DNA of 59,702 bases from Alphaproteobacteria bacterium. GTDB lineage: Bacteria; Pseudomonadota; Alphaproteobacteria; CALKHQ01. The notes beneath the pieces were generated by a model. The model was not told where the DNA came from. It was given only the letters and a program-made list of their open reading frames with translations, and did not search any database. This document shows, one piece after another, positions 1-59,702 of this stretch (the stretch's first letter is position 1; each line of letters begins with the position of its first letter). Location of the stretch: positions 1 through 59,702 of the forward strand of contig JBHJOG010000155.1 in NCBI GenBank assembly GCA_050329975.1, read 5' to 3'. A program made the translations under genes and the position numbers.

Positions 1-1494
1 GGCGCCTCCGTACTGGCGCTCGACCCGCTGGACGAGGCGACGCTGCGGCAGCTCATGGAACTGCAGGCGGGGAGCGGGCGGCGCAACGCGGCGCTCCAGC
101 AGTATCGGCACTTCGCCGACCTGCTGCGGCACGAGCTCGACACGGCGCCCGAGGCCGAGACCCGGGCCCTCCACCAGCGGTTGCTCCGAGATCCACCGCG
201 GTCGGCGACACCGCCGGAGCCGCTGCGGCTTGCGCGCGCGCCGGTCAGGCCGCCCGAGGTCGTGGTCGCCCGGTTCGGCGCCGACGCCGGGGATGCCGCT
301 GCGCGCGCAGTGGCAGACGAGCTGCGCGATGACCTGCTGACGGCGCTGACGCGGCGGCGCGGCCTGCGCGTGCTCACCGAGGCTGGCGACGGCCTCGTCG
401 CCGATCCTCGGGCGCAGGACCGGCGCTACCTGGTGGAGGCCGGCGTGCGCATCCGGGCGGCAGAGGTGGTGGTGACGGCGCGGCTGATGGATGCCGGCGA
501 CCGCAGCTGCCTATGGTCGGAACGCTGCGCCGGGCCACCCGACCGGCTGCTTGGCCCGGAGGTGCCGCTGGCGCAACGGCTTGCGGTCAGCTTCGTGCGC
601 GAGATCGAGGTCGCGGAGGCGCGCAAGGCCGCGGGAACGGAGCCCGACGCCCTGGACGCCTGGAGCCACTACCATCTCGCGCTGCACCATCTCTACCGCT
701 TCTCGCTGCCCGGCCTGAATGCGGCCCACGCCCACCTGCAGCGTGCGGTCGCGCTCGACCCCGGCCTCGCGGTAGCGCATGCCCGGCTCGCCTATGCCCA
801 CCTCCAGATGTACTGGTACGGGCCACCGGAGGCGCGGGACGAGTCCCTGGACCGGAGCCAGCTCGCCGCCCTGCAGGCGGTCGGCCTGGACGCGAAGGAT
901 GCGCGTGGCCACTTCGCCCTCGGCCGGCTGTTCGCGATCCGGCGCGAGTTCGACATGGCGATCCCGGAGTTCGAAACCGCGATCGGCCTCGATCCGAGCT
1001 TTGCCCAGGCCAGCTTCGGTCTCGGCCAGGCCCTGGCGGCGGCGGCGCAGCCGGCGAGCTCGGTGCCGTTCCTGGACCGGGCGATCGACCTCGACCCGCA
1101 CGACCCGCACCTGTGGACCTTCTACCACGACCGGGCGGAAGCCCGGTTCGCGCTCGGCGACCTGGCCGAGGCGGCGAAGAACTCCAAGGTGGCGGTCCGG
1201 CTGCCCAACGCGTCGCATTTCGCCTGGGCGACCCTGGCGTCGGTGCTCGGCGTCGCTGGCGACCAGGAGAACGCCGGCCGGGCTCTGGCCCGCCTCCGGC
1301 TGTTCAGACCCGGGTATAGCCTCGACCACGCCGTCGCGGAGCTTGCCCACCACGCCAACCGCCTGTTCGTCGGCGACTATCTCGCCGGCCTGGAACTGGC
1401 GGGGCTTGGCCATGAGCAACCCGGCACGGCGGACGAGGATGGGCGGCAGGCCGACCAGGGTCCGCTTTTGACCGGCCAGGGCCCGTTGTTTTGA
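1..1494 (+). CDS. BTAD/SARP-type helical domain + TPR-repeat regulator-like protein, 5' end cut by the window edge
   Basis: Frame 1 is open from base 1. GASVLALDPLDEATLRQLMELQAGSGRRNAALQQYRHFADLLRHELDTAPEAETRALHQRLL looks like the end of a BTAD domain. The C-terminal half has TPR-like repeats (ALDPGLAVAHARLAYAH, IGLDPSFAQASFGLGQAL, IDLDPHDPHLW). Stop at 1492-1494; strong GC3 bias. Confidence 0.7.
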   Translation, partial: GASVLALDPLDEATLRQLMELQAGSGRRNAALQQYRHFADLLRHELDTAPEAETRALHQRLLRDPPRSATPPEPLRLARAPVRPPEVVVARFGADAGDAAARAVADELRDDLLTALTRRRGLRVLTEAGDGLVADPRAQDRRYLVEAGVRIRAAEVVVTARLMDAGDRSCLWSERCAGPPDRLLGPEVPLAQRLAVSFVREIEVAEARKAAGTEPDALDAWSHYHLALHHLYRFSLPGLNAAHAHLQRAVALDPGLAVAHARLAYAHLQMYWYGPPEARDESLDRSQLAALQAVGLDAKDARGHFALGRLFAIRREFDMAIPEFETAIGLDPSFAQASFGLGQALAAAAQPASSVPFLDRAIDLDPHDPHLWTFYHDRAEARFALGDLAEAAKNSKVAVRLPNASHFAWATLASVLGVAGDQENAGRALARLRLFRPGYSLDHAVAELAHHANRLFVGDYLAGLELAGLGHEQPGTADEDGRQADQGPLLTGQGPLF

Positions 1495-1917
1495 CCGCGG
1501 CTTGATCGCCGCCGGGTAGAACGCGCCGCGTCATCGTGCGGGGTGCTGCGGCCGCTCGTTGTGATCTTCAGGGGGCCGCGCTCCGCCGAGTTCCAACAGC
1601 ACCAGCAGACAAGGAGTCGGGCCGATGCCCTGGCGCCGATCGCTTCGCGGCTCCCTCGACGCGGCAGACCATCGCCGTGCCGCGGCCGTCCCTGGCCTGC
1701 CGGTGGGACGCGGTCCGATGGGGATGAGCATGAGCAGGAAGACCGTCGTCCAGGTTATCGGCGCCGCGGCCATCGTCGCGATATTGGCGTGGGAATGCGC
1801 CGCTGCTGGCCGGGTTCCGGGACCGGACCGGGCCGCGGCGTTCGACCGTCTGGTCCCCGGGGAGGGCGGCGCGACGCCGACGACCGCGGTCGTCGGCGCG
1901 CGCTTCTGAGCGCAGGC

Positions 1918-2556
1918 TCAGTTGGTGAAGTAGAACATGTTCCTGTCGAGCTGGAGATTCGTCTCGAAGTTGAGCAGCGCGACCAGCGTCTGCGCGCCTT
2001 CTGGATCGGTCACCACCCACTGGCGCAGGTTCATCGGGTTGCTGTCGAAGGTGAAGGTGACCGAACCCTCGCCGGGATTGTCGGTATCGACGATCGTGAC
2101 GCTGATCAGGCCGTCTTCACGGGTGAAGTCCGAGATGGTGATGTCGCCGCTGAGCCGCAGGTTGGCGCGGGTGAAGAAATCGACTGTGGTATCGCTGATC
2201 AGCGCGCGCGACGTCTGGTCCAGCTCCTTGTCGTGGTAGTGGACCCAGGTGCCGTCGGCGACGATCAGGATCGGCGACGGCTCGTCATATTCGAAGCGCA
2301 GCCGGCCGGGGCGCATGATAAACAGCGTGCCCTGCACGTTGCCGCCACTGGAATCGACCTGCAGGAAGCGCGCGCGCATCGTCCCGATCGAGTTCAGGTA
2401 GGTCTCGATCCGCTGCACGTCCGCCTGGTCTTCCGCCGTCAGCGTAATCGCACCGGCCGCGCCAGTGGCCGCGCCGACCAGCACCGCCGCCGCCAGGACC
2501 GTCACCACCTGCCCTCGGGCCCGGTTCCAGATCCGCCGTGCCGCGCCAACCGCCAT
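1918..2556 (-). CDS. lolA: LolA-like outer-membrane lipoprotein carrier protein
   Basis: Signal-peptide-like N-terminus (VVTVLAAAVLVGAATGAAGA) followed by LolA-like motifs (IETYLNSIGTMRARFLQVDSSGG, GTLFIMRPGRLRFEYDEPSPILIVADGTWVHYHDKEL). ATG at 2556 is preceded by a GGAGAG Shine-Dalgarno. The ORF-track GTG at 2586 is an alternative start. Confidence 0.75.
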   Translation of the reverse strand: MAVGAARRIWNRARGQVVTVLAAAVLVGAATGAAGAITLTAEDQADVQRIETYLNSIGTMRARFLQVDSSGGNVQGTLFIMRPGRLRFEYDEPSPILIVADGTWVHYHDKELDQTSRALISDTTVDFFTRANLRLSGDITISDFTREDGLISVTIVDTDNPGEGSVTFTFDSNPMNLRQWVVTDPEGAQTLVALLNFETNLQLDRNMFYFTN

Positions 2557-2689
2557 TCCGTGCTCTCCGTACTTGGTCCGTCTCACCGTCAGGCTCCACT
2601 GTTAGGATACCCGCCGCCCGAGCGCAACATTCGCCGACATTTGGGCGGCAATAGGGCGGTCGGCCTTGATTGCCGAGGGCGTCCGTCGC

Positions 2690-3403
2690 TCAGCCCAGGC
2701 CGAGCAGCGCCGGCAGCTGGCTGAGATCGGGAATCGCCGCGACCGGGCGGCCGGGGAGCCGCTCCGCAGGCGCGCCGGCACGGTTGACCCAGACCGCGTG
2801 GAAGCCGAAATGCGCGGCGCCGGCGATGTCCCAGGCATTGGACGACAGGAAGCAGATCCCGGCTCGCGCCACCCCCAGCCGGTCGACGGCGCTCTGGTAG
2901 ACCCGCGGGTCGGGCTTGTAGACGCGCAGCTCGTCCACCGAGATGACGGCGGTGAGTTCGTCGGCGATGCCTGCATTGACGACGGCCGACTCCAGCATCG
3001 CCGGTGCGCCGTTGCTGAGGATGGCACGCGACAGGCCGGCCTTCCCGAGCTGCCGCAGGACGGCCGGCACCTCGCGATAGGCGTCGAGCCGCAGGTAGAG
3101 GTCCATCAGGCGCGCGCGCAGCGCCGGATCGGCCAGGCCCCGGGCCTCCATCGCGTAGTCCAGCGCATCCCCGGTGACCTGCCAGAAGTCGGCATAGGAA
3201 CCCATCAGGCTGCGCAGCCACGTGTACTCGAGCTGCTTGCGACGCCAGAGCTCGGCCAGCGGCTGCATCGCCGCGCCCAGGACGACGGCCTCGGCCGCCG
3301 CGGCGGAGACCACGTCGAACAGCGTGCCGTAGGCGTCGAACACGCAGGCGCGGATCCCGGCGGCGGCGAGGGGCGCGGGCGACGAGGCGGACTGTTCGGC
3401 CAT
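2690..3403 (-). CDS. Haloacid dehalogenase type II / HAD-superfamily hydrolase
   Basis: Uses the internal ATG (3403, MAEQSASS) of ORF 2690..4219. Carries the DAYGTLFDV nucleophile motif, LSNG, and AWDIAGAAHFGF near the C-terminus, all typical of L-2-haloacid dehalogenase-like HAD enzymes. The upstream ORF extension overlaps the opposite-strand glycosyltransferase and is Arg/Pro-rich junk. Confidence 0.75.
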   Translation of the reverse strand: MAEQSASSPAPLAAAGIRACVFDAYGTLFDVVSAAAAEAVVLGAAMQPLAELWRRKQLEYTWLRSLMGSYADFWQVTGDALDYAMEARGLADPALRARLMDLYLRLDAYREVPAVLRQLGKAGLSRAILSNGAPAMLESAVVNAGIADELTAVISVDELRVYKPDPRVYQSAVDRLGVARAGICFLSSNAWDIAGAAHFGFHAVWVNRAGAPAERLPGRPVAAIPDLSQLPALLGLG

Positions 3404-3595
3404 GGCGGTTTCCACCGGTCTGCAATCTGGGCGGTCGGCCAAGGCCCCCTGCCTTTCCGCCCCCTGCCTTTCCCCCGACCCATAGCATGTCCGGCCGCTG
3501 CCGTGACCTCCCATTTGGCTGTCCCGCGACTCGGATCGCAGGCGACCGCAGCCCCGCGCCTTGACATCGGGGCGCAGCGGCCCGATGCACGCGCC

Positions 3596-5272
3596 ATGTC
3601 CGTCGACTCCGAAGGCATCGACTCGCCAAAGCGAAACGCCGGCTGGCCGGGACCGGCGCTGTACGCGCTGGCGGCGACCGGCTGGATCTACCTGGTCTAC
3701 CTGCTGCTGGTCGCGGCCCAGACCGCGCTTGCGGTCGATGCGCGCGCGCTCTGGTTCTCCGACGAGGTGCGCTACGGCACCGCTCTGGTGGAGCTGATGC
3801 AGGGCGACAACTGGCTGACACTGACGCTGAACGGTGAGCCCTACCCCGACAAGCCGCCGGTCTATTTCTGGCTGCTGGCGATCATCGCCTGGATCGGGGG
3901 CGGAACCGGCACCTGGGTGTTCTTCGCCGGGGCCGCGCTCTCCGGCTTCGCCTATGTGGCCAGCGCACACTTCCTGGTTCGCCGGGTGGTGCCGGCGCGG
4001 CCGGCGCTGGCGCTGGCGACCGGGCTGCTGCTGCTCGGCACGCCCTATGTGGCGGCCCTGTTCCACTACTCGCGGATGGATCCGCTGTTCGCCGCGACGA
4101 TCGTGGCGGCGATGGCCTGCATGCACAGCGGGCTGCGCCGGCCCTCGATCAGCCGCTGGGTGATCGCCGGCTTCGCGCTGATGACGCTGGCGAGCTTCAT
4201 CAAGGGCCCGCTGGGGCACGCGCTTCCGATGATCGCGCTGCTCGCCGACGCCCTGGCCACCCGCCGGCTGCGGCGGCTGGTTGCCTGGGACATGCTACTC
4301 GGCGTGCTGCTGTCGCTGGCGATCGCGGCGGCCTGGTTCGGCGCGGTGGTGGCGACCCGCGGCTGGGGCTTCGTCGAGAGCGTGCTCGACAACCAGATCC
4401 TGCAGCGCGCGGTCAGCGCCTGGCATCACCGCCATCCGTTCTGGCTCTACGTGCCGCTGATGGTGGGCATGTGGCTGCCGTGGACGATGCTGCCGGCGCT
4501 CGGCCCGGTCCGCCGGGCCATCGGCGCCGCCGTGCGCGCCAGCCTGCGCCGCACCGCCGAGGCTTCGCCGACGGTCTATTTCGGGCTCGCCTGGGCGTCG
4601 GGCTTCGTGCTGCTCAGCGCACTGAGCGGCAAGATCCACATCTACCTGCTGCCGACGCTGGCGCCGCTGGCCGCCGCGACCGCGGCCGGGATCCTCGGCC
4701 TTCCGGTCGAGAGCCGGATCCTGGCCTGGCGGCTGGCGGCGACGATCTACGCCATGGTCGGCATGGCGGCGCTGGTCGCCGGCATCGGCCAGTTCGCGCC
4801 GTTCCCGATCGGCGGCCTGGTCGCGCTCGGCATCGTGCTCCTCGTCGGCGCGACCGCGCTCGCCTGGTTCGACGGCCGCCTCAACGCCATGCGGCCGTTC
4901 TGGGTCAACCTGGCGGTGGTGACACTGGCGATGAACGTCCTCGGCCTCTGGATCGCGCCGTCGCTGGACGCGGTGCTGAGCCCGAAAGCGCAGGCCGAGC
5001 TGATGCGCGCCTATGCCGACCAGGGCTTCGACGTGGTCGCCTACGCCACCTATGACGGCGTCTACACCTACCACTACGGCGGCATCGTCACCGAGATCGA
5101 CCAGCCGGCGGAGCTGGCGGCCTATCTGGAGACGAGCGACCGGCTGATCGTGGTGATGCGGCAGTCGAGCCACGCCAACCTCGGCGCGCTGGTGGCCGAC
5201 CTGCCGGTGGTCCAGGAGCAGCGGATCGCCGAGAACCTCTATCTGATGCTGCTTCAGGACCGGACCGAATAG
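3596..5272 (+). CDS. ArnT/PMT-like (GT-C fold) membrane glycosyltransferase
   Basis: Uses the internal ATG 3596 (MSVDSEGID), in frame with ORF 2666..5272. Many hydrophobic helices, a periplasmic-loop motif GEPYPDKPPVYFWLLA typical of ArnT/PMT_2-type lipid-linked-sugar transferases, and a soluble C-terminal domain. Confidence 0.7.
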   Translation: MSVDSEGIDSPKRNAGWPGPALYALAATGWIYLVYLLLVAAQTALAVDARALWFSDEVRYGTALVELMQGDNWLTLTLNGEPYPDKPPVYFWLLAIIAWIGGGTGTWVFFAGAALSGFAYVASAHFLVRRVVPARPALALATGLLLLGTPYVAALFHYSRMDPLFAATIVAAMACMHSGLRRPSISRWVIAGFALMTLASFIKGPLGHALPMIALLADALATRRLRRLVAWDMLLGVLLSLAIAAAWFGAVVATRGWGFVESVLDNQILQRAVSAWHHRHPFWLYVPLMVGMWLPWTMLPALGPVRRAIGAAVRASLRRTAEASPTVYFGLAWASGFVLLSALSGKIHIYLLPTLAPLAAATAAGILGLPVESRILAWRLAATIYAMVGMAALVAGIGQFAPFPIGGLVALGIVLLVGATALAWFDGRLNAMRPFWVNLAVVTLAMNVLGLWIAPSLDAVLSPKAQAELMRAYADQGFDVVAYATYDGVYTYHYGGIVTEIDQPAELAAYLETSDRLIVVMRQSSHANLGALVADLPVVQEQRIAENLYLMLLQDRTE

Positions 5273-5294
5273 CGACGCCAGCCGCGAGGCTTCG

Positions 5295-5322
5295 TTGACG
5301 GCGGGCCACGGCGACTCCTAAT
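5295..5322 (+). promoter_or_regulatory. Candidate sigma70-type promoter (TTGACG-N16-CCTAAT) upstream of DUF4164-zapA
   Basis: TTGACG at 5295-5300, a 16-nt spacer, CCTAAT at 5317-5322. Lies in the 94-nt intergenic gap, 45 nt upstream of the 5367 start. Confidence 0.35.
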
Positions 5323-5366
5323 GTTGTCGCCCATTCCCCCAGCAGCGCGGTCGAGTCGCTACATCC

Positions 5367-5606
5367 ATGTCCCGGTTGGAGCAATCGCAGAAAAGACTGG
5401 CCGAGGCGGTGCAGCGGCTGGAGGCGGCGCTGGCCGAGGGCGGCGCCGCACAGGATGCCGGCGCGGCCCGGGAGATCGCGGCGGTGCGCAGCGCCTATCT
5501 CGAGCTGCAGCAGACGGCCGACGCAGTGGCCGACCGGCTGGACCGGGCGATCGCCCGGGTTGATCACCTGCTCGGGGACATGGAGTCGCGCAATGCAGCG
5601 GAATAG
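5367..5606 (+). CDS. Small coiled-coil protein (DUF4164-like) preceding zapA
   Basis: 79 aa, all-helical heptad-like sequence (LEQSQKRLAEAVQRLEAALAE...LELQQTADAVADRLDRAIARVDHLL). The position immediately upstream of zapA is typical in alphaproteobacteria. Confidence 0.6.
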   Translation: MSRLEQSQKRLAEAVQRLEAALAEGGAAQDAGAAREIAAVRSAYLELQQTADAVADRLDRAIARVDHLLGDMESRNAAE

Positions 5607-5928
5607 CGTGATGGCCAAGATCGAGGTGATGATCCATGGCAAGCGCTACATGGTGTCGTGCGACGACGGCAAGGAAGCCCATCTGAGCGCGCTCGCCAAG
5701 TATATCGACAAGAAGATGTCGGAGCTCGACAACGGCCGCGGCCAGGCGAGCGAGGCGCAGCTGCTGATGATGACCAGCCTGCAGATTGCCGACGAGCTGG
5801 CCAGCCTCTACAACGACCTGGACGACCTGCGGCGGTCGGAACTGGCGTCGGACCGGATGAGCGGCCAGATCGACGCCGCCGCCGAGCGCATCGAAGCGCT
5901 GGCCGCCCAGTTGAAGCGCTCGGCCTGA
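5593..5928 (+). CDS. zapA: Cell division protein ZapA
   Basis: AKIEVMIHGKRYMVSCDDGKEAHLSALAKYIDKKMSEL...EAQLLMMTSLQIADEL is the ZapA fold signature, followed by a C-terminal coiled coil. ATG 5593 has GGAG 7 nt upstream. ATG 5611 (MAKIEV) is an alternative start. Confidence 0.85.
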   Translation: MQRNSVMAKIEVMIHGKRYMVSCDDGKEAHLSALAKYIDKKMSELDNGRGQASEAQLLMMTSLQIADELASLYNDLDDLRRSELASDRMSGQIDAAAERIEALAAQLKRSA

Positions 5929-5984
5929 TCCGCGCCTGGACGAAGATGGCCCTTGCACATCGGGCGCCTGCTACCAGATAGTGT

Positions 5985-6140
5985 GGTGGGCTGTCCTGCG
6001 CGTCAGGCTTCAGTTTCCCCGGGGCCAATACACTCCTCTAGGGAGCTGTCCCTTTCGCGGTCGTGGCCGCGGAATACGGCGCCCACCTGTTCTTACAGGC
6101 CTAGAGGGATATGATACGCCAACGGCAGGTACGGCTCACC
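5985..6140 (+). ncRNA. ssrS: 6S RNA (SsrS), boundaries +/-10 nt
   Basis: Non-coding gap between zapA and the 5-formyl-THF cyclo-ligase gene, which is the conserved zapA-ssrS-ygfA synteny. Hand folding gives a 15-bp closing stem with one bulge (5985-5999 GGTGGGCTGTCCTGC pairs with 6125-6140 GCAGGTACGGCTCACC). There is a perfect 8-bp inner stem (6035-6042 CCTCTAGG with 6100-6107 CCTAGAGG). A large asymmetric central bubble sits between the two stems, and there is a terminal hairpin (CGCGG-N6-CCGCG, 6056-6071). The length of about 156 nt fits 6S. A TTGCAC-N18-GATAGT promoter-like element at 5953-5982 sits just upstream. Confidence 0.65.
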
Positions 6141-6250
6141 TCATTCGCCGGTAACGGACTCCGTCGCCGGCGCTCTGGCATGCGAACCGGAGTGGCGTCA
6201 TCCGCGGACCGGCGTTAACCAGCGATCAATGCCGATCGGCAAAGGCCGCG

Positions 6251-6823
6251 TTGCGGGCCTCGGCCCGGACGACCCGGGCGGCGGCGGCCAAGGCAGTGCC
6301 GGATGCTGCCGACCGGATCGCGGTTGCGGTCGTTGCGCTGGCGCGCCGTCGCCGGCCCGATGCGACCTCCGGCTACTGGGCGATCGGCGACGAGATCGAT
6401 GTCCGGCCGGCGCTGCGGGCGCTGGTCGCGATGGACGTCGTGGTGGCGCTGCCGGTGATGGGCGGACAGGAGAGCCCCCTGACCTTCCGACGCTGGGTTC
6501 CCGGCGCGCGGCTGAAGCATCGGATGTGGGGCATCCAGGAGCCGGTCGCCGATGCGCCGGCGGTGCGGCCCGAACTGCTGCTGGTTCCGTTGCTCGCCTT
6601 CGACGCCCACGGCGGCCGGCTGGGCTATGGCGGCGGCTACTACGATCGGACAATTGCCGGCTTGCGCGCCGACGGCGGACCCCCGATCCTGGCCTGCGGG
6701 GTTGCCTTCGCCGGGCAGGAGGTGGCAGAGGTCCCATGCGAACCCTATGACATGCGGCTGGATGCTGTGATCACCGAAGACGGATTGCGGATGGTGGCAC
6801 CCGAGCCGGCGGGGGGCCGCTGA
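6251..6823 (+). CDS. 5-formyltetrahydrofolate cyclo-ligase
   Basis: Family motifs WGIQEP, LLLVPLLAFDAHGGRLGYGGGYYDRT and PYDMRLDAVITE. Located downstream of the 6S RNA as in E. coli ygfA. The start is uncertain: the ORF track uses TTG 6251, and there is no in-frame ATG or GTG upstream although the family-typical KAALR motif is encoded just 5' of it. Confidence 0.8.
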   Translation: MRASARTTRAAAAKAVPDAADRIAVAVVALARRRRPDATSGYWAIGDEIDVRPALRALVAMDVVVALPVMGGQESPLTFRRWVPGARLKHRMWGIQEPVADAPAVRPELLLVPLLAFDAHGGRLGYGGGYYDRTIAGLRADGGPPILACGVAFAGQEVAEVPCEPYDMRLDAVITEDGLRMVAPEPAGGR

Positions 6824-7662
6824 TGCGCGTGCTGTTCCTCGGCGACGTGGTCGGCCGGTCGGGCCGCGAGGCGGTCCTGGCCCGGGTGCCCTTGCTCCGG
6901 CTCGAGCAGGACCTCGACCTGGTGGTGGTGAACGGCGAGAACGCGGCCAGCGGCTTCGGGCTCACGCCGCAGATCTGCGCCGATTTCTATGCTGCCGGCG
7001 TCGATGTGATCACCACCGGCAACCATGTCTGGGACCAGCGCGGCATCGTTCCCCACATTGCCCAGGACCACCGCCTGCTCCGGCCGGCGAACTTCCCGGC
7101 TGCGACCCCCGGCCGGGGCGCCAACCTCTATGCGCTGGGCGACGGCCGCACGGCGCTGGTCGTCAACGTGATGGGCCGCCTGTTCATGGACCCGCTGGAC
7201 GACCCGTTCGCGGTGGTCGACGCGGTGCTGGGCCAGAAGCGCCTGGGCCGCGACGTCAGCTTCATCCTGGTGGATATCCACGCGGAAGCCTCCAGCGAAA
7301 AGATGGCGATGGGCCACCATTGCGACGGCCGCGCCAGCATGGTGGTCGGCACCCATACCCATGTGCCGACCGCGGACGCCCAGGTGCTGCCCGGCGGCAC
7401 GGCATACATGACCGACGCCGGGATGTGCGGCGACTATGATTCGGTGATCGGCATGAAGAAGGAGCCGGCGACGCTGCGCTTCGTCTCGAAGATGCCCGGC
7501 GAACGGCTGTCCCCGGCGCTGGGCGAGGCGACGCTGTGCGGCGCGGTGGTCGAGACCGACGACCGCACCGGGCTCGCCCGCTGGATCGAGCCGATCCGGC
7601 TCGGCGGACGGCTGCAGCCGGCGCTGCCGGTGCCATCCCGCGACCGATCGGCGGCTGAATGA
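6823..7662 (+). CDS. YmdB-like (TIGR00282-type) metallophosphoesterase
   Basis: MRVLFLGDVVGRSGR, VVVNGENAASGFGL, ITTGNHVWDQ and VDIHAEASSEK are calcineurin-like metal-binding motifs of the YmdB family. The start overlaps the upstream stop (TGATG). Confidence 0.85.
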   Translation: MRVLFLGDVVGRSGREAVLARVPLLRLEQDLDLVVVNGENAASGFGLTPQICADFYAAGVDVITTGNHVWDQRGIVPHIAQDHRLLRPANFPAATPGRGANLYALGDGRTALVVNVMGRLFMDPLDDPFAVVDAVLGQKRLGRDVSFILVDIHAEASSEKMAMGHHCDGRASMVVGTHTHVPTADAQVLPGGTAYMTDAGMCGDYDSVIGMKKEPATLRFVSKMPGERLSPALGEATLCGAVVETDDRTGLARWIEPIRLGGRLQPALPVPSRDRSAAE

Positions 7663-7689
7663 CAAGGGGCGCCGCAACGGCGCCCCTTG
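7663..7689. terminator. Bidirectional hairpin terminator between convergent genes
   Basis: Perfect 11-bp GC-rich stem (CAAGGGGCGCC / GGCGCCCCTTG) with a 5-nt loop (GCAAC), directly after the 7662 stop and before the minus-strand stop at 7719. No strong U-tract. Confidence 0.65.
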
Positions 7690-7718
7690 GCTCGAGTCTC
7701 GTCCGGTAAGGTCCGGCG

Positions 7719-8312
7719 CTACATCAGCAGGTCGGCATTGAAGCCGACCGTCACGGCCCCGATCGCCTCGCCGGTCGCCGGGTCGACGACGGTCATGCTG
7801 GCGTTGAACGTATAGGCCTGCAACTCCTCGGCGAACTCGACCTCCTCGACCAGTATGGCCCCCGGGCCCATCGGATAGGTCTGCTGCCACTTGGCCTCGT
7901 CGCCCTGCATCAGGTCGGCGGTCAGTGCCGTCTGGCCGACGTTGAGGCCGAGATTGTCCATGATCCACAACTCGGCCACGATGCCGCCGGTCTCCATCTG
8001 ATGAGAAATCAGGTACTGGGAGACCTCGCGTTGCACGACCTCCTGGAACAGGGCACCTCCGCCCATCTCGGCCTCGGCGATCCATGCCTAGTCGAGGATG
8101 GCGATATCGGCTTCGGTCAGGCCGGCATTGGCGGCGTTCTGCGCCTTGATTGCCTCGACGACGATCGGGTCGGCCAGCCAGGCCGCCACGGTGCCTTCGA
8201 GATATTCGCGCGCCTTGGCTTCGATATCCGCCTCGACAGCGAAGGCGCCAGTCGTCGGCAGTGCCGCAGCCAGCAGTCCGGCGGCGATCAGGTTGGTCGT
8301 CCGGGTCATCAA
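7719..8312 (-). pseudogene. Periplasmic Cache/PDC-like sensory-domain protein interrupted by one in-frame TAG
   Basis: ORFs 8088..8312 and 7719..8066 are in the same frame and are separated only by a TAG (plus-strand CTA at 8088-8090) and 7 sense codons. The reading is ...LTEADIAILD*AWIAEAEMGGGALFQEVV... The N-terminus has a signal peptide (LIAAGLLAAALPTTGAFA). The C-terminal part carries the Cache-like motif ELWIMDNLGLNVGQTALTADLMQGDEAKWQQTY. Confidence 0.7.
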
Positions 8313-8615
8313 GATGTCTCCCTTTCTTGTGCAAGACCGAGGGAGTATCCCCGCCTTGGGTTAAGAGTTCGTTGCCCTGCAGACCCGCAGAAATCGCCAA
8401 GTCTTGTACCGATCTGTCCTGTGAAATCAGCATCCGGGGTGGGGGCTGCTCATGTACGATTCGCATCCTGCATTTCGAGCCCGTCCAAATACTGACTACG
8501 CGCGTCTTCGACCGCGCAGCCTTCAGAGGTTATTTACCTGAACATGTGAGCGTAGGCGATGTTCTGCCGCAGGCCGCCCCACTGGTGCGGGGCGCAACGA
8601 TTGATGGAGTCGTCG

Positions 8616-10253
8616 ATGATTGGCTGGTTCGGACGTTCATTGGCAAACCGGGTCGCCGCGGTCGTGGCGATCGTGGTCCTGCTGAGCTTGGCGAGCGTCG
8701 TAAGCTGGAGTTCCCTGCGCCAATCCGATGCCCTGACCGAACAGGCCCGGAAGGGGTTTCTGATGGTCTCGACGGTGATCGCGAACAACCTCGTCGGTCC
8801 CGTTCAGTTCAGAAACCAGGAGCAGGCCCAGGCGGCCTATGCGACCTTCGCCCAGGCCAGCGACAGCGAGATCGCCGACATCCTGATCCAGCGCGACGAC
8901 AGCGACGTGCCGCTCGACGCCTTCCGCAACCAGGGGCGTTCCGCGGCGGATGTCGAAGCCGCGATCGCGGCCCTGCCGGAGGACTTGGCGGTCGGCAGCG
9001 TCCATGAGGTGGCGACGGAAACCCATATCATCTATGTGGCCGTGATCGGCAAGGACCAGAATCGGTTCGGCATCGCCGCCATCGCCTGGTCGACCGAGGG
9101 GATCGACGGCACCGTTGCCGCGGCCTTCCAGGAGGCGGCCCTGATCGGCGCGGTCTGTCTGGTCCTGGGTGTCGGGATTATCGGCTATGTGATCCTGCGC
9201 GTCGCCGGCCGTCCGGTCGGGCGGTTGACCGGGTTGATGGAGCGCCTAGCCGCCGGCGACACGAGCGTCGACCTGCCCTATGCCGGGCGCGGCGACGAGA
9301 TCGGCCGGATGGCGAAGACGGTGGCGGTGTTCCGCGACCAGGCGATCCGGGTCGGCGAGCTGAACGCCGAGCGGGCGCAGCGCGAACAGGAGGCTGCCGA
9401 CAGGCGCCGGGCTGACCTGGCCGAGGTCGCCGAGCACCTGGAGCGACAGGTGGGCGAGGTGGTCGAGATGGTGCAGAGCGCCGTGACCGAGCTCAGCGCC
9501 ACCGCCGGATCGATGAGCGACGTGGCGACCGACAGTTCGGCGCGGGCAGCCGAGGTCGCCGGCACGGTTGAGGCCGCAGCGGGCGACGTCGAGGCCATGG
9601 CCGGCACGTCGCGCAAGCTGCTGGAGGCGGTGCGCCAGGTCGAGCGGCAGATCGACGAGTCCCGGAGCATCGGCGAGGAGGCCCAGGCGGTCGCCGGTTC
9701 GGCGCGGACCACCATGGAGGGCCTGGTCGAGCGTGCGGACGCCATCAGCCAGGTGGTGGTGCTGATCAACGAGATCGCGGAGCAGACCAATCTGCTTGCG
9801 CTGAACGCCACCATCGAGGCGGCGCGCGCGGGAGAAGCCGGAAAAGGGTTCGCCGTCGTCGCCACCGAGGTGAAGAACCTGGCAACCCAGACGGCCAAGG
9901 CCACCACCGAGATCGGCCAGAAGATCGGCGAGATCCAGTCGGTAACCGGCGAGGCATCGGGCAACATCACGGCCATCGTGGACGTCGTTGCGCGCCTGGG
10001 CAGCATCGCGGCCAACGCCTCGGCGGCGATGGCGAGCCAGAACGACATGGTGGCGGAGATCGACGAGCGCGGCGGCGCGGTGGCTGAGCGGGTGCGCGAA
10101 ATCTCGCTGAACATGGAGCGGGCCAGCGCCGCGGCGAGCGAGACTCTCGCCGGGGCTGACCAGGTGCGCGATGCCGCCGACGACCTGAGCCGCCACGGCA
10201 GCACGCTGGCCGAGCAGGTGCGCACGGTCGTCGACAAGCTGCGCGTCGCCTGA
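8616..10253 (+). CDS. Methyl-accepting chemotaxis protein (two TM helices, periplasmic domain, HAMP, MCP signalling domain)
   Basis: TM1 ([17 protein letters not shown]), a periplasmic region of about 170 aa, TM2, HAMP ([17 protein letters not shown]...[13 protein letters not shown]), and the conserved hairpin tip [41 protein letters not shown] 8616 has GGAG 6 nt upstream; the ORF-track start 8559 is less likely. Confidence 0.9.
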
Positions 10254-10361
10254 ACCGGCCGCGGCGACCGGTCTCGGCGCAAGTCACTTGTCCACATCGG
10301 CGCAAAGGCGCTATTCACGACGCTCACAGGTCACAGCCAGTTGCGTGACAGGGAGTGCGTC

Positions 10362-10865
10362 ATGGGGCGTCTGCGCATCGACTCCGTCCGGGTCCTGCTG
10401 ACCGGGGCATTGCTGGCCGCTGCGGCAGCGGCGGCCGGGCCGGCGGCGGCCCAGGATTCCGCAGTGCTGCCGCAGACCGGCGCGCTGGCCCTGATCGGCG
10501 GCTGCGCGCTGACCCTCGACGGGGAAGTTTATCGCGGCTGCGAATGCCGGCTGATGGTCTCGGCCGCCGGCGCACAATACCTGATGAGCGGGCTCAACGT
10601 CGCATGCCAGGGTCAGGCAGGTCAGGCCGGGCTGCTGAGCAGCCAGGTCGGCCAGCCGGGACGCACCATCCAGGTGCTCTACGACCTCGGTCCGACCACG
10701 GCCCATGGCGCCGGCATGTGGCTGACCAGCAGCACGGCCAGCATCGAGAATGTGGTGGCCGACGACGACTGGCTGCTGATGACGCTGCGGCTGGCCGGGC
10801 CGACCGGCTTCGAGAACAGCCGCGGCCGAGCCTGCGTCGACGGCGCCACCGGCGCGCGATGCTGA
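10362..10865 (+). CDS. Secreted Cys-containing hypothetical protein
   Basis: ATG 10362 has GGGAG upstream. Sec signal peptide (MGRLRIDSVRVLLTGALLAAAAAAAGPAAAQD). The mature part has 6 Cys. No family recognised. GC3-rich. Same strand as, and directly upstream of, the caspase-fold gene. Confidence 0.5.
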   Translation: MGRLRIDSVRVLLTGALLAAAAAAAGPAAAQDSAVLPQTGALALIGGCALTLDGEVYRGCECRLMVSAAGAQYLMSGLNVACQGQAGQAGLLSSQVGQPGRTIQVLYDLGPTTAHGAGMWLTSSTASIENVVADDDWLLMTLRLAGPTGFENSRGRACVDGATGARC

Positions 10866-11036
10866 CTGCCGCGACCCCCGACAGCGAGGCCGACCGGCGG
10901 ATTGGCGCGAAAATACGCCTCTATTACGGCACATTCATGCTTTACCGTGATTCCCTGACGCGCGATCATTGCGCGCATCACGGATGAGACGGCCGCTCCC
11001 TCGAGCCTTCCCGCGCGGAGGGGGCGGCGCCACGCA

Positions 11037-14000
11037 ATGCTGTGCAGGGTGGGCGCTATGAGATCGACTGTGGTCAGGCTTGTCCTCGTCTGCGTGACGA
11101 TGCTGGGGGTGGCCTCGGCGCATGCCCAGGACGAGGTGCGCGGCGCGCAGCGCGAAGGCGAGCAGACCCGAATCGCCCTGGTCATCGGCAATGGCGACTA
11201 CGACTATGCGGGCTTCCTGCCCAACCCGACGAAGGACGCCCAGGCGATGGCCGATGCGCTGCGCGAGCTGGGCTTCGAGGTGTTCCTCGGCCTCGACCTG
11301 AACAAGGATAATTTCGAGCAGCTGCTGCGCCAGTACACCCGCGCCCTCGATGCGGCCGACGTGGGCCTGTTCTTCTATGCCGGCCACGGCCTGCAGGTGG
11401 ATGGCATCAATTACATCATCCCGACCGATGCCGTGCTCGAGCGCGCTTCCGACCTGGACTTCGAGGCGATCGACTCCAGCATCATCCTCAACCAGTTCAA
11501 CCGGCCGGACTTCACCGGCCTGGTCTTCCTCGACGCCTGCCGCGACAACCCGCTGGCGCGCAGCATGCAGACCGGCACCCGCTCGGTCGGCCGCGGCCTG
11601 GCGGAGGTGACGTCGGCAACCGGCACCCTGATCGCCTATGCCACCCAGCCCGGCAACGTGGCCTATGACGGCGACGGCGACCACAGCCCGTTCACCACGG
11701 CGCTGCTCAGCCACATCTCGACGCCCGGCATGGAGATCCGGCTGATGCTGGATTTCGTCGGCGAGGACGTCGCCGAGATGACCCGCGGCCAGCAGCAGCC
11801 CTGGGTGCATTTCTCCCGGCTGCGCGGCGGCTTCTACTTCAAGCCGGAGCCGGCGGCCACCACCCCCACCACCGACGGCGGCCAGGGCACCCAGGTGGTG
11901 GTCAACGAGAACGACCCCGCGGTGCGCTTCTACGAATATGCCAGCGCGCTGGAAGTGCCGCAGGAGCGGCTGCTGATGCTGGAGCAGTTCATCCGGCTCT
12001 ACCCGACCCATCCGCTGGCGGTGTTGGCGGCGACCGATGTCCAGGAGTTGCGCACCCGGGCCGCCAATCCCGATCCCGACCGCACCGACCTGGAGCCGGG
12101 CCAGCAGAACACGCCGCCCCGGGTCGAGGCCGCGCGCACCCTCACCCTTGACGCCGACGCCGGGCCGACCCCGCTGGCCATCGCCGCGCCGACCGACGAG
12201 GACGGCGACGAGCTCACGGTCACCCTCATCGCATTGCCGGAGGTTGGCCACGTCCGATCCGTCTCGGTCCCGGTCTCGGCCGGAGACCAGATCACGCCCG
12301 GGGAACTGACCGGACTCGACTACACCCCTGACGTGGACGCGGTCGGCGCCGTAGGCGAACTTCGTTACCGCGTCGACGACGGCAAAGGCGGCACTGCCGA
12401 GGGTGTCGTCCGCATCACCCTGCGGGCGCCGAACCAGCCGCCGATCGTGCAGGACCTGCTGACCCTGACGATCGAGCAGAGCGAGACCCCGACGCCGCTG
12501 GGCATTGCCGCACCGATCGACCCGGATAACGACAGGCTGCAGATCCGGGTGACCTGGCTGCCCCGCGCCGGCACGGTGGAACTCAACGGACGGCCGCTCG
12601 CCCGCGACGAGGAACTGACGGCCTATCAGCTGATCGCGCTTTCCTATCGGCCGGATGCGGATCGCGCCGGCGACATGGGGTCCTTCGAGTACCAGGTCGA
12701 TGACGGCCGCGGCGGGCTGATCCGGGCGACGGTCCGGATCACCGTGGTCATGCCGAACACGCCGCCGACCGTCGCTGACGAAACCCTGGTCGAAGTCCCG
12801 GCCGATCAGGCAGGGGCGCCGCTGAACCTGACGCCGCCGACCGACGCGGACGGCGACCCGCTGACGATCCGCGTGACCTGGACGCCGCGTTGGGGCAGCG
12901 TCATGTCCGGCGACGCGGTGCTCAGCCGCGGTGACGAATTGAGCGTGGAGGAGTTCGCATCGCTGCGCTACTTCGCAGCCGCCGGCCAGGACGGGGATGC
13001 CGGCTCCTTCGAGTTCGCCGTCACCGACGGCCGCGGCGATCCGGTGCGCGGCATGGTGCGGATCAGCGTCATCGCCCCCAACCAGCCGCCCCGGGTCCCT
13101 GCCAGCCAGGATATCACGGTCGCCGCCGAGGCAGGGGCTGCTCGACTCGAGTTCGAGCGGCCCGAGGACGCGGACGGCGATGCGCTGGTGGCGACGGTGA
13201 CCGAAATCCCGTTCCGCGGCCGGCTGACCGTGGCGGGACGCACGGTCAGGGCCGGCGACCTGCTCGACGAGGCCACGCTCGCCGGGCTTGCCTACGAACC
13301 GGCGCTCGGCCATGTCGGCGCCGCCGGGCAGTTCGCCTTCACCGTGACCGACGGGACCAGCGACCCGGTCGCGGCCGTCGTGCGGATCTCGGTCGAATCC
13401 ACCAACAGCCCGCCGGTCGTTGATAGCGGCCGCGTTGTCGTGGTGCGGCAGGGGGCCGTGACCCCGCTCGGGCTCGCCGAACCGCGCGATCCTGACGGCG
13501 ATTCGCTGACCGTGCGTGTATTGCAGGTGCCCAATGGCGGCTTCGTGCGCCTCGGCTCCACGGTGGTCCGCGCCGGCCAGACCCTGAGTGCGGATGAGGT
13601 GGCTGCACTGGACTTCGAGTTGACCGCGCCGGAACTGAGGACCGCGCTCTTCTCCTACGAGGCCGACGATGGCCGTGGCGGCGTAGCCACCGGCAGCATC
13701 GAACTGGAGGTCGAGGAGGTGTCGATCGTGACGGCGCCGCCGGGGCAGGACCTGGCGGGCAACACCCCGGCCTTCGCCTATGACATCGGCGCTTTCGACC
13801 ACCAGAGCCGGGTTTTCGAGGATCGGGTCGATACCACGGATCCCGAGGACTGGTTCCGCGTCAGTTTTGCCGACTGGACCGAGGTGGAGATCGTCCTGAC
13901 CGGGCTCAGCGGCGATCTGGACCTGTTCCTCTACACGGCCGACGATTTCGCCGCCGCGAGTTCGGAGCAGGTGGGCGAGGTCGACGAGAGCATCGTTACG

Positions 14001-15470
14001 ACCGTTCCTGCCGGCACCTATTTTGTGCGCGTGCTCGCCTTCGAGGACGCCGCGAGCCCCTATACGATGACGATCAGCGCGCGCAGCGGAACGCCGCCCC
14101 CGCCGGATCAGGTTGGCAACACGCCCCAAGAGGCGACCATGCTGGGAACGCCGAGCGCGACGCCGATCGTGATGTCCGAGCGGGTCGACGTGACCGACCG
14201 GGACGACTATTACGCCTTCGACGTACCCGACTACATGGACGTGACCATCCGGCTGACCGGGCTCTCCGGCGACCTGGACCTGGAGCTGCTCGAGCCGACC
14301 GGCCGGGTCATCGCCAGCAGCCAGGAAGGCGGGTGGGCCGACGAGGCGATCGTCGCCAATCTGGCGGCTGGCCGCTACCACATCCACGTCTTCCCCTATA
14401 GCGGCCAGTCGAACTACCAGCTCTCGCTGGAAGGCATCCCGTCGTCGCCGCCGCCGCCGGACGGCGCGGGCGACAGCGTCGACACGGCAGCGATGCTGGG
14501 TACGTTGCGCGGCTCGGCCAGCTTCACCGACTGGGTGGGGCCGGCGGACCAGAACGACTATATCGGGTTCGACCTCGCCGCCCGCGCCACCTTGACCGCC
14601 CGGATGACCGGACTTAGCGGCGATGCCGACATCGAGCTGATGGATGAGACCGGGGGGTACATTGCGTCGTCGAGCAACGTCGAGACCCAGGACGAGGAGA
14701 TCGTCGTCGAGCTCGACCCCGGGCGCTATTATATCCGGGTCTATCCGTTCGAGGGCCAGACCGACTACCGCCTCGAGCTGACCGAGACGTCGATCGGCGC
14801 GTCCCAGATCCAGACGGCGGAGTCGCTGGCCCAGCTCCGGGCCTGGGAGGAAAGCTGGAGCCGCGACGAGCGGCGGCAGGTGCAGCGGGCGTTGCAGCTG
14901 CTCGGCCACTACAACAGCAGCATCGACGGCCTGTTCGGCAGCGGCTCGCGCAACGCGATCAACGCCTATCAGCAGAGCCTGGGCGAGCCGGCGACCGGCT
15001 ACCTGACCCGTGACCAACGCGCGGCGCTTTCGGTCGACGCCGCCGAGGAGGCGGAGGCGCGGGCGGAGGCGGCGGCCAACCAGGCCCGGGCCGCGGCCAA
15101 TTCCTCCAATGCCCAGGTCCTGAATTTCTCTGGCGGCGACGTCTATCGCGGCGACGCCAACCGCGTCGGCTACGGGACCTACGAGTGGGCGAGCGGCCAC
15201 CGCTACGAGGGCCAGTGGAACGGCGCGCGCGAAGGCTTCGGGGTGCTGATCCTGCAGGACGGCTCACGCTATTCGGGCCAGTGGCAGAACCACATCTTCG
15301 TCGGGTTCGGCACCGGCATTGAATCCGATGGGACCCAGATCATCGGCGAGTGGAATGTCGCCCCCGATACGCTGTTCGCCGACGGGCTGAATGGGTACGG
15401 CGAGATTGTGTACACCGACTTCACGATCGACCGCGGCGAGTTCATCAACGGGGTGATGGTGCCGCAATAG
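11037..15470 (+). CDS. Large secreted/periplasmic multidomain caspase-fold (peptidase C14) protein: caspase + 5 cadherin-like repeats + 3 PPC domains + PG-binding + MORN repeats
   Basis: Signal peptide (RLVLVCVTMLGVASAHAQ; alternative ATG at 11058). Caspase motifs IALVIGNGDY, FFYAGHG (His codon 11385-11387) and VFLDACRDNP (Cys codon 11538-11540). Five 108-aa repeats with the motif PL.I..P.D.DGD.LT..V. Three pre-peptidase C-terminal-like modules (LTGLSGDLDLEL...YYIRVYPF). A PG_binding_1-like segment (VQRALQLLGHYNSSIDGLFGSGSRNAINAYQ). C-terminal MORN-like repeats (YRGDANRVGYGTYEWASGHRYEGQW). Confidence 0.85.
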   Translation: MLCRVGAMRSTVVRLVLVCVTMLGVASAHAQDEVRGAQREGEQTRIALVIGNGDYDYAGFLPNPTKDAQAMADALRELGFEVFLGLDLNKDNFEQLLRQYTRALDAADVGLFFYAGHGLQVDGINYIIPTDAVLERASDLDFEAIDSSIILNQFNRPDFTGLVFLDACRDNPLARSMQTGTRSVGRGLAEVTSATGTLIAYATQPGNVAYDGDGDHSPFTTALLSHISTPGMEIRLMLDFVGEDVAEMTRGQQQPWVHFSRLRGGFYFKPEPAATTPTTDGGQGTQVVVNENDPAVRFYEYASALEVPQERLLMLEQFIRLYPTHPLAVLAATDVQELRTRAANPDPDRTDLEPGQQNTPPRVEAARTLTLDADAGPTPLAIAAPTDEDGDELTVTLIALPEVGHVRSVSVPVSAGDQITPGELTGLDYTPDVDAVGAVGELRYRVDDGKGGTAEGVVRITLRAPNQPPIVQDLLTLTIEQSETPTPLGIAAPIDPDNDRLQIRVTWLPRAGTVELNGRPLARDEELTAYQLIALSYRPDADRAGDMGSFEYQVDDGRGGLIRATVRITVVMPNTPPTVADETLVEVPADQAGAPLNLTPPTDADGDPLTIRVTWTPRWGSVMSGDAVLSRGDELSVEEFASLRYFAAAGQDGDAGSFEFAVTDGRGDPVRGMVRISVIAPNQPPRVPASQDITVAAEAGAARLEFERPEDADGDALVATVTEIPFRGRLTVAGRTVRAGDLLDEATLAGLAYEPALGHVGAAGQFAFTVTDGTSDPVAAVVRISVESTNSPPVVDSGRVVVVRQGAVTPLGLAEPRDPDGDSLTVRVLQVPNGGFVRLGSTVVRAGQTLSADEVAALDFELTAPELRTALFSYEADDGRGGVATGSIELEVEEVSIVTAPPGQDLAGNTPAFAYDIGAFDHQSRVFEDRVDTTDPEDWFRVSFADWTEVEIVLTGLSGDLDLFLYTADDFAAASSEQVGEVDESIVTTVPAGTYFVRVLAFEDAASPYTMTISARSGTPPPPDQVGNTPQEATMLGTPSATPIVMSERVDVTDRDDYYAFDVPDYMDVTIRLTGLSGDLDLELLEPTGRVIASSQEGGWADEAIVANLAAGRYHIHVFPYSGQSNYQLSLEGIPSSPPPPDGAGDSVDTAAMLGTLRGSASFTDWVGPADQNDYIGFDLAARATLTARMTGLSGDADIELMDETGGYIASSSNVETQDEEIVVELDPGRYYIRVYPFEGQTDYRLELTETSIGASQIQTAESLAQLRAWEESWSRDERRQVQRALQLLGHYNSSIDGLFGSGSRNAINAYQQSLGEPATGYLTRDQRAALSVDAAEEAEARAEAAANQARAAANSSNAQVLNFSGGDVYRGDANRVGYGTYEWASGHRYEGQWNGAREGFGVLILQDGSRYSGQWQNHIFVGFGTGIESDGTQIIGEWNVAPDTLFADGLNGYGEIVYTDFTIDRGEFINGVMVPQ
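12114..13733 (+). repeat. Five in-frame tandem coding repeats of exactly 324 nt (108 aa) inside the caspase-fold gene
   Basis: Each unit opens with a Pro-Pro pair, at 12114, 12438, 12762, 13086 and 13410, giving a constant 324-nt spacing. Units are diverged in sequence but share P-[TA]-D-x-D-G-D-x-L-T and G...F.Y.V.DG.G motifs. Confidence 0.85.
13737..14790 (+). repeat. Three tandem PPC (pre-peptidase C-terminal)-like modules of about 119 aa, separated by PPPPD linkers
   Basis: Linkers PPGQD (about 13737), PPPPDQ (about 14094) and PPPPDG (about 14449). Each unit contains D.Y.F....V.I.LTGLSGD.D.EL....G and Y.I.V.P motifs. Boundaries are approximate. Confidence 0.6.
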
Positions 15471-15598
15471 GCCGCGCCTCAAGAATGGGCTCCGGCTAGC
15501 CAGGCAGGCCAAAGCGATGCTATCTGACGGCAATCGTGGCTGACCGGCGTCGAGTCGGTCGGTGCCGAAGTGCGGTGCCGAAAGAGCGGTGACAGCTG

Positions 15599-16765
15599 AT
15601 GAGATTCGGACGGATCGTACCCCTCGCGGCGCTGATCGCCGCCGTGGCGGGGCCGGCGCGGGCAGATGTGCAGGCCGGCCTGGAGGCGGCGCAGCAAGGC
15701 GACTTCGCCACCGCCTACTACGAGTGGAAGCCGGCGGCCGACCAGGGTGACCCAGTGGCGCTGTTCAACATCGGCCGGCTTTACCAGGAGGGCCTTTTCG
15801 TCCGCGAGGACCTCGAGCGGGCCATCGGCTTCTACGCCCGGGCGGCCGAGCGCAACCATCCGATCGCGCTGTTCCAACTCGGCGTGCTGGCCGAGGCGGG
15901 CGAAGGCATGCCGCAGGACTATGCGGCGGCGGCGCGGCACTACCAAGCGTCGGTGAACGCGGGCTGGCCCCAGGCGTTGGTCAACCTGGGCCGGCTGTAC
16001 AACGAGGGGCTTGGGGTCGAGGCGGATCTCGACCGGGCGATCGAGCTGTATCGCCAGGCGGCGGAGGAGCACGGGCTGGCGAGGGCCCAGTTCAACCTGG
16101 CGCGGATGTACCAGCTCGGGCGCGGCGTCGAGACCGATGCGGACGAGGCGATCCGGCTCTACACGCTCTCGGCGGCGCAGGGCTTCGTGCCCGCCCAGCG
16201 CAGCCTCGGCCTGATATACCTGAACGGCGAGGGTGTCCCGGAGGATCTCCCGCGTGCGCTGGAACTGTTCGAGGCGGCGGGGGAAGCCGGCGATGCCTCG
16301 TCGATGTACAATGTCGGCTACATGTACTTCGAAGGGCTGGGGGTCGACCGCGATCCGGAGACGGCGGCCGAATGGTACTATCGCGCCACCCGGGCCGGAA
16401 GTTCGGCGGCTGCGAGCCACCTGGCCTACCTGTTCGAGGTCGGCGAGGGGGTTCCCCAGAACACTGCCCAGGCGCTATCGCTCTACGAGCAGGCAGCGGT
16501 CGCTGGCGATCCGGTCGCTCAGTACAATCTCGGCCGGATCTACGCCAGCGGGACCCTGGTCACACAGGACATGGCCAAGGCAGCCGACTATTTCACCCAG
16601 GCCGCGCAGCAGGGCGAGGCGCTCGCCCTCTACAGCCTCGCATTGATGTACGAGGAAGGGGTGGGCGTGGAGAAGAATGTCGACTACGCGGTGCAGTTGC
16701 TGAGCCTTGCCGCCGCACAGGGCCTGCAGGAAGCGATCGACAAGCTCGCCGAGATGGGGCGCTGA
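15599..16765 (+). CDS. Sel1-like repeat (SLR/TPR-family) periplasmic protein
   Basis: Signal peptide (VPLAALIAAVAGPARADV) followed by about nine 36-aa Sel1 repeats (A...W...AA.QG...A...LG.LY..G.GV..D...A...Y..AA). Confidence 0.85.
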   Translation: MRFGRIVPLAALIAAVAGPARADVQAGLEAAQQGDFATAYYEWKPAADQGDPVALFNIGRLYQEGLFVREDLERAIGFYARAAERNHPIALFQLGVLAEAGEGMPQDYAAAARHYQASVNAGWPQALVNLGRLYNEGLGVEADLDRAIELYRQAAEEHGLARAQFNLARMYQLGRGVETDADEAIRLYTLSAAQGFVPAQRSLGLIYLNGEGVPEDLPRALELFEAAGEAGDASSMYNVGYMYFEGLGVDRDPETAAEWYYRATRAGSSAAASHLAYLFEVGEGVPQNTAQALSLYEQAAVAGDPVAQYNLGRIYASGTLVTQDMAKAADYFTQAAQQGEALALYSLALMYEEGVGVEKNVDYAVQLLSLAAAQGLQEAIDKLAEMGR

Positions 16766-16784
16766 GGACGGTCGCCCGGTTCGG

Positions 16785-17705
16785 CTAGCGCGCCGGCGAT
16801 CTCGCGACGGCGGCCGCCGCAGCCGGCCCTCGGCTGCGCAGGGCGAGCACGTTGCCGGCGAGGACAAGCAAGACGCCGCCCGCAGCGACCGGCGTCCACT
16901 GGTAGCCCTCGAACATTGCCGAGACCGCCAGCGCGATCAGCGGGATCAGGACCGTGGTATAGGCGGTCCTCGCGGCGCCGATCCGGCCGAGCAGGGTCAG
17001 GTAGCAGTAGAAGCCGATGATCGTCCCGAACAGGATGAGGTAGGCCAGCGAGCCGAGATAGGTGGGATTGACGTCGAGTGTCGGGGTCGAACCGACCACG
17101 GCGGCATAGGCCGCAACCAGGCCGGCGCCGTAGGTCATGCTGAATCCGTTTGCGATGGTGACCGGGACTCCGCCGGTCTGGCTGCGCGACGAGATCACGT
17201 TGCCCAGCGAGAAGGAATAGGTGGCGACGAGCGACAGCCCGAGCCCAACCAGGCTGTCGGTCCCGACCGTCGTCAGCTCCGGCAGGAAGACCACCGCCAG
17301 CCCGCCGACGCCCAGCAGGGCCGCGCCGACCGCGCGGAGGGTCATCGGCTGGCCCAGGAACAGCGCGCCGTTGACAATGTTGAACAGGGTCGCCGTCGAG
17401 AAGACGACCGCGACCAGGCCCGAGGCCATGAAATGGGTCGCCCAGTAGAACAGCAGGTAGTTGGTGGAGAAGATGAAGAGCGCGAGCAGGGCCAGGGCCG
17501 CATGCTGTCGCGGGCTGAGACGCGGCAGGCGCCTGCCGGTGCGCCAGGCGCCGATGCCGGCCCAGGCCAGCAGCATCAGTCCGGCGGCGCCAAAGCGGTA
17601 GACCAGCGACCATTCCGGCGCCACGCCGCCGATCTGCAGATTGACCGCATACCAGGTCAGGCCCCAGGTCAGGACCGTTGTCGCGTAGAGCGCGACGTTG
17701 AACAT
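16785..17705 (-). CDS. EamA/DMT-family transporter
   Basis: Uses the internal ATG 17705 (MFNVALYATTVLTWGLTWYAV). About ten hydrophobic helices arranged as two EamA-like halves. Confidence 0.8.
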   Translation of the reverse strand: MFNVALYATTVLTWGLTWYAVNLQIGGVAPEWSLVYRFGAAGLMLLAWAGIGAWRTGRRLPRLSPRQHAALALLALFIFSTNYLLFYWATHFMASGLVAVVFSTATLFNIVNGALFLGQPMTLRAVGAALLGVGGLAVVFLPELTTVGTDSLVGLGLSLVATYSFSLGNVISSRSQTGGVPVTIANGFSMTYGAGLVAAYAAVVGSTPTLDVNPTYLGSLAYLILFGTIIGFYCYLTLLGRIGAARTAYTTVLIPLIALAVSAMFEGYQWTPVAAGGVLLVLAGNVLALRSRGPAAAAAVARSPAR

Positions 17706-17876
17706 CGGGACGCCTCGGGAGTCGGGGGCCGGACCGGCGAATCTAGCTAACACCGCGCCCGGCGGCGGGCAAGGGTGTGTCCGGCCAACGCCCGTGTCCG
17801 AGAATATTCGGGGCCGGCGCAGACCCCCCTGCGCCGGCCCCTTCGGCCAAGCCCCGTGCGGCAGCGGCGCTCCGCG

Positions 17877-19304
17877 CTATTCGGCGATGCGCAGGTTGCT
17901 GAGCTCGCCGGCGATCTTGCGGAACGCGACCTGCAGGTCGGCGTTCGTCGGCGAGTTGTAGTAGTGGTTGCCGGTGGTCGCGCAGGCCTCGTACATGGCA
18001 TCGGTCGCCGGGTTGTTCACCTGGAACAGGATGGTGTACAGGATGATGCCCTCTGCCTTGATGTTTTCGCAGATCTGGGCGGTGCGGGTGTCCATCGCAT
18101 CCATGGCCAGGCTCCAGCTGGTGGTGCCGAGGCGACCGTTCCAGATGTAGCCGTGGGCATTGTAGTAGGAGCCGTTGCCCGACCAGTAGTTCTGGCCATC
18201 GGTCAGCAGAATGATGACCTTCTCCATGTTTTCCGCGTCGTAGTCGAGCGGCAGGTTGGCCGCATCGACGGAACCGGTCCACAGCCCGCGCCAGCGGGGC
18301 GAGAGAACGCGCCAGCCCCAGACCAGGCCGACATGGCTGGTGGTGCCGTTCAGGCGTGGCGTCATGGCGTTGATCGCGGCGTGGATCTGGCTCTTCGACT
18401 GGATCAGGGGCGTGATCGCCGCCGGGCAGCCCTTGTTCGGGCCATAATCCTGGGAGCCGCCGATCGGCGGCCAGTTGTTGAAATTGTACCAGCTCTGGCC
18501 GGACTGCCAGTAGTACTGGCGGAACCTCTGGACCGAGGGCGGATCGTCGGTAAGGCCGCGGGCACCGTCGCGCTCCTCGACGCAGCCTCGCCATCCCTGG
18601 GTGGAATAGAGGCTGGAGTTGTAGTTGGACAGCCAGCCGGTGCGGGTGTTGCCGACATTGACCGCGGCCACATAGGGCACGACCGCCACATAGAGATCGT
18701 CCACCGTCTCGTTGTTGCCGTACAGGTTGTTGACCAGGGCGTTGGCGGCGGTGATCATCGCCCCCATCTTGCCGTTGTCGTTCATCGACCAGGTGTTGTC
18801 CATGACCAGGGCGATTTCCATGCCCCGCGTTTCGCGCTGGACGACGCTGCGCGCGCAGACGGTCATGTCGTCGAAACCGACGATGGCCATGAAGCTGGTG
18901 CGCATGTCGACGCACGCACTGGCGATCAGCCGGGTGCCGTCGTCCTCGCGACCCAGGGTGTAGTCCACGCTGTCACCGCCGAGATAGTCGTCCGGGAAGT
19001 TGGCGCGCAGGAACGCCTCGATGAACTGATCCTGCTCGCCCTCCTCGAAGGATCGGCCGGCGGCGAGCGTCGCGGCATCGAGGGCATCGGTCAGCCGGTG
19101 CTTGGCCAGCAGCGCCCGGCCGCTGTCGACCGCGACGCCGGTCGCGGCGACCAGCGGCAGGATCCAGATGGCGAGAGTGGCAGCGACCGCCCCGCGCTGG
19201 TCGCGCCGGAAGCGGCGGAGCAAGGCGCTGCCGGCCGCCAGGCATGACCGCAGCGGGCCGGGGCGGGATCGGGGCGTGAGTGTTGCCGGATGCGGGTTCG
19301 TCAT
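17877..19304 (-). CDS. TadE/TadG-like pilus-assembly-related protein with a vWA domain
   Basis: N-terminal TadE/G-like motif (RRFRRDQRGAVAATLAIWILPLVAATGVAVDSGR). Central vWA-like region (IALVMDNTWSMND...VIILLTDGQN). ATG at 19304. Confidence 0.75.
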   Translation of the reverse strand: MTNPHPATLTPRSRPGPLRSCLAAGSALLRRFRRDQRGAVAATLAIWILPLVAATGVAVDSGRALLAKHRLTDALDAATLAAGRSFEEGEQDQFIEAFLRANFPDDYLGGDSVDYTLGREDDGTRLIASACVDMRTSFMAIVGFDDMTVCARSVVQRETRGMEIALVMDNTWSMNDNGKMGAMITAANALVNNLYGNNETVDDLYVAVVPYVAAVNVGNTRTGWLSNYNSSLYSTQGWRGCVEERDGARGLTDDPPSVQRFRQYYWQSGQSWYNFNNWPPIGGSQDYGPNKGCPAAITPLIQSKSQIHAAINAMTPRLNGTTSHVGLVWGWRVLSPRWRGLWTGSVDAANLPLDYDAENMEKVIILLTDGQNYWSGNGSYYNAHGYIWNGRLGTTSWSLAMDAMDTRTAQICENIKAEGIILYTILFQVNNPATDAMYEACATTGNHYYNSPTNADLQVAFRKIAGELSNLRIAE

Positions 19305-19885
19305 GGCACTACCTGCCTTGCTGTCCAGTGTTGCGCCGCATGCCTTCCGTACATCCGGACGGAATGCGGCAACCGGGATCTATCTTGATCTAGAATGGCA
19401 TCTTATGACTTGGGCTGTCTTGTTACGCTACGGTTTTCGTTTGGAATTTGAGCGAGATTATCCTCGAATATTCATAGTATTTGATTAAAATTCGATGCAG
19501 TTGGGCGCTGCGGCAAGCCGGGGCCCTGGCGGAGTCAGCCACTTCCCCCGAAGCAGGTAACCGCGAAGCGCCAGCCCGCCGCCAGCGCCGCGTCGCCGCC
19601 GAGCAGCGCCACCCACAGCGCCAGCCCGAAGCCGAAGATCACAGCCGCGCCGAACAGCGCCAGCCCGACCCAGAGCGGCCGGTAGGTGCGAGGCGGCGGA
19701 GGCATGCGATCCATGGCGGACAGAATAGGGCCAAGCGCGGCGGGCTCAAAGCCGACGGGCGGGGGGCGGCGTGGCGGCTGGCCGCATGGTTCTCGAATTA
19801 TCGGATAAACGGGTGAACCTCTGGCGGCTGCGCTGCGACAGAGGGTGGTCTGACTGCAATCCCAACACAATGATGGAGTTCGAAC

Positions 19886-20239
19886 GTGTTGAAGACGATT
19901 ACCGCCGCTTCGGCAGCTCTTGCGATGAGCCTGCTGACCGCAACGGGCGCACAGGCGACCGACCCGTGTCACGGCTACGACGTTGCCTGCGACAGCGACG
20001 GCTGCCTGGTCTGCTGGCCGGATTCGACCGGCTCGGTCGACCTGATCTGCGAGGAGGCCTCGCTGTTCGAGATCAGCGCCACCCTGCCGGGCTGTGTCGG
20101 CTCAGCGCCGCAGCAGGCGTTCGACCTGGTGGCGCCGCAGGGCACGCGCGGCCCAGTCCTGCTCGGGCCGGGCGGGCGCACGGTCGTGCCGGAGCCGCCG
20201 ACCCGGGTCCCGGCTGGTGCCCTTGGCACACGCAACTGA
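19886..20239 (+). CDS. Small secreted Cys-rich hypothetical protein
   Basis: GTG start with GGAG upstream. Signal peptide (MLKTITAASAALAMSLLTATGAQA). The mature N-terminal 50 aa contain 7 Cys (DPCHGYDVACDSDGCLVCWPD...LICEE...LPGC). GC3-rich codons. No family recognised. Confidence 0.45.
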   Translation: MLKTITAASAALAMSLLTATGAQATDPCHGYDVACDSDGCLVCWPDSTGSVDLICEEASLFEISATLPGCVGSAPQQAFDLVAPQGTRGPVLLGPGGRTVVPEPPTRVPAGALGTRN

Positions 20240-20287
20240 CCGGGCGGCCTGCCACAACGCGTGGCGGGCCGCGCTCCCGACGCTGCG

Positions 20288-21454
20288 TCAGCGCAGCGCT
20301 TCGAGGATGCTGACGTAGTTGGCGACGCCCGCACCGCCCATGTTGAAGACGCCGGCGAGCCGGGCGTCAGCGACCTGCATGCCGTCGGCGGTGCCGGTCA
20401 CCTGCATCGCAGCCATGACGTGCATCGAGACGCCGGTCGCCCCGATCGGGTGGCCCTTGGACTTCAGCCCGCCCGACGGGTTGACCGGTAGCTTGCCGTC
20501 CTTCCGGGTCCAGCCCTCGCGGGCGGCCTTGCCGCCCTCGCCGGGGCCGACCAGCCCCATCGCCTCGTACTGGATCAGCTCGGCGATGGTGAAGCAGTCG
20601 TGGGTCTCGACCAGGCTCAGGTCATCCAGGGCCAGGCCGGCCTGGTCGAGTGCGCGGCTCCAGGCCAGCGCGCAGCCCTCGAACCGGGTCATGTCGCGCC
20701 GGCTCATCGGCAGGTAGTCGTTGACCTGCTGCCAGCCGCGGAAGACCACCGCCTTGTCCATGCCGAGCGCCGTGTCGACGTCGGTCAGCACCACTGCGGC
20801 CGCGCCATCGGAAACCAGGCTGCAGTCGGTGCGCTTGAGGGGCGGGGCGACGATCGGATTCTTCTCCGACACCTCGCGGCAGAAGTCGACGCCCAGGTCC
20901 TTCTGCAGCTGGGCATAGGGATTGGCGCAGCCGTTCTTGTGGTTCTTCGACGCGATATGGGCCAGCGCGTCGGTCTGGTCGCCGTATTTCTGGTAGTAGA
21001 GCTGGGCAATGCGCGCGAAGACGCCGGCGAAGCCACCCTCCAGTGCCGCCTCCTCCCTCTGGTAGGACGCCTGCATCAGGATGCCGCCGACCTTGTCGCC
21101 GGGGGTGTCGGTCATCTTCTCGACGCCGACCACCAGCACGATGCGGCCGCGCCGGGCGGCGATGTGGTTGAGGCCCTGATGGATGGCGGCGCTGCCGGTC
21201 GCGCAGGCGTTCTCGACCCGCGTCGCCGGCTTGAAGCGCAGCGCGTCGCTGGCCTGCAGCACCAGCGAGCTGCCGAAATCCTGTGCGGAGAAGCCGCCGT
21301 TGTACCAGCCGAGATAGATTGCATCGACATCCTCCGGCCCGATGCCGGCGTCGGCCAGCGCGTCGCCGGCTGCGCGGACGATGAGGGACTCGGCATCCTC
21401 GCCGGCCAGCTTGCCGAACTTGCTGTGGGCCCAGCCGACGATGCAGGCGGTCAT
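20288..21454 (-). CDS. Thiolase-fold protein (SCP-x/acetyl-CoA acetyltransferase-like)
   Basis: Uses the internal ATG 21454 (MTACIVGWAHSKFGK) with a GGAGAC Shine-Dalgarno. Motifs VENACATGSAAI (active-site Cys), ETHDCFTIAE and NPSGGLKSKGHPIGATG. Confidence 0.85.
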   Translation of the reverse strand: MTACIVGWAHSKFGKLAGEDAESLIVRAAGDALADAGIGPEDVDAIYLGWYNGGFSAQDFGSSLVLQASDALRFKPATRVENACATGSAAIHQGLNHIAARRGRIVLVVGVEKMTDTPGDKVGGILMQASYQREEAALEGGFAGVFARIAQLYYQKYGDQTDALAHIASKNHKNGCANPYAQLQKDLGVDFCREVSEKNPIVAPPLKRTDCSLVSDGAAAVVLTDVDTALGMDKAVVFRGWQQVNDYLPMSRRDMTRFEGCALAWSRALDQAGLALDDLSLVETHDCFTIAELIQYEAMGLVGPGEGGKAAREGWTRKDGKLPVNPSGGLKSKGHPIGATGVSMHVMAAMQVTGTADGMQVADARLAGVFNMGGAGVANYVSILEALR

Positions 21455-21503
21455 TGCGTGTCTCCTTGGTGCGAGGCCGAGCGGATCGAGGGACCGGCCT
21501 GAT

Positions 21504-23282
21504 CTAGCGGTCCGCCCGCGCCGCGTCCAGCGCGGCGAACGTGTCGGCGTCGCCCGGATCGCGCCCGATGATGTGGCGCTGGTGCCAGAGGGCGTAGAAC
21601 AACAGTGTCCAGGCGGCGAAGCCGTGCCGCTTGTCGTCGCTGCCGAACAGCCGCACCACCCGGTCGCGATGACACAGCGCGGCGACCCCGGACTGCGCTG
21701 CGACCAGAGGGCCGAGCCGCGCGCCCTGGCTCCGCAGCCACTGGGCCACGGGCACGGTGAAACCGCGCTTGCGGCCGAAGGCATCGGCCTCGGGGAGGGC
21801 CGTTTCCAGCCACTTGCGCAGCAGCCACTTGCCGAGACGTCCGTGGACCTTGAGCCGGTCGGGCAGGGAGAAGGCGAAGTCGGCGACAGCCGGATCGAGC
21901 AGCGGCACCCGGCCTTCGACCCCATGCGCCATCAGGCAGCGGTCGACCTTGGTCAGCAGATCATTGGGCAGCCAGTCGGAGCAGTCGATCATCTGCGCGA
22001 CCTGCAGCCGGGTGAGCTTGCCGTGGCCGGCGGCCTGGGTCTCGGCGGCGTCCATGCCGTCGCGCCAGCCGAGCGGCTGCTCGCGCAGCACGTCCAGGTC
22101 GTCGAACATGCCCTTGACCCGCATGCCCCGGCCGCCCCAGAACCACGGGCGGACGGCGCTGCGATAGCGGCCGTAGCCGGCGAACAGCTCGTCGCCGCCT
22201 TCGCCGCAGAGGATGACCTTGACGTCCTGGCGGGCACGCTCGGCCAGCAGGTAGGTCGGGATGACCGCATAGTCGGCGACCGGATCGTCCATCGCGGCGG
22301 CGATCCGCGGCAGGGTGCGCCAGACATCCTCCTCGCCGATCTCGACCTCGATGTGCTCGGCGCCGGCGGCATGGGCCACCCGCCGGGCACGGTCGCGCTC
22401 GTCGTGGACGTCGGCACCGCGGAAGCCGGCGGTATAGGCCTGGACCGGCCGCTCGTTCAGCCGCGCCATCACGGCGAGCAGGGCGCTGGAATCGGTGCCG
22501 CCCGACAGGAACATGCCGTAGGGCACGTCGGCGCGCTGGTGGACCATCACGCTGTCCATCAGCACGCAGTCGAGGTCGGCGAGCGCCGCGTCAACGTCCT
22601 GTGCGCGCGGACCGTCGGTTGGCAGCACGGTCCGGCGGGTGCGCTCCAGGATCCGGCCGCCGGCGACGATCACCGTCTCGCCCGGCAGCAGGCGCTTGAT
22701 GCCATGGAACGGGGTCGAGGCGCCGGTGCTGAACTGCATCTGCAGCAGCTCGGCGCGGGCCAGCGGCTCCTCGACGCGCTCGGCCAGCCCGGCTGCGATC
22801 AGGGCCTGCGGCTCCGAGGCGAAGGCGAAGTGGTCTCGGTGCTCGATGTAGTACAGCGGCTTGATGCCGAACGGGTCGCGGCTGAGGACCAGCCTGCCGC
22901 TGGTCCGGTCATGGATCGCCAGCGCGTACATGCCGCGCAGGTGCTCGGCGAAGCCCAGTCCGTGGGCCGCATAGAGGTGCAGCGGCGGTTCGCAGTCCGA
23001 CCGGGTGGCGAAGCGATCCTCGCCCAGCTGCTGCCGCAGCTCCACATAGTTGTAGATCTCGCCGTTGCCGATCAGGGCGGTGTGCTCGGGCCCATAGAGC
23101 GGCTGGTCGCCGGTCGCAAGGTCGATGATCGCCAGCCGGGTCTGGACCATGGCGACGCGGTCGGCGTGGTAGGTGCCGCGGCCATCCGGCCCGCGGTGGG
23201 CGAGCGCGTCGCCCAGCAGCTGCAGCACCGAATCCTCGGTGCGCGCGTCGCTGGTGCGCATCACGCCGGCAATGCCGCACAT
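21504..23282 (-). CDS. asnB: Asparagine synthase (glutamine-hydrolysing), AsnB-like
   Basis: Uses the internal ATG 23282. MCGIAG N-terminal nucleophile, GNGEIYNY, and the SGGTDSS PP-loop. The start shares one base with the stop of the upstream GT4 gene (TGATG). Confidence 0.9.
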   Translation of the reverse strand: MCGIAGVMRTSDARTEDSVLQLLGDALAHRGPDGRGTYHADRVAMVQTRLAIIDLATGDQPLYGPEHTALIGNGEIYNYVELRQQLGEDRFATRSDCEPPLHLYAAHGLGFAEHLRGMYALAIHDRTSGRLVLSRDPFGIKPLYYIEHRDHFAFASEPQALIAAGLAERVEEPLARAELLQMQFSTGASTPFHGIKRLLPGETVIVAGGRILERTRRTVLPTDGPRAQDVDAALADLDCVLMDSVMVHQRADVPYGMFLSGGTDSSALLAVMARLNERPVQAYTAGFRGADVHDERDRARRVAHAAGAEHIEVEIGEEDVWRTLPRIAAAMDDPVADYAVIPTYLLAERARQDVKVILCGEGGDELFAGYGRYRSAVRPWFWGGRGMRVKGMFDDLDVLREQPLGWRDGMDAAETQAAGHGKLTRLQVAQMIDCSDWLPNDLLTKVDRCLMAHGVEGRVPLLDPAVADFAFSLPDRLKVHGRLGKWLLRKWLETALPEADAFGRKRGFTVPVAQWLRSQGARLGPLVAAQSGVAALCHRDRVVRLFGSDDKRHGFAAWTLLFYALWHQRHIIGRDPGDADTFAALDAARADR

Positions 23283-24361
23283 CAGCCATCCCCCGCGAAG
23301 GTGACGCCGCGGGCCTCCAGCAGGGACTGCAGCAGATCGGCATATTGCGCGACCACCACCTCCGGGGTGTATGTCGAGAGGTAGACCCGGTGGCCGGCAG
23401 CAGCGAGCCGCTGTGCCAGGGTCCGCTGCTCGATCAGCCGGGTCAGACCGGCGGCCATCGCCGAGGGGTCGTCGACCGGCACCAGCAGGCCGGTCTGCTC
23501 GTGGGTAATCAACGCGCCGGGTCCGACGCTGGCGGCAGCGAGCACGGGCTTCTGGTGGGCCCAGGCCTCCAGCACCACGTTGCCGAGCGGCTCGTGGCGG
23601 GATGGGCAGACGAAGACGTCGGCAGCGCGGCAATAGGCTGCGGCGTCGTTGCGCCAGCCGGGCATGCGGATGCGGTCGGCGACACCGCAGTCGGCGACCA
23701 GCGCCTCCAGGCGCTGGCGTTCGGGGCCCTCGCCGAGGATCCAGCAGTAGACCCCGGGGATGTCGGCCACCGCACGGATCAGAACGTCGAAGGCCTTGTT
23801 GACGTGCAGCCGGCCGAGGGCGACGACCAGCGGGGCCTTGGCTGGGGTGTCCAGGCTGCTCCGGTGTGCGGGTGGACCGGGTTCGACGGTGACGAAGTTG
23901 GGCAGGTAGTGCACGCGAGACGGCTGCCAGCCCTGACGCAGGATCCAGTCGGCGATGTCGCGGGTGTTGGCGATCAGCGCCTCGCAGTGCTGGTAGTATT
24001 TCAGGTCGTAGTAGCCGCCGAGCCGGGCGACGTGCAGGAACGGCACGGAGGGCGAGGCACGCGGGCACATGTGGCTGGCGCGGCTCATCCACGTCAGCAC
24101 CACATGCGGCTTGAAGCGCCCGATCACCTGGCGCAGCCCGCGCCGGGTGGTGAAGTCGAACCAGCCGCTGAACGGCAGCTCGGTCACCGGGATCCCGGCG
24201 GAGCGCAACTCCGATACCCGGCTCGCATGAGGGCGGGTCGCGATATGCTGAACGATCGGCACCGGCTGTTCGCGGGCCTGCAGCGCCTTTGCCAGGCGCA
24301 CGAAGAACACCTCCGCACCGCCGTACTCCGCGCCGGCGATCGCCTGCATGAGCCGGATCAC
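23282..24361 (-). CDS. Glycosyltransferase family 4 (GT-B)
   Basis: GTG 24361 (VIRLMQAIAGAEYGGAEVFF) overlaps the upstream stop (GTGA). C-terminal EPLGNVVLEAWA (E-x7-E-like GT4 motif). ATG 24349 is an alternative start. Confidence 0.8.
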   Translation of the reverse strand: MIRLMQAIAGAEYGGAEVFFVRLAKALQAREQPVPIVQHIATRPHASRVSELRSAGIPVTELPFSGWFDFTTRRGLRQVIGRFKPHVVLTWMSRASHMCPRASPSVPFLHVARLGGYYDLKYYQHCEALIANTRDIADWILRQGWQPSRVHYLPNFVTVEPGPPAHRSSLDTPAKAPLVVALGRLHVNKAFDVLIRAVADIPGVYCWILGEGPERQRLEALVADCGVADRIRMPGWRNDAAAYCRAADVFVCPSRHEPLGNVVLEAWAHQKPVLAAASVGPGALITHEQTGLLVPVDDPSAMAAGLTRLIEQRTLAQRLAAAGHRVYLSTYTPEVVVAQYADLLQSLLEARGVTFAGDG

Positions 24362-25197
24362 TCGTCCTCCAACTTCGCCTTGAGGTAACTCAGAATCGGG
24401 TACAGCCCGGCCATCAGCGCGATCAGGAAGCCGTATTTTCCTTCCTTGTACCCCTTGCGGGCAACATAGCATTTCCAGAAACGGGAGAAGATCCGCCGGA
24501 TATTGTGAATGAACGAGCCGACTTCGCCGCGCTCGCGCATGTCCTGAGCGGCGAGCGTGGTGTAGCGGTCCAGCCGGCGGATCATGTCGGAGATGCTGGC
24601 GTCGACATAGTGGATCATCCGGGCGTCGAGAGCCATCTTGCGGCCGCTCAGCTCCAGCTTCGGATGCACCCGCTGCCGGCCCCAGCGCTTGGCGCCGCGG
24701 GCGAACAGGCGGATGGCGGCGCTGACCCCGATCTGCGCGCCCCAGCCGTAGCGCACGCGCGTCTCGCCGACATAGTTGTCGTAGGGCACGACGAAATAGC
24801 CGAAGGGCGCACCTCGGATCGCGGCGCGGGCCTCGGCGGCCAGTTCCGGCGGCACCCGCTCGTCGGCGTCGACCTCCAGGATCCAGTCGCCCGAGCAGGC
24901 GTCGATGCCGGAGTTGCGGCGGTCGCCCTCGATGGGCCAGGCGCCGGCAACGATCCGGTCGGTATAGCGGCGTGCGATCGCTTCCGAACCGTCGGTGCAG
25001 CGGTCGAGCACGACCACGATCTCGTCGGCGAAGACCAGCCGGTCGAGGCAGTCCGCAAGCTGCGCCTCCTCGTCGTGGACGACGACCAATGCCGACAGCC
25101 GGGGCGACGCGGCGTCAAGCGCGCGCGCCGGGGCGGAGGGGGACGCCGAGCCGCGCTCGAAGGGGGGCTGATCCTGCATGGCGCGCCGGATATGCAC
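24358..25197 (-). CDS. Glycosyltransferase family 2 (LPS-core-type)
   Basis: LSALVVVHDEEAQLADCL, the DXD-like EVDADE motif, and a C-terminal amphipathic/TM segment (FLIALMAGLYPILSYL). GTG 25197 or ATG 25179 as start. Confidence 0.8.
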   Translation of the reverse strand: MHIRRAMQDQPPFERGSASPSAPARALDAASPRLSALVVVHDEEAQLADCLDRLVFADEIVVVLDRCTDGSEAIARRYTDRIVAGAWPIEGDRRNSGIDACSGDWILEVDADERVPPELAAEARAAIRGAPFGYFVVPYDNYVGETRVRYGWGAQIGVSAAIRLFARGAKRWGRQRVHPKLELSGRKMALDARMIHYVDASISDMIRRLDRYTTLAAQDMRERGEVGSFIHNIRRIFSRFWKCYVARKGYKEGKYGFLIALMAGLYPILSYLKAKLEDE

Positions 25198-25458
25198 GCT
25201 CGCAGCCGATCTGTAAACGGTCCCGACCGGGCCCGATCGATGTGCGAGCGGGCCAGACGATCGCGGGATTCTCCGAAGTATACTTGCTCCATTAACTCAA
25301 GATTGTGACAGTTGTGTTGCACATATGGCCATGAATATTTTGTGAAAGCGAGTTTTTCTCTGCTGATACTGTTGAACTGCCGCGCCGAGTTGTGCAGTGT
25401 CCGCCTGTGGATAACTTGAGTCGGCAGCTGTGCCGCGCCTCGTGCGGAGAAGCCAGCG

Positions 25459-26370
25459 ATGAATGCAATCTCGCCGCGCCGGCAATACCGGACGGTCTGG
25501 ATCTCCGACGTCCACCTCGGGACGCGCGGCTGCCAGGCGGAGCTGCTGCTCGACTTCCTCAGTCATATCGAAGCGCAGACGCTGTACCTGGTCGGTGACA
25601 TCGTCGACGGCTGGCGGCTCAGGCGGTCCTGGTACTGGCCGCCGAGCCACGACCGGGCAGTCCGCGAGATCCTCGGCTGGGCGGCGCGGGGTCGTCGGGT
25701 GGTATTCGTGCCCGGCAATCATGACGAGTTCCTTCGCCCGTTCCACGGCCGCTATTTCCACGGGATCCAGGTGCTGGACGCGGACGTCCACCAGACTGCC
25801 GACGGGCGCCGGCTGCTGGTGCTGCATGGCGACCAGTTCGACGGCGTGGTCCGCTGCCACCGCTGGCTGGCCCTGCTCGGCGACCACGCCTACGGCGGGG
25901 CTCTCGCACTCAACCGCTGGTTCAACGCGCTGCGACGCCGGCTCGGCTTCCCCTACTGGTCGCTGTCGGCCTTTCTCAAGCTTAGGGTCAAGGAGGCGGT
26001 GCAAGTCATCGCCCGGTTCGAGACCGCGGTCGCCGGCGCCGCGCGCCAGGCGGGTGTCGACGGCGTCGTCTGCGGGCACATCCACCACGCCGAGATGCGC
26101 ATGATGGACGGCGTGCTCTATTGCAACGACGGCGACTGGGTCGAGAGCTGTACGGCGCTGGTCGAGCATTTGGACGGCCGACTTGAAATCCTGGACTGGC
26201 CACGGCTGCGGCCGCAGCGCGCGGCGGCGACGACGGCGCCGCGCGGCCGCTCGCTGCCTCAGGCCGCGGTGCTGGCCGGTTTCGGCATTTCGCTCGAGGA
26301 GCCCGAATGCGCATTCTCATCGTCACCGATGCCTGGTTTCCTCAGGTCAATGGCGTCGTCCGAACGCTGA
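25459..26370 (+). CDS. LpxH-family (UDP-2,3-diacylglucosamine diphosphatase-like) metallophosphoesterase
   Basis: VWISDVHLG, YLVGDIVDGW, FVPGNHDE, VLHGDQFD and GHIHHAE calcineurin-like motifs in the LpxH arrangement. The low-complexity tail overlaps the next gene by 64 nt. Confidence 0.75.
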   Translation: MNAISPRRQYRTVWISDVHLGTRGCQAELLLDFLSHIEAQTLYLVGDIVDGWRLRRSWYWPPSHDRAVREILGWAARGRRVVFVPGNHDEFLRPFHGRYFHGIQVLDADVHQTADGRRLLVLHGDQFDGVVRCHRWLALLGDHAYGGALALNRWFNALRRRLGFPYWSLSAFLKLRVKEAVQVIARFETAVAGAARQAGVDGVVCGHIHHAEMRMMDGVLYCNDGDWVESCTALVEHLDGRLEILDWPRLRPQRAAATTAPRGRSLPQAAVLAGFGISLEEPECAFSSSPMPGFLRSMASSER

Positions 26371-27350
26371 GCGTCCTGGGGAACGAACTCGCCCGGCTCG
26401 GGCATGCGGTCGACTTCGTGACGCCGCACCGGTGCCGCACCCTCCCGTGCCCGACATATCCGGAGATCCGGCTCGCCCTGTTCGCCGGGCGCGCGGTCGG
26501 CCGGGCGTTCGAGGATTTTCGGCCGGATGCGGTGCATATCGCAACCGAGGGACCGCTCGGCTGGGCTGCGCGGCGGATGTGCCTGGGGCGCGGGCTGCCG
26601 TTCACCACCGCCTTCCACACCAAGTTCCCGGACTACCTGCACGCGCGCACGCGCTTTCCCCGGGCCTGGTCCTATGCGCTGCTGCGCCGGTTCCACGGTG
26701 CCGGCGCCGGCATGATGGTGGCGACGGAAAGCGTGCGCCGCGAGCTCGCCGACCTCGGCTTCCGGAACATCCGGCGCTGGACGCGTGGCGTCGACGCCGC
26801 GTCGTTCCGTCCCGGCACCCCGCTGCCCTCGCTGGCCGGCCTGCCGCGCCCGGTGTTCCTGTTCGTCGGCCGGGTGGCGGTGGAGAAGAACATCCAGGCA
26901 TTCCTCGACGCCGACCTCCCCGGCTCCAAGCTGGTGGTCGGCGACGGCCCGCTGCGGCCGGCGCTGGAGGCGCGCTATCCGGGGGTGCGCTTCGCCGGCG
27001 CGCGGCACGGCGAGGCGCTGGCGGCCAGCTATCGCGCGGCCGACGTGCTGGTCTTTCCCAGCAGGACCGACACCTTCGGGCTGGTGATGCTGGAGGCGCT
27101 GGCCTGCGGGCTGCCGGTCGCCGCCTATCCGGTGCCGGGGCCGCTCGACATCGTCGGCGGCAGCGCTGCGGGGGTGCTGGACGAAGATCTTGCGCGGGCG
27201 GCGCTGGCGGCGCTCGCGACCGACCGCGCCGCCTGCAGGGCGCATGCGCTGCGCTACTCCTGGACGGCCTGCACCGAGATGTTCCTGGCCAACCTGGCGC
27301 CCTTCGGCAGTGACGATCGCGCGGGCGCGCCTGCGCGTCAGGCCGGATAG
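26307..27350 (+). CDS. Glycosyltransferase family 4 (GT-B)
   Basis: MRILIVTDAWFPQVNGVVRTL N-terminus and the FPSRTDTFGLVMLEALACGLPV motif. Confidence 0.85.
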   Translation: MRILIVTDAWFPQVNGVVRTLSVLGNELARLGHAVDFVTPHRCRTLPCPTYPEIRLALFAGRAVGRAFEDFRPDAVHIATEGPLGWAARRMCLGRGLPFTTAFHTKFPDYLHARTRFPRAWSYALLRRFHGAGAGMMVATESVRRELADLGFRNIRRWTRGVDAASFRPGTPLPSLAGLPRPVFLFVGRVAVEKNIQAFLDADLPGSKLVVGDGPLRPALEARYPGVRFAGARHGEALAASYRAADVLVFPSRTDTFGLVMLEALACGLPVAAYPVPGPLDIVGGSAAGVLDEDLARAALAALATDRAACRAHALRYSWTACTEMFLANLAPFGSDDRAGAPARQAG

Positions 27351-27979
27351 ACCCTGATCCGGGCCAGGAAGATGGCGTTGTACCATTCCATGCCCGAGAG
27401 CTGGCGCCGCCCGACCCCCGGCCACGGGTCGCGGACCACGACCCCGGTGACCTCGCCGTTGCCGGCCGCATCGCGCACATAGCTGATCGACGTCAGCACC
27501 ATCGCATGGCCCATGGTGCCGATGATCAGCGGCTTGTCGTTCGCCAGATCCTGTACGGCCGTGAACTGGTTGGCGGTGCGGCTGTCGCCTTCGACGGCGA
27601 AGCGGCGGCCGCCGCTATCGGTCCAGGGCCGGTTCAGGTTGCCCAGGATCTGGTCGGGATAGCCGGGCATGTTGACGATGTTGCCCCAGGTTTCCTCGAC
27701 GATCCGCTCCTGCGGCACGCTGAAGCCGTGGAAGCGGAAGACCATCGCGATGCAGGCTGCCCAGCACCACTGATTGAGATGCTGGCTGCCGACGGCGGCA
27801 GCGGTCTGCGACGCCAGGTCCGACCGGATGCCGGCCTCGCATTGCTGCAGCCCGTTGCGGTTGAAGTCGCCGCAGACCCGTTCGGCCGCCGCCGGCGATG
27901 CCAGCCCCATGCCGACCAGCGCGGTACCGGCTGCGGCGGCGCGCAGAAGGTTTCGACGTTCAGGAGAAAACTCGGCCAT
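27338..27979 (-). CDS. Tat-exported papain-like (C39-like) cysteine peptidase, hypothetical
   Basis: Uses the internal ATG 27979. Twin-arginine signal (SPERRNLLRAAAAGTALVGMGLASPAAA). Putative triad: Q-W-C-W-AAC (Cys), TMGHAMVL (His), VVRDPWPG (Asp). Confidence 0.6.
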   Translation of the reverse strand: MAEFSPERRNLLRAAAAGTALVGMGLASPAAAERVCGDFNRNGLQQCEAGIRSDLASQTAAAVGSQHLNQWCWAACIAMVFRFHGFSVPQERIVEETWGNIVNMPGYPDQILGNLNRPWTDSGGRRFAVEGDSRTANQFTAVQDLANDKPLIIGTMGHAMVLTSISYVRDAAGNGEVTGVVVRDPWPGVGRRQLSGMEWYNAIFLARIRVYPA

Positions 27980-28114
27980 GATTCCGCCCCATCCCTGGTG
28001 TTGCACCGCCAGGTCCACGCGGACGCATCGGGACAACCGTGCTCCCGACGGGGCGTCCACGCATGACCGAACCGTAATCCGGGATCGTGACCGCAGTGGG
28101 GCAGAATCGGGGCG

Positions 28115-29110
28115 CTACAGTGACCTGACCGCCACCGTCTCGGCGGCCGCGAGTTTCAACGGGTTGCGCAGCGGCCGGCCGAACAGGGCGCTCTCGACCT
28201 CGAACACGTCGCCCGGTTGCGGCTTGATGCCGTCGGCAAAACTGAGGGTCGCCGTGCCGAAGCTGTGGACGTGGACGTCGCCGGGCCGGCGGAAGCCGGG
28301 ATATTTGAAATGGTGCGCCTCCAGGTTGGCCAGGGTGTGGGACATGTTGGCCTCGCCGGAGAGGAACGGCTTTTCCCAGATCACCGTCCCATCGCGGCGG
28401 ATGCGCGACATTCCCTCCACCGTCGCCGGCAGCGGGCCGAGCAGCAGTTCCGGCCCGAACGAGAGCGTGCGCAGCTTGGAGTGGGCGAGCCACAGGTAGT
28501 TCTGCCGCTCCATGACGTGGTCGGAGAACTCGTTGGCGAGCGCATGGCCGACGCGCCACGGCGTGCCGTCCGGACCGATCACGTAGATGCCGACCACCTC
28601 GGGCTCCTCGCCGCCGTCGTCGGCGAAGGCCGGCTGGATCAGCGGCTGTTCCGGGGCGGCGAGAAAGCCGCCGTCGCCCTTGTAGAACCATTCAGGCTGG
28701 ACCCCGACCTGGCCCGGCGCCGGCTTGCCCTCCTCCAGCCCCATCCGGAACATCTTCATCGAATCGGTGAGGGTCTCGACGGCGACTCCGGTCACCTTCT
28801 GGTGCATCGAATCGCGGGTCGCAGCCGATCCCAGATGGGTCAGGCCGGTGCCGGTGACCAGCAGGTGGGCGCTGTCCGGGTGGTCGATCGGGCACAGCAG
28901 CCGCCGCTCGGCAACAATGGCGTCGTAGTCCTCGGCTCCGGCGACAGGGCAGACGGCAGCAGCGTCCTGCAGCGAGCCGCCACCGTCGATCGCCCGGTTG
29001 GCGAGTTGATAGGTGGTTTCGACGCCGGCAAGCCGCTCGAGCCGGCTGCCATCAGTGATCCGGCCGACGGCGCGGCCGCCGTCGGGGGTGGTGAACTGGA
29101 TAAGGCGCAT
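28115..29110 (-). CDS. FAH-family (GguC-like) protein
   Basis: 331 aa. MRLIQFTTPDGGRAVG N-terminus and a fumarylacetoacetase-like C-terminal half (EPEVVGIYVIGPDG, SHTLANLEAHHFKY). Confidence 0.65.
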   Translation of the reverse strand: MRLIQFTTPDGGRAVGRITDGSRLERLAGVETTYQLANRAIDGGGSLQDAAAVCPVAGAEDYDAIVAERRLLCPIDHPDSAHLLVTGTGLTHLGSAATRDSMHQKVTGVAVETLTDSMKMFRMGLEEGKPAPGQVGVQPEWFYKGDGGFLAAPEQPLIQPAFADDGGEEPEVVGIYVIGPDGTPWRVGHALANEFSDHVMERQNYLWLAHSKLRTLSFGPELLLGPLPATVEGMSRIRRDGTVIWEKPFLSGEANMSHTLANLEAHHFKYPGFRRPGDVHVHSFGTATLSFADGIKPQPGDVFEVESALFGRPLRNPLKLAAAETVAVRSL

Positions 29111-29194
29111 CGGGCGTTTCCACGTTTGTCGTTGTCGGATGCGCCCGTAATACGGCCTGCGCCGCGAGAAGAACAGATGTTCGTGTGGCGGCCG

Positions 29195-30559
29195 CTAGCG
29201 GTCCCCGGACTGGCGGATCCGGGCGATGAATGCGCGTGCTTCCACATCGAGGTCGCCGGCCTGCTGGCGGACGTCCGACGAGGCGCTGCTGACCAGCCCG
29301 GCGCTGGTCTGGGTGCGGGTGGCCGCGTCGGCGACGAGGCGGATCACCTGTTCCACCGCGGCAACGCCAGTTGCCGTCTCGGCGATGCTGCGCGCGATCT
29401 CCTGGGTGACCGACGTCTGCTCCTCGATCGCGGTGGCGATGGCGGCCGAGGTTTCGCCCACTCGGCTGATCGAGCCGGTGATCGACTCGATCTCGCCGCC
29501 GACTCCGGCCGCCGCGTCCTGGATCGCCTTCACCTGGCCGGCGATCTCGCCGGTCGCACTGGCGGTCTGCTGGGCGAGGTGCTTGACCTCGCCGGCGACC
29601 ACCGCAAAGCCCTTGCCGGCCTCGCCGGCCCGGGCCGCCTCGATGGTGGCGTTCAGCGCCAGCAGGTTGGTCTGCTCGGCGATCGCCTCGATCAGCCGGA
29701 CGATGCCGCCGACCCTTTCGGCGGCCTCGTGCAGGCGGCCGACACTGCCCGACATGGTCTGCGCTTTGCCGACGGCGTCGTCGGTCACCCGCCCCGCGTC
29801 GGCGACCTGGGTCGAGATCTCGGTGATCGAGGCCGACAGTTCCTCGACCGCTGCCGCGACCGCCTGGACATTGGCGTTCGCTTCGGCGGCCCGGTGGGTG
29901 GCCTTGTCGACCTCGCCGGTGGTGCCGACCGCCGTGCGCTCCAGGCCGGACGCCTCGGTCGCCAGACCGCCGGCCGAAACTGCCAGCGCGCCGGAGATGC
30001 GGGAGATCACCGCGCCGAACTGATCGCCCAGCTCGTTGAGCCGGCGGGTGAAGTCCCGGTCCTTCTCCGCCAGATAGACCGAGATCGCCAGGTCCATGTC
30101 CAGCGAGATCGCCTTGTCGATCGCTTCGATCAGCCGGGCGGCGCGCCCGACCCGGCCGGCGATTCCGATCGGCCCGCCGCGAAGCGCGCCGGCCAGCACC
30201 GCCCGGATCAGCGCCTGCTTCACCAGGCCGTAGGCGCCGATGTACCAGCCGGGCTCCAACCCAAGCGCGCAATGGGCCTTGCCGATGCGCTCGACCGAGG
30301 CGAAGTAGTCGTCGTCGAAAAGGCCGGAGAAGATCCGCATCCAGTGCCGCGACTGGGCGTCGCGGGCATGCTGGATATGGGCCTCGTCCTTGAACATCTC
30401 GGCGAGGTGCTTTTCCTGCAGGATGTGGCGGTAGAAGGCGTCGAGGATCGGCGGGATGAGGGTCTTCAGTTGAGGCTGGAACCCACGCAGCAAGGCACGC
30501 GCATCTTCGTCCAGCCGCAGGTAGGCCAGTTTCCGGCTCTGATCCTTCGTTGTCGACAT
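29195..30559 (-). CDS. Globin-coupled chemoreceptor (HemAT-like protoglobin sensor + MCP signalling domain)
   Basis: Uses the internal ATG 30559 with a GGAGAC Shine-Dalgarno. N-terminal protoglobin-like region ([16 protein letters not shown]...FYRHILQ...[20 protein letters not shown]) with no TM helices. MCP tip [38 protein letters not shown]. Confidence 0.85.
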
Positions 30560-30709
30560 GGTGGGTCTCCAGGCGGAAGCCGCGCAAGTTCTTTGCGGGC
30601 GATCCGAATGACGGGCGGGGCGCCTCGCCCGCTGTGCTGCGGGCGGCACTAGACCGGTTTAAGAGAAGGTGGTGAAGGGGGCGTTAACCCGGCTCCGCGC
30701 GGACGATCC

Positions 30710-33133
30710 TCAGTAGACCGCGGTGAAGCGGCCGGCTTCCATCCGGCCGATGCGGCGCCCGTTGGAGTCGTCGACGACGGCGCCGTAGCCGTTGGGCGCA
30801 TTTCCGGTCCATTCGCCGGAAACCGTAACCCCCAGCGCGGACTCGCTGACGCCCAGGCCGCTGATCTGGCCGGCGGCCCATTCGCCGGCGAAGACGACGC
30901 CGCTCGGATAGTGGTAGACGCCGAGCCCATGCGGCACGCGGTCGCGCTCCTCGCCGGCGTAGCGGCTGTCGCTCTGGAACAGGTGGACGCCGAGCCGCGG
31001 CTCGTTGTTCTCGAACAGACCGGCGAAGCTCTGGCCGTTCGACGCCTGCAGCACGCCGTAGCCTTCGAGCGTGGCGCCGCTGACCTCGCCGCGATAGATG
31101 CCGGCCGCCCAGGAGACCTCGACTGCGTCCGGGCCGTGCGCCAGCTCCTGCGCCCTGTCTGCGGCCTCTTCCGCCCGGTCCGCGGTCGCCCGGGCCGCGT
31201 CGGCGACAGCGGAAGCCGCGGCCACCGCGAGCTCGGCGCGCTGGCGGGCGCTGAGGGTGCCGGTGTGCTCGCCTTCCAGGGTCGCCTGAAAGCGCTCGAG
31301 GGCGGCCTGGGAGCCGCGACCGAAGATGCCGTCGAGGCTGCCGGTGTAGAGATCGAGCGCCTGCAGCGCGCGTTGCGCGAGCCGCAGGTCATCGCTCCCC
31401 GCGGCCGCGGCATCCCATGGCGCCGCACCGTCCTCGGTCGGTGCCGGGGTCACGATGATCGACTGGCGGAGGAAAACCTCGCTGCCATGCGGGTCGCGCA
31501 CGCTCAGGGCCAGCGACCCGGCGTCGCCCGACTGGCCGGGACTGGGCGCGTAGGACAGGCTGGCCAGCGCCTCCAGGTCGAGCGACTGGCCGGGGGCCAA
31601 TGGCTCGTCCCCGGTCATGACCTGGCCGAATCGCGGCAGGGCGCTGACGGTGATGGTCAGCGGATCGCCGTCGGGGTCGCTCGGCGGCGGAATGGTCAGC
31701 GGGAGCGGCGACGCGTTGGCCGCGACGGAAATGCCAGCCAGGTCGACCGCCACGGGCGGACGGTTCTCGCCGGCGACGACCTCGATCCGGATGGTCGCGG
31801 TCAGGGTGCCGCCGGCCGGATCGCTGATCGCAAGCCGGAAGGCCTCGCCGGATGCCGGCTCGGCACCGGGGGAGATCACCAGCTCGTCGAGCTGGTCGAC
31901 CGACAGCATGTCGCCGACCGCGAGCGGTGTCTCGTGCAGCGCGATGGTGGCGGCGGCCGGCAGGGCCAGCACCTCGACGGTGAGCGGATCGCCGTCCGGG
32001 TCGGTCGGCTCGGGCAGGCCCGCGGCCACCGGGTCGCCGCCGGCTGTGAGCCGGATCGTCAGTGGTGCCTCGAAGGTCGGCGGGCGGTTACCGTCGGCCG
32101 GATCGCCGCCGGTGCCGACAGGGATGTCCTCATCCGCATTCGAGGGGGGCGTGTCCTCTTCGCCAGCCGCCGCGAGCGCCGTGGCGAGGTCGTCGCGCAG
32201 GCGTCGGGCCTCCTCGGCGAAGACGCCCTGCGGATAGAGCTGCAGGTAGAAGCTGAGCGCCGTCAGCCGCTCGGTATCGCCGTCCTCCTCGCCGATCGTT
32301 TCCCAGATCCGTTGCTCGGAAGCATCGACCCCCAGGGGCTCGTCCTCGGGCAGCATGACGAAAGGCTCGTCCAGGGTGTCGCGGACCCAGGGCGGCGGCG
32401 CGCTGCCGCGCAGGCGCGCCATCTGGTCGCGGGCCTGTGCCAGGGCGTCGCGCAGCGAGGCACCCGGCTCCGTGGCCTGCCGCAGGATCTGGGCGGTGAA
32501 GTCGCCGAGAGTGGGATCGGCGCCGGCGATGGTCGCGTTGGGCTCGACGGCGAAGGCGAAGGCGGAGGGTATCGTGGTGGCCGGCGGCTCGGCCATGCCG
32601 TTGGCGAGCGCGCCGTCGCCTGTCGGGTCGACCGCAAGCCCGGCTTCGAGGAAGTACAGCGCGCTATGGAGCTCCGCCTCTTCGATCTGCCGGATCAGCG
32701 TGTTCAGCGGCAGGCCGGCGCTCAGCAGCGAAGTCGCCCGGTCGATCCGGGCGTTGGTCGGGATCAGGTAGTTGTTGTCCTTGTACTGCAGCACATGGCC
32801 GGCGAAATAGACGATGCCGACCTCGCCGGCGCGCAGCTTGCCGATGAAGCGCTGGCTGGCGGCCAGCATCTCCCCCTGGGTGAGGTTGACGAACTGCAGC
32901 ACCTCGAACCCGGTCTGCCGAAGGTAGACCGCAACGCCGGCGGCATCCGCGGTGGAACCGGGAACGTTGGGCAGGTGCAGATAGGATTCGTTTCCGATCA
33001 CCAGGGCTACGCCCTGGCCGGCTGCGGGGCTGGCGGCGGAATCGGGCTGTGCGGCGACAGGCGCCTGAAGGACGGGTGTGCAGAGACTGACGAGTGCAAC
33101 CGTCAATGCGGCGAACAGACGAGATCCCGGCAT
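30710..33133 (-). CDS. Caspase-fold paralogue lacking the catalytic Cys (pseudo-caspase) + 2 cadherin-like repeats + PG-binding + MORN repeats
   Basis: Uses the internal ATG 33133 with a signal peptide (LFAALTVALVSLCTPVLQAPVAAQ). VALVIGNESY and YFAGHV retain the His. The segment aligned to LDACRDNP reads LEAGLAVDP, with the Gly codon at 32639-32641. Also has PG_binding_1-like QRALQALDLYTGSLDGIFGRGSQAALERFQ and MORN-like YRGEVSGATLEGYGVLQASNGQSFAGLF. Confidence 0.8.
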   Translation of the reverse strand: MPGSRLFAALTVALVSLCTPVLQAPVAAQPDSAASPAAGQGVALVIGNESYLHLPNVPGSTADAAGVAVYLRQTGFEVLQFVNLTQGEMLAASQRFIGKLRAGEVGIVYFAGHVLQYKDNNYLIPTNARIDRATSLLSAGLPLNTLIRQIEEAELHSALYFLEAGLAVDPTGDGALANGMAEPPATTIPSAFAFAVEPNATIAGADPTLGDFTAQILRQATEPGASLRDALAQARDQMARLRGSAPPPWVRDTLDEPFVMLPEDEPLGVDASEQRIWETIGEEDGDTERLTALSFYLQLYPQGVFAEEARRLRDDLATALAAAGEEDTPPSNADEDIPVGTGGDPADGNRPPTFEAPLTIRLTAGGDPVAAGLPEPTDPDGDPLTVEVLALPAAATIALHETPLAVGDMLSVDQLDELVISPGAEPASGEAFRLAISDPAGGTLTATIRIEVVAGENRPPVAVDLAGISVAANASPLPLTIPPPSDPDGDPLTITVSALPRFGQVMTGDEPLAPGQSLDLEALASLSYAPSPGQSGDAGSLALSVRDPHGSEVFLRQSIIVTPAPTEDGAAPWDAAAAGSDDLRLAQRALQALDLYTGSLDGIFGRGSQAALERFQATLEGEHTGTLSARQRAELAVAAASAVADAARATADRAEEAADRAQELAHGPDAVEVSWAAGIYRGEVSGATLEGYGVLQASNGQSFAGLFENNEPRLGVHLFQSDSRYAGEERDRVPHGLGVYHYPSGVVFAGEWAAGQISGLGVSESALGVTVSGEWTGNAPNGYGAVVDDSNGRRIGRMEAGRFTAVY
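31436..32083 (-). repeat. Two in-frame tandem 324-nt (108-aa) cadherin-like repeats, same module and period as in 12114..13733
   Basis: Units start with Pro-Pro codons at 32083 and 31759 on the minus strand, spaced exactly 324 nt apart. They share the P.[TS]DPDGDPLT motif with the other gene. Confidence 0.75.
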
Positions 33134-33321
33134 GTCGCGGCAGCTTTCCTGCTGATGGCATTCAGGGTGCGCCGCCGCCGGCACGCGGTCGGACGCAATG
33201 TCCGACACTAGTCAGTCCTGCAGCATATTAACACTGCCGAGATGCGCCCGAAACGATCCGCGGGTCCGCCGCGCATCAGCTCGGGCGCCTCGCCGTGCTC
33301 TGGCGGAGACCGGCGAGGCGC

Positions 33322-33350
33322 GGACGCGGTCCGGGTGGCGGGCCGCGTCC
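33322..33350 (-). terminator. Hairpin downstream of the fasciclin gene
   Basis: GGACGCGG / CCGCGTCC 8-bp stem with a 13-nt loop, 16 nt past the stop at 33366. No U-tract. Confidence 0.4.
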
Positions 33351-33365
33351 TGAAGTGCTCTTGCC

Positions 33366-33926
33366 TCAGCTGGCCGGCAGCAGCACCCGGTCGATGACGT
33401 GAATCACGCCGTTCGACTGGCGGACATCGGCGATGGTCACGGTCGCAACGCCGCCGGTCTCGTCGGTCAGCGTGATGCTGTCGCCGTCGATCTTGGCCTG
33501 CAACGTGCAGCCGCCGACGGTCGGCACCGCATGCGTGCCGCCGTCTCCGGCGATCATGTGGAAGATGGCGTCCGACATGGCGCTGGCCGCCACGACGTGA
33601 CAGGCGAGAATCGTGGCGAGCTGGTCCTTGTTCTCGGGCTGCAGCAGCGTCTCGACCGTGCCCTCCGGCAGGGCTGCGAAGGCGTCGTTGGTCGGGGCGA
33701 AGACGGTAAAGGGTCCGTCGCCCTGCAGGGTCTCGACCAGCCCGGCCGCCTGTACCGCGGCGACCAGCGTCGTGTGGTCGGCCGAGTTCACCGCGTTCTC
33801 GACGATCGTCTTGTCGGCATACATCGCCGAACCGCCCACCATCGGGTTGTCCTGGGCAAGGGCGGCGCCGGCCAACGACATGAACGCGACCGCGCCGGCT
33901 AGACCTGTGGAGGTGACTGCACGCAT
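33366..33926 (-). CDS. Fasciclin (FAS1)-domain secreted protein
   Basis: ATG 33926 with a GGAGAT Shine-Dalgarno. Signal peptide ([18 protein letters not shown]). FAS1 motifs [32 protein letters not shown] and [13 protein letters not shown]. Confidence 0.9.
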
Positions 33927-33978
33927 TTCCGGTATCTCCATTGTTCCATCCCTCTCATCGCGTGGGGACGGGAGAAGC

Positions 33979-34004
33979 TACGGAGGCCGGGCATGCGAAG
34001 TTTC
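33979..34004 (-). promoter_or_regulatory. Candidate ECF-type promoter GAAAC-N13-CCTCCGTA upstream of the fasciclin gene
   Basis: The minus strand reads ccgcGAAACttcgcatgcccggCCTCCGTAg. It lies between the anti-sigma stop (34018) and the fasciclin ATG (33926). Architecture and -10 heptamer are the same as at 35377-35402. Confidence 0.45.
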
Positions 34005-34017
34005 GCGGCGGGGAAAA

Positions 34018-34743
34018 CTAAATCGACTTCAGGTCGCCGGCGGCGACGACGGGCCCGGTGGGCTGGCCGGTCGGCGAGCCGCCGGCGGGCTCGAGGCTGA
34101 TCGCGAAGACCGCGTTGGTGCCGATCGGTGGGCTGGTGTCGGGATCCAGCTCGAGCTGCACGTTGGCGCCGACCGGGATGACGCCGAGGGATGCCGGCGC
34201 GCCCTCACCCTCCAGCACCCAAAGCTCGAAATCATGTCCTTCCGCCCGGGCTCCGGTGACGTGGGACAGCGCGACCTCGCCGGTGCCGGCGTCGTAGATG
34301 ACGAAGTAGTGCACGTCGGTATCGTCGTGGGCCAGGGACGCCACCAGCCTGGCCGAGCGCTCTGCGGGGGGCGGGACCAGGTAGGCCAGCGCCGCGACCG
34401 CAAGCAGCGCGACCACGGCCGCAGCCGCCAGCCCGCGCCAGAACCCCAGGCTGTTCCATAGGCCGGGTCGCTCGGTCCTCGTGCCGGCGGCGCCCCGGGC
34501 CGCGAAGAGCATCTCGTCGAGCCGCCGCTTGGCGGCCTGCGGCGGCTCGACCTCCTCATAGGCTTCGGCGAGCGGCGCCAACCGCATCTCCCACGCATCG
34601 ACCAGGCCGGCGAACACCGGGTCCGACTCGATCCGGCTGGCCGCCTCGAGCCGTTCCTGCGGCGGCAGGACACCCAGAACATATTCGGCGGCGAGGGTAT
34701 CGTCGCCTCCGCGTTCCAGGTCGCTGTCGTCACCCGCGCTCAT
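34018..34743 (-). CDS. Anti-sigma factor (RskA-like, single TM)
   Basis: ATG 34743 overlaps the sigma gene stop (ATGA). N-terminal LAAEYVLGVLPPQERLE motif, central TM (GLAAAAVVALLAVAALAYLV), and a periplasmic C-terminal domain. Confidence 0.8.
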   Translation of the reverse strand: MSAGDDSDLERGGDDTLAAEYVLGVLPPQERLEAASRIESDPVFAGLVDAWEMRLAPLAEAYEEVEPPQAAKRRLDEMLFAARGAAGTRTERPGLWNSLGFWRGLAAAAVVALLAVAALAYLVPPPAERSARLVASLAHDDTDVHYFVIYDAGTGEVALSHVTGARAEGHDFELWVLEGEGAPASLGVIPVGANVQLELDPDTSPPIGTNAVFAISLEPAGGSPTGQPTGPVVAAGDLKSI

Positions 34744-35276
34744 CGCTCGAGGCATTCCCTCAGTTTCATCAGGCTGCGGCGCAGCCAGGTTCGCATGGTA
34801 TTCAACGGCACGTCGAACCGTTCGGCGAGTTCGGCATAGCTCGCCCCGTCGAGATAGGCGCCACGAACGGCCATTGCGCGAGGCGTTTCGAGCTCATCGA
34901 GACAGCCATCGATCCGATTGCGCTGGCTGGCCGACTCTGCCAGGGACTCGGGCCCCGGGGCGGGATCGGCCACATCGAGCGCGGTGTCCAGGTCGACCGC
35001 CGGCCTGCGGCGCGCCCTGACCCGGTCGATCGCATGGTTGCGCGCGATCGCGACCAGCCAGGAGATCGGGCTCAGCTCCGAAATCGCGAAGCGGTCCGCC
35101 TTCGTCCAGATCTTGACGAACACGTCCTGCAGCGCTTCTTCGGCTTCCGCCCTGTCCCCCAAGACACGCAGGCAGACGCCGAAGAGTTTCGCGCTGGTTT
35201 GCCGGTAGAGCAAATCGAACGCGGCACGATCCTTCAGCGATGTTCGGACGATCAGTTTCGTGATGTCATGCGCCAT
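34740..35276 (-). CDS. ECF-family RNA polymerase sigma factor (SigK-like)
   Basis: Uses the internal ATG 35276. Region 2 (AFDLLYRQTSAKLFGVCLRVLGDRAEAEEALQDVFVKIW, SWLVAIARNHAIDRVR) and region 4 (ASYAELAERFDVPLNTMRTWLRRSL). Confidence 0.9.
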   Translation of the reverse strand: MAHDITKLIVRTSLKDRAAFDLLYRQTSAKLFGVCLRVLGDRAEAEEALQDVFVKIWTKADRFAISELSPISWLVAIARNHAIDRVRARRRPAVDLDTALDVADPAPGPESLAESASQRNRIDGCLDELETPRAMAVRGAYLDGASYAELAERFDVPLNTMRTWLRRSLMKLRECLER

Positions 35277-35376
35277 CGGTATCCGGCATCGTATCGCCTC
35301 GGGCCCGGTTTGCAATGCCCGCCTGAGGATCCGCTAGCAAGCGCATTGACCGGCCGGACCGCTATGCTAGCTTGCC

Positions 35377-35402
35377 GGAACGGCTCACCGACCCCCTCCG
35401 TC
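35377..35402 (+). promoter_or_regulatory. Candidate ECF-type promoter GGAAC-N13-CCTCCGTC upstream of tssA
   Basis: The plus strand reads gccGGAACggctcaccgacccCCTCCGTCgg, 30 nt upstream of the tssA ATG (35432) in the 155-nt divergent region shared with the ECF sigma gene. Confidence 0.45.
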
Positions 35403-35431
35403 GGCGCGCCTGCAAAGGATCCAAGCATTTC

Positions 35432-36559
35432 ATGGCGACGGCCCCACTGCTCGATTTCAACGCGCTGACGCGCCCGATCGCAGACGACAATCCGGTCGGC
35501 GAGGATTTGCGTGCGGATGCCTCCCCGACCTCGATCTACTATCGGCTGAAGGACGCTCGATCCACTGCCCGCGCGGCCGAGCGCCAGTTGACGGCCGAGG
35601 GCGAGACCGGCGTCACCCCGGACCAGTGGCGCGTACTGCTGGACCTCGGGCCCACGGTGCTGGCCGAACGCACCAAGGACCTGGAAGTCGCCGCGTGGAT
35701 GATCGAGGCCATGGTCCGCTACCACGGGTTCGCCGGGTTGCGGGACGGGTTTCGGCTGATCACCGCGCTGGTCGGCGATTTCTGGGACTCGATCTACCCA
35801 CTGCCCGACGAGGACGGGCTGGAGACCAGGATCGCGCCGCTGACCGGGCTCAACGGCGAGGGAGCGGACGGCACCCTGATCCTGCCGATCCGGCAGATTC
35901 CGCTGACCGAGCCCGGCGATCTCGGCGCTTTTGCCTTCTGGCACCACGAGCAGGCGACGGCCCTGGCCCGCATCGTCGACGACGACAAGCGCCAGGCGCG
36001 GATCAACGCCGGCGCGATCACCACCGAGCAGTTCAACGCCGCGGTGATGGGCACGTCCCCCAGCTTCTTCCAGCAGCTGCTGGACGATGCGCAGGAGGCG
36101 ACGGCCGCCTTCGCCGACCTGGAGGTGAAGCTCGGGGAGGTCTGCGGGTCGGACGGGCCGCCGACCGGCGCCATTCGCAGCGCCATGGCCGATGTGATCG
36201 GACTGGCCCAGTTCGTGGCGAAGGACAGGCTTCCGCTGGCCGCCGCAGAACCCGCCGCCGAAGCGGCGGCGGGGGACGGAGCCGCTGCCGGCGGCGGGGC
36301 GGCCGAGGCGCCCAGGGCTGGAGGCGGCAGCAGCGACGCGATCGCCAACCGCGAGGATGCGTTCCGGCTGATCCTGAAGGCCGCGGAGTGGTTCCGGCGC
36401 AACGAGCCGCATTCGCCGATTTCCTACACGCTGGAGGATCTGGTGCGCCGCGGGCGTATGCCGCTGCGCGAGCTGCTGCAGGAACTGATACCCGACGAGA
36501 GCGCCCGGAGCAGTTTCCTGGCGCTGGCCGGCATTCGTCCGCGGGACGGCGGCGATTAG
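35432..36559 (+). CDS. tssA: Type VI secretion protein TssA (ImpA N-terminal domain)
   Basis: Uses the internal ATG 35432. ImpA_N signature LLDFNALTRPIADDNPVGEDLRADASPTSIYYRLKDAR. Ala/Gly-rich linker. C-terminal SPISYTLEDLVRRGRMPLRELL. Confidence 0.85.
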   Translation: MATAPLLDFNALTRPIADDNPVGEDLRADASPTSIYYRLKDARSTARAAERQLTAEGETGVTPDQWRVLLDLGPTVLAERTKDLEVAAWMIEAMVRYHGFAGLRDGFRLITALVGDFWDSIYPLPDEDGLETRIAPLTGLNGEGADGTLILPIRQIPLTEPGDLGAFAFWHHEQATALARIVDDDKRQARINAGAITTEQFNAAVMGTSPSFFQQLLDDAQEATAAFADLEVKLGEVCGSDGPPTGAIRSAMADVIGLAQFVAKDRLPLAAAEPAAEAAAGDGAAAGGGAAEAPRAGGGSSDAIANREDAFRLILKAAEWFRRNEPHSPISYTLEDLVRRGRMPLRELLQELIPDESARSSFLALAGIRPRDGGD

Positions 36560-36731
36560 CCGACGTCGTTAACAGAAGCTTAACACTGGCGCACAAAGCT
36601 GCCTGGACGACGTGAGAGTTGCAGGTCCGGTTCCGCTTGGAGGCGGCCAGTGCTAGGTTTACTATCCAGTCACATCCAGGCCCGACCGATCGTCCCCGAC
36701 GACCGTTACCACCACGGAGGCATGCTGAGTC

Positions 36732-37256
36732 ATGGCGAGCATTCATAATAAGCTGGAGCGGGTCCGGAAGCCCCGCGTTCACATCCGCTACGATGTGGAG
36801 ACCGAAGGCGCCCAGGTCGAGAAGGAGCTTCCTTTCGTTGTCGGCGTCATGGGCGACTTTTCCGGCGATCCGACGGAGCCGCTGAAGCCGCTGAAGGACC
36901 GGAAGTTCATCCAGATCGACCGCGACAACTTCAACGACGTCATGCGGCGGATGACTCCGGGTCTGAAGATGAAGGTCGAGAACAAGCTGGCCGGCGACGG
37001 CAGCGAGATGGCGGTCGACCTGAAGTTCTCGTCGATGGACGATTTCGACCCGGTCAACGTCGTCAACCAGGTCGAGCCGCTGCGCAAGCTGCTGGAGACC
37101 CGCAACAAACTGCGGGACCTGATGTCGAAGGTCGACCGCTCGGAGGAACTGGAAAGCCTGCTCGAGCAGGTGCTGCAGAGCGGCGAGGACCTGAAGGCCC
37201 TCGGTGCCCAGCTTGGCGTCGAGCCCAAGAAGACCGACGGGGAGGGTGCTGAATAA
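36732..37256 (+). CDS. tssB: T6SS contractile sheath small subunit TssB (VipA/ImpB)
   Basis: [42 protein letters not shown] and [14 protein letters not shown] are classic TssB motifs. Confidence 0.95.
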
Positions 37257-38749
37257 TGGCCGAAGAACTCAAGGCGGAAGCCGCTGTCGCCGAAGCGGAG
37301 GGCGGGGAGCTCAGCCTTCTCGACCAGATGGTCTCTGCGACCAAGCAGACCGAGCCCGACCGGGCGCAGGACCTGCTGAAAACGCTGACCGAGGAAGCGC
37401 TGGCAGGCACGGTCACCTATTCGAAGAACCTGACCCAGACCTTCAACCAGGCGATCAACGCCATCGACCGCAAGCTGTCCGAGCAGCTGGCGGCGGTGAT
37501 GCACCACGAAAAGTTCCAGAAGCTGGAAGGCACCTGGCGCGGGCTGCACCATCTGGTCATGAACTCCGAGACCAGCACCAGCCTGAAGATCCGGATGTTC
37601 AACGTCTCCAAGCGCGATCTCTACAAGGACATCAGCAAGGCCGTCGAGTTCGACCAGAGCCAGACCTTCAAGAAGCTCTACGAGAACGAGTTCGGCTCGC
37701 CGGGCGGCGAGCCCTATGGCGCGCTGATCGGCGACTACGAGTTCACGGCGCATCCCGAGGACATCGAGCTGCTGACCGGGATGTCGAACATCGCCGCGGC
37801 CTCCTTCGCGCCGTTCATTTCGTCCGCCGGGCCGGGCATGTTCGGCTTCGAATCCTATGAGGAACTGTCGAAGCCTCGGGATCTGGAGAAGATCTTCGAC
37901 TCCATCGAATACGCCAAGTGGCGGAGCTTCCGCGACAGCGAGGATTCCCGGTTCGTCACCCTGACCATGCCGCGCGTGCTGGCGCGGACTCCCTATGGCT
38001 CCGCGACCAAGCCCGTCGAGGAGTTCAACTACGAGGAAGGCAGGCTGGATGCGACCGGCGCGCCGGTAGCGATGGACCACACCGAGTTCTGCTGGATGAA
38101 CGCCGCATACGTGATGGGCACCAGGCTGACCGACGCCTTCGCCCAGAACGGCTTCTGCACAGCGATCCGCGGCGCGGAGAACGGCGGCAAGGTGGAGAAC
38201 CTGCCGAGCTACGTGTTCAAGAGCGACGATGGCGACGCCGACCAGAAGTGCCCGACCGAGATCGGCGTCACCGACCGGCGCGAGGCGGAGCTGGGCAAGC
38301 TCGGCTTCCTGCCGCTGTGCCACTACAAGAACACCGACTATGCCGTGTTCTTCGGCGCCCAGACCACCCAGAAGCCGAAGAAGTACGACCGGCCGGAAGC
38401 GACCGCCAACGCGGCGATTTCCGCCCGCCTGCCCTACATCATGGCGACCAGCCGCTTCGCCCACTACCTGAAGGTGATGGCGCGCGACAAGATCGGCTCG
38501 TTCATGGAGGCGGAGGACTGCGCCACCTGGCTCAACCGCTGGATCAAGAACTACGTCGACGGCAATCCCGACGCCAGCCCAGCAATGCGGGCGAAATACC
38601 CGCTGCGCGAGGCTGTCGTCCAGGTGAAGGAGGTTCCCGGCGCGCCGGGCTCCTATCATGCGGTCGCCTACATGCGCCCCTGGCTGCAGATGGAGGAGCT
38701 GACCGCGTCGATGCGGATGGTAGCCCGCATCCCGCAGATGGGCGGCTGA
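37256..38749 (+). CDS. tssC: T6SS contractile sheath large subunit TssC (VipB/ImpC)
   Basis: 497 aa. [51 protein letters not shown] and [17 protein letters not shown]. The start overlaps the tssB stop (TAATG). Confidence 0.95.
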
Positions 38750-38810
38750 GGCCGGCAGGCATGATCGTGCGGGCGGGATCGGGGAGCACGGACAGGTCGT
38801 ACGCCGGCCG

Positions 38811-40295
38811 ATGACCGTGGTTGCCGCATCCCGCACCGCATCCGGCACGGCCCCTGGAGCAGTCCCGGGGGCCAGCCCGGCGGTTACCGGCGGACCCGGC
38901 GCTCGCGTGTTCCGTGCGCTCGAAAGGGCCCTGGCCAATGGCCGGGGCCCTTTGCGCGAGCGGCTGATCGGTGCGCTGGAGCTGTCGCTGGCCCTGGTCG
39001 ACGACCTGCTCTCGGCGCAGGCCAACGCGATCCTGCATCACCCCCAGTTCCAGCGCCTCGAGGCCAGCTGGCGCGGCGTGCACTACCTGACCGGCCAGCT
39101 TCGGACGAAGGACAACGTCAAGATCCGGATGCTGACGGTCCGCTGGCGGGAAATCTGCCGCGACATCGAACGGGCCATCGAGTTCGACCAGTCGAGCCTG
39201 TTCCGGCTGATCTACGACCAGGAGTTCGGCATCGCCGGCGGCGAGCCCTATGGACTGCTGCTGGTCGACCACGAGGTGCAGCACACGCCCGGTGCAGGTC
39301 ACAGCACAGACGACGTCTCGGCGCTGAAGGGCCTCGCCGAGATCGCGGCCGCCGCCTTCGCACCCTGCGTACTGGGATGCGCGCCGGCCCTGCTGGAGCT
39401 CGACCGGTTCACCGGCGTCGGCGCGACCACAGACTTCGCCGGGTTCTTCACCCGCCCGGCCTATGCCCGCTGGCGCGGCCTGCAGGATTCCGAGGATGCG
39501 CGATTCCTGGGCCTGACCCTGCCGCACGTGCTGATGCGCACCCCCTATGACGACGTCGGACGGGCGTGCGACCGGTTCCGGTTCCGCGAGGACGTGAGCG
39601 ATCCGACCGGGGACGACTATCTGTGGGGCAGTGCGGTCTATGCGTTCGGTGGGGTGGCGATCCGCGCCTTCCAGTCCTACCGCTGGTTCGCCGACATCCG
39701 CGGCGCCCGGCGGGACTCGCTGAGCGGGGGCCTGGTCACCGACCTGCCCGTGCACTGCTTCGGCACCGACAGCCAGGGCGTCGCGATCAAGATCTCCACC
39801 GACATCGCCCTGACCGAGGTCCAGGAGGTCGCGCTGAGCGACGCCGGGCTGATCCCGCTGATGAAGTGCAAGGACACCGACTACACCGCCTTCTACAGCA
39901 ACCAATCGTTGCAGCACTACCGCAGCTACGACAGTGCTGCCGCGCGGGTGAACGCGCGGTTGTCCTCGATGCTGCAATATGTGCTCTGCGTCTCCCGCTT
40001 CGCCCACTACGTCAAGATCATCGGTCGCGACAAGGTCGGCTCCTTCGCCGCCCCCGAGGACTGCCGCAGCTACCTGCAGAACTGGCTCAGCCAGTATGTC
40101 GATGCCAGCGATGGCGCTTCCGAGGCGCAGAAGGCCAAGTACCCGCTGCGCGCCGCGCGCGTGCAGGTGGTGGAGCTGCCCGGGCGGCCGGGCAACTACA
40201 TGGCGACCGTGCAGCTCCAGCCCCACTTCCAGCTCGACCAGCTGGTCTCGGCCTTCGAGCTGGTGACGGAAGTCAGCGCGCGGCGGGCGGCCTGA
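38811..40295 (+). CDS. tssC: Second TssC-family sheath large-subunit paralogue (ImpD-like)
   Basis: 494 aa, collinear with the first TssC: ILHHPQFQRLEASWRGVHYL, EFGIAGGEPYGLLLVDHEV and RFAHYVKIIGRDKVGSF. Has its own Ala/Gly/Pro-rich N-terminus. Confidence 0.9.
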   Translation: MTVVAASRTASGTAPGAVPGASPAVTGGPGARVFRALERALANGRGPLRERLIGALELSLALVDDLLSAQANAILHHPQFQRLEASWRGVHYLTGQLRTKDNVKIRMLTVRWREICRDIERAIEFDQSSLFRLIYDQEFGIAGGEPYGLLLVDHEVQHTPGAGHSTDDVSALKGLAEIAAAAFAPCVLGCAPALLELDRFTGVGATTDFAGFFTRPAYARWRGLQDSEDARFLGLTLPHVLMRTPYDDVGRACDRFRFREDVSDPTGDDYLWGSAVYAFGGVAIRAFQSYRWFADIRGARRDSLSGGLVTDLPVHCFGTDSQGVAIKISTDIALTEVQEVALSDAGLIPLMKCKDTDYTAFYSNQSLQHYRSYDSAAARVNARLSSMLQYVLCVSRFAHYVKIIGRDKVGSFAAPEDCRSYLQNWLSQYVDASDGASEAQKAKYPLRAARVQVVELPGRPGNYMATVQLQPHFQLDQLVSAFELVTEVSARRAA

Positions 40296-40786
40296 TGGCG
40301 CGCGACATCAAGCAGCCGCGGCTGCTGCTCTCGGTGCTCGACCGGCTGCTGGCCGATACCGATCTGACGTCGATCCGGGAGCCCGATCGCTATACCGTCG
40401 ACCATCTGCGCCAGGCTGTCGGCCGCGACCTCGAGCTGCTGCTGAACACACGGCAGCGCTGTCTTGCCCTGCCGCCGGGGCTCGAAGAGCTGCCGCAATC
40501 GCTGATGAACTTCGGGGTGCCGGACTTCGCCGGGGCCAACATCGCCACCGACGAGCAGAAGGCGGCGCTCCGCTCGGAGGTGGAGGCGACAATCCGGCGC
40601 TTCGAGCCGCGGCTGAAGAACGTCCGGGTCGACCTGATGGAGGCGACCCAGAGCCTGGACCGGTCGCTGCGCCTGCGCATCGATGCCGTGGTCGAGGCGG
40701 AATCGATCGCCGAGCACGTGGTCTATGATTCGGTGCTGGAGCCGGTGACGCGGACCTTCTCGATCACGAGTGTCCTCGATGTCTGA
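40295..40786 (+). CDS. tssE: T6SS baseplate subunit TssE (gp25-like)
   Basis: ATG 40295 overlaps the stop of the upstream gene (TGATG). SVLDRLLADTD, the LRQAVGRDLELLLNTR motif, and IRRFEPRL. Confidence 0.9.
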   Translation: MARDIKQPRLLLSVLDRLLADTDLTSIREPDRYTVDHLRQAVGRDLELLLNTRQRCLALPPGLEELPQSLMNFGVPDFAGANIATDEQKAALRSEVEATIRRFEPRLKNVRVDLMEATQSLDRSLRLRIDAVVEAESIAEHVVYDSVLEPVTRTFSITSVLDV

Positions 40787-42596
40787 CCGGCTGCTCGACT
40801 TCTACAACCGTGAGCTCTCATTCATCCGCCAGATGGGCGAGGATTTCGCCCGCAAGCATCCCGGCATCGCCGGCCATCTGCGGATCAGCGGCACCGCTAT
40901 CGAGGACCCGCACGTTTCGCGACTGATCGAGGCCTTCGCGCTGCTCAACGCGCGCACCCGCCTCAAGCTCGAGGACGAGTTCCCCGAGCTGACCCAGTCC
41001 CTGCTCGACCTGCTCTATCCCCACTATCTGGCGCCGGTGCCGTCGATGGCGATCGCCCGCCTGATGCCGGACCCGAAGGCCGAGGGCGCGGCGGTCGTCC
41101 GCCGGCTGACCGAGATAGACAGCGAACCGGTGGGTGGCGAGATCTGCCGTTTCCGCACCTGCTACGATACCGAGGTCTGGCCGGTGGCGTTGACCGGGGC
41201 CCAGTTCAGCGGCAGCCCTGTCGTCGCGCCCGTCAATCCGCAGGCCCCACATGCCGAGGGCGCTTTGCGGCTGACCCTGCGGTGTACCGGCGACACCATG
41301 ACCTTCAGCGACCTGTCGCCCGACCGGTTGCGCTTCTTCATCAGCGCCCAGCCCCAGATCGCCTACCTGCTCTACGAGGTGATCCTCAACCACGCCATCT
41401 CGGTCGCCTTCGCCGACGGCCCGGCCGATCCAAGCCCGGTGATCGCCGATCCGTCCGTGATCGCGCCGGTTGGTTTCGGCCCCGACGAAGGGATGCTGCC
41501 CTATCCGGCTCGTTCCTTCGTCGGCTACCGGCTGCTGACCGAGTTCTTCGCCTTCCCGGAGAAGTTTCTGTTCTTCGACCTTTCGGGCTTCGACGCCAAG
41601 ACGCTGACCGGCGCCGGCCGGACCCTGGAGGTGTTCATCTACCTCGACCGCAGTGCGACCGAGCTGGAGCGAGGCGTCACCGCCGACTCGCTCAGCCTGG
41701 GCTGCACGCCGATCGTCAATCTCTACGAGCAGCGGGCGGACCCGATCCGGCTGACCCACCTGCAGAGCGAGTACCGGGTGGTGCCCGATGCCCGCCGGCC
41801 GCGCGGGGTTGAGATCTACTCGATCAACAAGGTCAGCGGCCGGATGCCCGATGGCCAGGTGGTGGAGTTCGAGCCGTTCTTCGCGCTGCGACATTCCCAC
41901 GAGGACAGCGCGGGCCGCCGCTACTGGCATGCGCGCCGGTCGCAGGCGGTGGGCGATCTCAAGGGCACCCAGAGTCATCTCGCTTTTGTCGACCTCGACT
42001 TCAACCCGCATGCGCCAGACGACCTGATCGTCTCGATCACCACCACCTGCCTGAACCGCGACGTGCCCGAGGACCTCCCGTTCGGCGGCGGCCATCCCGA
42101 GCTGCGCTTCGTGGAGCCCAATTCGGCTGTCGCCGGCATCCGCTGCATCACCGCGCCGACGCCCACACTCAGGCTCGATTTCGGCGAGAGCGGCTATGTC
42201 CGGCTGATGTCTCACCTGGCGCTGAACCATCTATCGCTCAGCGGGCCGGAGGCGGCGCCGACACTGCGCGAGATCCTTACGCTCTATGACTTCCGCGATG
42301 CGCCGGAGACGCGCGCGGTGATCGGCGGCATCGTCGGGATCGATACCCGGCCGACGGCGGCGCGTGCGCCCGGCGGCGTGGTCGGCGCCATCTGTCGCGG
42401 ACTGGAAGTGACGGTGACCTTCGACCCGGCCCGGTTCTCGGGCAGCGGCATGTTCCTGCTGGCGAGCGTGCTCGAGCGGTTCGTGGCGCTCTACGCCTCC
42501 GCCAACTCCTTCACCCAGTTCGTCGCCCGGGTCAAAGGGCGCAAGAGGAACCTGAAGAAATGGCCGCCGCGCGCGGGACATCGCGAGATTCTGTGA
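40779..42596 (+). CDS. tssF: T6SS baseplate subunit TssF (ImpG)
   Basis: MSDRLLDFYNRELSFIRQMGEDFARKHP N-terminus, about 606 aa. Overlaps tssE by 8 nt. GTG 40770 is an alternative start. Confidence 0.95.
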   Translation: MSDRLLDFYNRELSFIRQMGEDFARKHPGIAGHLRISGTAIEDPHVSRLIEAFALLNARTRLKLEDEFPELTQSLLDLLYPHYLAPVPSMAIARLMPDPKAEGAAVVRRLTEIDSEPVGGEICRFRTCYDTEVWPVALTGAQFSGSPVVAPVNPQAPHAEGALRLTLRCTGDTMTFSDLSPDRLRFFISAQPQIAYLLYEVILNHAISVAFADGPADPSPVIADPSVIAPVGFGPDEGMLPYPARSFVGYRLLTEFFAFPEKFLFFDLSGFDAKTLTGAGRTLEVFIYLDRSATELERGVTADSLSLGCTPIVNLYEQRADPIRLTHLQSEYRVVPDARRPRGVEIYSINKVSGRMPDGQVVEFEPFFALRHSHEDSAGRRYWHARRSQAVGDLKGTQSHLAFVDLDFNPHAPDDLIVSITTTCLNRDVPEDLPFGGGHPELRFVEPNSAVAGIRCITAPTPTLRLDFGESGYVRLMSHLALNHLSLSGPEAAPTLREILTLYDFRDAPETRAVIGGIVGIDTRPTAARAPGGVVGAICRGLEVTVTFDPARFSGSGMFLLASVLERFVALYASANSFTQFVARVKGRKRNLKKWPPRAGHREIL

Positions 42597-43654
42597 TCGA
42601 CCGCCTCGCGGAGGCGCCGGAGACGATTCCACTGTTCCAGGCCGTCCGCCTGCTGGAACAGGCGGCGCGTGTCGGTGCGGCGTCGCCGAAGGGAGCCGAC
42701 CAGCCGGTTGGCCAGGATGCCCATCCCCCCGACGAGGTGGTGCGGTTCCGGGCGGCGAACGGACTTGGCTTTCCCTCCAGCGACCTGCAGCGGGTGCAGC
42801 TGGCCGCTGACGAACTTCCACCGGAGGACACGGCCGTCCGGCGGCAGGGCCTGCGCCAGCCGGAGCTCTCGGTCAACGCGATCGGGCTGACCGGCCCCAG
42901 CGGGGTGCTGCCGCAGGGCTATACCGAGATCATGGCGCGGTCGCTGCGCGAGCGATCGTTCGCGATGCGCGACTTCTTCGACATGTTCAACCATCGCATC
43001 ACCGCCCTGTTCTACCGCGCCTGGACCAAGTACCGGCTGCCGTTCTCGTTCGAGCGAAACGGCGGTCGCGGCAATGACGGCGTGACCCAGCTGCTCGCGG
43101 GCCTGGTCGGGCTGGGAACGCCGCGGACGCGCCGGCGCCATGCGGCGGCCGACGAGGCAATCCTGCACTACGCCGGGCTGTTCGCGCATTGGCCACGCTC
43201 GATCGTCGGGCTGGAGGCGATGCTCAGCGACTACCTGGGACGGCCGGTGGTGGCGGACCAATTCTGCGGCCGATGGCTGATGCTGCCGGCCGACGTCCAG
43301 TCGCGGCTGGCCGGCAGGGGGCCGACGGCGGGCTTCAACTGCCAGCTCGGCCTCTCGGCGCTGGCCGGCACCCGCGCCTGGGACGTGCAGAGCACGATCC
43401 GGCTCAGGATCGGGCCGCTGCGGGGCTCCATGTTCGCCGACCTGCTGCCGGGCGGCGCTGCTTTCGAGCGGCTGCGAGACCTGGTGCGGCTCTACCTGGG
43501 CCTGGAATGTTCCTGCCGGCTGCAGCTGACGCTCGCGCGCGATGCAGTGCCGAACCTCAGCCTGGACGGACAGGTCCGGCTGGGCCTCAACAGCTGGCTG
43601 AAGTCCGGGCCCATGGCGCACGACTCCAGCGATGCCGAGTTCGCGCTGGTGTAG
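42560..43654 (+). CDS. tssG: T6SS baseplate subunit TssG (ImpH)
   Basis: ETIPLFQAVRLLEQ and FFDMFNHRITALFYRAW motifs. Overlaps the end of tssF. Confidence 0.9.
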   Translation: MAAARGTSRDSVIDRLAEAPETIPLFQAVRLLEQAARVGAASPKGADQPVGQDAHPPDEVVRFRAANGLGFPSSDLQRVQLAADELPPEDTAVRRQGLRQPELSVNAIGLTGPSGVLPQGYTEIMARSLRERSFAMRDFFDMFNHRITALFYRAWTKYRLPFSFERNGGRGNDGVTQLLAGLVGLGTPRTRRRHAAADEAILHYAGLFAHWPRSIVGLEAMLSDYLGRPVVADQFCGRWLMLPADVQSRLAGRGPTAGFNCQLGLSALAGTRAWDVQSTIRLRIGPLRGSMFADLLPGGAAFERLRDLVRLYLGLECSCRLQLTLARDAVPNLSLDGQVRLGLNSWLKSGPMAHDSSDAEFALV

Positions 43655-43691
43655 CGGATGCGCCGGCGTTCGCCCGCGGGCGGGCAGAATG

Positions 43692-43707
43692 AAATTCGTG
43701 CGAATTT
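43692..43707. promoter_or_regulatory. AT-rich perfect palindrome AAATTCG-TG-CGAATTT (candidate operator) in the tssG-hcp gap
   Basis: 7-bp inverted repeat with a 2-nt spacer. It is conspicuously AT-rich for this sequence and lies about 240 nt upstream of hcp. Confidence 0.35.
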
Positions 43708-43863
43708 ACCGGCCGTGACGCAGAAACGTTGTTCCGGTTTGCGGCCGCTCACGTGTATAAACGGTCACGCGGGCCTCGGCTGGAACCCGGTCAGGGTAGG
43801 CTGGGCCAGCCGATGCCTGCCCTCGCCGATTAACGAGGAAGCAACGTAAAATTGGCCAGCCTG

Positions 43864-43879
43864 ACGTGCCGTCGCACGT
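43864..43879. promoter_or_regulatory. Palindrome ACGTGC-CGTC-GCACGT (operator or leader hairpin) upstream of hcp
   Basis: 6-bp arms, further flanked by CCTGA...TCAGG (43860-43894). Lies 67 nt upstream of the hcp ATG. Confidence 0.3.
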
Positions 43880-43945
43880 GAACGGGCGGTCAGGCGCACC
43901 TAAACCAGGGAGCCGCATCCCCAGCGGGCAGCAAGGAGTCCAAAG

Positions 43946-44428
43946 ATGGCTATCTATTTGAAGCTTGGCGATATCAAGGGCGAGGTCACGGCCCAAGGGT
44001 TTGCGGACCAGATCGAGTGCCACTCGATGCAGTTCGGCGTCGGCCGCGCGATCCACACCCCGGTCGGCGCGGTTACAAACCGCGAAGCGTCTGCCCCCTC
44101 GATCAGCGAGGTGACGCTGTCCAAGGCGCTCGACAAGTCGTCGATCGCGCTGTTCACCGAGGCCGTGGTCGGCAAGAAGGAAAAGGCGCTCGCCGCCGAG
44201 ATCACCATCACCAAGACCGGTGGCGACGCTCTGGAGAAGATCGCCGTCTACAAGCTGACCAACACCATGATCAGCGGCTACAGCGTCAGCACCGGCGGCG
44301 ACCGGCCGAGCGAGTCCCTGTCGTTGAACTTCACCAAGATCGAGATCGAGGTGACCAGCGAAGCGGCGGCCGGCGATGACGGTTCGCCCGTCCGTGCCTC
44401 CTACGACCTCGCCACGGCCAAGCCCTGA
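43946..44428 (+). CDS. hcp: T6SS tube protein Hcp (TssD)
   Basis: MAIYLKLGDIKGEVTAQGFADQIECHSMQFGV, about 160 aa, AAGGAG Shine-Dalgarno. Confidence 0.95.
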   Translation: MAIYLKLGDIKGEVTAQGFADQIECHSMQFGVGRAIHTPVGAVTNREASAPSISEVTLSKALDKSSIALFTEAVVGKKEKALAAEITITKTGGDALEKIAVYKLTNTMISGYSVSTGGDRPSESLSLNFTKIEIEVTSEAAAGDDGSPVRASYDLATAKP

Positions 44429-44564
44429 TCCGGCCGCCTGCGAACATCGGGAGCGGACGGCAGACCGGGCGACCGGTCGGGCGTATGACCATCCGCTCCT
44501 CTGGCACCATCCGCGTCCCGTCGCCCCTCCGGCGACCCGGGGCGCGGAACTTCGGTTATTGCGG

Positions 44565-46604
44565 GTGAGTGACCAGATCACACAGGACGAGCGCCTGCTG
44601 TCGGTGGAGTCCCCGCTGGGCACGGACGTTCTGTTGATAGCCGGGTTGAGCGGAACCGAAGGCATGTCGCGCCTGTTCGAGTTCCGGCTCGACCTGCTCT
44701 CGGCCAGCACCGACATCACGGCCGACCAGCTGCTGGGCAAGTCGGTCACCGTCTCGATGGCGCGGGCGGGCGGGGATCCGCGCTACTTCAACGGCGTCGT
44801 GCGCCGCTTTGCCGCCGGGCCGATCGGCGGGCGCGGGCTGCGCAGCTACGTTGCCGAGATCGCGCCCACCGCATGGCTGCTGACCCAGACCAGCGACCAC
44901 AAGATCTTCCAGGCCAAGTCAGCCAAGGACATCATCGAGGATGTCCTGACCGCCCACGGGGTCACCAATTATCGCTTCGGCGTCATCAACGAGCAGCACC
45001 CGGTTCGGGACTACTGCGTCCAGTACGGGGAGACCGCCTACGACTTCATCCAGCGGCTGATGGAGGAGGAAGGCATCTTCTACTACATCGAGCACAAGCA
45101 GGGCGAGCATACGATCGTCATCGCCGACGACAAGTCGGCCTATGTGGATGCGATCGACAAGGAGGTGACGTACGCGCCCGGGTCGATGCTGACCAACGCG
45201 GTAAGCCAGTGGCTACCAAGCTTCGCCTTCCAGTCCGGCAAATGGACCCAGCGCGACTTCGATTTCGAGAACCCGAGCAAGATCAAGGACCTGGAGACGG
45301 AGCAGGCAACCAGCGTGAGCGTGAGCGAGTTCAGCAAGTACGAGCGGTTCAGCTATCCCGGGCTGTACGTCAAGCGCAGCGACGGCAGCCTGCTGACACG
45401 GCTGCAGATGGAGATGCTGGAGGCCGACTACTGCACCGTGCGCGGGGACAGCGACCTGGCGAGCTTCACCCCGGGCGCGAAGTTCAAGCTGACGAACGAT
45501 CCCGACGGCAGCAAGGCGTACGTGCTGACGGAGGTCAGCCACCGGGCGACAGGTGCGACGCTGCAGGCGGGTGGCGGCGATGGCGAGACGTACGCGAACA
45601 GCTTTACCTGCATTCCGGCGGACACCGTGTTCCGGCCGCTGCGGCTCACCGCCAAACCGAAGGTGCATGGGCCTCAGACGGCCATCGTGGTCGGGCAATC
45701 GGGACAGGAGATCTATTGCGACACGTACGGCCGGATCAAGGTCCAGTTCCATTGGGACCGCTACGGCAAGTCCGACGAGAACAGTTCCTGCTGGATCCGG
45801 GTCGCCCAGGCCTGGGCCGGCGGCAAATGGGGGGCGATCTTCACCCCCCGGATGGGGATGGAGGTGGTCGTCGAGTTCCTCGACGGCGACCCGGACCGGC
45901 CGCTGGTCACCGGCTGCGTCTACAATGGCGACAACGGCGTCCCCTACGCGCTCGCCGACAACAAGACCCAGTCGGGTTTTCTCAGCCGCAGTTCCCAGCA
46001 GGGGACGGCGCAGAACGCCAACGAGCTGCGGTTCGAGGACAAGAAGGGCGAGGAGCAGATCCTGTTCCACGCCGAGAAGGATTTCCTGCGCGAGGTCGAG
46101 AACGACGACACGCTGACGGTCGGCAACGACCAGACCATCACCGTCGACAACAACCGGACCGAGACCGTCAAGGCGGACGAGACGATCACGATCGAGGGCA
46201 ACCGGACGGAGACCGTGCAGCAGGACGAGGCGGTGACGGTCCAGCAGAACCGTACCCACACCATCCAGGGCGACGACGCCGCGACCGTCACCGGGGACGC
46301 GAGCCTGACCGTCAGCTCCGGCAATCGCGGGGTATCGGTGGACAGCGGCAACTACACGCTCGCTGCCGCGATGGGCAACGTGACGATCGGCGCCGACATG
46401 GGCAAGGTGACGATCGAGGCGATGCAATCGATCGAGCTCAAGGTCGGCGGCAACAGCGTCAAGATCGACCAGACCGGGGTGACGGTGAAGGGCATCCTGG
46501 TCAAGCTGACCGCCGATGGGGCGGCCAACCTCGAAGGCGCAATGACGACCGTCAAGGGCAGCGGCATGCTGTCGCTGAGCGGCGGCCTGATCAAGCTGAA
46601 CTGA
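44565..46604 (+). CDS. vgrG: T6SS spike protein VgrG (TssI), no obvious C-terminal effector extension
   Basis: GTG 44565 (VSDQITQDERLLSVESPLGTDVLL.AGLSGTEGMSRLFEFRLDLLS). gp27/gp5 core (CWIRVAQAWAGGKWGAIFTPRMGMEVVVEFLDGDPDRPLVTGCVYNG). Beta-helix octad-like repeats run to the end. TTG 44559 is an alternative start. Confidence 0.9.
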   Translation: MSDQITQDERLLSVESPLGTDVLLIAGLSGTEGMSRLFEFRLDLLSASTDITADQLLGKSVTVSMARAGGDPRYFNGVVRRFAAGPIGGRGLRSYVAEIAPTAWLLTQTSDHKIFQAKSAKDIIEDVLTAHGVTNYRFGVINEQHPVRDYCVQYGETAYDFIQRLMEEEGIFYYIEHKQGEHTIVIADDKSAYVDAIDKEVTYAPGSMLTNAVSQWLPSFAFQSGKWTQRDFDFENPSKIKDLETEQATSVSVSEFSKYERFSYPGLYVKRSDGSLLTRLQMEMLEADYCTVRGDSDLASFTPGAKFKLTNDPDGSKAYVLTEVSHRATGATLQAGGGDGETYANSFTCIPADTVFRPLRLTAKPKVHGPQTAIVVGQSGQEIYCDTYGRIKVQFHWDRYGKSDENSSCWIRVAQAWAGGKWGAIFTPRMGMEVVVEFLDGDPDRPLVTGCVYNGDNGVPYALADNKTQSGFLSRSSQQGTAQNANELRFEDKKGEEQILFHAEKDFLREVENDDTLTVGNDQTITVDNNRTETVKADETITIEGNRTETVQQDEAVTVQQNRTHTIQGDDAATVTGDASLTVSSGNRGVSVDSGNYTLAAAMGNVTIGADMGKVTIEAMQSIELKVGGNSVKIDQTGVTVKGILVKLTADGAANLEGAMTTVKGSGMLSLSGGLIKLN

Positions 46605-46608
46605 CGCG

Positions 46609-47214
46609 GTGACCGCGATGGCAACGCAGATCGGGCCCTTGAAGAAGATCACCGTCCCGGCCGCCGAGCCGCTGGTCGAGACCGCCCAGCTGTCGGACCC
46701 GGCGCGCGCGCTGCTGGCCCCGAAGATGACCGTCCGCGCGCTGCTGGCGGCACTGGTCGACGCCGGGCTGCTCGGCGATGCGCTGCGGCTGCTCGCCTAT
46801 GCGCTGCCGAAGCGGGAAGCGGTCTGGTGGGCCTGCCAGTGCGCCCGCCAGGCCCAGCCCGAGACGCCGCTGGACCCGGACATCGAGATCATTCAGGCCA
46901 GCGAGGCCTGGGTCTACCGGCCTACCGACCAGGCCCGCCGCGCGGCCATGGAGCTGGCGATGAAAACCGGGTTCGACCGTGCAGCCCACTGGCTGGCGGC
47001 CGCGGCATTCTGGAGCGGCGGCAGCATCGCGCCGCCCGAGGCACCGCCGGTAGAGCCTGCGGAGAGCCTGACCGGCAACGCGGTGGTCGGCGCCGTCCTG
47101 CTGGCGCTGGTCCAGCCCGAGCCCGGCGCTGCCGACAAGAAGCGGCGGCGGTTCCTGGCGCAGGCGCTGGACATCGCCGACGGCGGAGACGGGCGCAAGG
47201 TGGCGACGACCTGA
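46609..47214 (+). CDS. Uncharacterised T6SS-locus protein (about 200 aa, helical, no signal peptide or TM)
   Basis: GC3-rich ORF filling the vgrG-tagH gap (GTG 46609 or ATG 46618). Features AVWWACQCAR, AAHWLAAAAFWSGGS, and a charged tail. I recognise no T6SS core or adaptor family (not DUF4123, DUF1795, DUF2169 or PAAR-like by eye). Confidence 0.6.
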   Translation: MTAMATQIGPLKKITVPAAEPLVETAQLSDPARALLAPKMTVRALLAALVDAGLLGDALRLLAYALPKREAVWWACQCARQAQPETPLDPDIEIIQASEAWVYRPTDQARRAAMELAMKTGFDRAAHWLAAAAFWSGGSIAPPEAPPVEPAESLTGNAVVGAVLLALVQPEPGAADKKRRRFLAQALDIADGGDGRKVATT

Positions 47215-47286
47215 TCCGGCGGCACCGCCCCCGCGACGGGCAGCGACCGGACGAATGGCTATAGTGACGGGACATGCGAGAGCGAC

Positions 47287-48867
47287 ATGACACTGCGACT
47301 GACGATCATCAGCCCGCCCAAGGTGCCGCCCGGCTTTGACCAGAGCATCGTGGTCGACCGGGCTGCAGTCTCGATCGGCAGGGCTCCCGAGAACGACCTC
47401 GTGCTCGCGGATCCCGCGCGCCTCTTGTCGAAGCGGCATTGCACGATCGCGGCCGCGGGCGGCGGTTACACCCTGACCGACACCAGCGCCAACGGCGTGT
47501 TCGTCAACGGATCGCCCCAGCGGGTGCCGCGCGACCAGACCGTGCCGATCGCGCCCGGCGACGTGATCCAGGTCGGCGATTACGAGCTGCAGGTCGATGC
47601 CGTCGCCCGGCCGGGCGCCCAGCCCGCTCGGGCCGCTCCGCCGGAGCCCACCCGGGTCGGCGGTTTCGCCCCGCCGCTCCCCGACGAGGACGAACTGGCG
47701 CCGGACGAGGAGTTCGACCTCGGCTTCGCGCTGGGCGACGACGACGACAATCTCGGCGTATCCGGCAGCAATCCCTTTGCCGATGCCGCACGCCTGCTGC
47801 GCGAGACCTCGGTGCGCGACCGCGCGGACTTCGGCCTGGGCAACCTCGACTTCGACGATGCCGGGTCGGGCGGCGGCGGGGAATCGCTGCTCCCGCACGG
47901 GCCCGAAGGCACGCTCTACGCCAAGCCAACGCCGGGCGGCCGCGCCGCGCCTGCCCGCCCCCTGCCGCGGGATGCGCTCGATCCCTTCGGCGGCGGCGAT
48001 TCGGTCGACGACTGGGATGCGCCCCCGATGCCCGACACCGTGCCGTCGGAGCAGGCGCAATTCACCCCGCCGGTGGCGCGGACGCCGCCTGCCGAGCCGG
48101 TCGGCGGCGGGATTCCGGACGACTGGGACCTGGAGGAGACGCCGTTCGCCGCACCGCCGCCGGCCGCCTCGCCGTTCTTCGATCCGCCGCCGGCGACCCG
48201 GCCGGCGGACGTGCCGGTGCCGAGGCCGCAGGCCGCTGCCCCGGTGCAGCAGCCGGCTGGCCCGGCGCCGACCGGCGTCGCCGATGCGGCCGCGCTTCGC
48301 GCCTTTCTGGCCGGCGCGGGGCTGGGCTCGATGCGGCTGTCGGACAGCGAGGCGGTGCGGCTGCTCGCCGATGCCGGCCGCGCCTTCCGCGCGCTGGTGG
48401 CCGGCCTGCAGGAGGCGCTGGCAACCCGTGCCGAGATCAAGGAGGAACTCGACGTCTCTCGCACCATGATCGGCGCGACGAGCAATAACCCGCTCAAGCT
48501 GGAGCTGACGACCGACGAGGGCGTGGTGGCGATGCTGCGGCAGCCGGGGCCGGGCTTCCTGCCGCCGGTCGAGTCCATCAGCCAGGGCTTCCGCGACGTC
48601 CAGGCGCATCAGATGGCGACCATGGCGGCCATGCACCTGGCCCTGCGCCGGCTGCTGGAGAAGTTCGATCCGGAGAAGCTGTCGAGCCGCATGGATCAGT
48701 CGTCCCTGCTCAACTCGCTGATGCCCGGCGCCCGCAAATCCAAGTACTGGGAGGTCTATTGCGACTTCTACGCCTCGATCGCGGGGGATGCGGAATCCGA
48801 GTTCCATGAATTCTTTACAAAAGAGTTTTCAAAAGCGTATGAAGAACAATCGCGTAAACTCAAGTAA
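47287..48867 (+). CDS. tagH: T6SS FHA-domain protein TagH (Fha/ImpI)
   Basis: N-terminal FHA (VSIGRAPENDLVLADPARLLSKRHCTI...GYTLTDTSANGVFVNG). Long Pro/Ala/Asp-rich linker. Conserved TagH C-terminal domain (NPLKLELTTDEGVVAML...YWEVYCDFY). Confidence 0.9.
   Translation: MTLRLTIISPPKVPPGFDQSIVVDRAAVSIGRAPENDLVLADPARLLSKRHCTIAAAGGGYTLTDTSANGVFVNGSPQRVPRDQTVPIAPGDVIQVGDYELQVDAVARPGAQPARAAPPEPTRVGGFAPPLPDEDELAPDEEFDLGFALGDDDDNLGVSGSNPFADAARLLRETSVRDRADFGLGNLDFDDAGSGGGGESLLPHGPEGTLYAKPTPGGRAAPARPLPRDALDPFGGGDSVDDWDAPPMPDTVPSEQAQFTPPVARTPPAEPVGGGIPDDWDLEETPFAAPPPAASPFFDPPPATRPADVPVPRPQAAAPVQQPAGPAPTGVADAAALRAFLAGAGLGSMRLSDSEAVRLLADAGRAFRALVAGLQEALATRAEIKEELDVSRTMIGATSNNPLKLELTTDEGVVAMLRQPGPGFLPPVESISQGFRDVQAHQMATMAAMHLALRRLLEKFDPEKLSSRMDQSSLLNSLMPGARKSKYWEVYCDFYASIAGDAESEFHEFFTKEFSKAYEEQSRKLK
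48814..48843 (+). promoter_or_regulatory. Candidate internal sigma70-type promoter (TTTACA-N18-TATGAA) in the AT-rich 3' end of tagH
   Basis: The last roughly 20 codons of tagH switch to A/T-ending codons (ttt aca aaa gag ttt tca aaa ...). The hexamers at 48814-48819 and 48838-48843 lie about 80 nt upstream of tssJ. Confidence 0.3.
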
Positions 48868-48919
48868 CGAATAGATTTGGCCGCCGGTGGACTTTAGCGA
48901 AACCCATATCGGCAAGCGG

Positions 48920-49468
48920 ATGTCTTCCGCAGTCGCCCGTCTGGATGTGCGCCGGGCCAGTCTGGCGGCGGCGCTGGCGCTGGCGCTTCCCGGGCTTGCC
49001 GGCTGCGCGGACGATCCGCCGGCCGGGCCGCCGCCGATCGAAGTCACCGCCAGCGTCGAGGCGTCGCCCTTCCTCAATCCCGACCGCACCAACCGCCCGT
49101 CGCCGGTGGTGGTGGTGGTCTACGGACTCGCCGACGACGCCAAGTTCCAGAATGCCGGCTTCTTCGAGCTCTACGAGCAGGAACAGGCGACGCTGGGCGA
49201 TGCGATCAAGAGCCGGCAGGAGTTCATCATCGCGCCGGGCGACATCAAGGACCTCGACCTTGAGATCGATCCCGCCGCCACCTTTCTGGCGGTCCTGGGC
49301 GCGTTCCGCGATATCGACAACGCCCGCTTCAGCGCGATCACGCCATTGCCGGGGGGCGGCGACCCGCTGGCGATCCAGATCAAGCTGCAGAGCAATTCGA
49401 TCGTGCTGGTGGCGCCGGAAGCGCCGGTGGTGGTCGACGATGCGGCGGAATCCGGAGATGGGTCGTGA
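48920..49468 (+). CDS. tssJ: T6SS outer-membrane lipoprotein TssJ (VasD)
   Basis: Lipobox LPGLAGC after a signal peptide. TssJ motifs SPFLNPDRTNRPSPVVVVVYGL and AVLGAFRDIDNARF. The ORF-track GTG 48887 is an alternative start. Confidence 0.85.
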   Translation: MSSAVARLDVRRASLAAALALALPGLAGCADDPPAGPPPIEVTASVEASPFLNPDRTNRPSPVVVVVYGLADDAKFQNAGFFELYEQEQATLGDAIKSRQEFIIAPGDIKDLDLEIDPAATFLAVLGAFRDIDNARFSAITPLPGGGDPLAIQIKLQSNSIVLVAPEAPVVVDDAAESGDGS

Positions 49469-49545
49469 CCGGCACCCGATCGCGGGGCAGGCTGCGCGGT
49501 GGCGCGCCAATTCCACACGCACCGAAAATGAATTAGGGTTCATGG

Positions 49546-50880
49546 ATGTCGTGGGACAATAAAGTCGTCTGGTCGGAGGGCATGTTCCTGCGTCCGCAGC
49601 ATTTCCAGCAGCACGACCGCTATGTGGAGCGCCTGGTGCGCGGGCGCCTGGCCAGCATGGCGCCCTATCGCTGGGGCGTATCGGAACTGGCGATTAACCG
49701 GTCCCTGCTCGAGACCGGGAGCTTTGCCGTCACCTCCTGCCGCGGCGTGCTGCCGGACGGCACGCCGTTCAGCATCCCGGAAGACTGCGAGCACCCGGTG
49801 CCGCTGGAGCCGTCGGAGAACGTCCGCGACCGGGTGGTCTACCTGTGCCTGCCGGTGCGCCAGCCCGGGGGCTACGATTTCGCCGCCAAGGCCAACGAGG
49901 ATGCGATCACGCGCTACCGCACCTCGTCGTTCCGGGCGACCGATTCGGTCGTCGGCTCGGAAACGATGGCCGAACTCGAGATCGGCAAGCTGGACCTCAG
50001 CTACGGTCTGCACGGCACCGAGACGGCGGGCTATGTCCGGGTCGGGCTGGCCCGCATCCAGGAGGTCGGCGCGGACCGCAAGATCAAGCTGGACGAGCGC
50101 TACATTCCGCCGTGCCTCGACTGCAGCACGTCGCCGGCGCTCTCCGGCTACATGACCGAGCTGCAGGGGCTGTTGCACCAGCGGGTTACCGCCCTGGCCG
50201 GGCGGGTCAGCGAGGGCGGCACCAAGGGCGTGGCCGAGATCGCCGACTTCCTGTTCCTGCTGACTCTCAACCGCAATCAGCCGCTGGTCAGCCATCTCGG
50301 CAGCTGCGCCGACCTGCATCCGGAGACGCTCTACCGGGTGCTGGTGTCGATGGCCGGCGAGATGACGACCTTCACCGAGGCCGGCAAGCGCCCGCCGGAC
50401 TTTCCCGTATACAATCACGACGACCTGGAAGGAACGTTCCAGCCGGTGGTCGCCACGCTGCGCCGCTCCCTGAGTGCGGTGCTGGAGCAGACCGCGATCG
50501 CGATCCCGCTGCAGGAGCGCAAGTACGGCATCCGCGTCGGCCAGATCGAGGACCGAAGCCTCCTTACCTCGGCCAGCTTCGTACTTGCGGTGCGCGCAGA
50601 GGCGCCGGCCGAACAGATCCGCCGGCATTTCCCGGCCCAGGTCAAGATCGGGCCGGTGGAGCAGATCCGCAACCTGGTCAACGCCGCGCTGCCGGGGATA
50701 ACGGTGCGCCCGCTGCCGGTGGCGCCGCGGCAGATCCCCTATCACGCCGGCGTCACCTATTTCGAGCTCGAGCAGCGCGGCCAGTTCTGGAAGCAGCTCT
50801 CCCAGTCCGGCGGGCTCGCCATCCACCTCGCCGGCGACTTTCCGAAAGCGGAAATGGAGCTGTGGGCGATCAGGGGCTAG
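49546..50880 (+). CDS. tssK: T6SS baseplate protein TssK (ImpJ)
   Basis: MSWDNKVVWSEGMFLRPQHFQQHDRY N-terminus, 444 aa. Confidence 0.95.
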   Translation: MSWDNKVVWSEGMFLRPQHFQQHDRYVERLVRGRLASMAPYRWGVSELAINRSLLETGSFAVTSCRGVLPDGTPFSIPEDCEHPVPLEPSENVRDRVVYLCLPVRQPGGYDFAAKANEDAITRYRTSSFRATDSVVGSETMAELEIGKLDLSYGLHGTETAGYVRVGLARIQEVGADRKIKLDERYIPPCLDCSTSPALSGYMTELQGLLHQRVTALAGRVSEGGTKGVAEIADFLFLLTLNRNQPLVSHLGSCADLHPETLYRVLVSMAGEMTTFTEAGKRPPDFPVYNHDDLEGTFQPVVATLRRSLSAVLEQTAIAIPLQERKYGIRVGQIEDRSLLTSASFVLAVRAEAPAEQIRRHFPAQVKIGPVEQIRNLVNAALPGITVRPLPVAPRQIPYHAGVTYFELEQRGQFWKQLSQSGGLAIHLAGDFPKAEMELWAIRG

Positions 50881-50883
50881 CCG

Positions 50884-52218
50884 ATGACCGATGCCGACCC
50901 CTTCGCCGACTACGGTGAAACGGAAACGACCATCATCCGGCCCAGCCCCGGCGGCAGGCGGGCGGCTGAGCGGCTGCGCGCGGCCCAGCCGGCCGCGGCC
51001 CCGCTGGCGCGCCAGCCGAGCATCAACCCGCTGGTGACCGAAGCCTCGCCGCTGCTCAGCCTGATCAACCGCATTCGCAACACCGCCCGCCACGACAATG
51101 TCGACCAGCTGCGCAGCCAGGTGATCGACGAGATCAAGCAGTTCACCCGGCGCGCCATCTCGGCCGGCATCGAGCCGAAGGTGGTCGGGGCCGGGCAATA
51201 CGCACTCTGCGCAACCGTCGACGACGTGGTGCAGAACACGCCCTGGGGCAGTGCCTCCAGCTGGTCGAAGCGCGGCATGGTCACCACCTTCCACCGCGAA
51301 GCCTGGGGCGGCGACCGCTTCTACACCCTTCTCGACTACATGCAGCGCGATCCGGAGCGCAACCAGCATGCGCTGGAGCTGATGTACCTGTGCCTGGCGC
51401 TGGGGTTCGAGGGCCGGCTGCGGGTGCTGCCGAACGGCGCCTCCGAGCTCGCCCGAATCCGCGAGGCGCTGCACCGGCTGATCCGCCGCCGTCGCGGCGA
51501 CTACGAGCGCGAGCTGTCGCCGAACTGGCGCGGCGTCGTCACCGCGCGACGCGGCGCCAAGGCCGTGGTGCCGCTCTGGGTGGCCGCTCTGATCGGGCTC
51601 GGCATCGCGCTGGCGGCGTTCCTGGTGCTGCGCTTCCTGCTCAACAGCGAGAGCGACGTGACGTTTCGCGACCTGTTTCGCCTGCCGCCGCAGGGCGAGG
51701 TGGCCCTGGTCCGGCCGCAGCGGACCGAAGCGCCGCTGGAGATCGGCGCGGCGAGCCCACCGGCGCAGGCACCGCCCCCGCCCGGCAACTACGACATTCT
51801 CGACGATTACCTGCAGCCGGTCCCCGGCGGCCCGATCGAGCTGCTCGGCGACAACCGGCGCGTCATCATCCGGCTGGGTACCGACGGCATGTTCCGCAGC
51901 GGCAGCGCCACCATCGAGCAGGAGTTCGAGCCGATCCTGGCCGAGGTGGCCGGCGGGCTGCGTGAGGTCACCGGCACGATCCGGGTGATCGGACACACCG
52001 ACAGCGTGCGCATCAGCACCGCGCGCTTCCCCTCGAATGTCGAGCTGTCGGAGGCGCGGGCAGAGGCGGTGGTCGAGATCCTGTCGCGCTACCTCAACGG
52101 CACCGACCTGGAATCGGTCGGCCTCGCCGATGCCGATCCGGTGGTGCCCAACGCACAGACGGTGGCCGACCTGGCGAAGAACCGCCGGGTCGACATCGAA
52201 GTGCTGGCGCCAAGGTAG
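50884..52218 (+). CDS. tssL: T6SS membrane-complex protein TssL (DotU) with a C-terminal OmpA/MotB-like peptidoglycan-binding domain
   Basis: DotU region (NPLVTEASPLLSLI...YALCATVDDVV...LELMYLCLALGFEGR). One TM (VPLWVAALIGLGIALAAFLVL). OmpA-like end (IRVIGHTDSV...SNVELSEARAEAV...NRRVDIEV). Confidence 0.9.
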   Translation: MTDADPFADYGETETTIIRPSPGGRRAAERLRAAQPAAAPLARQPSINPLVTEASPLLSLINRIRNTARHDNVDQLRSQVIDEIKQFTRRAISAGIEPKVVGAGQYALCATVDDVVQNTPWGSASSWSKRGMVTTFHREAWGGDRFYTLLDYMQRDPERNQHALELMYLCLALGFEGRLRVLPNGASELARIREALHRLIRRRRGDYERELSPNWRGVVTARRGAKAVVPLWVAALIGLGIALAAFLVLRFLLNSESDVTFRDLFRLPPQGEVALVRPQRTEAPLEIGAASPPAQAPPPPGNYDILDDYLQPVPGGPIELLGDNRRVIIRLGTDGMFRSGSATIEQEFEPILAEVAGGLREVTGTIRVIGHTDSVRISTARFPSNVELSEARAEAVVEILSRYLNGTDLESVGLADADPVVPNAQTVADLAKNRRVDIEVLAPR

Positions 52219-52223
52219 CCGCC

Positions 52224-55200
52224 ATGCTGTCCCTGCTCGGCCGAGTCATCAAGTCGGGGTGGTTCTGGTCCTTCGTCGGCGTCCTGCTGCTGTGCCTGAT
52301 GATCTGGTTCGCGCTCGGCGCGATCGGCTTCGGCGGCGTCTACCCGTTCGAGGACCCGCTGTACCGGCTGGCGGCCATCCTCGTCGTCGTCATCATCTAC
52401 TTCCTGTTCGTCTTCATCTCCATGCTGCGCTCTCAGCGCGCCAATCGGAAGATGGTCGGGGAGCTGGACGTCGCGGGTGCCGCCGCCGTCTCCAGCGAAG
52501 AGCAGGAGATGACGGCGCAGGAGGTGGCGACCCTGCGCGAGCGCATGCGCGAGGCGATGGGCCTGCTGCGCAAGGCGAAGTTCGGCCGCGGCTTCGGCCG
52601 CCGCTATCTCTACCAGCTCCCCTGGTACATCCTGGTCGGCCCGCCGGGGTCGGGCAAGACAACGGCGCTGGTCAAGTCCGGGCTCCGCTTCGTGCTCGCC
52701 GACAAGCTCGGCGGCGAAGCGGTGCGTGGAGTCGGCGGCACGCGCAATTGCGACTGGTGGTTCACCGACGAAGCGGTCCTGATCGACACCGCCGGCCGCT
52801 ACACCACCCAGGACACGCGGTCCGCGGTCGATACCGGCGGCTGGCACGGATTCCTCGATCTGCTGCGGCGCAACCGGCCGCGGCAGCCGATCAACGGCGT
52901 CTTCATCGTCATCGCGATCAACGAAGTGATGGCCATGGACGACGCGGCGCGCGCCGAGCATGCGAGGATCATCCGGACACGGATCAACGAACTGCATGAG
53001 CGGCTGCGCCAGCGCTTTCCGATCTACGTGCTGCTGACCAAGTGCGACCTGGTGGCCGGTTTCATCGAGTTCTTCGACGAACTCGGCGGCGAGGAGCGGC
53101 AGCAGGTCTGGGGCATGACCTTTCCGCTCGACGGCGACCGCAATGTCGAAGGCACGGCGGCCGGCTTCAGCCGCGAATTCGACCTGCTGGTCGACCGGCT
53201 GAACCAGCGGTTGGTCGACCGTATGCACCGCGAGGTGGACATCGAGCGACGCTCGCTGGTCTACGGCTTCCCCGCCCAGATGGGGTCACTGCGCGACCTG
53301 CTGCAGGAGTTCCTCGACGCCGTGTTCCGGCCGAGCCAGTTCGAGGAACGGCCGATGCTGCGCGGAGTCTACTTCACCAGCGGCACCCAGGAGGGAACGC
53401 CGATCGACCGCCTGATGGGCGCGCTCGCCGCGCGCTTCGGGGTCAGCCGCAGCACGATGCCGGCGTTCAGCGGCGGCGGCCGGTCCTATTTCCTGACGCG
53501 CCTGTTGCGCGAAGTCGCCTTTCCGGAGGCCTATATCGCGGTCGCCCGCTCACCGCGCGAGCGGCGGCGGATCTGGGTGCGCCGGACCGGCTATGCGGTG
53601 GTGGGCCTCGTCGCAGCGGCAGCACTGGCCGCCTTCGGCCTCAGCTTCGTCGGAAACCAGCAGCTGATCGCCGAGACCGAGCAGCAAATCGACGCCTACG
53701 GCGCCGCGCTCGCCTCGGTGCCCACCAGCATGGTGGACGATACCGATTTTGCCCGGACCAGCGGCCTGCTCGACCGCCTGCGCGCCCTTCCGGCCGGCTA
53801 TGACGTCGACGTCGACTCGCCGCCGCTGGACCTGACCTTCGGCCTGTACCAGGGAGACAAGCTGCACGACCAGGCGGTCGGGGCCTATCTTCGCGGTCTC
53901 AACAAGATGCTCGCCCCACGCCTGTTCCTGCACCTGGAGGACAAGCTGCGCAGCAACCTCGGCGCGCAGGACAGGCTCTACAACTATCTGCGCGTCTACC
54001 TGATGCTGGGGAACACCGGCGACTCCGACCCGGCCCTGATCAGGAGCGTGATGGCGGACGACTGGGGCGCGCTCTACCCGGGGGACGACAACGCCGGGCT
54101 GCGCAGCCGGCTTGCGGCCCACCTCGACGTTCTGCTCGCCAATCCGGACTATGACTTCCCGCTCGACACCGGGCTGGTACAGCAGGCCCGGCAGGCCCTG
54201 GTCAGCATCCCGCTGGAAGGTGAGGCCTATGAGGCGATCAAGGGCAGCGACCCGGCCCGCAACCTGCCGACCTGGCGCGTGATCGACCATATCGGCGCCC
54301 AGGGCGACCGGGTGATGGTCCGGCGCTCCGAGGGCACACCGCTCACGGCTGGCGTGCCCGGCCTCTATACCTATCGCGGTTTCAACGAGGTGTTCCTGCC
54401 GGCGCTCGATGCGATCTCGAGCCGGGTGGCCAGTCAGAACTGGGTGCTCAGCGGAGACGCCAGCGACGCCGACCGGGCCGCGGCCCTGGAGACCTTCCGC
54501 CAGGGCGTCACCCAGTCCTATCTCAACGACTATGTCGAAGAGTGGGATCGGTTGCTGAACGACGTCACCATCCGGCCGATGGAGACGCTGGATGAGGCGC
54601 GCACGGTGCTGAACATCCTGTCGAGCCCGAACTCGCCGCTGCTGACCTTCCTCACCGACGCGGCGCAGGAGACGACGCTGGCCCGGCCGCAGCCGGCCGC
54701 GCCGGCGAGCGCTCCCGGCGACGCTGCGCCCGCAGCCGCGGACGGCGCGGCGCCGCCCGCCCCGGCGGGGGACGACGGCGGGCTGCTCGGCCCCGGCACG
54801 GCGCCTGCGCCGGCTGGCCCGTTGCCGGGCCAGTATGTGAACGACCAGTTCGCGGACCTGCACGCGATGGTTGGCGGCGCCGACGGCCAGCCGCCGGCGC
54901 TGACTGGACTGCTGGCCGACTTCCGGGACCTCTACCGGGGGCTGAATGCGCTCCAGACCAGCGACGGCACGATCCCGCCCGACTTCGCCGCCGCGCTCCA
55001 GAAGGTGAACGAGGTCTCCGCGACCCTGCCGGAGCCGATCGCCGGCGTGGTCGCCGAGGTGATGGCGGCCAGCGCGACAGTCGGCGCCGGCGGTGCGCGC
55101 AGCCAGCTGCGGCAGAGCTATGACACGACGGTCCTGCAAACCTGCGAGCAGGCGCTCGCCGGCCGCTATCCGTTCGATCCGTTGAGCCGGGAGGACATCA

Positions 55201-55799
55201 GCCTGGTCGCATTCGCCCAGGTGCTGGGTCCGGGCGGGCTGCTGGACAGCTTCTTCCAGCAGAATCTGGCGGCGCATGTCGACATGACGAAGAAGCCGTG
55301 GACGTGGAAGCCGGCCTCCGTCAGCCTGAACCTTTCGAATGCCGCCCTGCAGCAGTTCGAACGGGCCGACGAGATCCGGAAGGTGTTCTTTGCTGCCGGC
55401 CCGACCCCGTCGATCCAGTTCGTCGCGACGCCGGACGTCATGTCGGAGACGATCAACCGGGCGGTGCTGACCGTCGATGGCCAGGTCCTGCGCTATTCGT
55501 TCGGGCCGAACGCGCCGGTAGCGATGGTCTGGCCGGGGCCGGACGGTCCACCCGGCGTGATGCTCGAGCTCACGCCACCGATGACCGGCCAGCCGAACGG
55601 CGTCAGCTACCAGGGTCCCTGGGGCTGGTTCCGCATGCTCGACGTGGCTGATGTTCAACCCGGCTCGACCTCTGATAAACTGAATGTCACGATTGCTGCA
55701 GGCGAGCGGTCCCTGACCGTCGAGGTCAGGGCCGAAGGGGTGACCAACCCGTTCGTCATGACCGAGTTGAAGGAGTTCCGGTGTCCGACCACGCTTTGA
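52224..55799 (+). CDS. tssM: T6SS membrane-complex protein TssM (IcmF)
   Basis: 1191 aa. N-terminal TM helices, Walker A GPPGSGKTT, IcmF-related domains, and an Ala/Pro-rich insert near aa 830-870. Confidence 0.95.
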   Translation: MLSLLGRVIKSGWFWSFVGVLLLCLMIWFALGAIGFGGVYPFEDPLYRLAAILVVVIIYFLFVFISMLRSQRANRKMVGELDVAGAAAVSSEEQEMTAQEVATLRERMREAMGLLRKAKFGRGFGRRYLYQLPWYILVGPPGSGKTTALVKSGLRFVLADKLGGEAVRGVGGTRNCDWWFTDEAVLIDTAGRYTTQDTRSAVDTGGWHGFLDLLRRNRPRQPINGVFIVIAINEVMAMDDAARAEHARIIRTRINELHERLRQRFPIYVLLTKCDLVAGFIEFFDELGGEERQQVWGMTFPLDGDRNVEGTAAGFSREFDLLVDRLNQRLVDRMHREVDIERRSLVYGFPAQMGSLRDLLQEFLDAVFRPSQFEERPMLRGVYFTSGTQEGTPIDRLMGALAARFGVSRSTMPAFSGGGRSYFLTRLLREVAFPEAYIAVARSPRERRRIWVRRTGYAVVGLVAAAALAAFGLSFVGNQQLIAETEQQIDAYGAALASVPTSMVDDTDFARTSGLLDRLRALPAGYDVDVDSPPLDLTFGLYQGDKLHDQAVGAYLRGLNKMLAPRLFLHLEDKLRSNLGAQDRLYNYLRVYLMLGNTGDSDPALIRSVMADDWGALYPGDDNAGLRSRLAAHLDVLLANPDYDFPLDTGLVQQARQALVSIPLEGEAYEAIKGSDPARNLPTWRVIDHIGAQGDRVMVRRSEGTPLTAGVPGLYTYRGFNEVFLPALDAISSRVASQNWVLSGDASDADRAAALETFRQGVTQSYLNDYVEEWDRLLNDVTIRPMETLDEARTVLNILSSPNSPLLTFLTDAAQETTLARPQPAAPASAPGDAAPAAADGAAPPAPAGDDGGLLGPGTAPAPAGPLPGQYVNDQFADLHAMVGGADGQPPALTGLLADFRDLYRGLNALQTSDGTIPPDFAAALQKVNEVSATLPEPIAGVVAEVMAASATVGAGGARSQLRQSYDTTVLQTCEQALAGRYPFDPLSREDISLVAFAQVLGPGGLLDSFFQQNLAAHVDMTKKPWTWKPASVSLNLSNAALQQFERADEIRKVFFAAGPTPSIQFVATPDVMSETINRAVLTVDGQVLRYSFGPNAPVAMVWPGPDGPPGVMLELTPPMTGQPNGVSYQGPWGWFRMLDVADVQPGSTSDKLNVTIAAGERSLTVEVRAEGVTNPFVMTELKEFRCPTTL

Positions 55800-56590
55800 A
55801 GCTGATCGACCGGCCGGCTTGCGGCTATTTCGGCAAGGTCCCGCTCACCGGCGACTTCATTCGGCATACCCTGCCCGAGGGCTTCCTGCGGCCGTGGGAC
55901 CTGTGGCTGCAGACCGCGATCGAGCGCAGCCGGACCGACCTCGAGGAGCATTGGCTGAAATACTACCTGACCAGCCCGGTCTGGCGGTTCGCGCTCAGCG
56001 CCGGCATCTGCGGCGAACGGCCGGCGGTCGGCGTGATGATGCCGAGCGTCGACCAGGTGGGCCGCTACTTCCCGCTGTGCCTGGCCGCGGTGCTGCCGCA
56101 TGAGGTGCGCCCTGCGATCGTGGCTGCGACCGAGGGCGAGTGGTTCTGGAAGGCCGAATGCACCGTCCGCGCCTCGCTCGAGGACGGGTTCGAGCTTCGG
56201 GTACTGGACGCGGCGGTGCGCGACATCGGCCTGCCGGCAGCCGGCGAAGGCCCCATCCCGCCGCGTCCGCCGCAGGGCCGCCGGCCGGCACGGCCGGCCG
56301 AGGCCAACGTCCGCTACGGGTGGGATTCGCTGCGTGTCGACCTGGGGGGCGACGACCTGCACCTGGTCTACCCCGACTTGCTCGACCGGCTGCTGGCGCG
56401 CAGCCTCGACCCGTACAGCCTATGGTGGACGTTGGGTTCGGAAGACGTGGATCCAGTCCTCATCGCCTGCCGCGGCCTGCCGCCGGCCGACCAGTTTGCC
56501 GCCTTCCTCGACGGTGCCTGGGAGCGGTGGGGCTGGGGCGAGACATCCGGCCGCCCGTCCGGCGCCGGATTCCTCGTTGGCGTGCGCTAG
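55781..56590 (+). CDS. tagF: T6SS-associated protein TagF (ImpM/DUF2094)
   Basis: GTG start overlapping the end of tssM. GYFGKVPLTGDFIRHTLP...WDLWLQ...SPVWRFAL...MPSVDQVGRYFPL. Confidence 0.85.
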   Translation: MSDHALKLIDRPACGYFGKVPLTGDFIRHTLPEGFLRPWDLWLQTAIERSRTDLEEHWLKYYLTSPVWRFALSAGICGERPAVGVMMPSVDQVGRYFPLCLAAVLPHEVRPAIVAATEGEWFWKAECTVRASLEDGFELRVLDAAVRDIGLPAAGEGPIPPRPPQGRRPARPAEANVRYGWDSLRVDLGGDDLHLVYPDLLDRLLARSLDPYSLWWTLGSEDVDPVLIACRGLPPADQFAAFLDGAWERWGWGETSGRPSGAGFLVGVR

Positions 56591-56599
56591 GACCGCCCA

Positions 56600-57400
56600 G
56601 TGACATCCAGCGAACAGTCCGTGGGCGACCGGCCGGCGCGGCCATCGACCGCCTTCCACTTCCGGTCGAGCGGGCTGACCCATACCGGGCTTGTCCGCAA
56701 GCATAACGAGGACGCCTTCCTCGACAGCGGGTCGATCGGCCTGTGGGCGGTGGCCGACGGCATGGGCGGGCACGAGTCGGGGGACTATGCGAGCCAGCTG
56801 ATCGTCGATACGCTCGCCGCGACCAAACCGCCTGAATCCGCCAGCGCCCTGCTGCACGATGTGAAGCACCGGCTGGACCAGGTCCACCTGGCGCTACAGA
56901 GCGTGGCTGCATCGCGGGGCGAGGGAAGCGTCATCGCCAGCACGGTGGTGGTGCTGATGGCGCATGGGGGCCATTACGCTTGCGTATGGGCCGGCGACAG
57001 CCGAGCCTACCGCTGCCGCGGTTCGGTGCTGCAACAACTGACCAAGGACCACAGCTATGTGCAGTCCCTGGTCGACCAGGGCGTGCTGCAGCCCGAGCGC
57101 GCGGCGACGCATCCCTATGCGAACGTGGTGACGCGCGCGGTCGGCACCGACCAGGGCCTCGACCTGGAGCTGATCACCGGCGAGCTCGCCCCGCACGACC
57201 GCTTCCTGCTGTGCAGCGACGGGCTGAATCGGCAGGTCGGCGATCCGGAGATCGCGACGGTGCTCGCCAGCGCCGGCTGCGACCAGGCCGCGACCACGCT
57301 GGTCGATCTGGCGCTGCAGTCGGGTGCGCGCGACAACGTGACGGCGCTGGTGATCGACGTGCAGCCGGCGACCGTCATGATCGACGCGGAGCCGGTCTGA
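56600..57400 (+). CDS. pppA: PP2C-family Ser/Thr phosphatase PppA
   Basis: THTGLVRKHNEDAF, VADGMGGHESGDYAS, LLCSDGL and ARDNVTALV. Confidence 0.9.
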   Translation: MTSSEQSVGDRPARPSTAFHFRSSGLTHTGLVRKHNEDAFLDSGSIGLWAVADGMGGHESGDYASQLIVDTLAATKPPESASALLHDVKHRLDQVHLALQSVAASRGEGSVIASTVVVLMAHGGHYACVWAGDSRAYRCRGSVLQQLTKDHSYVQSLVDQGVLQPERAATHPYANVVTRAVGTDQGLDLELITGELAPHDRFLLCSDGLNRQVGDPEIATVLASAGCDQAATTLVDLALQSGARDNVTALVIDVQPATVMIDAEPV

Positions 57401-57455
57401 GGCAAAGGGCAGGCGGCGGCAAGGTCCGCCGGCCACATGGGAGAACGACCGAGCG

Positions 57456-58334
57456 ATGGGATTGCGAACCAAGTTCAACCTGGTCCTGGTGGCCGCCTTC
57501 ATCATCGGGCTGGGGCTGGCTGGGCTACTGTCGTTGCAGATCGTCGAGCGCAACGCCAAGGAAGAGGTGGTGCAGAATGCCGAGATCATGATCGAGGCAG
57601 CCAGCGCCATCCGCCGCTACACCTCGACCGAGATCAGCCCGCTGCTGACGGTGCAGATGGACCAGTACGGCACTTTCCTGCCGCACATCGTTCCCTCCTT
57701 CGCCGCCCAGCGCAATTTCGCCACCGTCGCCGAGCGCTTTCCCGACTACAGCTACCAGGAGCCGGCGCTGAACCCGACCAACCCGGACGACCTGGCTGAC
57801 CCGTTCGAGGCCGACATCATCAACCGGTTCCGGGCTGACGCCGCACTGGAGGAACTGGTGTTCGACCACGAATCGGAGGAGGGGCGCTACCTTGTGCTCG
57901 CCCGCCCGATCCGGGTCACCTCCGAGAGCTGCCTGGTCTGCCACAGCACGCCGGCGGCGGCTCCCCAGCCGATGATCGACATCTACGGCACCGAGAACGG
58001 CTTCGGCTGGCAGATGAACGAGGCGGTCGCCGCGCAGGTGGTACGGGTGCCGATGTCGGTGCCGCTCGACCGGGCGATGAATGTTTTCACGGTTTTCATG
58101 ATGGCGCTTGCCAGCGTGTTCATCGTGGTGTTGATCGTGATTAACCTCGTCCTGCAGTATGTCGTGATAAAACCGGTCCTGCGGATGTCCGACATCGCCG
58201 GCCGGGTGAGCATGGGTGAGGCCGACGTGCCGGAATACGTCCGCACCGGCAAGGACGAGATCGCCTCGCTATCGGTGTCGTTCAACAGGATGCGGCGCAG
58301 CTTGCAAAACGCCATGAAGCTGCTGGACGAATGA
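57456..58334 (+). CDS. Membrane sensor: DUF3365/Tll0287-like periplasmic domain with a CxxCH haem-c motif + HAMP, no output domain
   Basis: TM1 (LVLVAAFIIGLGLAGLLSL). Periplasmic region of about 175 aa containing SESCLVCHSTP. TM2 (VFTVFMMALASVFIVVLIVINLVL). HAMP (KPVLRMSDIAGRVSMGEADV...GKDEIASLSVSFNRMRRSL). Stop follows about 15 aa later. Confidence 0.8.
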   Translation: MGLRTKFNLVLVAAFIIGLGLAGLLSLQIVERNAKEEVVQNAEIMIEAASAIRRYTSTEISPLLTVQMDQYGTFLPHIVPSFAAQRNFATVAERFPDYSYQEPALNPTNPDDLADPFEADIINRFRADAALEELVFDHESEEGRYLVLARPIRVTSESCLVCHSTPAAAPQPMIDIYGTENGFGWQMNEAVAAQVVRVPMSVPLDRAMNVFTVFMMALASVFIVVLIVINLVLQYVVIKPVLRMSDIAGRVSMGEADVPEYVRTGKDEIASLSVSFNRMRRSLQNAMKLLDE

Positions 58335-58362
58335 CCGCGCGACTGGGTATGAGGACTGCGAC

Positions 58363-59702
58363 GTGAACAATCCAGGCGGCAGCACGATCGAGGCGATTGG
58401 CCGGTACCGCATCGAGTCAGTCCTCGGGCGCGGCGCCATGGGCGTCGTCTACAAGGGCTACGACGAAGGCATCGACCGCTTCGTCGCGATCAAGACGGTG
58501 CACCGCAACCTGCTTTCCGGCGAAGAGGGCGCGGATTGGCTGCAGCGGTTCCGCCGCGAGGCGCGCGCGGCCGGCCGCTGCCTGCACCAGAACATCGTCA
58601 CCATCTTCGAGTTCGGCGAGCAGGACGGCATGCCGTACATCGTGATGGAGTTCGTCGAGGGCCGCGAACTCAGCGACATCATCCGCGGCGCCGCGCGGGT
58701 GGACCGCAAACAGGCGGTCGACATCGTAAGCCAGGTTCTCGACGCGCTGAACTACGCGCACGCCAACGGCATCGTCCACCGGGACATCAAGCCGGGCAAC
58801 ATCATCATCCTGAAGGACGGCACCGTGAAAGTGACCGACTTCGGCATCGCGCGAATCGATTCGACCAGCATGACAGCCCACGGCTCGGTGGTCGGCACGC
58901 CGAGCTACATGTCGCCGGAGCAGTTCACCGGCGGCGAGATCGACCGCCGGTCAGACATCTTCTCCACCGGCGTGGTGCTGTTCGAGCTGCTGACCGGGCA
59001 GAAGCCGTTTCCCGGCAAGAGCGCTACCGAGGTGATGTACAAGCTGCTCAACCACCAGCCGCCGGCGGTGACCACGCTGAACCCGACGCTGCCGATCGCG
59101 ATGAACTCGGTGGTGCTGAAGGCGCTGTCGCGCGAGCCGAACGAGCGCTTCGCCACCGCCGGCGAGTTCAAGGCGATGCTGGCCCAGGCTGCTGCCATGG
59201 CGCCGGCCGATGAGGACATGACGGTGCTGATGGCGACGGTGCCCGCGCCTGCCGCCGCCCCGGCGCCGACCGAGAGCTCCGGCATCCACGATGAGGCGAC
59301 GCTCCGCCTGGTCTCCGACGCGCTGGCCTATCACATCGGGCCGGTGGCGAAAGTGGTGGTCGAGCAGGCGGCCAAGCAGTCGCCGAACGTCGAAAGCCTC
59401 TACGACACGGTGGCGACCAGCATCAACAACCCGGCCGAGCGCAACGCATTCCTGCAGCGGCGGACCGCGCCGCAGAGCCAGCCGGCCGCCGCGCCCCAGC
59501 CGGCGGCGGCCGCAACGGCGCCGATCTCGGCCGACGACGTGGTCAAGATCCAGCAGGAGCTTTCGACCCATCTCGGCCCGATCGCCAAGATCCTGGTCAA
59601 GCGCGCGATGAAGGAGGTCAATGGCCGCGAGGCCCTGATCCGGGCGCTGGCCGAGCACATCCCGACCGACAAGGAACGCGCCCAGTTCTTCAGCCGGCTG
59701 GG
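58363..59702 (+). CDS. ppkA: Hanks-type Ser/Thr protein kinase (PpkA position), 3' end cut by the window edge
   Basis: Not in the ORF track because there is no stop inside the window. GTG 58363 has GAGGA 7 nt upstream. GRGAMGVVYKG, AIK, HRDIKPGNIIL, DFGIA and GTPSYMSPEQ. After the kinase domain come an Ala/Pro linker and two repeats of about 60 aa (HIGPVAKVVVEQAAK..., HLGPIAKILVKRAMK...). Confidence 0.9.
   Translation, partial: MNNPGGSTIEAIGRYRIESVLGRGAMGVVYKGYDEGIDRFVAIKTVHRNLLSGEEGADWLQRFRREARAAGRCLHQNIVTIFEFGEQDGMPYIVMEFVEGRELSDIIRGAARVDRKQAVDIVSQVLDALNYAHANGIVHRDIKPGNIIILKDGTVKVTDFGIARIDSTSMTAHGSVVGTPSYMSPEQFTGGEIDRRSDIFSTGVVLFELLTGQKPFPGKSATEVMYKLLNHQPPAVTTLNPTLPIAMNSVVLKALSREPNERFATAGEFKAMLAQAAAMAPADEDMTVLMATVPAPAAAPAPTESSGIHDEATLRLVSDALAYHIGPVAKVVVEQAAKQSPNVESLYDTVATSINNPAERNAFLQRRTAPQSQPAAAPQPAAAATAPISADDVVKIQQELSTHLGPIAKILVKRAMKEVNGREALIRALAEHIPTDKERAQFFSRL

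What the first reader, a model, noticed from the sequence alone, without database searches (positions are those of the whole stretch)
57456..58334. Output-less haem-c (CxxCH) DUF3365/Tll0287-like + HAMP membrane sensor inserted between pppA and ppkA of the T6SS
Seen in sequence: a 292-aa protein with the layout TM1, a periplasmic domain of about 175 aa with a single CLVCH motif, TM2, then HAMP. It ends about 15 aa after the HAMP, so it has no kinase, GGDEF or MCP output. It sits 55 nt after pppA and 28 nt before the ppkA GTG, on the same strand. Established knowledge: the founding member of the DUF3365/Tll0287 family is a c-type haem protein with a PAS-like fold. In the best-studied threonine-phosphorylation pathway (P. 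aeruginosa H1) the periplasmic input to PpkA is TagQRST. Nothing like TagQRST is visible between tagH and ppkA in this locus. Inference: this protein may be an alternative redox, gas or small-ligand input that gates PpkA and TagH phosphorylation, and so T6SS firing, by HAMP-mediated protein-protein contact. I am not aware of such a T6SS input module being described.
Basis: partly seen in the sequence, partly recalled or inferred. Interest (0 to 1): 0.75.

Follow-up and report, generated by a model that had tools for sequence, protein, structure and literature searches.

The report
Haem gas sensor wired to T6SS kinase
This gene encodes a membrane haem sensor, of a kind recently shown to bind nitric oxide, that is paired with the soluble kinase of a type VI secretion system and so suggests a gas or redox cue may help control when this bacterial weapon fires.

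Summary
Window 57456-58334 encodes a 292-aa protein with TM1, a periplasmic Tll0287/DUF3365 haem-c Cache domain (one CLVCH), TM2 and a HAMP, with no output domain. It lies between pppA and a Hanks kinase in a complete T6SS operon.

The gene is not a lone insertion. It is one half of a conserved two-gene unit. In 83 of 89 related loci the sensor is followed by a TM-less protein that ends in two helical repeats (Pfam DUF8082). Reverse look-ups from five repeat proteins each found a Tll0287 and/or HAMP gene alongside.

Two 2026 preprints (Crane and Zhulin labs) already describe this "CHH receptor-STK" pair in Pseudomonas azotoformans: NO binding, nanomolar HAMP-repeat binding by cryo-EM, and NO-enhanced HAMP phosphorylation. 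They state that the downstream output is unknown and do not mention T6SS.

Three points are new here:
- The pair is embedded in or beside T6SS loci at about six scattered tree positions, in different gene orders. It replaces the canonical transmembrane PpkA, which gives the pair an inferred output.
- The repeat resembles the STAC domain (Af1502), so the pair parallels archaeal Af1503/Af1502.
- The same repeat also tags cyclase, TIR and CHAT effectors.

T6SS gating itself is inferred, not shown.

The parts
57456..58334 (+). Gene for the Cache_haem-HAMP ('CHH') receptor, 292 aa: TM1, periplasmic haem-c Cache domain, TM2, HAMP, no output domain
   Evidence: ORF. Pfam PF11845 E 4.3e-39 and PF00672 E 7.7e-8. 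AlphaFold model with pLDDT 83. Foldseek matches to a WalK full-length model, Tll0287 5b82 (TMt 0.71) and the Af1503 HAMP.
57468..57536 (+). TM1 / signal anchor (aa ~5-27)
   Evidence: Hydropathy windows above 1.6. Continuous helix 3-71 in the model.
57549..58052 (+). Periplasmic Tll0287-like / sCache_haem domain (aa 32-199)
   Evidence: Pfam envelope. Foldseek hit to 5b82, E 7e-7.
57930..57944 (+). CLVCH c-type haem attachment motif (C159, C162, H163). There is no other Cys in the protein, so it lacks the axial Cys of Tll0287.
   Evidence: Sequence. C159, C162 and H163 are 100% conserved in 90 homologues.
58077..58151 (+). TM2 (aa ~208-232)
   Evidence: Hydropathy maximum of 2.97 at aa 211.
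58164..58307 (+). HAMP domain (aa 237-284). Ser252 at the AS1/connector boundary is conserved in 88 of 90 homologues and is a candidate equivalent of the phospho-acceptor Thr256 of the P. azotoformans receptor.
   Evidence: Pfam. The best PDB sequence match is the Af1503 HAMP, E 1.1e-7. Column counts. Preprint.
58363..59702 (+). Partner Hanks Ser/Thr kinase (the locus's 'PpkA'), cut by the window end about 10 aa before its stop. Soluble, with no TM segment.
   Evidence: Pkinase E 6.4e-55. VAIK41, HRD139 and DFG159 are intact. The maximum 19-aa hydropathy is 1.07, and 1.15 in the 457-aa orthologue in L001.
59293..59463 (+). Kinase C-terminal repeat 1 (STAC-like / DUF8082 helical bundle), recognition helix IGPVAKVVVEQAAK
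   Evidence: Translation and motif search. Model with pLDDT 84. The top Foldseek hit is Af1502. The homologous motif contacts the HAMP in cryo-EM.
59527..59700 (+). Kinase C-terminal repeat 2, recognition helix LGPIAKILVKRAMK
   Evidence: Same evidence as for repeat 1.
56600..57400 (+). PP2C phosphatase (PppA)
   Evidence: PP2C_2 E 4.2e-15; NCBIfam Stp1_PP2C E 1.2e-57.
55781..56590 (+). TagF
   Evidence: TagF_N E 2.2e-44.
47287..48867 (+). Fha/TagH (FHA + T6SS_FHA_C), a candidate phospho-reader or target
   Evidence: Pfam.
50884..52218 (+). TssL (DotU + OmpA). The N-terminus GETETTIIRPSPGG carries Thr13/15/16. It is a candidate kinase target by analogy with A. tumefaciens TssL Thr14.
   Evidence: Pfam. 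Translation. Literature. The target assignment is inference only.
35372..55799 (+). Rest of the co-oriented T6SS cluster: tssA, tssB, tssC, tssC', tssE, tssF, tssG, hcp, vgrG, DUF6931, fha, tssJ, tssK, tssL, tssM
   Evidence: Pfam scans.

Best explanation
The gene encodes a dimeric inner-membrane Cache_haem-HAMP (CHH) receptor. It has a periplasmic domain that carries one covalently bound c-type haem on CLVCH, two TM helices and a cytoplasmic HAMP with no enzymatic output.

Its output is the next gene, a soluble Hanks kinase. The kinase's two C-terminal helical bundles, with recognition helices IGPVAKVVVEQAAK and LGPIAKILVKRAMK, dock on the two HAMP subunits. One kinase would therefore sit on one receptor dimer.

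Binding of a haem ligand in the periplasm would change the HAMP. The ligand is most likely NO, by analogy with the characterised homologue. The change would alter phosphorylation by the tethered kinase, including phosphorylation of the HAMP itself, probably at Ser252.

In this locus the receptor-kinase pair stands in for the transmembrane PpkA of classical T6SS threonine-phosphorylation pathways. Together with PppA (PP2C), TagF and Fha it would set the phosphorylation state of Fha and/or the TssL N-terminus, and so control T6SS assembly and firing.

Shown here: the domain anatomy, the conserved sensor/repeat-protein pairing, the lack of a TM segment in the kinase, and the recurrent T6SS linkage.
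Shown by others for a homologue: haem c, NO binding, HAMP-repeat docking and NO-enhanced HAMP phosphorylation.
Inferred: that this copy behaves the same way, that its ligand is NO, and that its output is T6SS activation.
For: Anatomy.

The stand-alone ~290-aa architecture is the norm in more than 7,900 homologues.

Pairing:
- 70 of 89 loci have kinase plus repeats immediately downstream.
- 7 more have a kinase that is cut by the contig end, and L082 has a kinase domain with no repeat detected.
- 5 have the repeats on a non-kinase protein: 4 cyclases and 1 TIR.
- In L073 and L069 a kinase lies upstream instead.

Reverse look-ups from TIR-, CHAT-, unknown-N-terminus- and kinase-TPR-repeat proteins, and from a repeat-only fragment, each found a Tll0287 and/or HAMP gene alongside. 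That is 5 of 5: three intact ~290-aa sensor genes and two apparently split ones.

The kinase has no TM segment.

Sensor distances track the repeat domain (r 0.81) better than the kinase domain (r 0.69).

Published mechanism for the P. azotoformans homologue: NO koff of 6e-4 per s and no stable O2 complex; nanomolar binding, a cryo-EM structure of the two bundles on the two HAMP subunits, and NO-enhanced Thr256 phosphorylation. The motifs there (IGPLARFLVRKSLN and IGPIARIVVSRALR) match the window's.

T6SS coupling:
- The gene lies inside the operon, with gaps of 9, 55 and 28 nt and no promoter or terminator signal.
- The same order continues with DUF4280 and clpV in L001 and L002.
- T6SS linkage occurs in other arrangements in Skermanella, Caballeronia (two strains), Paraburkholderia, L044, L006, L047 and L092.
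- These cases are scattered on the sensor tree.
- This locus has Fha, PP2C and TagF but no other kinase.
- Related T6SS loci without the sensor also lack a kinase.
Against: No experiment bears on this copy.

Most sensor-kinase pairs (about 85 of 95 sampled loci) are not near T6SS genes, so the pair has other outputs elsewhere.

The preprint's authors think the receptor is unlikely to switch the catalytic domain directly. The complex forms regardless of ligand state, so how a signal would reach Fha or TssL is open.

The ligand could be something other than NO.

The sample of loci is the 80 best matches among species representatives. It is not an unbiased census. The NJ tree has no support values.
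Confidence: 0.6

Rival explanations
1. The receptor is mainly a membrane tether. It recruits the otherwise soluble kinase to the inner membrane next to the TssL/TssM complex and so replaces the TM segment of canonical PpkA. Kinase activity would be essentially constitutive, and the haem would play a structural or minor modulatory role.
For: The kinase lacks a TM segment. In P. azotoformans, binding is ATP-independent and occurs in both reduced and NO-bound states, and the authors doubt direct control of the catalytic domain. In Acidovorax citrulli the PpkA TM domain is required for foci and T6SS activity.
Against: CxxCH is 100% conserved, and the haem insert is one of the two most conserved regions of the protein. 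That is hard to explain for a mere anchor. NO does change HAMP phosphorylation in the homologue. A single TM helix would suffice as a tether.
Confidence: 0.2
2. The sensor-kinase(-PP2C) unit is a self-contained signalling module with targets unrelated to T6SS. It merely lies in or beside T6SS loci, for example as cargo of the same genomic island.
For: About 90% of sampled pairs have no T6SS genes within 10 kb. A PP2C also accompanies the pair outside T6SS loci. The only substrate demonstrated so far is the receptor itself.
Against: The gene is embedded mid-operon between tagF/pppA and DUF4280/clpV. T6SS linkage recurs at about six scattered tree positions with different gene orders. The locus has FHA and PP2C components that need a kinase, and this is the only one.
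Confidence: 0.12
3. The protein is a redox or electron-transfer cytochrome, like stand-alone Tll0287, and not a signalling receptor.
For: The founding member, Tll0287, and the P. putida stand-alone protein behave as redox proteins.
Against: It has a HAMP domain and two TM helices. It lacks the axial Cys of the redox class. It has an obligate kinase partner.
Confidence: 0.03

Closest known systems
P. azotoformans Cache_haem-HAMP (CHH) receptor WP_033902098 and its operon Ser/Thr kinase (Deshpande et al., bioRxiv 10.64898/2026.02.01.703092 and 10.64898/2026.05.25.727664)
   Same: The receptor architecture is the same: 2 TM, DUF3365 haem-c Cache, HAMP only, no axial Cys. The partner is the same kind of protein: a soluble PknB-like kinase, a linker and two helical bundles with an (I/L)GP(I/L/V)A(K/R) recognition helix. 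A PP2C lies nearby.
   Different: That system sits in a gammaproteobacterium and its output is unknown. This one is inside a T6SS operon, between pppA and the kinase. I could not obtain the P. azotoformans sequences, so the relationship rests on architecture and motifs, not on a direct alignment.
T6SS threonine phosphorylation pathway (PpkA-PppA-Fha, with inputs TagQRST in P. aeruginosa, RtkS in Serratia and TssW in Acidovorax)
   Same: A Hanks kinase, a PP2C phosphatase, an FHA protein and TagF are encoded in the T6SS cluster, and a periplasm-facing input protein acts on the kinase.
   Different: Canonical PpkA is itself a TM protein with a periplasmic domain. Here the kinase is soluble and the sensing part is a separate haem-Cache/HAMP protein. 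The input is a likely gas or haem-ligand sensor. It is not an envelope-damage sensor (TagQRST), a periplasmic regulator (RtkS) or an outer-membrane anchor (TssW).
Af1503 / Af1502 of Archaeoglobus fulgidus (HAMP-only receptor + stand-alone STAC protein; Korycinski et al. 2015; PMC4834066)
   Same: A membrane receptor whose only cytosolic part is a HAMP is genomically coupled to a small helical-bundle module with an LGPx(x)A motif. Af1503 is the best PDB match for this HAMP. Af1502 is the best PDB match for the kinase repeat by both fold and sequence.
   Different: That pair is archaeal, its sensor domain is different, its STAC is a single stand-alone domain with no effector, and its function is unknown. 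Here there are two tandem copies fused to an enzyme. Sequence-level support for homology is marginal (E about 0.1).
A. tumefaciens T6SS (TagF-PppA, PpkA, TssL Thr14 phosphorylation)
   Same: The cluster type is the same (two tssC genes, then fha...tssK-L-M-tagF-pppA-ppkA). The input to its PpkA is unknown.
   Different: No CHH receptor is described there, and TagF and PppA are fused. The architecture of the Agrobacterium PpkA was not examined here.

Membership tests
Cache_haem-HAMP (CHH) receptor | Match to the DUF3365/Tll0287 (PF11845) profile | tested here: met
   E 4.3e-39, full-length profile match 2-144 of 144. Foldseek hit to Tll0287 5b82, E 7e-7.
Cache_haem-HAMP (CHH) receptor | Conserved CXXCH haem-c motif in the helical insert | tested here: met
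   C159-L-V-C-H163, 100% conserved in 90 homologues.
Cache_haem-HAMP (CHH) receptor | Two TM helices flanking a periplasmic sensor, with a C-terminal HAMP and nothing after it | tested here: met
   Hydropathy, Pfam and the structural model.
Cache_haem-HAMP (CHH) receptor | No axial Cys (the sensor class, not the redox class) | tested here: met
   The only two Cys residues are both in CXXCH. The class is described.
Cache_haem-HAMP (CHH) receptor | Adjacent soluble Ser/Thr kinase with a dyad C-terminal recognition motif | tested here: met
   The kinase starts 28 nt downstream. Motifs lie at aa 325 and 404. No TM segment.
Cache_haem-HAMP (CHH) receptor | Covalent haem, high-affinity NO binding, and NO-enhanced HAMP phosphorylation | not testable with these tools
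   This needs biochemistry. Ser252 is conserved at the equivalent position, but without the P. azotoformans sequence the correspondence to Thr256 is inferred.
T6SS threonine phosphorylation pathway (PpkA type) | Hanks kinase, PP2C and FHA protein encoded in the T6SS cluster | tested here: met
T6SS threonine phosphorylation pathway (PpkA type) | The kinase is an inner-membrane protein with a TM segment and a periplasmic domain | tested here: not met
   Maximum hydropathy 1.07-1.15 and no TM segment. The C-terminus is two cytoplasmic helical bundles.
T6SS threonine phosphorylation pathway (PpkA type) | Kinase-dependent phosphorylation of Fha or TssL is needed for secretion | not testable with these tools
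   This needs genetics and phosphoproteomics.
STAC domain (Af1502-like) | LGPx(x)A motif between helices 1 and 2 | tested here: met
   G and P are invariant and the A nearly invariant in both repeats across 26-101 sequences. The motif is defined.
STAC domain (Af1502-like) | Small four-helix bundle fold | tested here: met
   The model has 3-4 helices per repeat, with pLDDT 84. The only meaningful Foldseek hit is Af1502 5a1q: prob 0.99, TMt 0.58, 22-24% identity.
STAC domain (Af1502-like) | Statistically significant sequence-profile similarity | tested here: inconclusive
   Af1502 is the top hit among 177,635 PDB sequences with two profiles, but E is only 0.11-0.12. No STAC profile was available for profile-profile comparison.
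STAC domain (Af1502-like) | Genomic coupling to HAMP-only receptors, or a position between an SLC5 domain and two-component domains | tested here: met
   Coupling to HAMP-only receptors holds. No SLC5 or two-component context was seen in the 101 repeat proteins scanned.

The most novel reading that the evidence does not exclude
CHH receptors and tandem STAC-like modules form a general split-receptor system. A haem-based periplasmic gas sensor ending in a bare HAMP recruits whichever effector carries the two-bundle tag: a Hanks kinase, a class III cyclase, TIR or CHAT. The system would be homologous to the long-unexplained archaeal Af1503/Af1502 pair. In several alpha- and betaproteobacterial lineages the kinase version has been recruited as the T6SS threonine-phosphorylation switch. 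NO, or another haem ligand from denitrifying neighbours or hosts, would then directly license T6SS firing.
Probability: 0.4. Interest if true: 0.8.

Novelty: new variant of a known kind. Interest (0 to 1): 0.6.

Why it matters
The authors who characterised the CHH receptor-kinase pair state that its downstream consequences are unknown. T6SS researchers list the input to PpkA as unknown outside a few model species. This locus, and its counterparts in culturable Skermanella, Caballeronia and Paraburkholderia, joins the two problems. It offers a concrete and testable output for a new class of periplasmic NO or haem-ligand sensor. It also offers a candidate chemical cue for post-translational control of a T6SS.

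The resemblance of the recognition module to STAC/Af1502 suggests that the published HAMP-bundle cryo-EM interface may explain how the classic HAMP model protein Af1503 signals. The occurrence of the same module on cyclase, TIR and CHAT proteins points to an interchangeable-effector design.

Tried and rejected
- The word-indexed homologue search with the 136-aa repeat region found only 2 proteins. It was too insensitive and was replaced by the exhaustive phmmer search.
- tblastn of the repeat region against plasmids gave one weak hit and was uninformative.
- TssW of Acidovorax was considered as a possible equivalent of the sensor. It was rejected because it is an outer-membrane protein and the PpkA there has its own TM and periplasmic domain.
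- The organism could not be identified. Cluster look-ups gave no names, and megablast against plasmids gave only 72-81% matches to T6SS core genes of Azospirillum, Pseudoroseomonas and Caballeronia.
- PADLOC gave no defence-system model for the sensor, the cyclase partner or the small upstream protein. The kinase and TIR hits were generic domain matches.
- The local Pfam copy lacks PF26309, so DUF8082 could be seen only through precomputed annotations.
- The primary STAC paper (J Mol Biol 2015) is not held.
- No fusion of the sensor with the repeat module was seen among the 101 repeat proteins scanned, so there is no Rosetta-stone evidence.
- The high conservation of HAMP AS2 was considered as evidence for the interface. 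It was discounted because part of it is the generic HAMP DEIxxL...FNxM motif, and the cryo-EM places the contact under AS1.
- The mirror-tree correlations are reported as suggestive only.
Full report
**1. Observation**

The ORF at 57456-58334 (+) is real and encodes 292 aa. Pfam gives Tll0287-like/DUF3365 at aa 32-199 (E 4.3e-39) and HAMP at aa 237-284 (E 7.7e-8). Hydropathy shows TM segments at about aa 5-27 and 208-232. The only cysteines are in C159-LV-C162-H163. The protein ends just after HAMP helix AS2.

The surrounding genes form a complete, co-oriented T6SS cluster: tssA, tssB, tssC, tssC', tssE, tssF, tssG, hcp, vgrG, DUF6931, fha, tssJ, tssK, tssL, tssM, tagF, pppA, sensor, kinase. 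No promoter- or terminator-like sites lie around the sensor gene.

An AlphaFold model (pLDDT 83) matches a full-length WalK model (TM-sCache-TM-HAMP). It also matches the Tll0287 crystal structure (5b82, TMt 0.71), the Af1503 HAMP and the GSU0935 haem-c sensor.

**2. The gene is half of a conserved two-gene unit**

More than 7,900 homologues were found. Nearly all are about 290 aa and carry the same two domains, so the output-less form is the norm for this family and not a truncation.

I fetched 89 loci and scored them by tblastn with the window's kinase domain and C-terminal region:
- 70 have kinase plus C-terminal repeats directly downstream on the same strand.
- 7 more have a kinase that is cut by the contig end, and L082 has a kinase domain with no repeat detected.
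- 5 have the same C-terminal repeats on a non-kinase protein. Four of these are class III nucleotidyl cyclases and one is a TIR protein.
- In L073 and L069 a kinase lies upstream instead. L053 has only a weak repeat-like match, on the opposite strand.
- L011 and L089 (a cyanobacterial plasmid) showed no partner. L084 is cut too short to tell.

**3. The partner module**

The window's kinase has intact VAIK, HRD and DFG motifs and no TM segment. After a Pro/Ala-rich linker it carries two repeats of about 55 aa, with helices IGPVAKVVVEQAAK and LGPIAKILVKRAMK. Precomputed Pfam calls this region PF26309/DUF8082.

An exhaustive phmmer search with the two repeats found 1,370 representative clusters. 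In the best matches the repeats lie in the C-terminal part of the protein. Among the top 150:
- 62 are kinases.
- 17 are cyclases.
- 7 are TIR proteins.
- 1 is a CHAT protein.
- The rest are short or have an unknown N-terminus.

I ran reverse neighbourhood look-ups from five repeat proteins: a TIR, a CHAT, one with an unknown N-terminus, a 1,215-aa kinase-TPR protein and a repeat-only fragment. Each found a Tll0287 and/or HAMP gene alongside. Three were intact sensor genes of about 290 aa and two appeared split. The pairing therefore holds in both directions and does not depend on the effector type.

Across 55 loci, sensor distances correlate better with the repeat region (r 0.81) than with the kinase domain (r 0.69). 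This is suggestive only.

**4. Prior art**

Two 2026 preprints from the Crane and Zhulin laboratories cover the pair.

The first (10.64898/2026.02.01.703092) redefines DUF3365 as "sCache_haem". It shows that a 2TM-Cache_haem-HAMP protein from P. azotoformans is a dimer that lacks the axial Cys. The protein binds NO with a koff of about 6e-4 per s and forms no stable O2 complex.

The second (10.64898/2026.05.25.727664) reports several results:
- These "CHH" receptors are usually next to a soluble PknB-like kinase, and sometimes also a PP2C.
- Receptor and kinase bind with nanomolar affinity.
- A 3.47 Å cryo-EM map shows the two C-terminal helical bundles (IGPLARFLVRKSLN and IGPIARIVVSRALR), each contacting one HAMP subunit.
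- NO enhances phosphorylation of HAMP Thr256.

The mechanism I inferred from genomics is thus already demonstrated for a homologue. In the window family, Ser252 occupies the AS1/connector boundary and is conserved in 88 of 90 sequences. It is a plausible equivalent of Thr256, but I could not align the P. azotoformans sequence directly.

The authors state that downstream consequences are unknown. Neither the text nor the supplement mentions T6SS, FHA, STAC, Af1503 or TIR, or any cyclase partner. No other paper in the library connects DUF3365, Cache_haem or DUF8082 with T6SS.

**5. What is new: the T6SS connection**

The same order, tssK-L-M-tagF-pppA-sensor-kinase followed by DUF4280 and clpV, occurs in two alphaproteobacterial MAGs at 69% and 61% sensor identity. 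The upstream part of that order is also seen in L044, and L092 carries a fragmented version.

Other arrangements occur elsewhere:
- Skermanella sp. TT6: tagF-sensor-kinase-tssH, with no pppA.
- Caballeronia SL2Y3 and Lep1P3: the unit lies convergent with tagF-tssM-tssL. In Lep1P3 it includes a FecR-like gene and a PP2C.
- Paraburkholderia aromaticivorans: the unit lies divergent from tssBC-hcp-tssEFG.
- L006 and L047: tssB/C lie within 10 kb.

On an NJ tree of the sensors, the eight T6SS-linked sequences included fall at six scattered positions among non-T6SS copies. The tree has no support values. This pattern favours repeated recruitment.

Related T6SS loci that lack the sensor also lack a kinase, as in Azospirillum Az39 and Pseudoroseomonas. 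Sensor and kinase therefore come and go together.

The known PpkA inputs are TagQRST, RtkS, TssW and "an unknown protein" in Agrobacterium. Canonical PpkA is itself a TM protein. Here the membrane and sensing half is a separate polypeptide.

Overall, only about 10 of 95 sampled loci are T6SS-linked. T6SS is therefore one output among several for this module.

**6. What is new: the recognition module looks like STAC**

A model of the two repeats (pLDDT 84) has one meaningful PDB match: Af1502 (5a1q), with prob 0.99, TMt 0.58 and 22-24% identity. Two sequence profiles also rank Af1502 first among 177,635 PDB sequences. The alignment falls on ELKKEIGPIAKIFLNKA, but E is only about 0.1.

Af1502 is the founding STAC domain, defined by an LGPx(x)A motif and a four-helix bundle. 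It is translationally coupled to Af1503, the archaeal HAMP-only receptor. Af1503 is also the best PDB match for this sensor's HAMP.

In CbrA, the STAC domain docks on the cytoplasmic face of the membrane domain and is proposed to relay its motions.

The CHH/kinase pair thus appears to be a bacterial, effector-bearing counterpart of Af1503/Af1502. This connection is absent from the literature I could search.

**7. Mechanism and rivals**

The most likely mechanism is that a haem ligand, probably NO, changes the HAMP conformation. That alters phosphorylation by the docked kinase and so feeds the Fha/TssL-PppA-TagF switch that controls T6SS assembly.

There are three rivals:
- The receptor is mainly a membrane tether for a soluble kinase.
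- The module is a passenger in the locus, with non-T6SS targets.
- The protein is a redox cytochrome.

The phospho-target is unknown. The TssL N-terminus (GETETTIIRPSPGG) and the long Fha linker are candidates, by analogy with Agrobacterium and Pseudomonas.

**8. Verdict**

- The receptor-kinase pair and its binding mode are already known from preprints.
- The T6SS embedding, the STAC/Af1502 parallel and the cyclase, TIR and CHAT partners appear to be new.
- All functional statements about T6SS remain inference.

Noticed in passing
L031:222-749, L003:7191-7751, L048:7927-8406 and 19 other loci: A conserved gene for a small secreted protein (about 160-186 aa) ends 34-268 nt upstream of the sensor gene in 22 loci that lack T6SS genes, mostly Competibacteraceae and cyclase-linked loci. 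The protein has no Pfam or PADLOC hit and its C-terminus reads ...QLRFWPTWP...SLMGF..AY...CK. It may be a periplasmic accessory of the receptor. The window has no homologue.
   Followed up: partly
L098:6126-6998; L097:6042-6998; L088:7135-7959: In Burkholderiaceae a gene of about 275-320 aa overlaps the start of the sensor gene, which suggests translational coupling. It is annotated as a FecR domain-containing protein in Caballeronia Lep1P3 and as hypothetical elsewhere. In L088 it is preceded by sigma and anti-sigma genes.
   Followed up: no
L013:12290-13731; L086:6942-7937: Outside T6SS loci, several alphaproteobacteria carry the order sensor, kinase, PG_binding_1 protein, PP2C. Rhodovulum has a PG-binding protein directly upstream of the sensor. 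Peptidoglycan-binding proteins may be recurrent members or targets of the module.
   Followed up: partly
L039, L043, L046, L054, L056, L057, L061, L063, L068, L085; L094:5001-8648: In Comamonadaceae, Zoogloea and related loci the kinase carries an extra stretch of roughly 230 aa between the kinase domain and the repeats. One metagenomic kinase is 1,215 aa long with TPR repeats before the repeats. The nature of the insert was not examined.
   Followed up: no
window 37256-38749 and 38811-40295: Two tandem TssC (sheath large subunit) paralogues, as in the Azospirillum Az39 locus and, from memory, the Agrobacterium locus.
   Followed up: no
window 11037-15470 (+): A 1,477-aa ORF combines a caspase (Peptidase_C14) domain with Big_9/cadherin-like repeats, PPC domains, PG_binding_1 and a MORN repeat. 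A 'caspase family protein' also lies next to the T6SS in Pseudoroseomonas cervicalis pL11-A.
   Followed up: no
window 46609-47214 (+): A DUF6931 gene sits between vgrG and fha (E 3.8e-52). It may be a T6SS accessory, adaptor or immunity gene.
   Followed up: no
window 28217-30652 and 30911-33211 (+): Two long ORFs (811 and 766 aa) upstream of tssA have no Pfam hit. In this 69% GC sequence they could be spurious, or they could be uncharacterised effectors. Opposite-strand ORFs of similar length overlap them.
   Followed up: no
L001:8944-10317: One PADLOC model of the PD-T4-6 kinase defence family (PDLC04052) aligns over nearly the whole kinase, aa 13-436, including the repeat region. The other PD-T4-6 models cover only the kinase domain. 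Some PD-T4-6-like kinases may carry the same C-terminal module.
   Followed up: no
L089 (Rippkaea orientalis PCC 8801 plasmid pP880101, 5986-6894): A cyanobacterial homologue (37% identity) has no adjacent kinase or repeat protein. It is followed by small hypothetical genes, including three identical 97-aa copies. It is an exception to the pairing rule.
   Followed up: no
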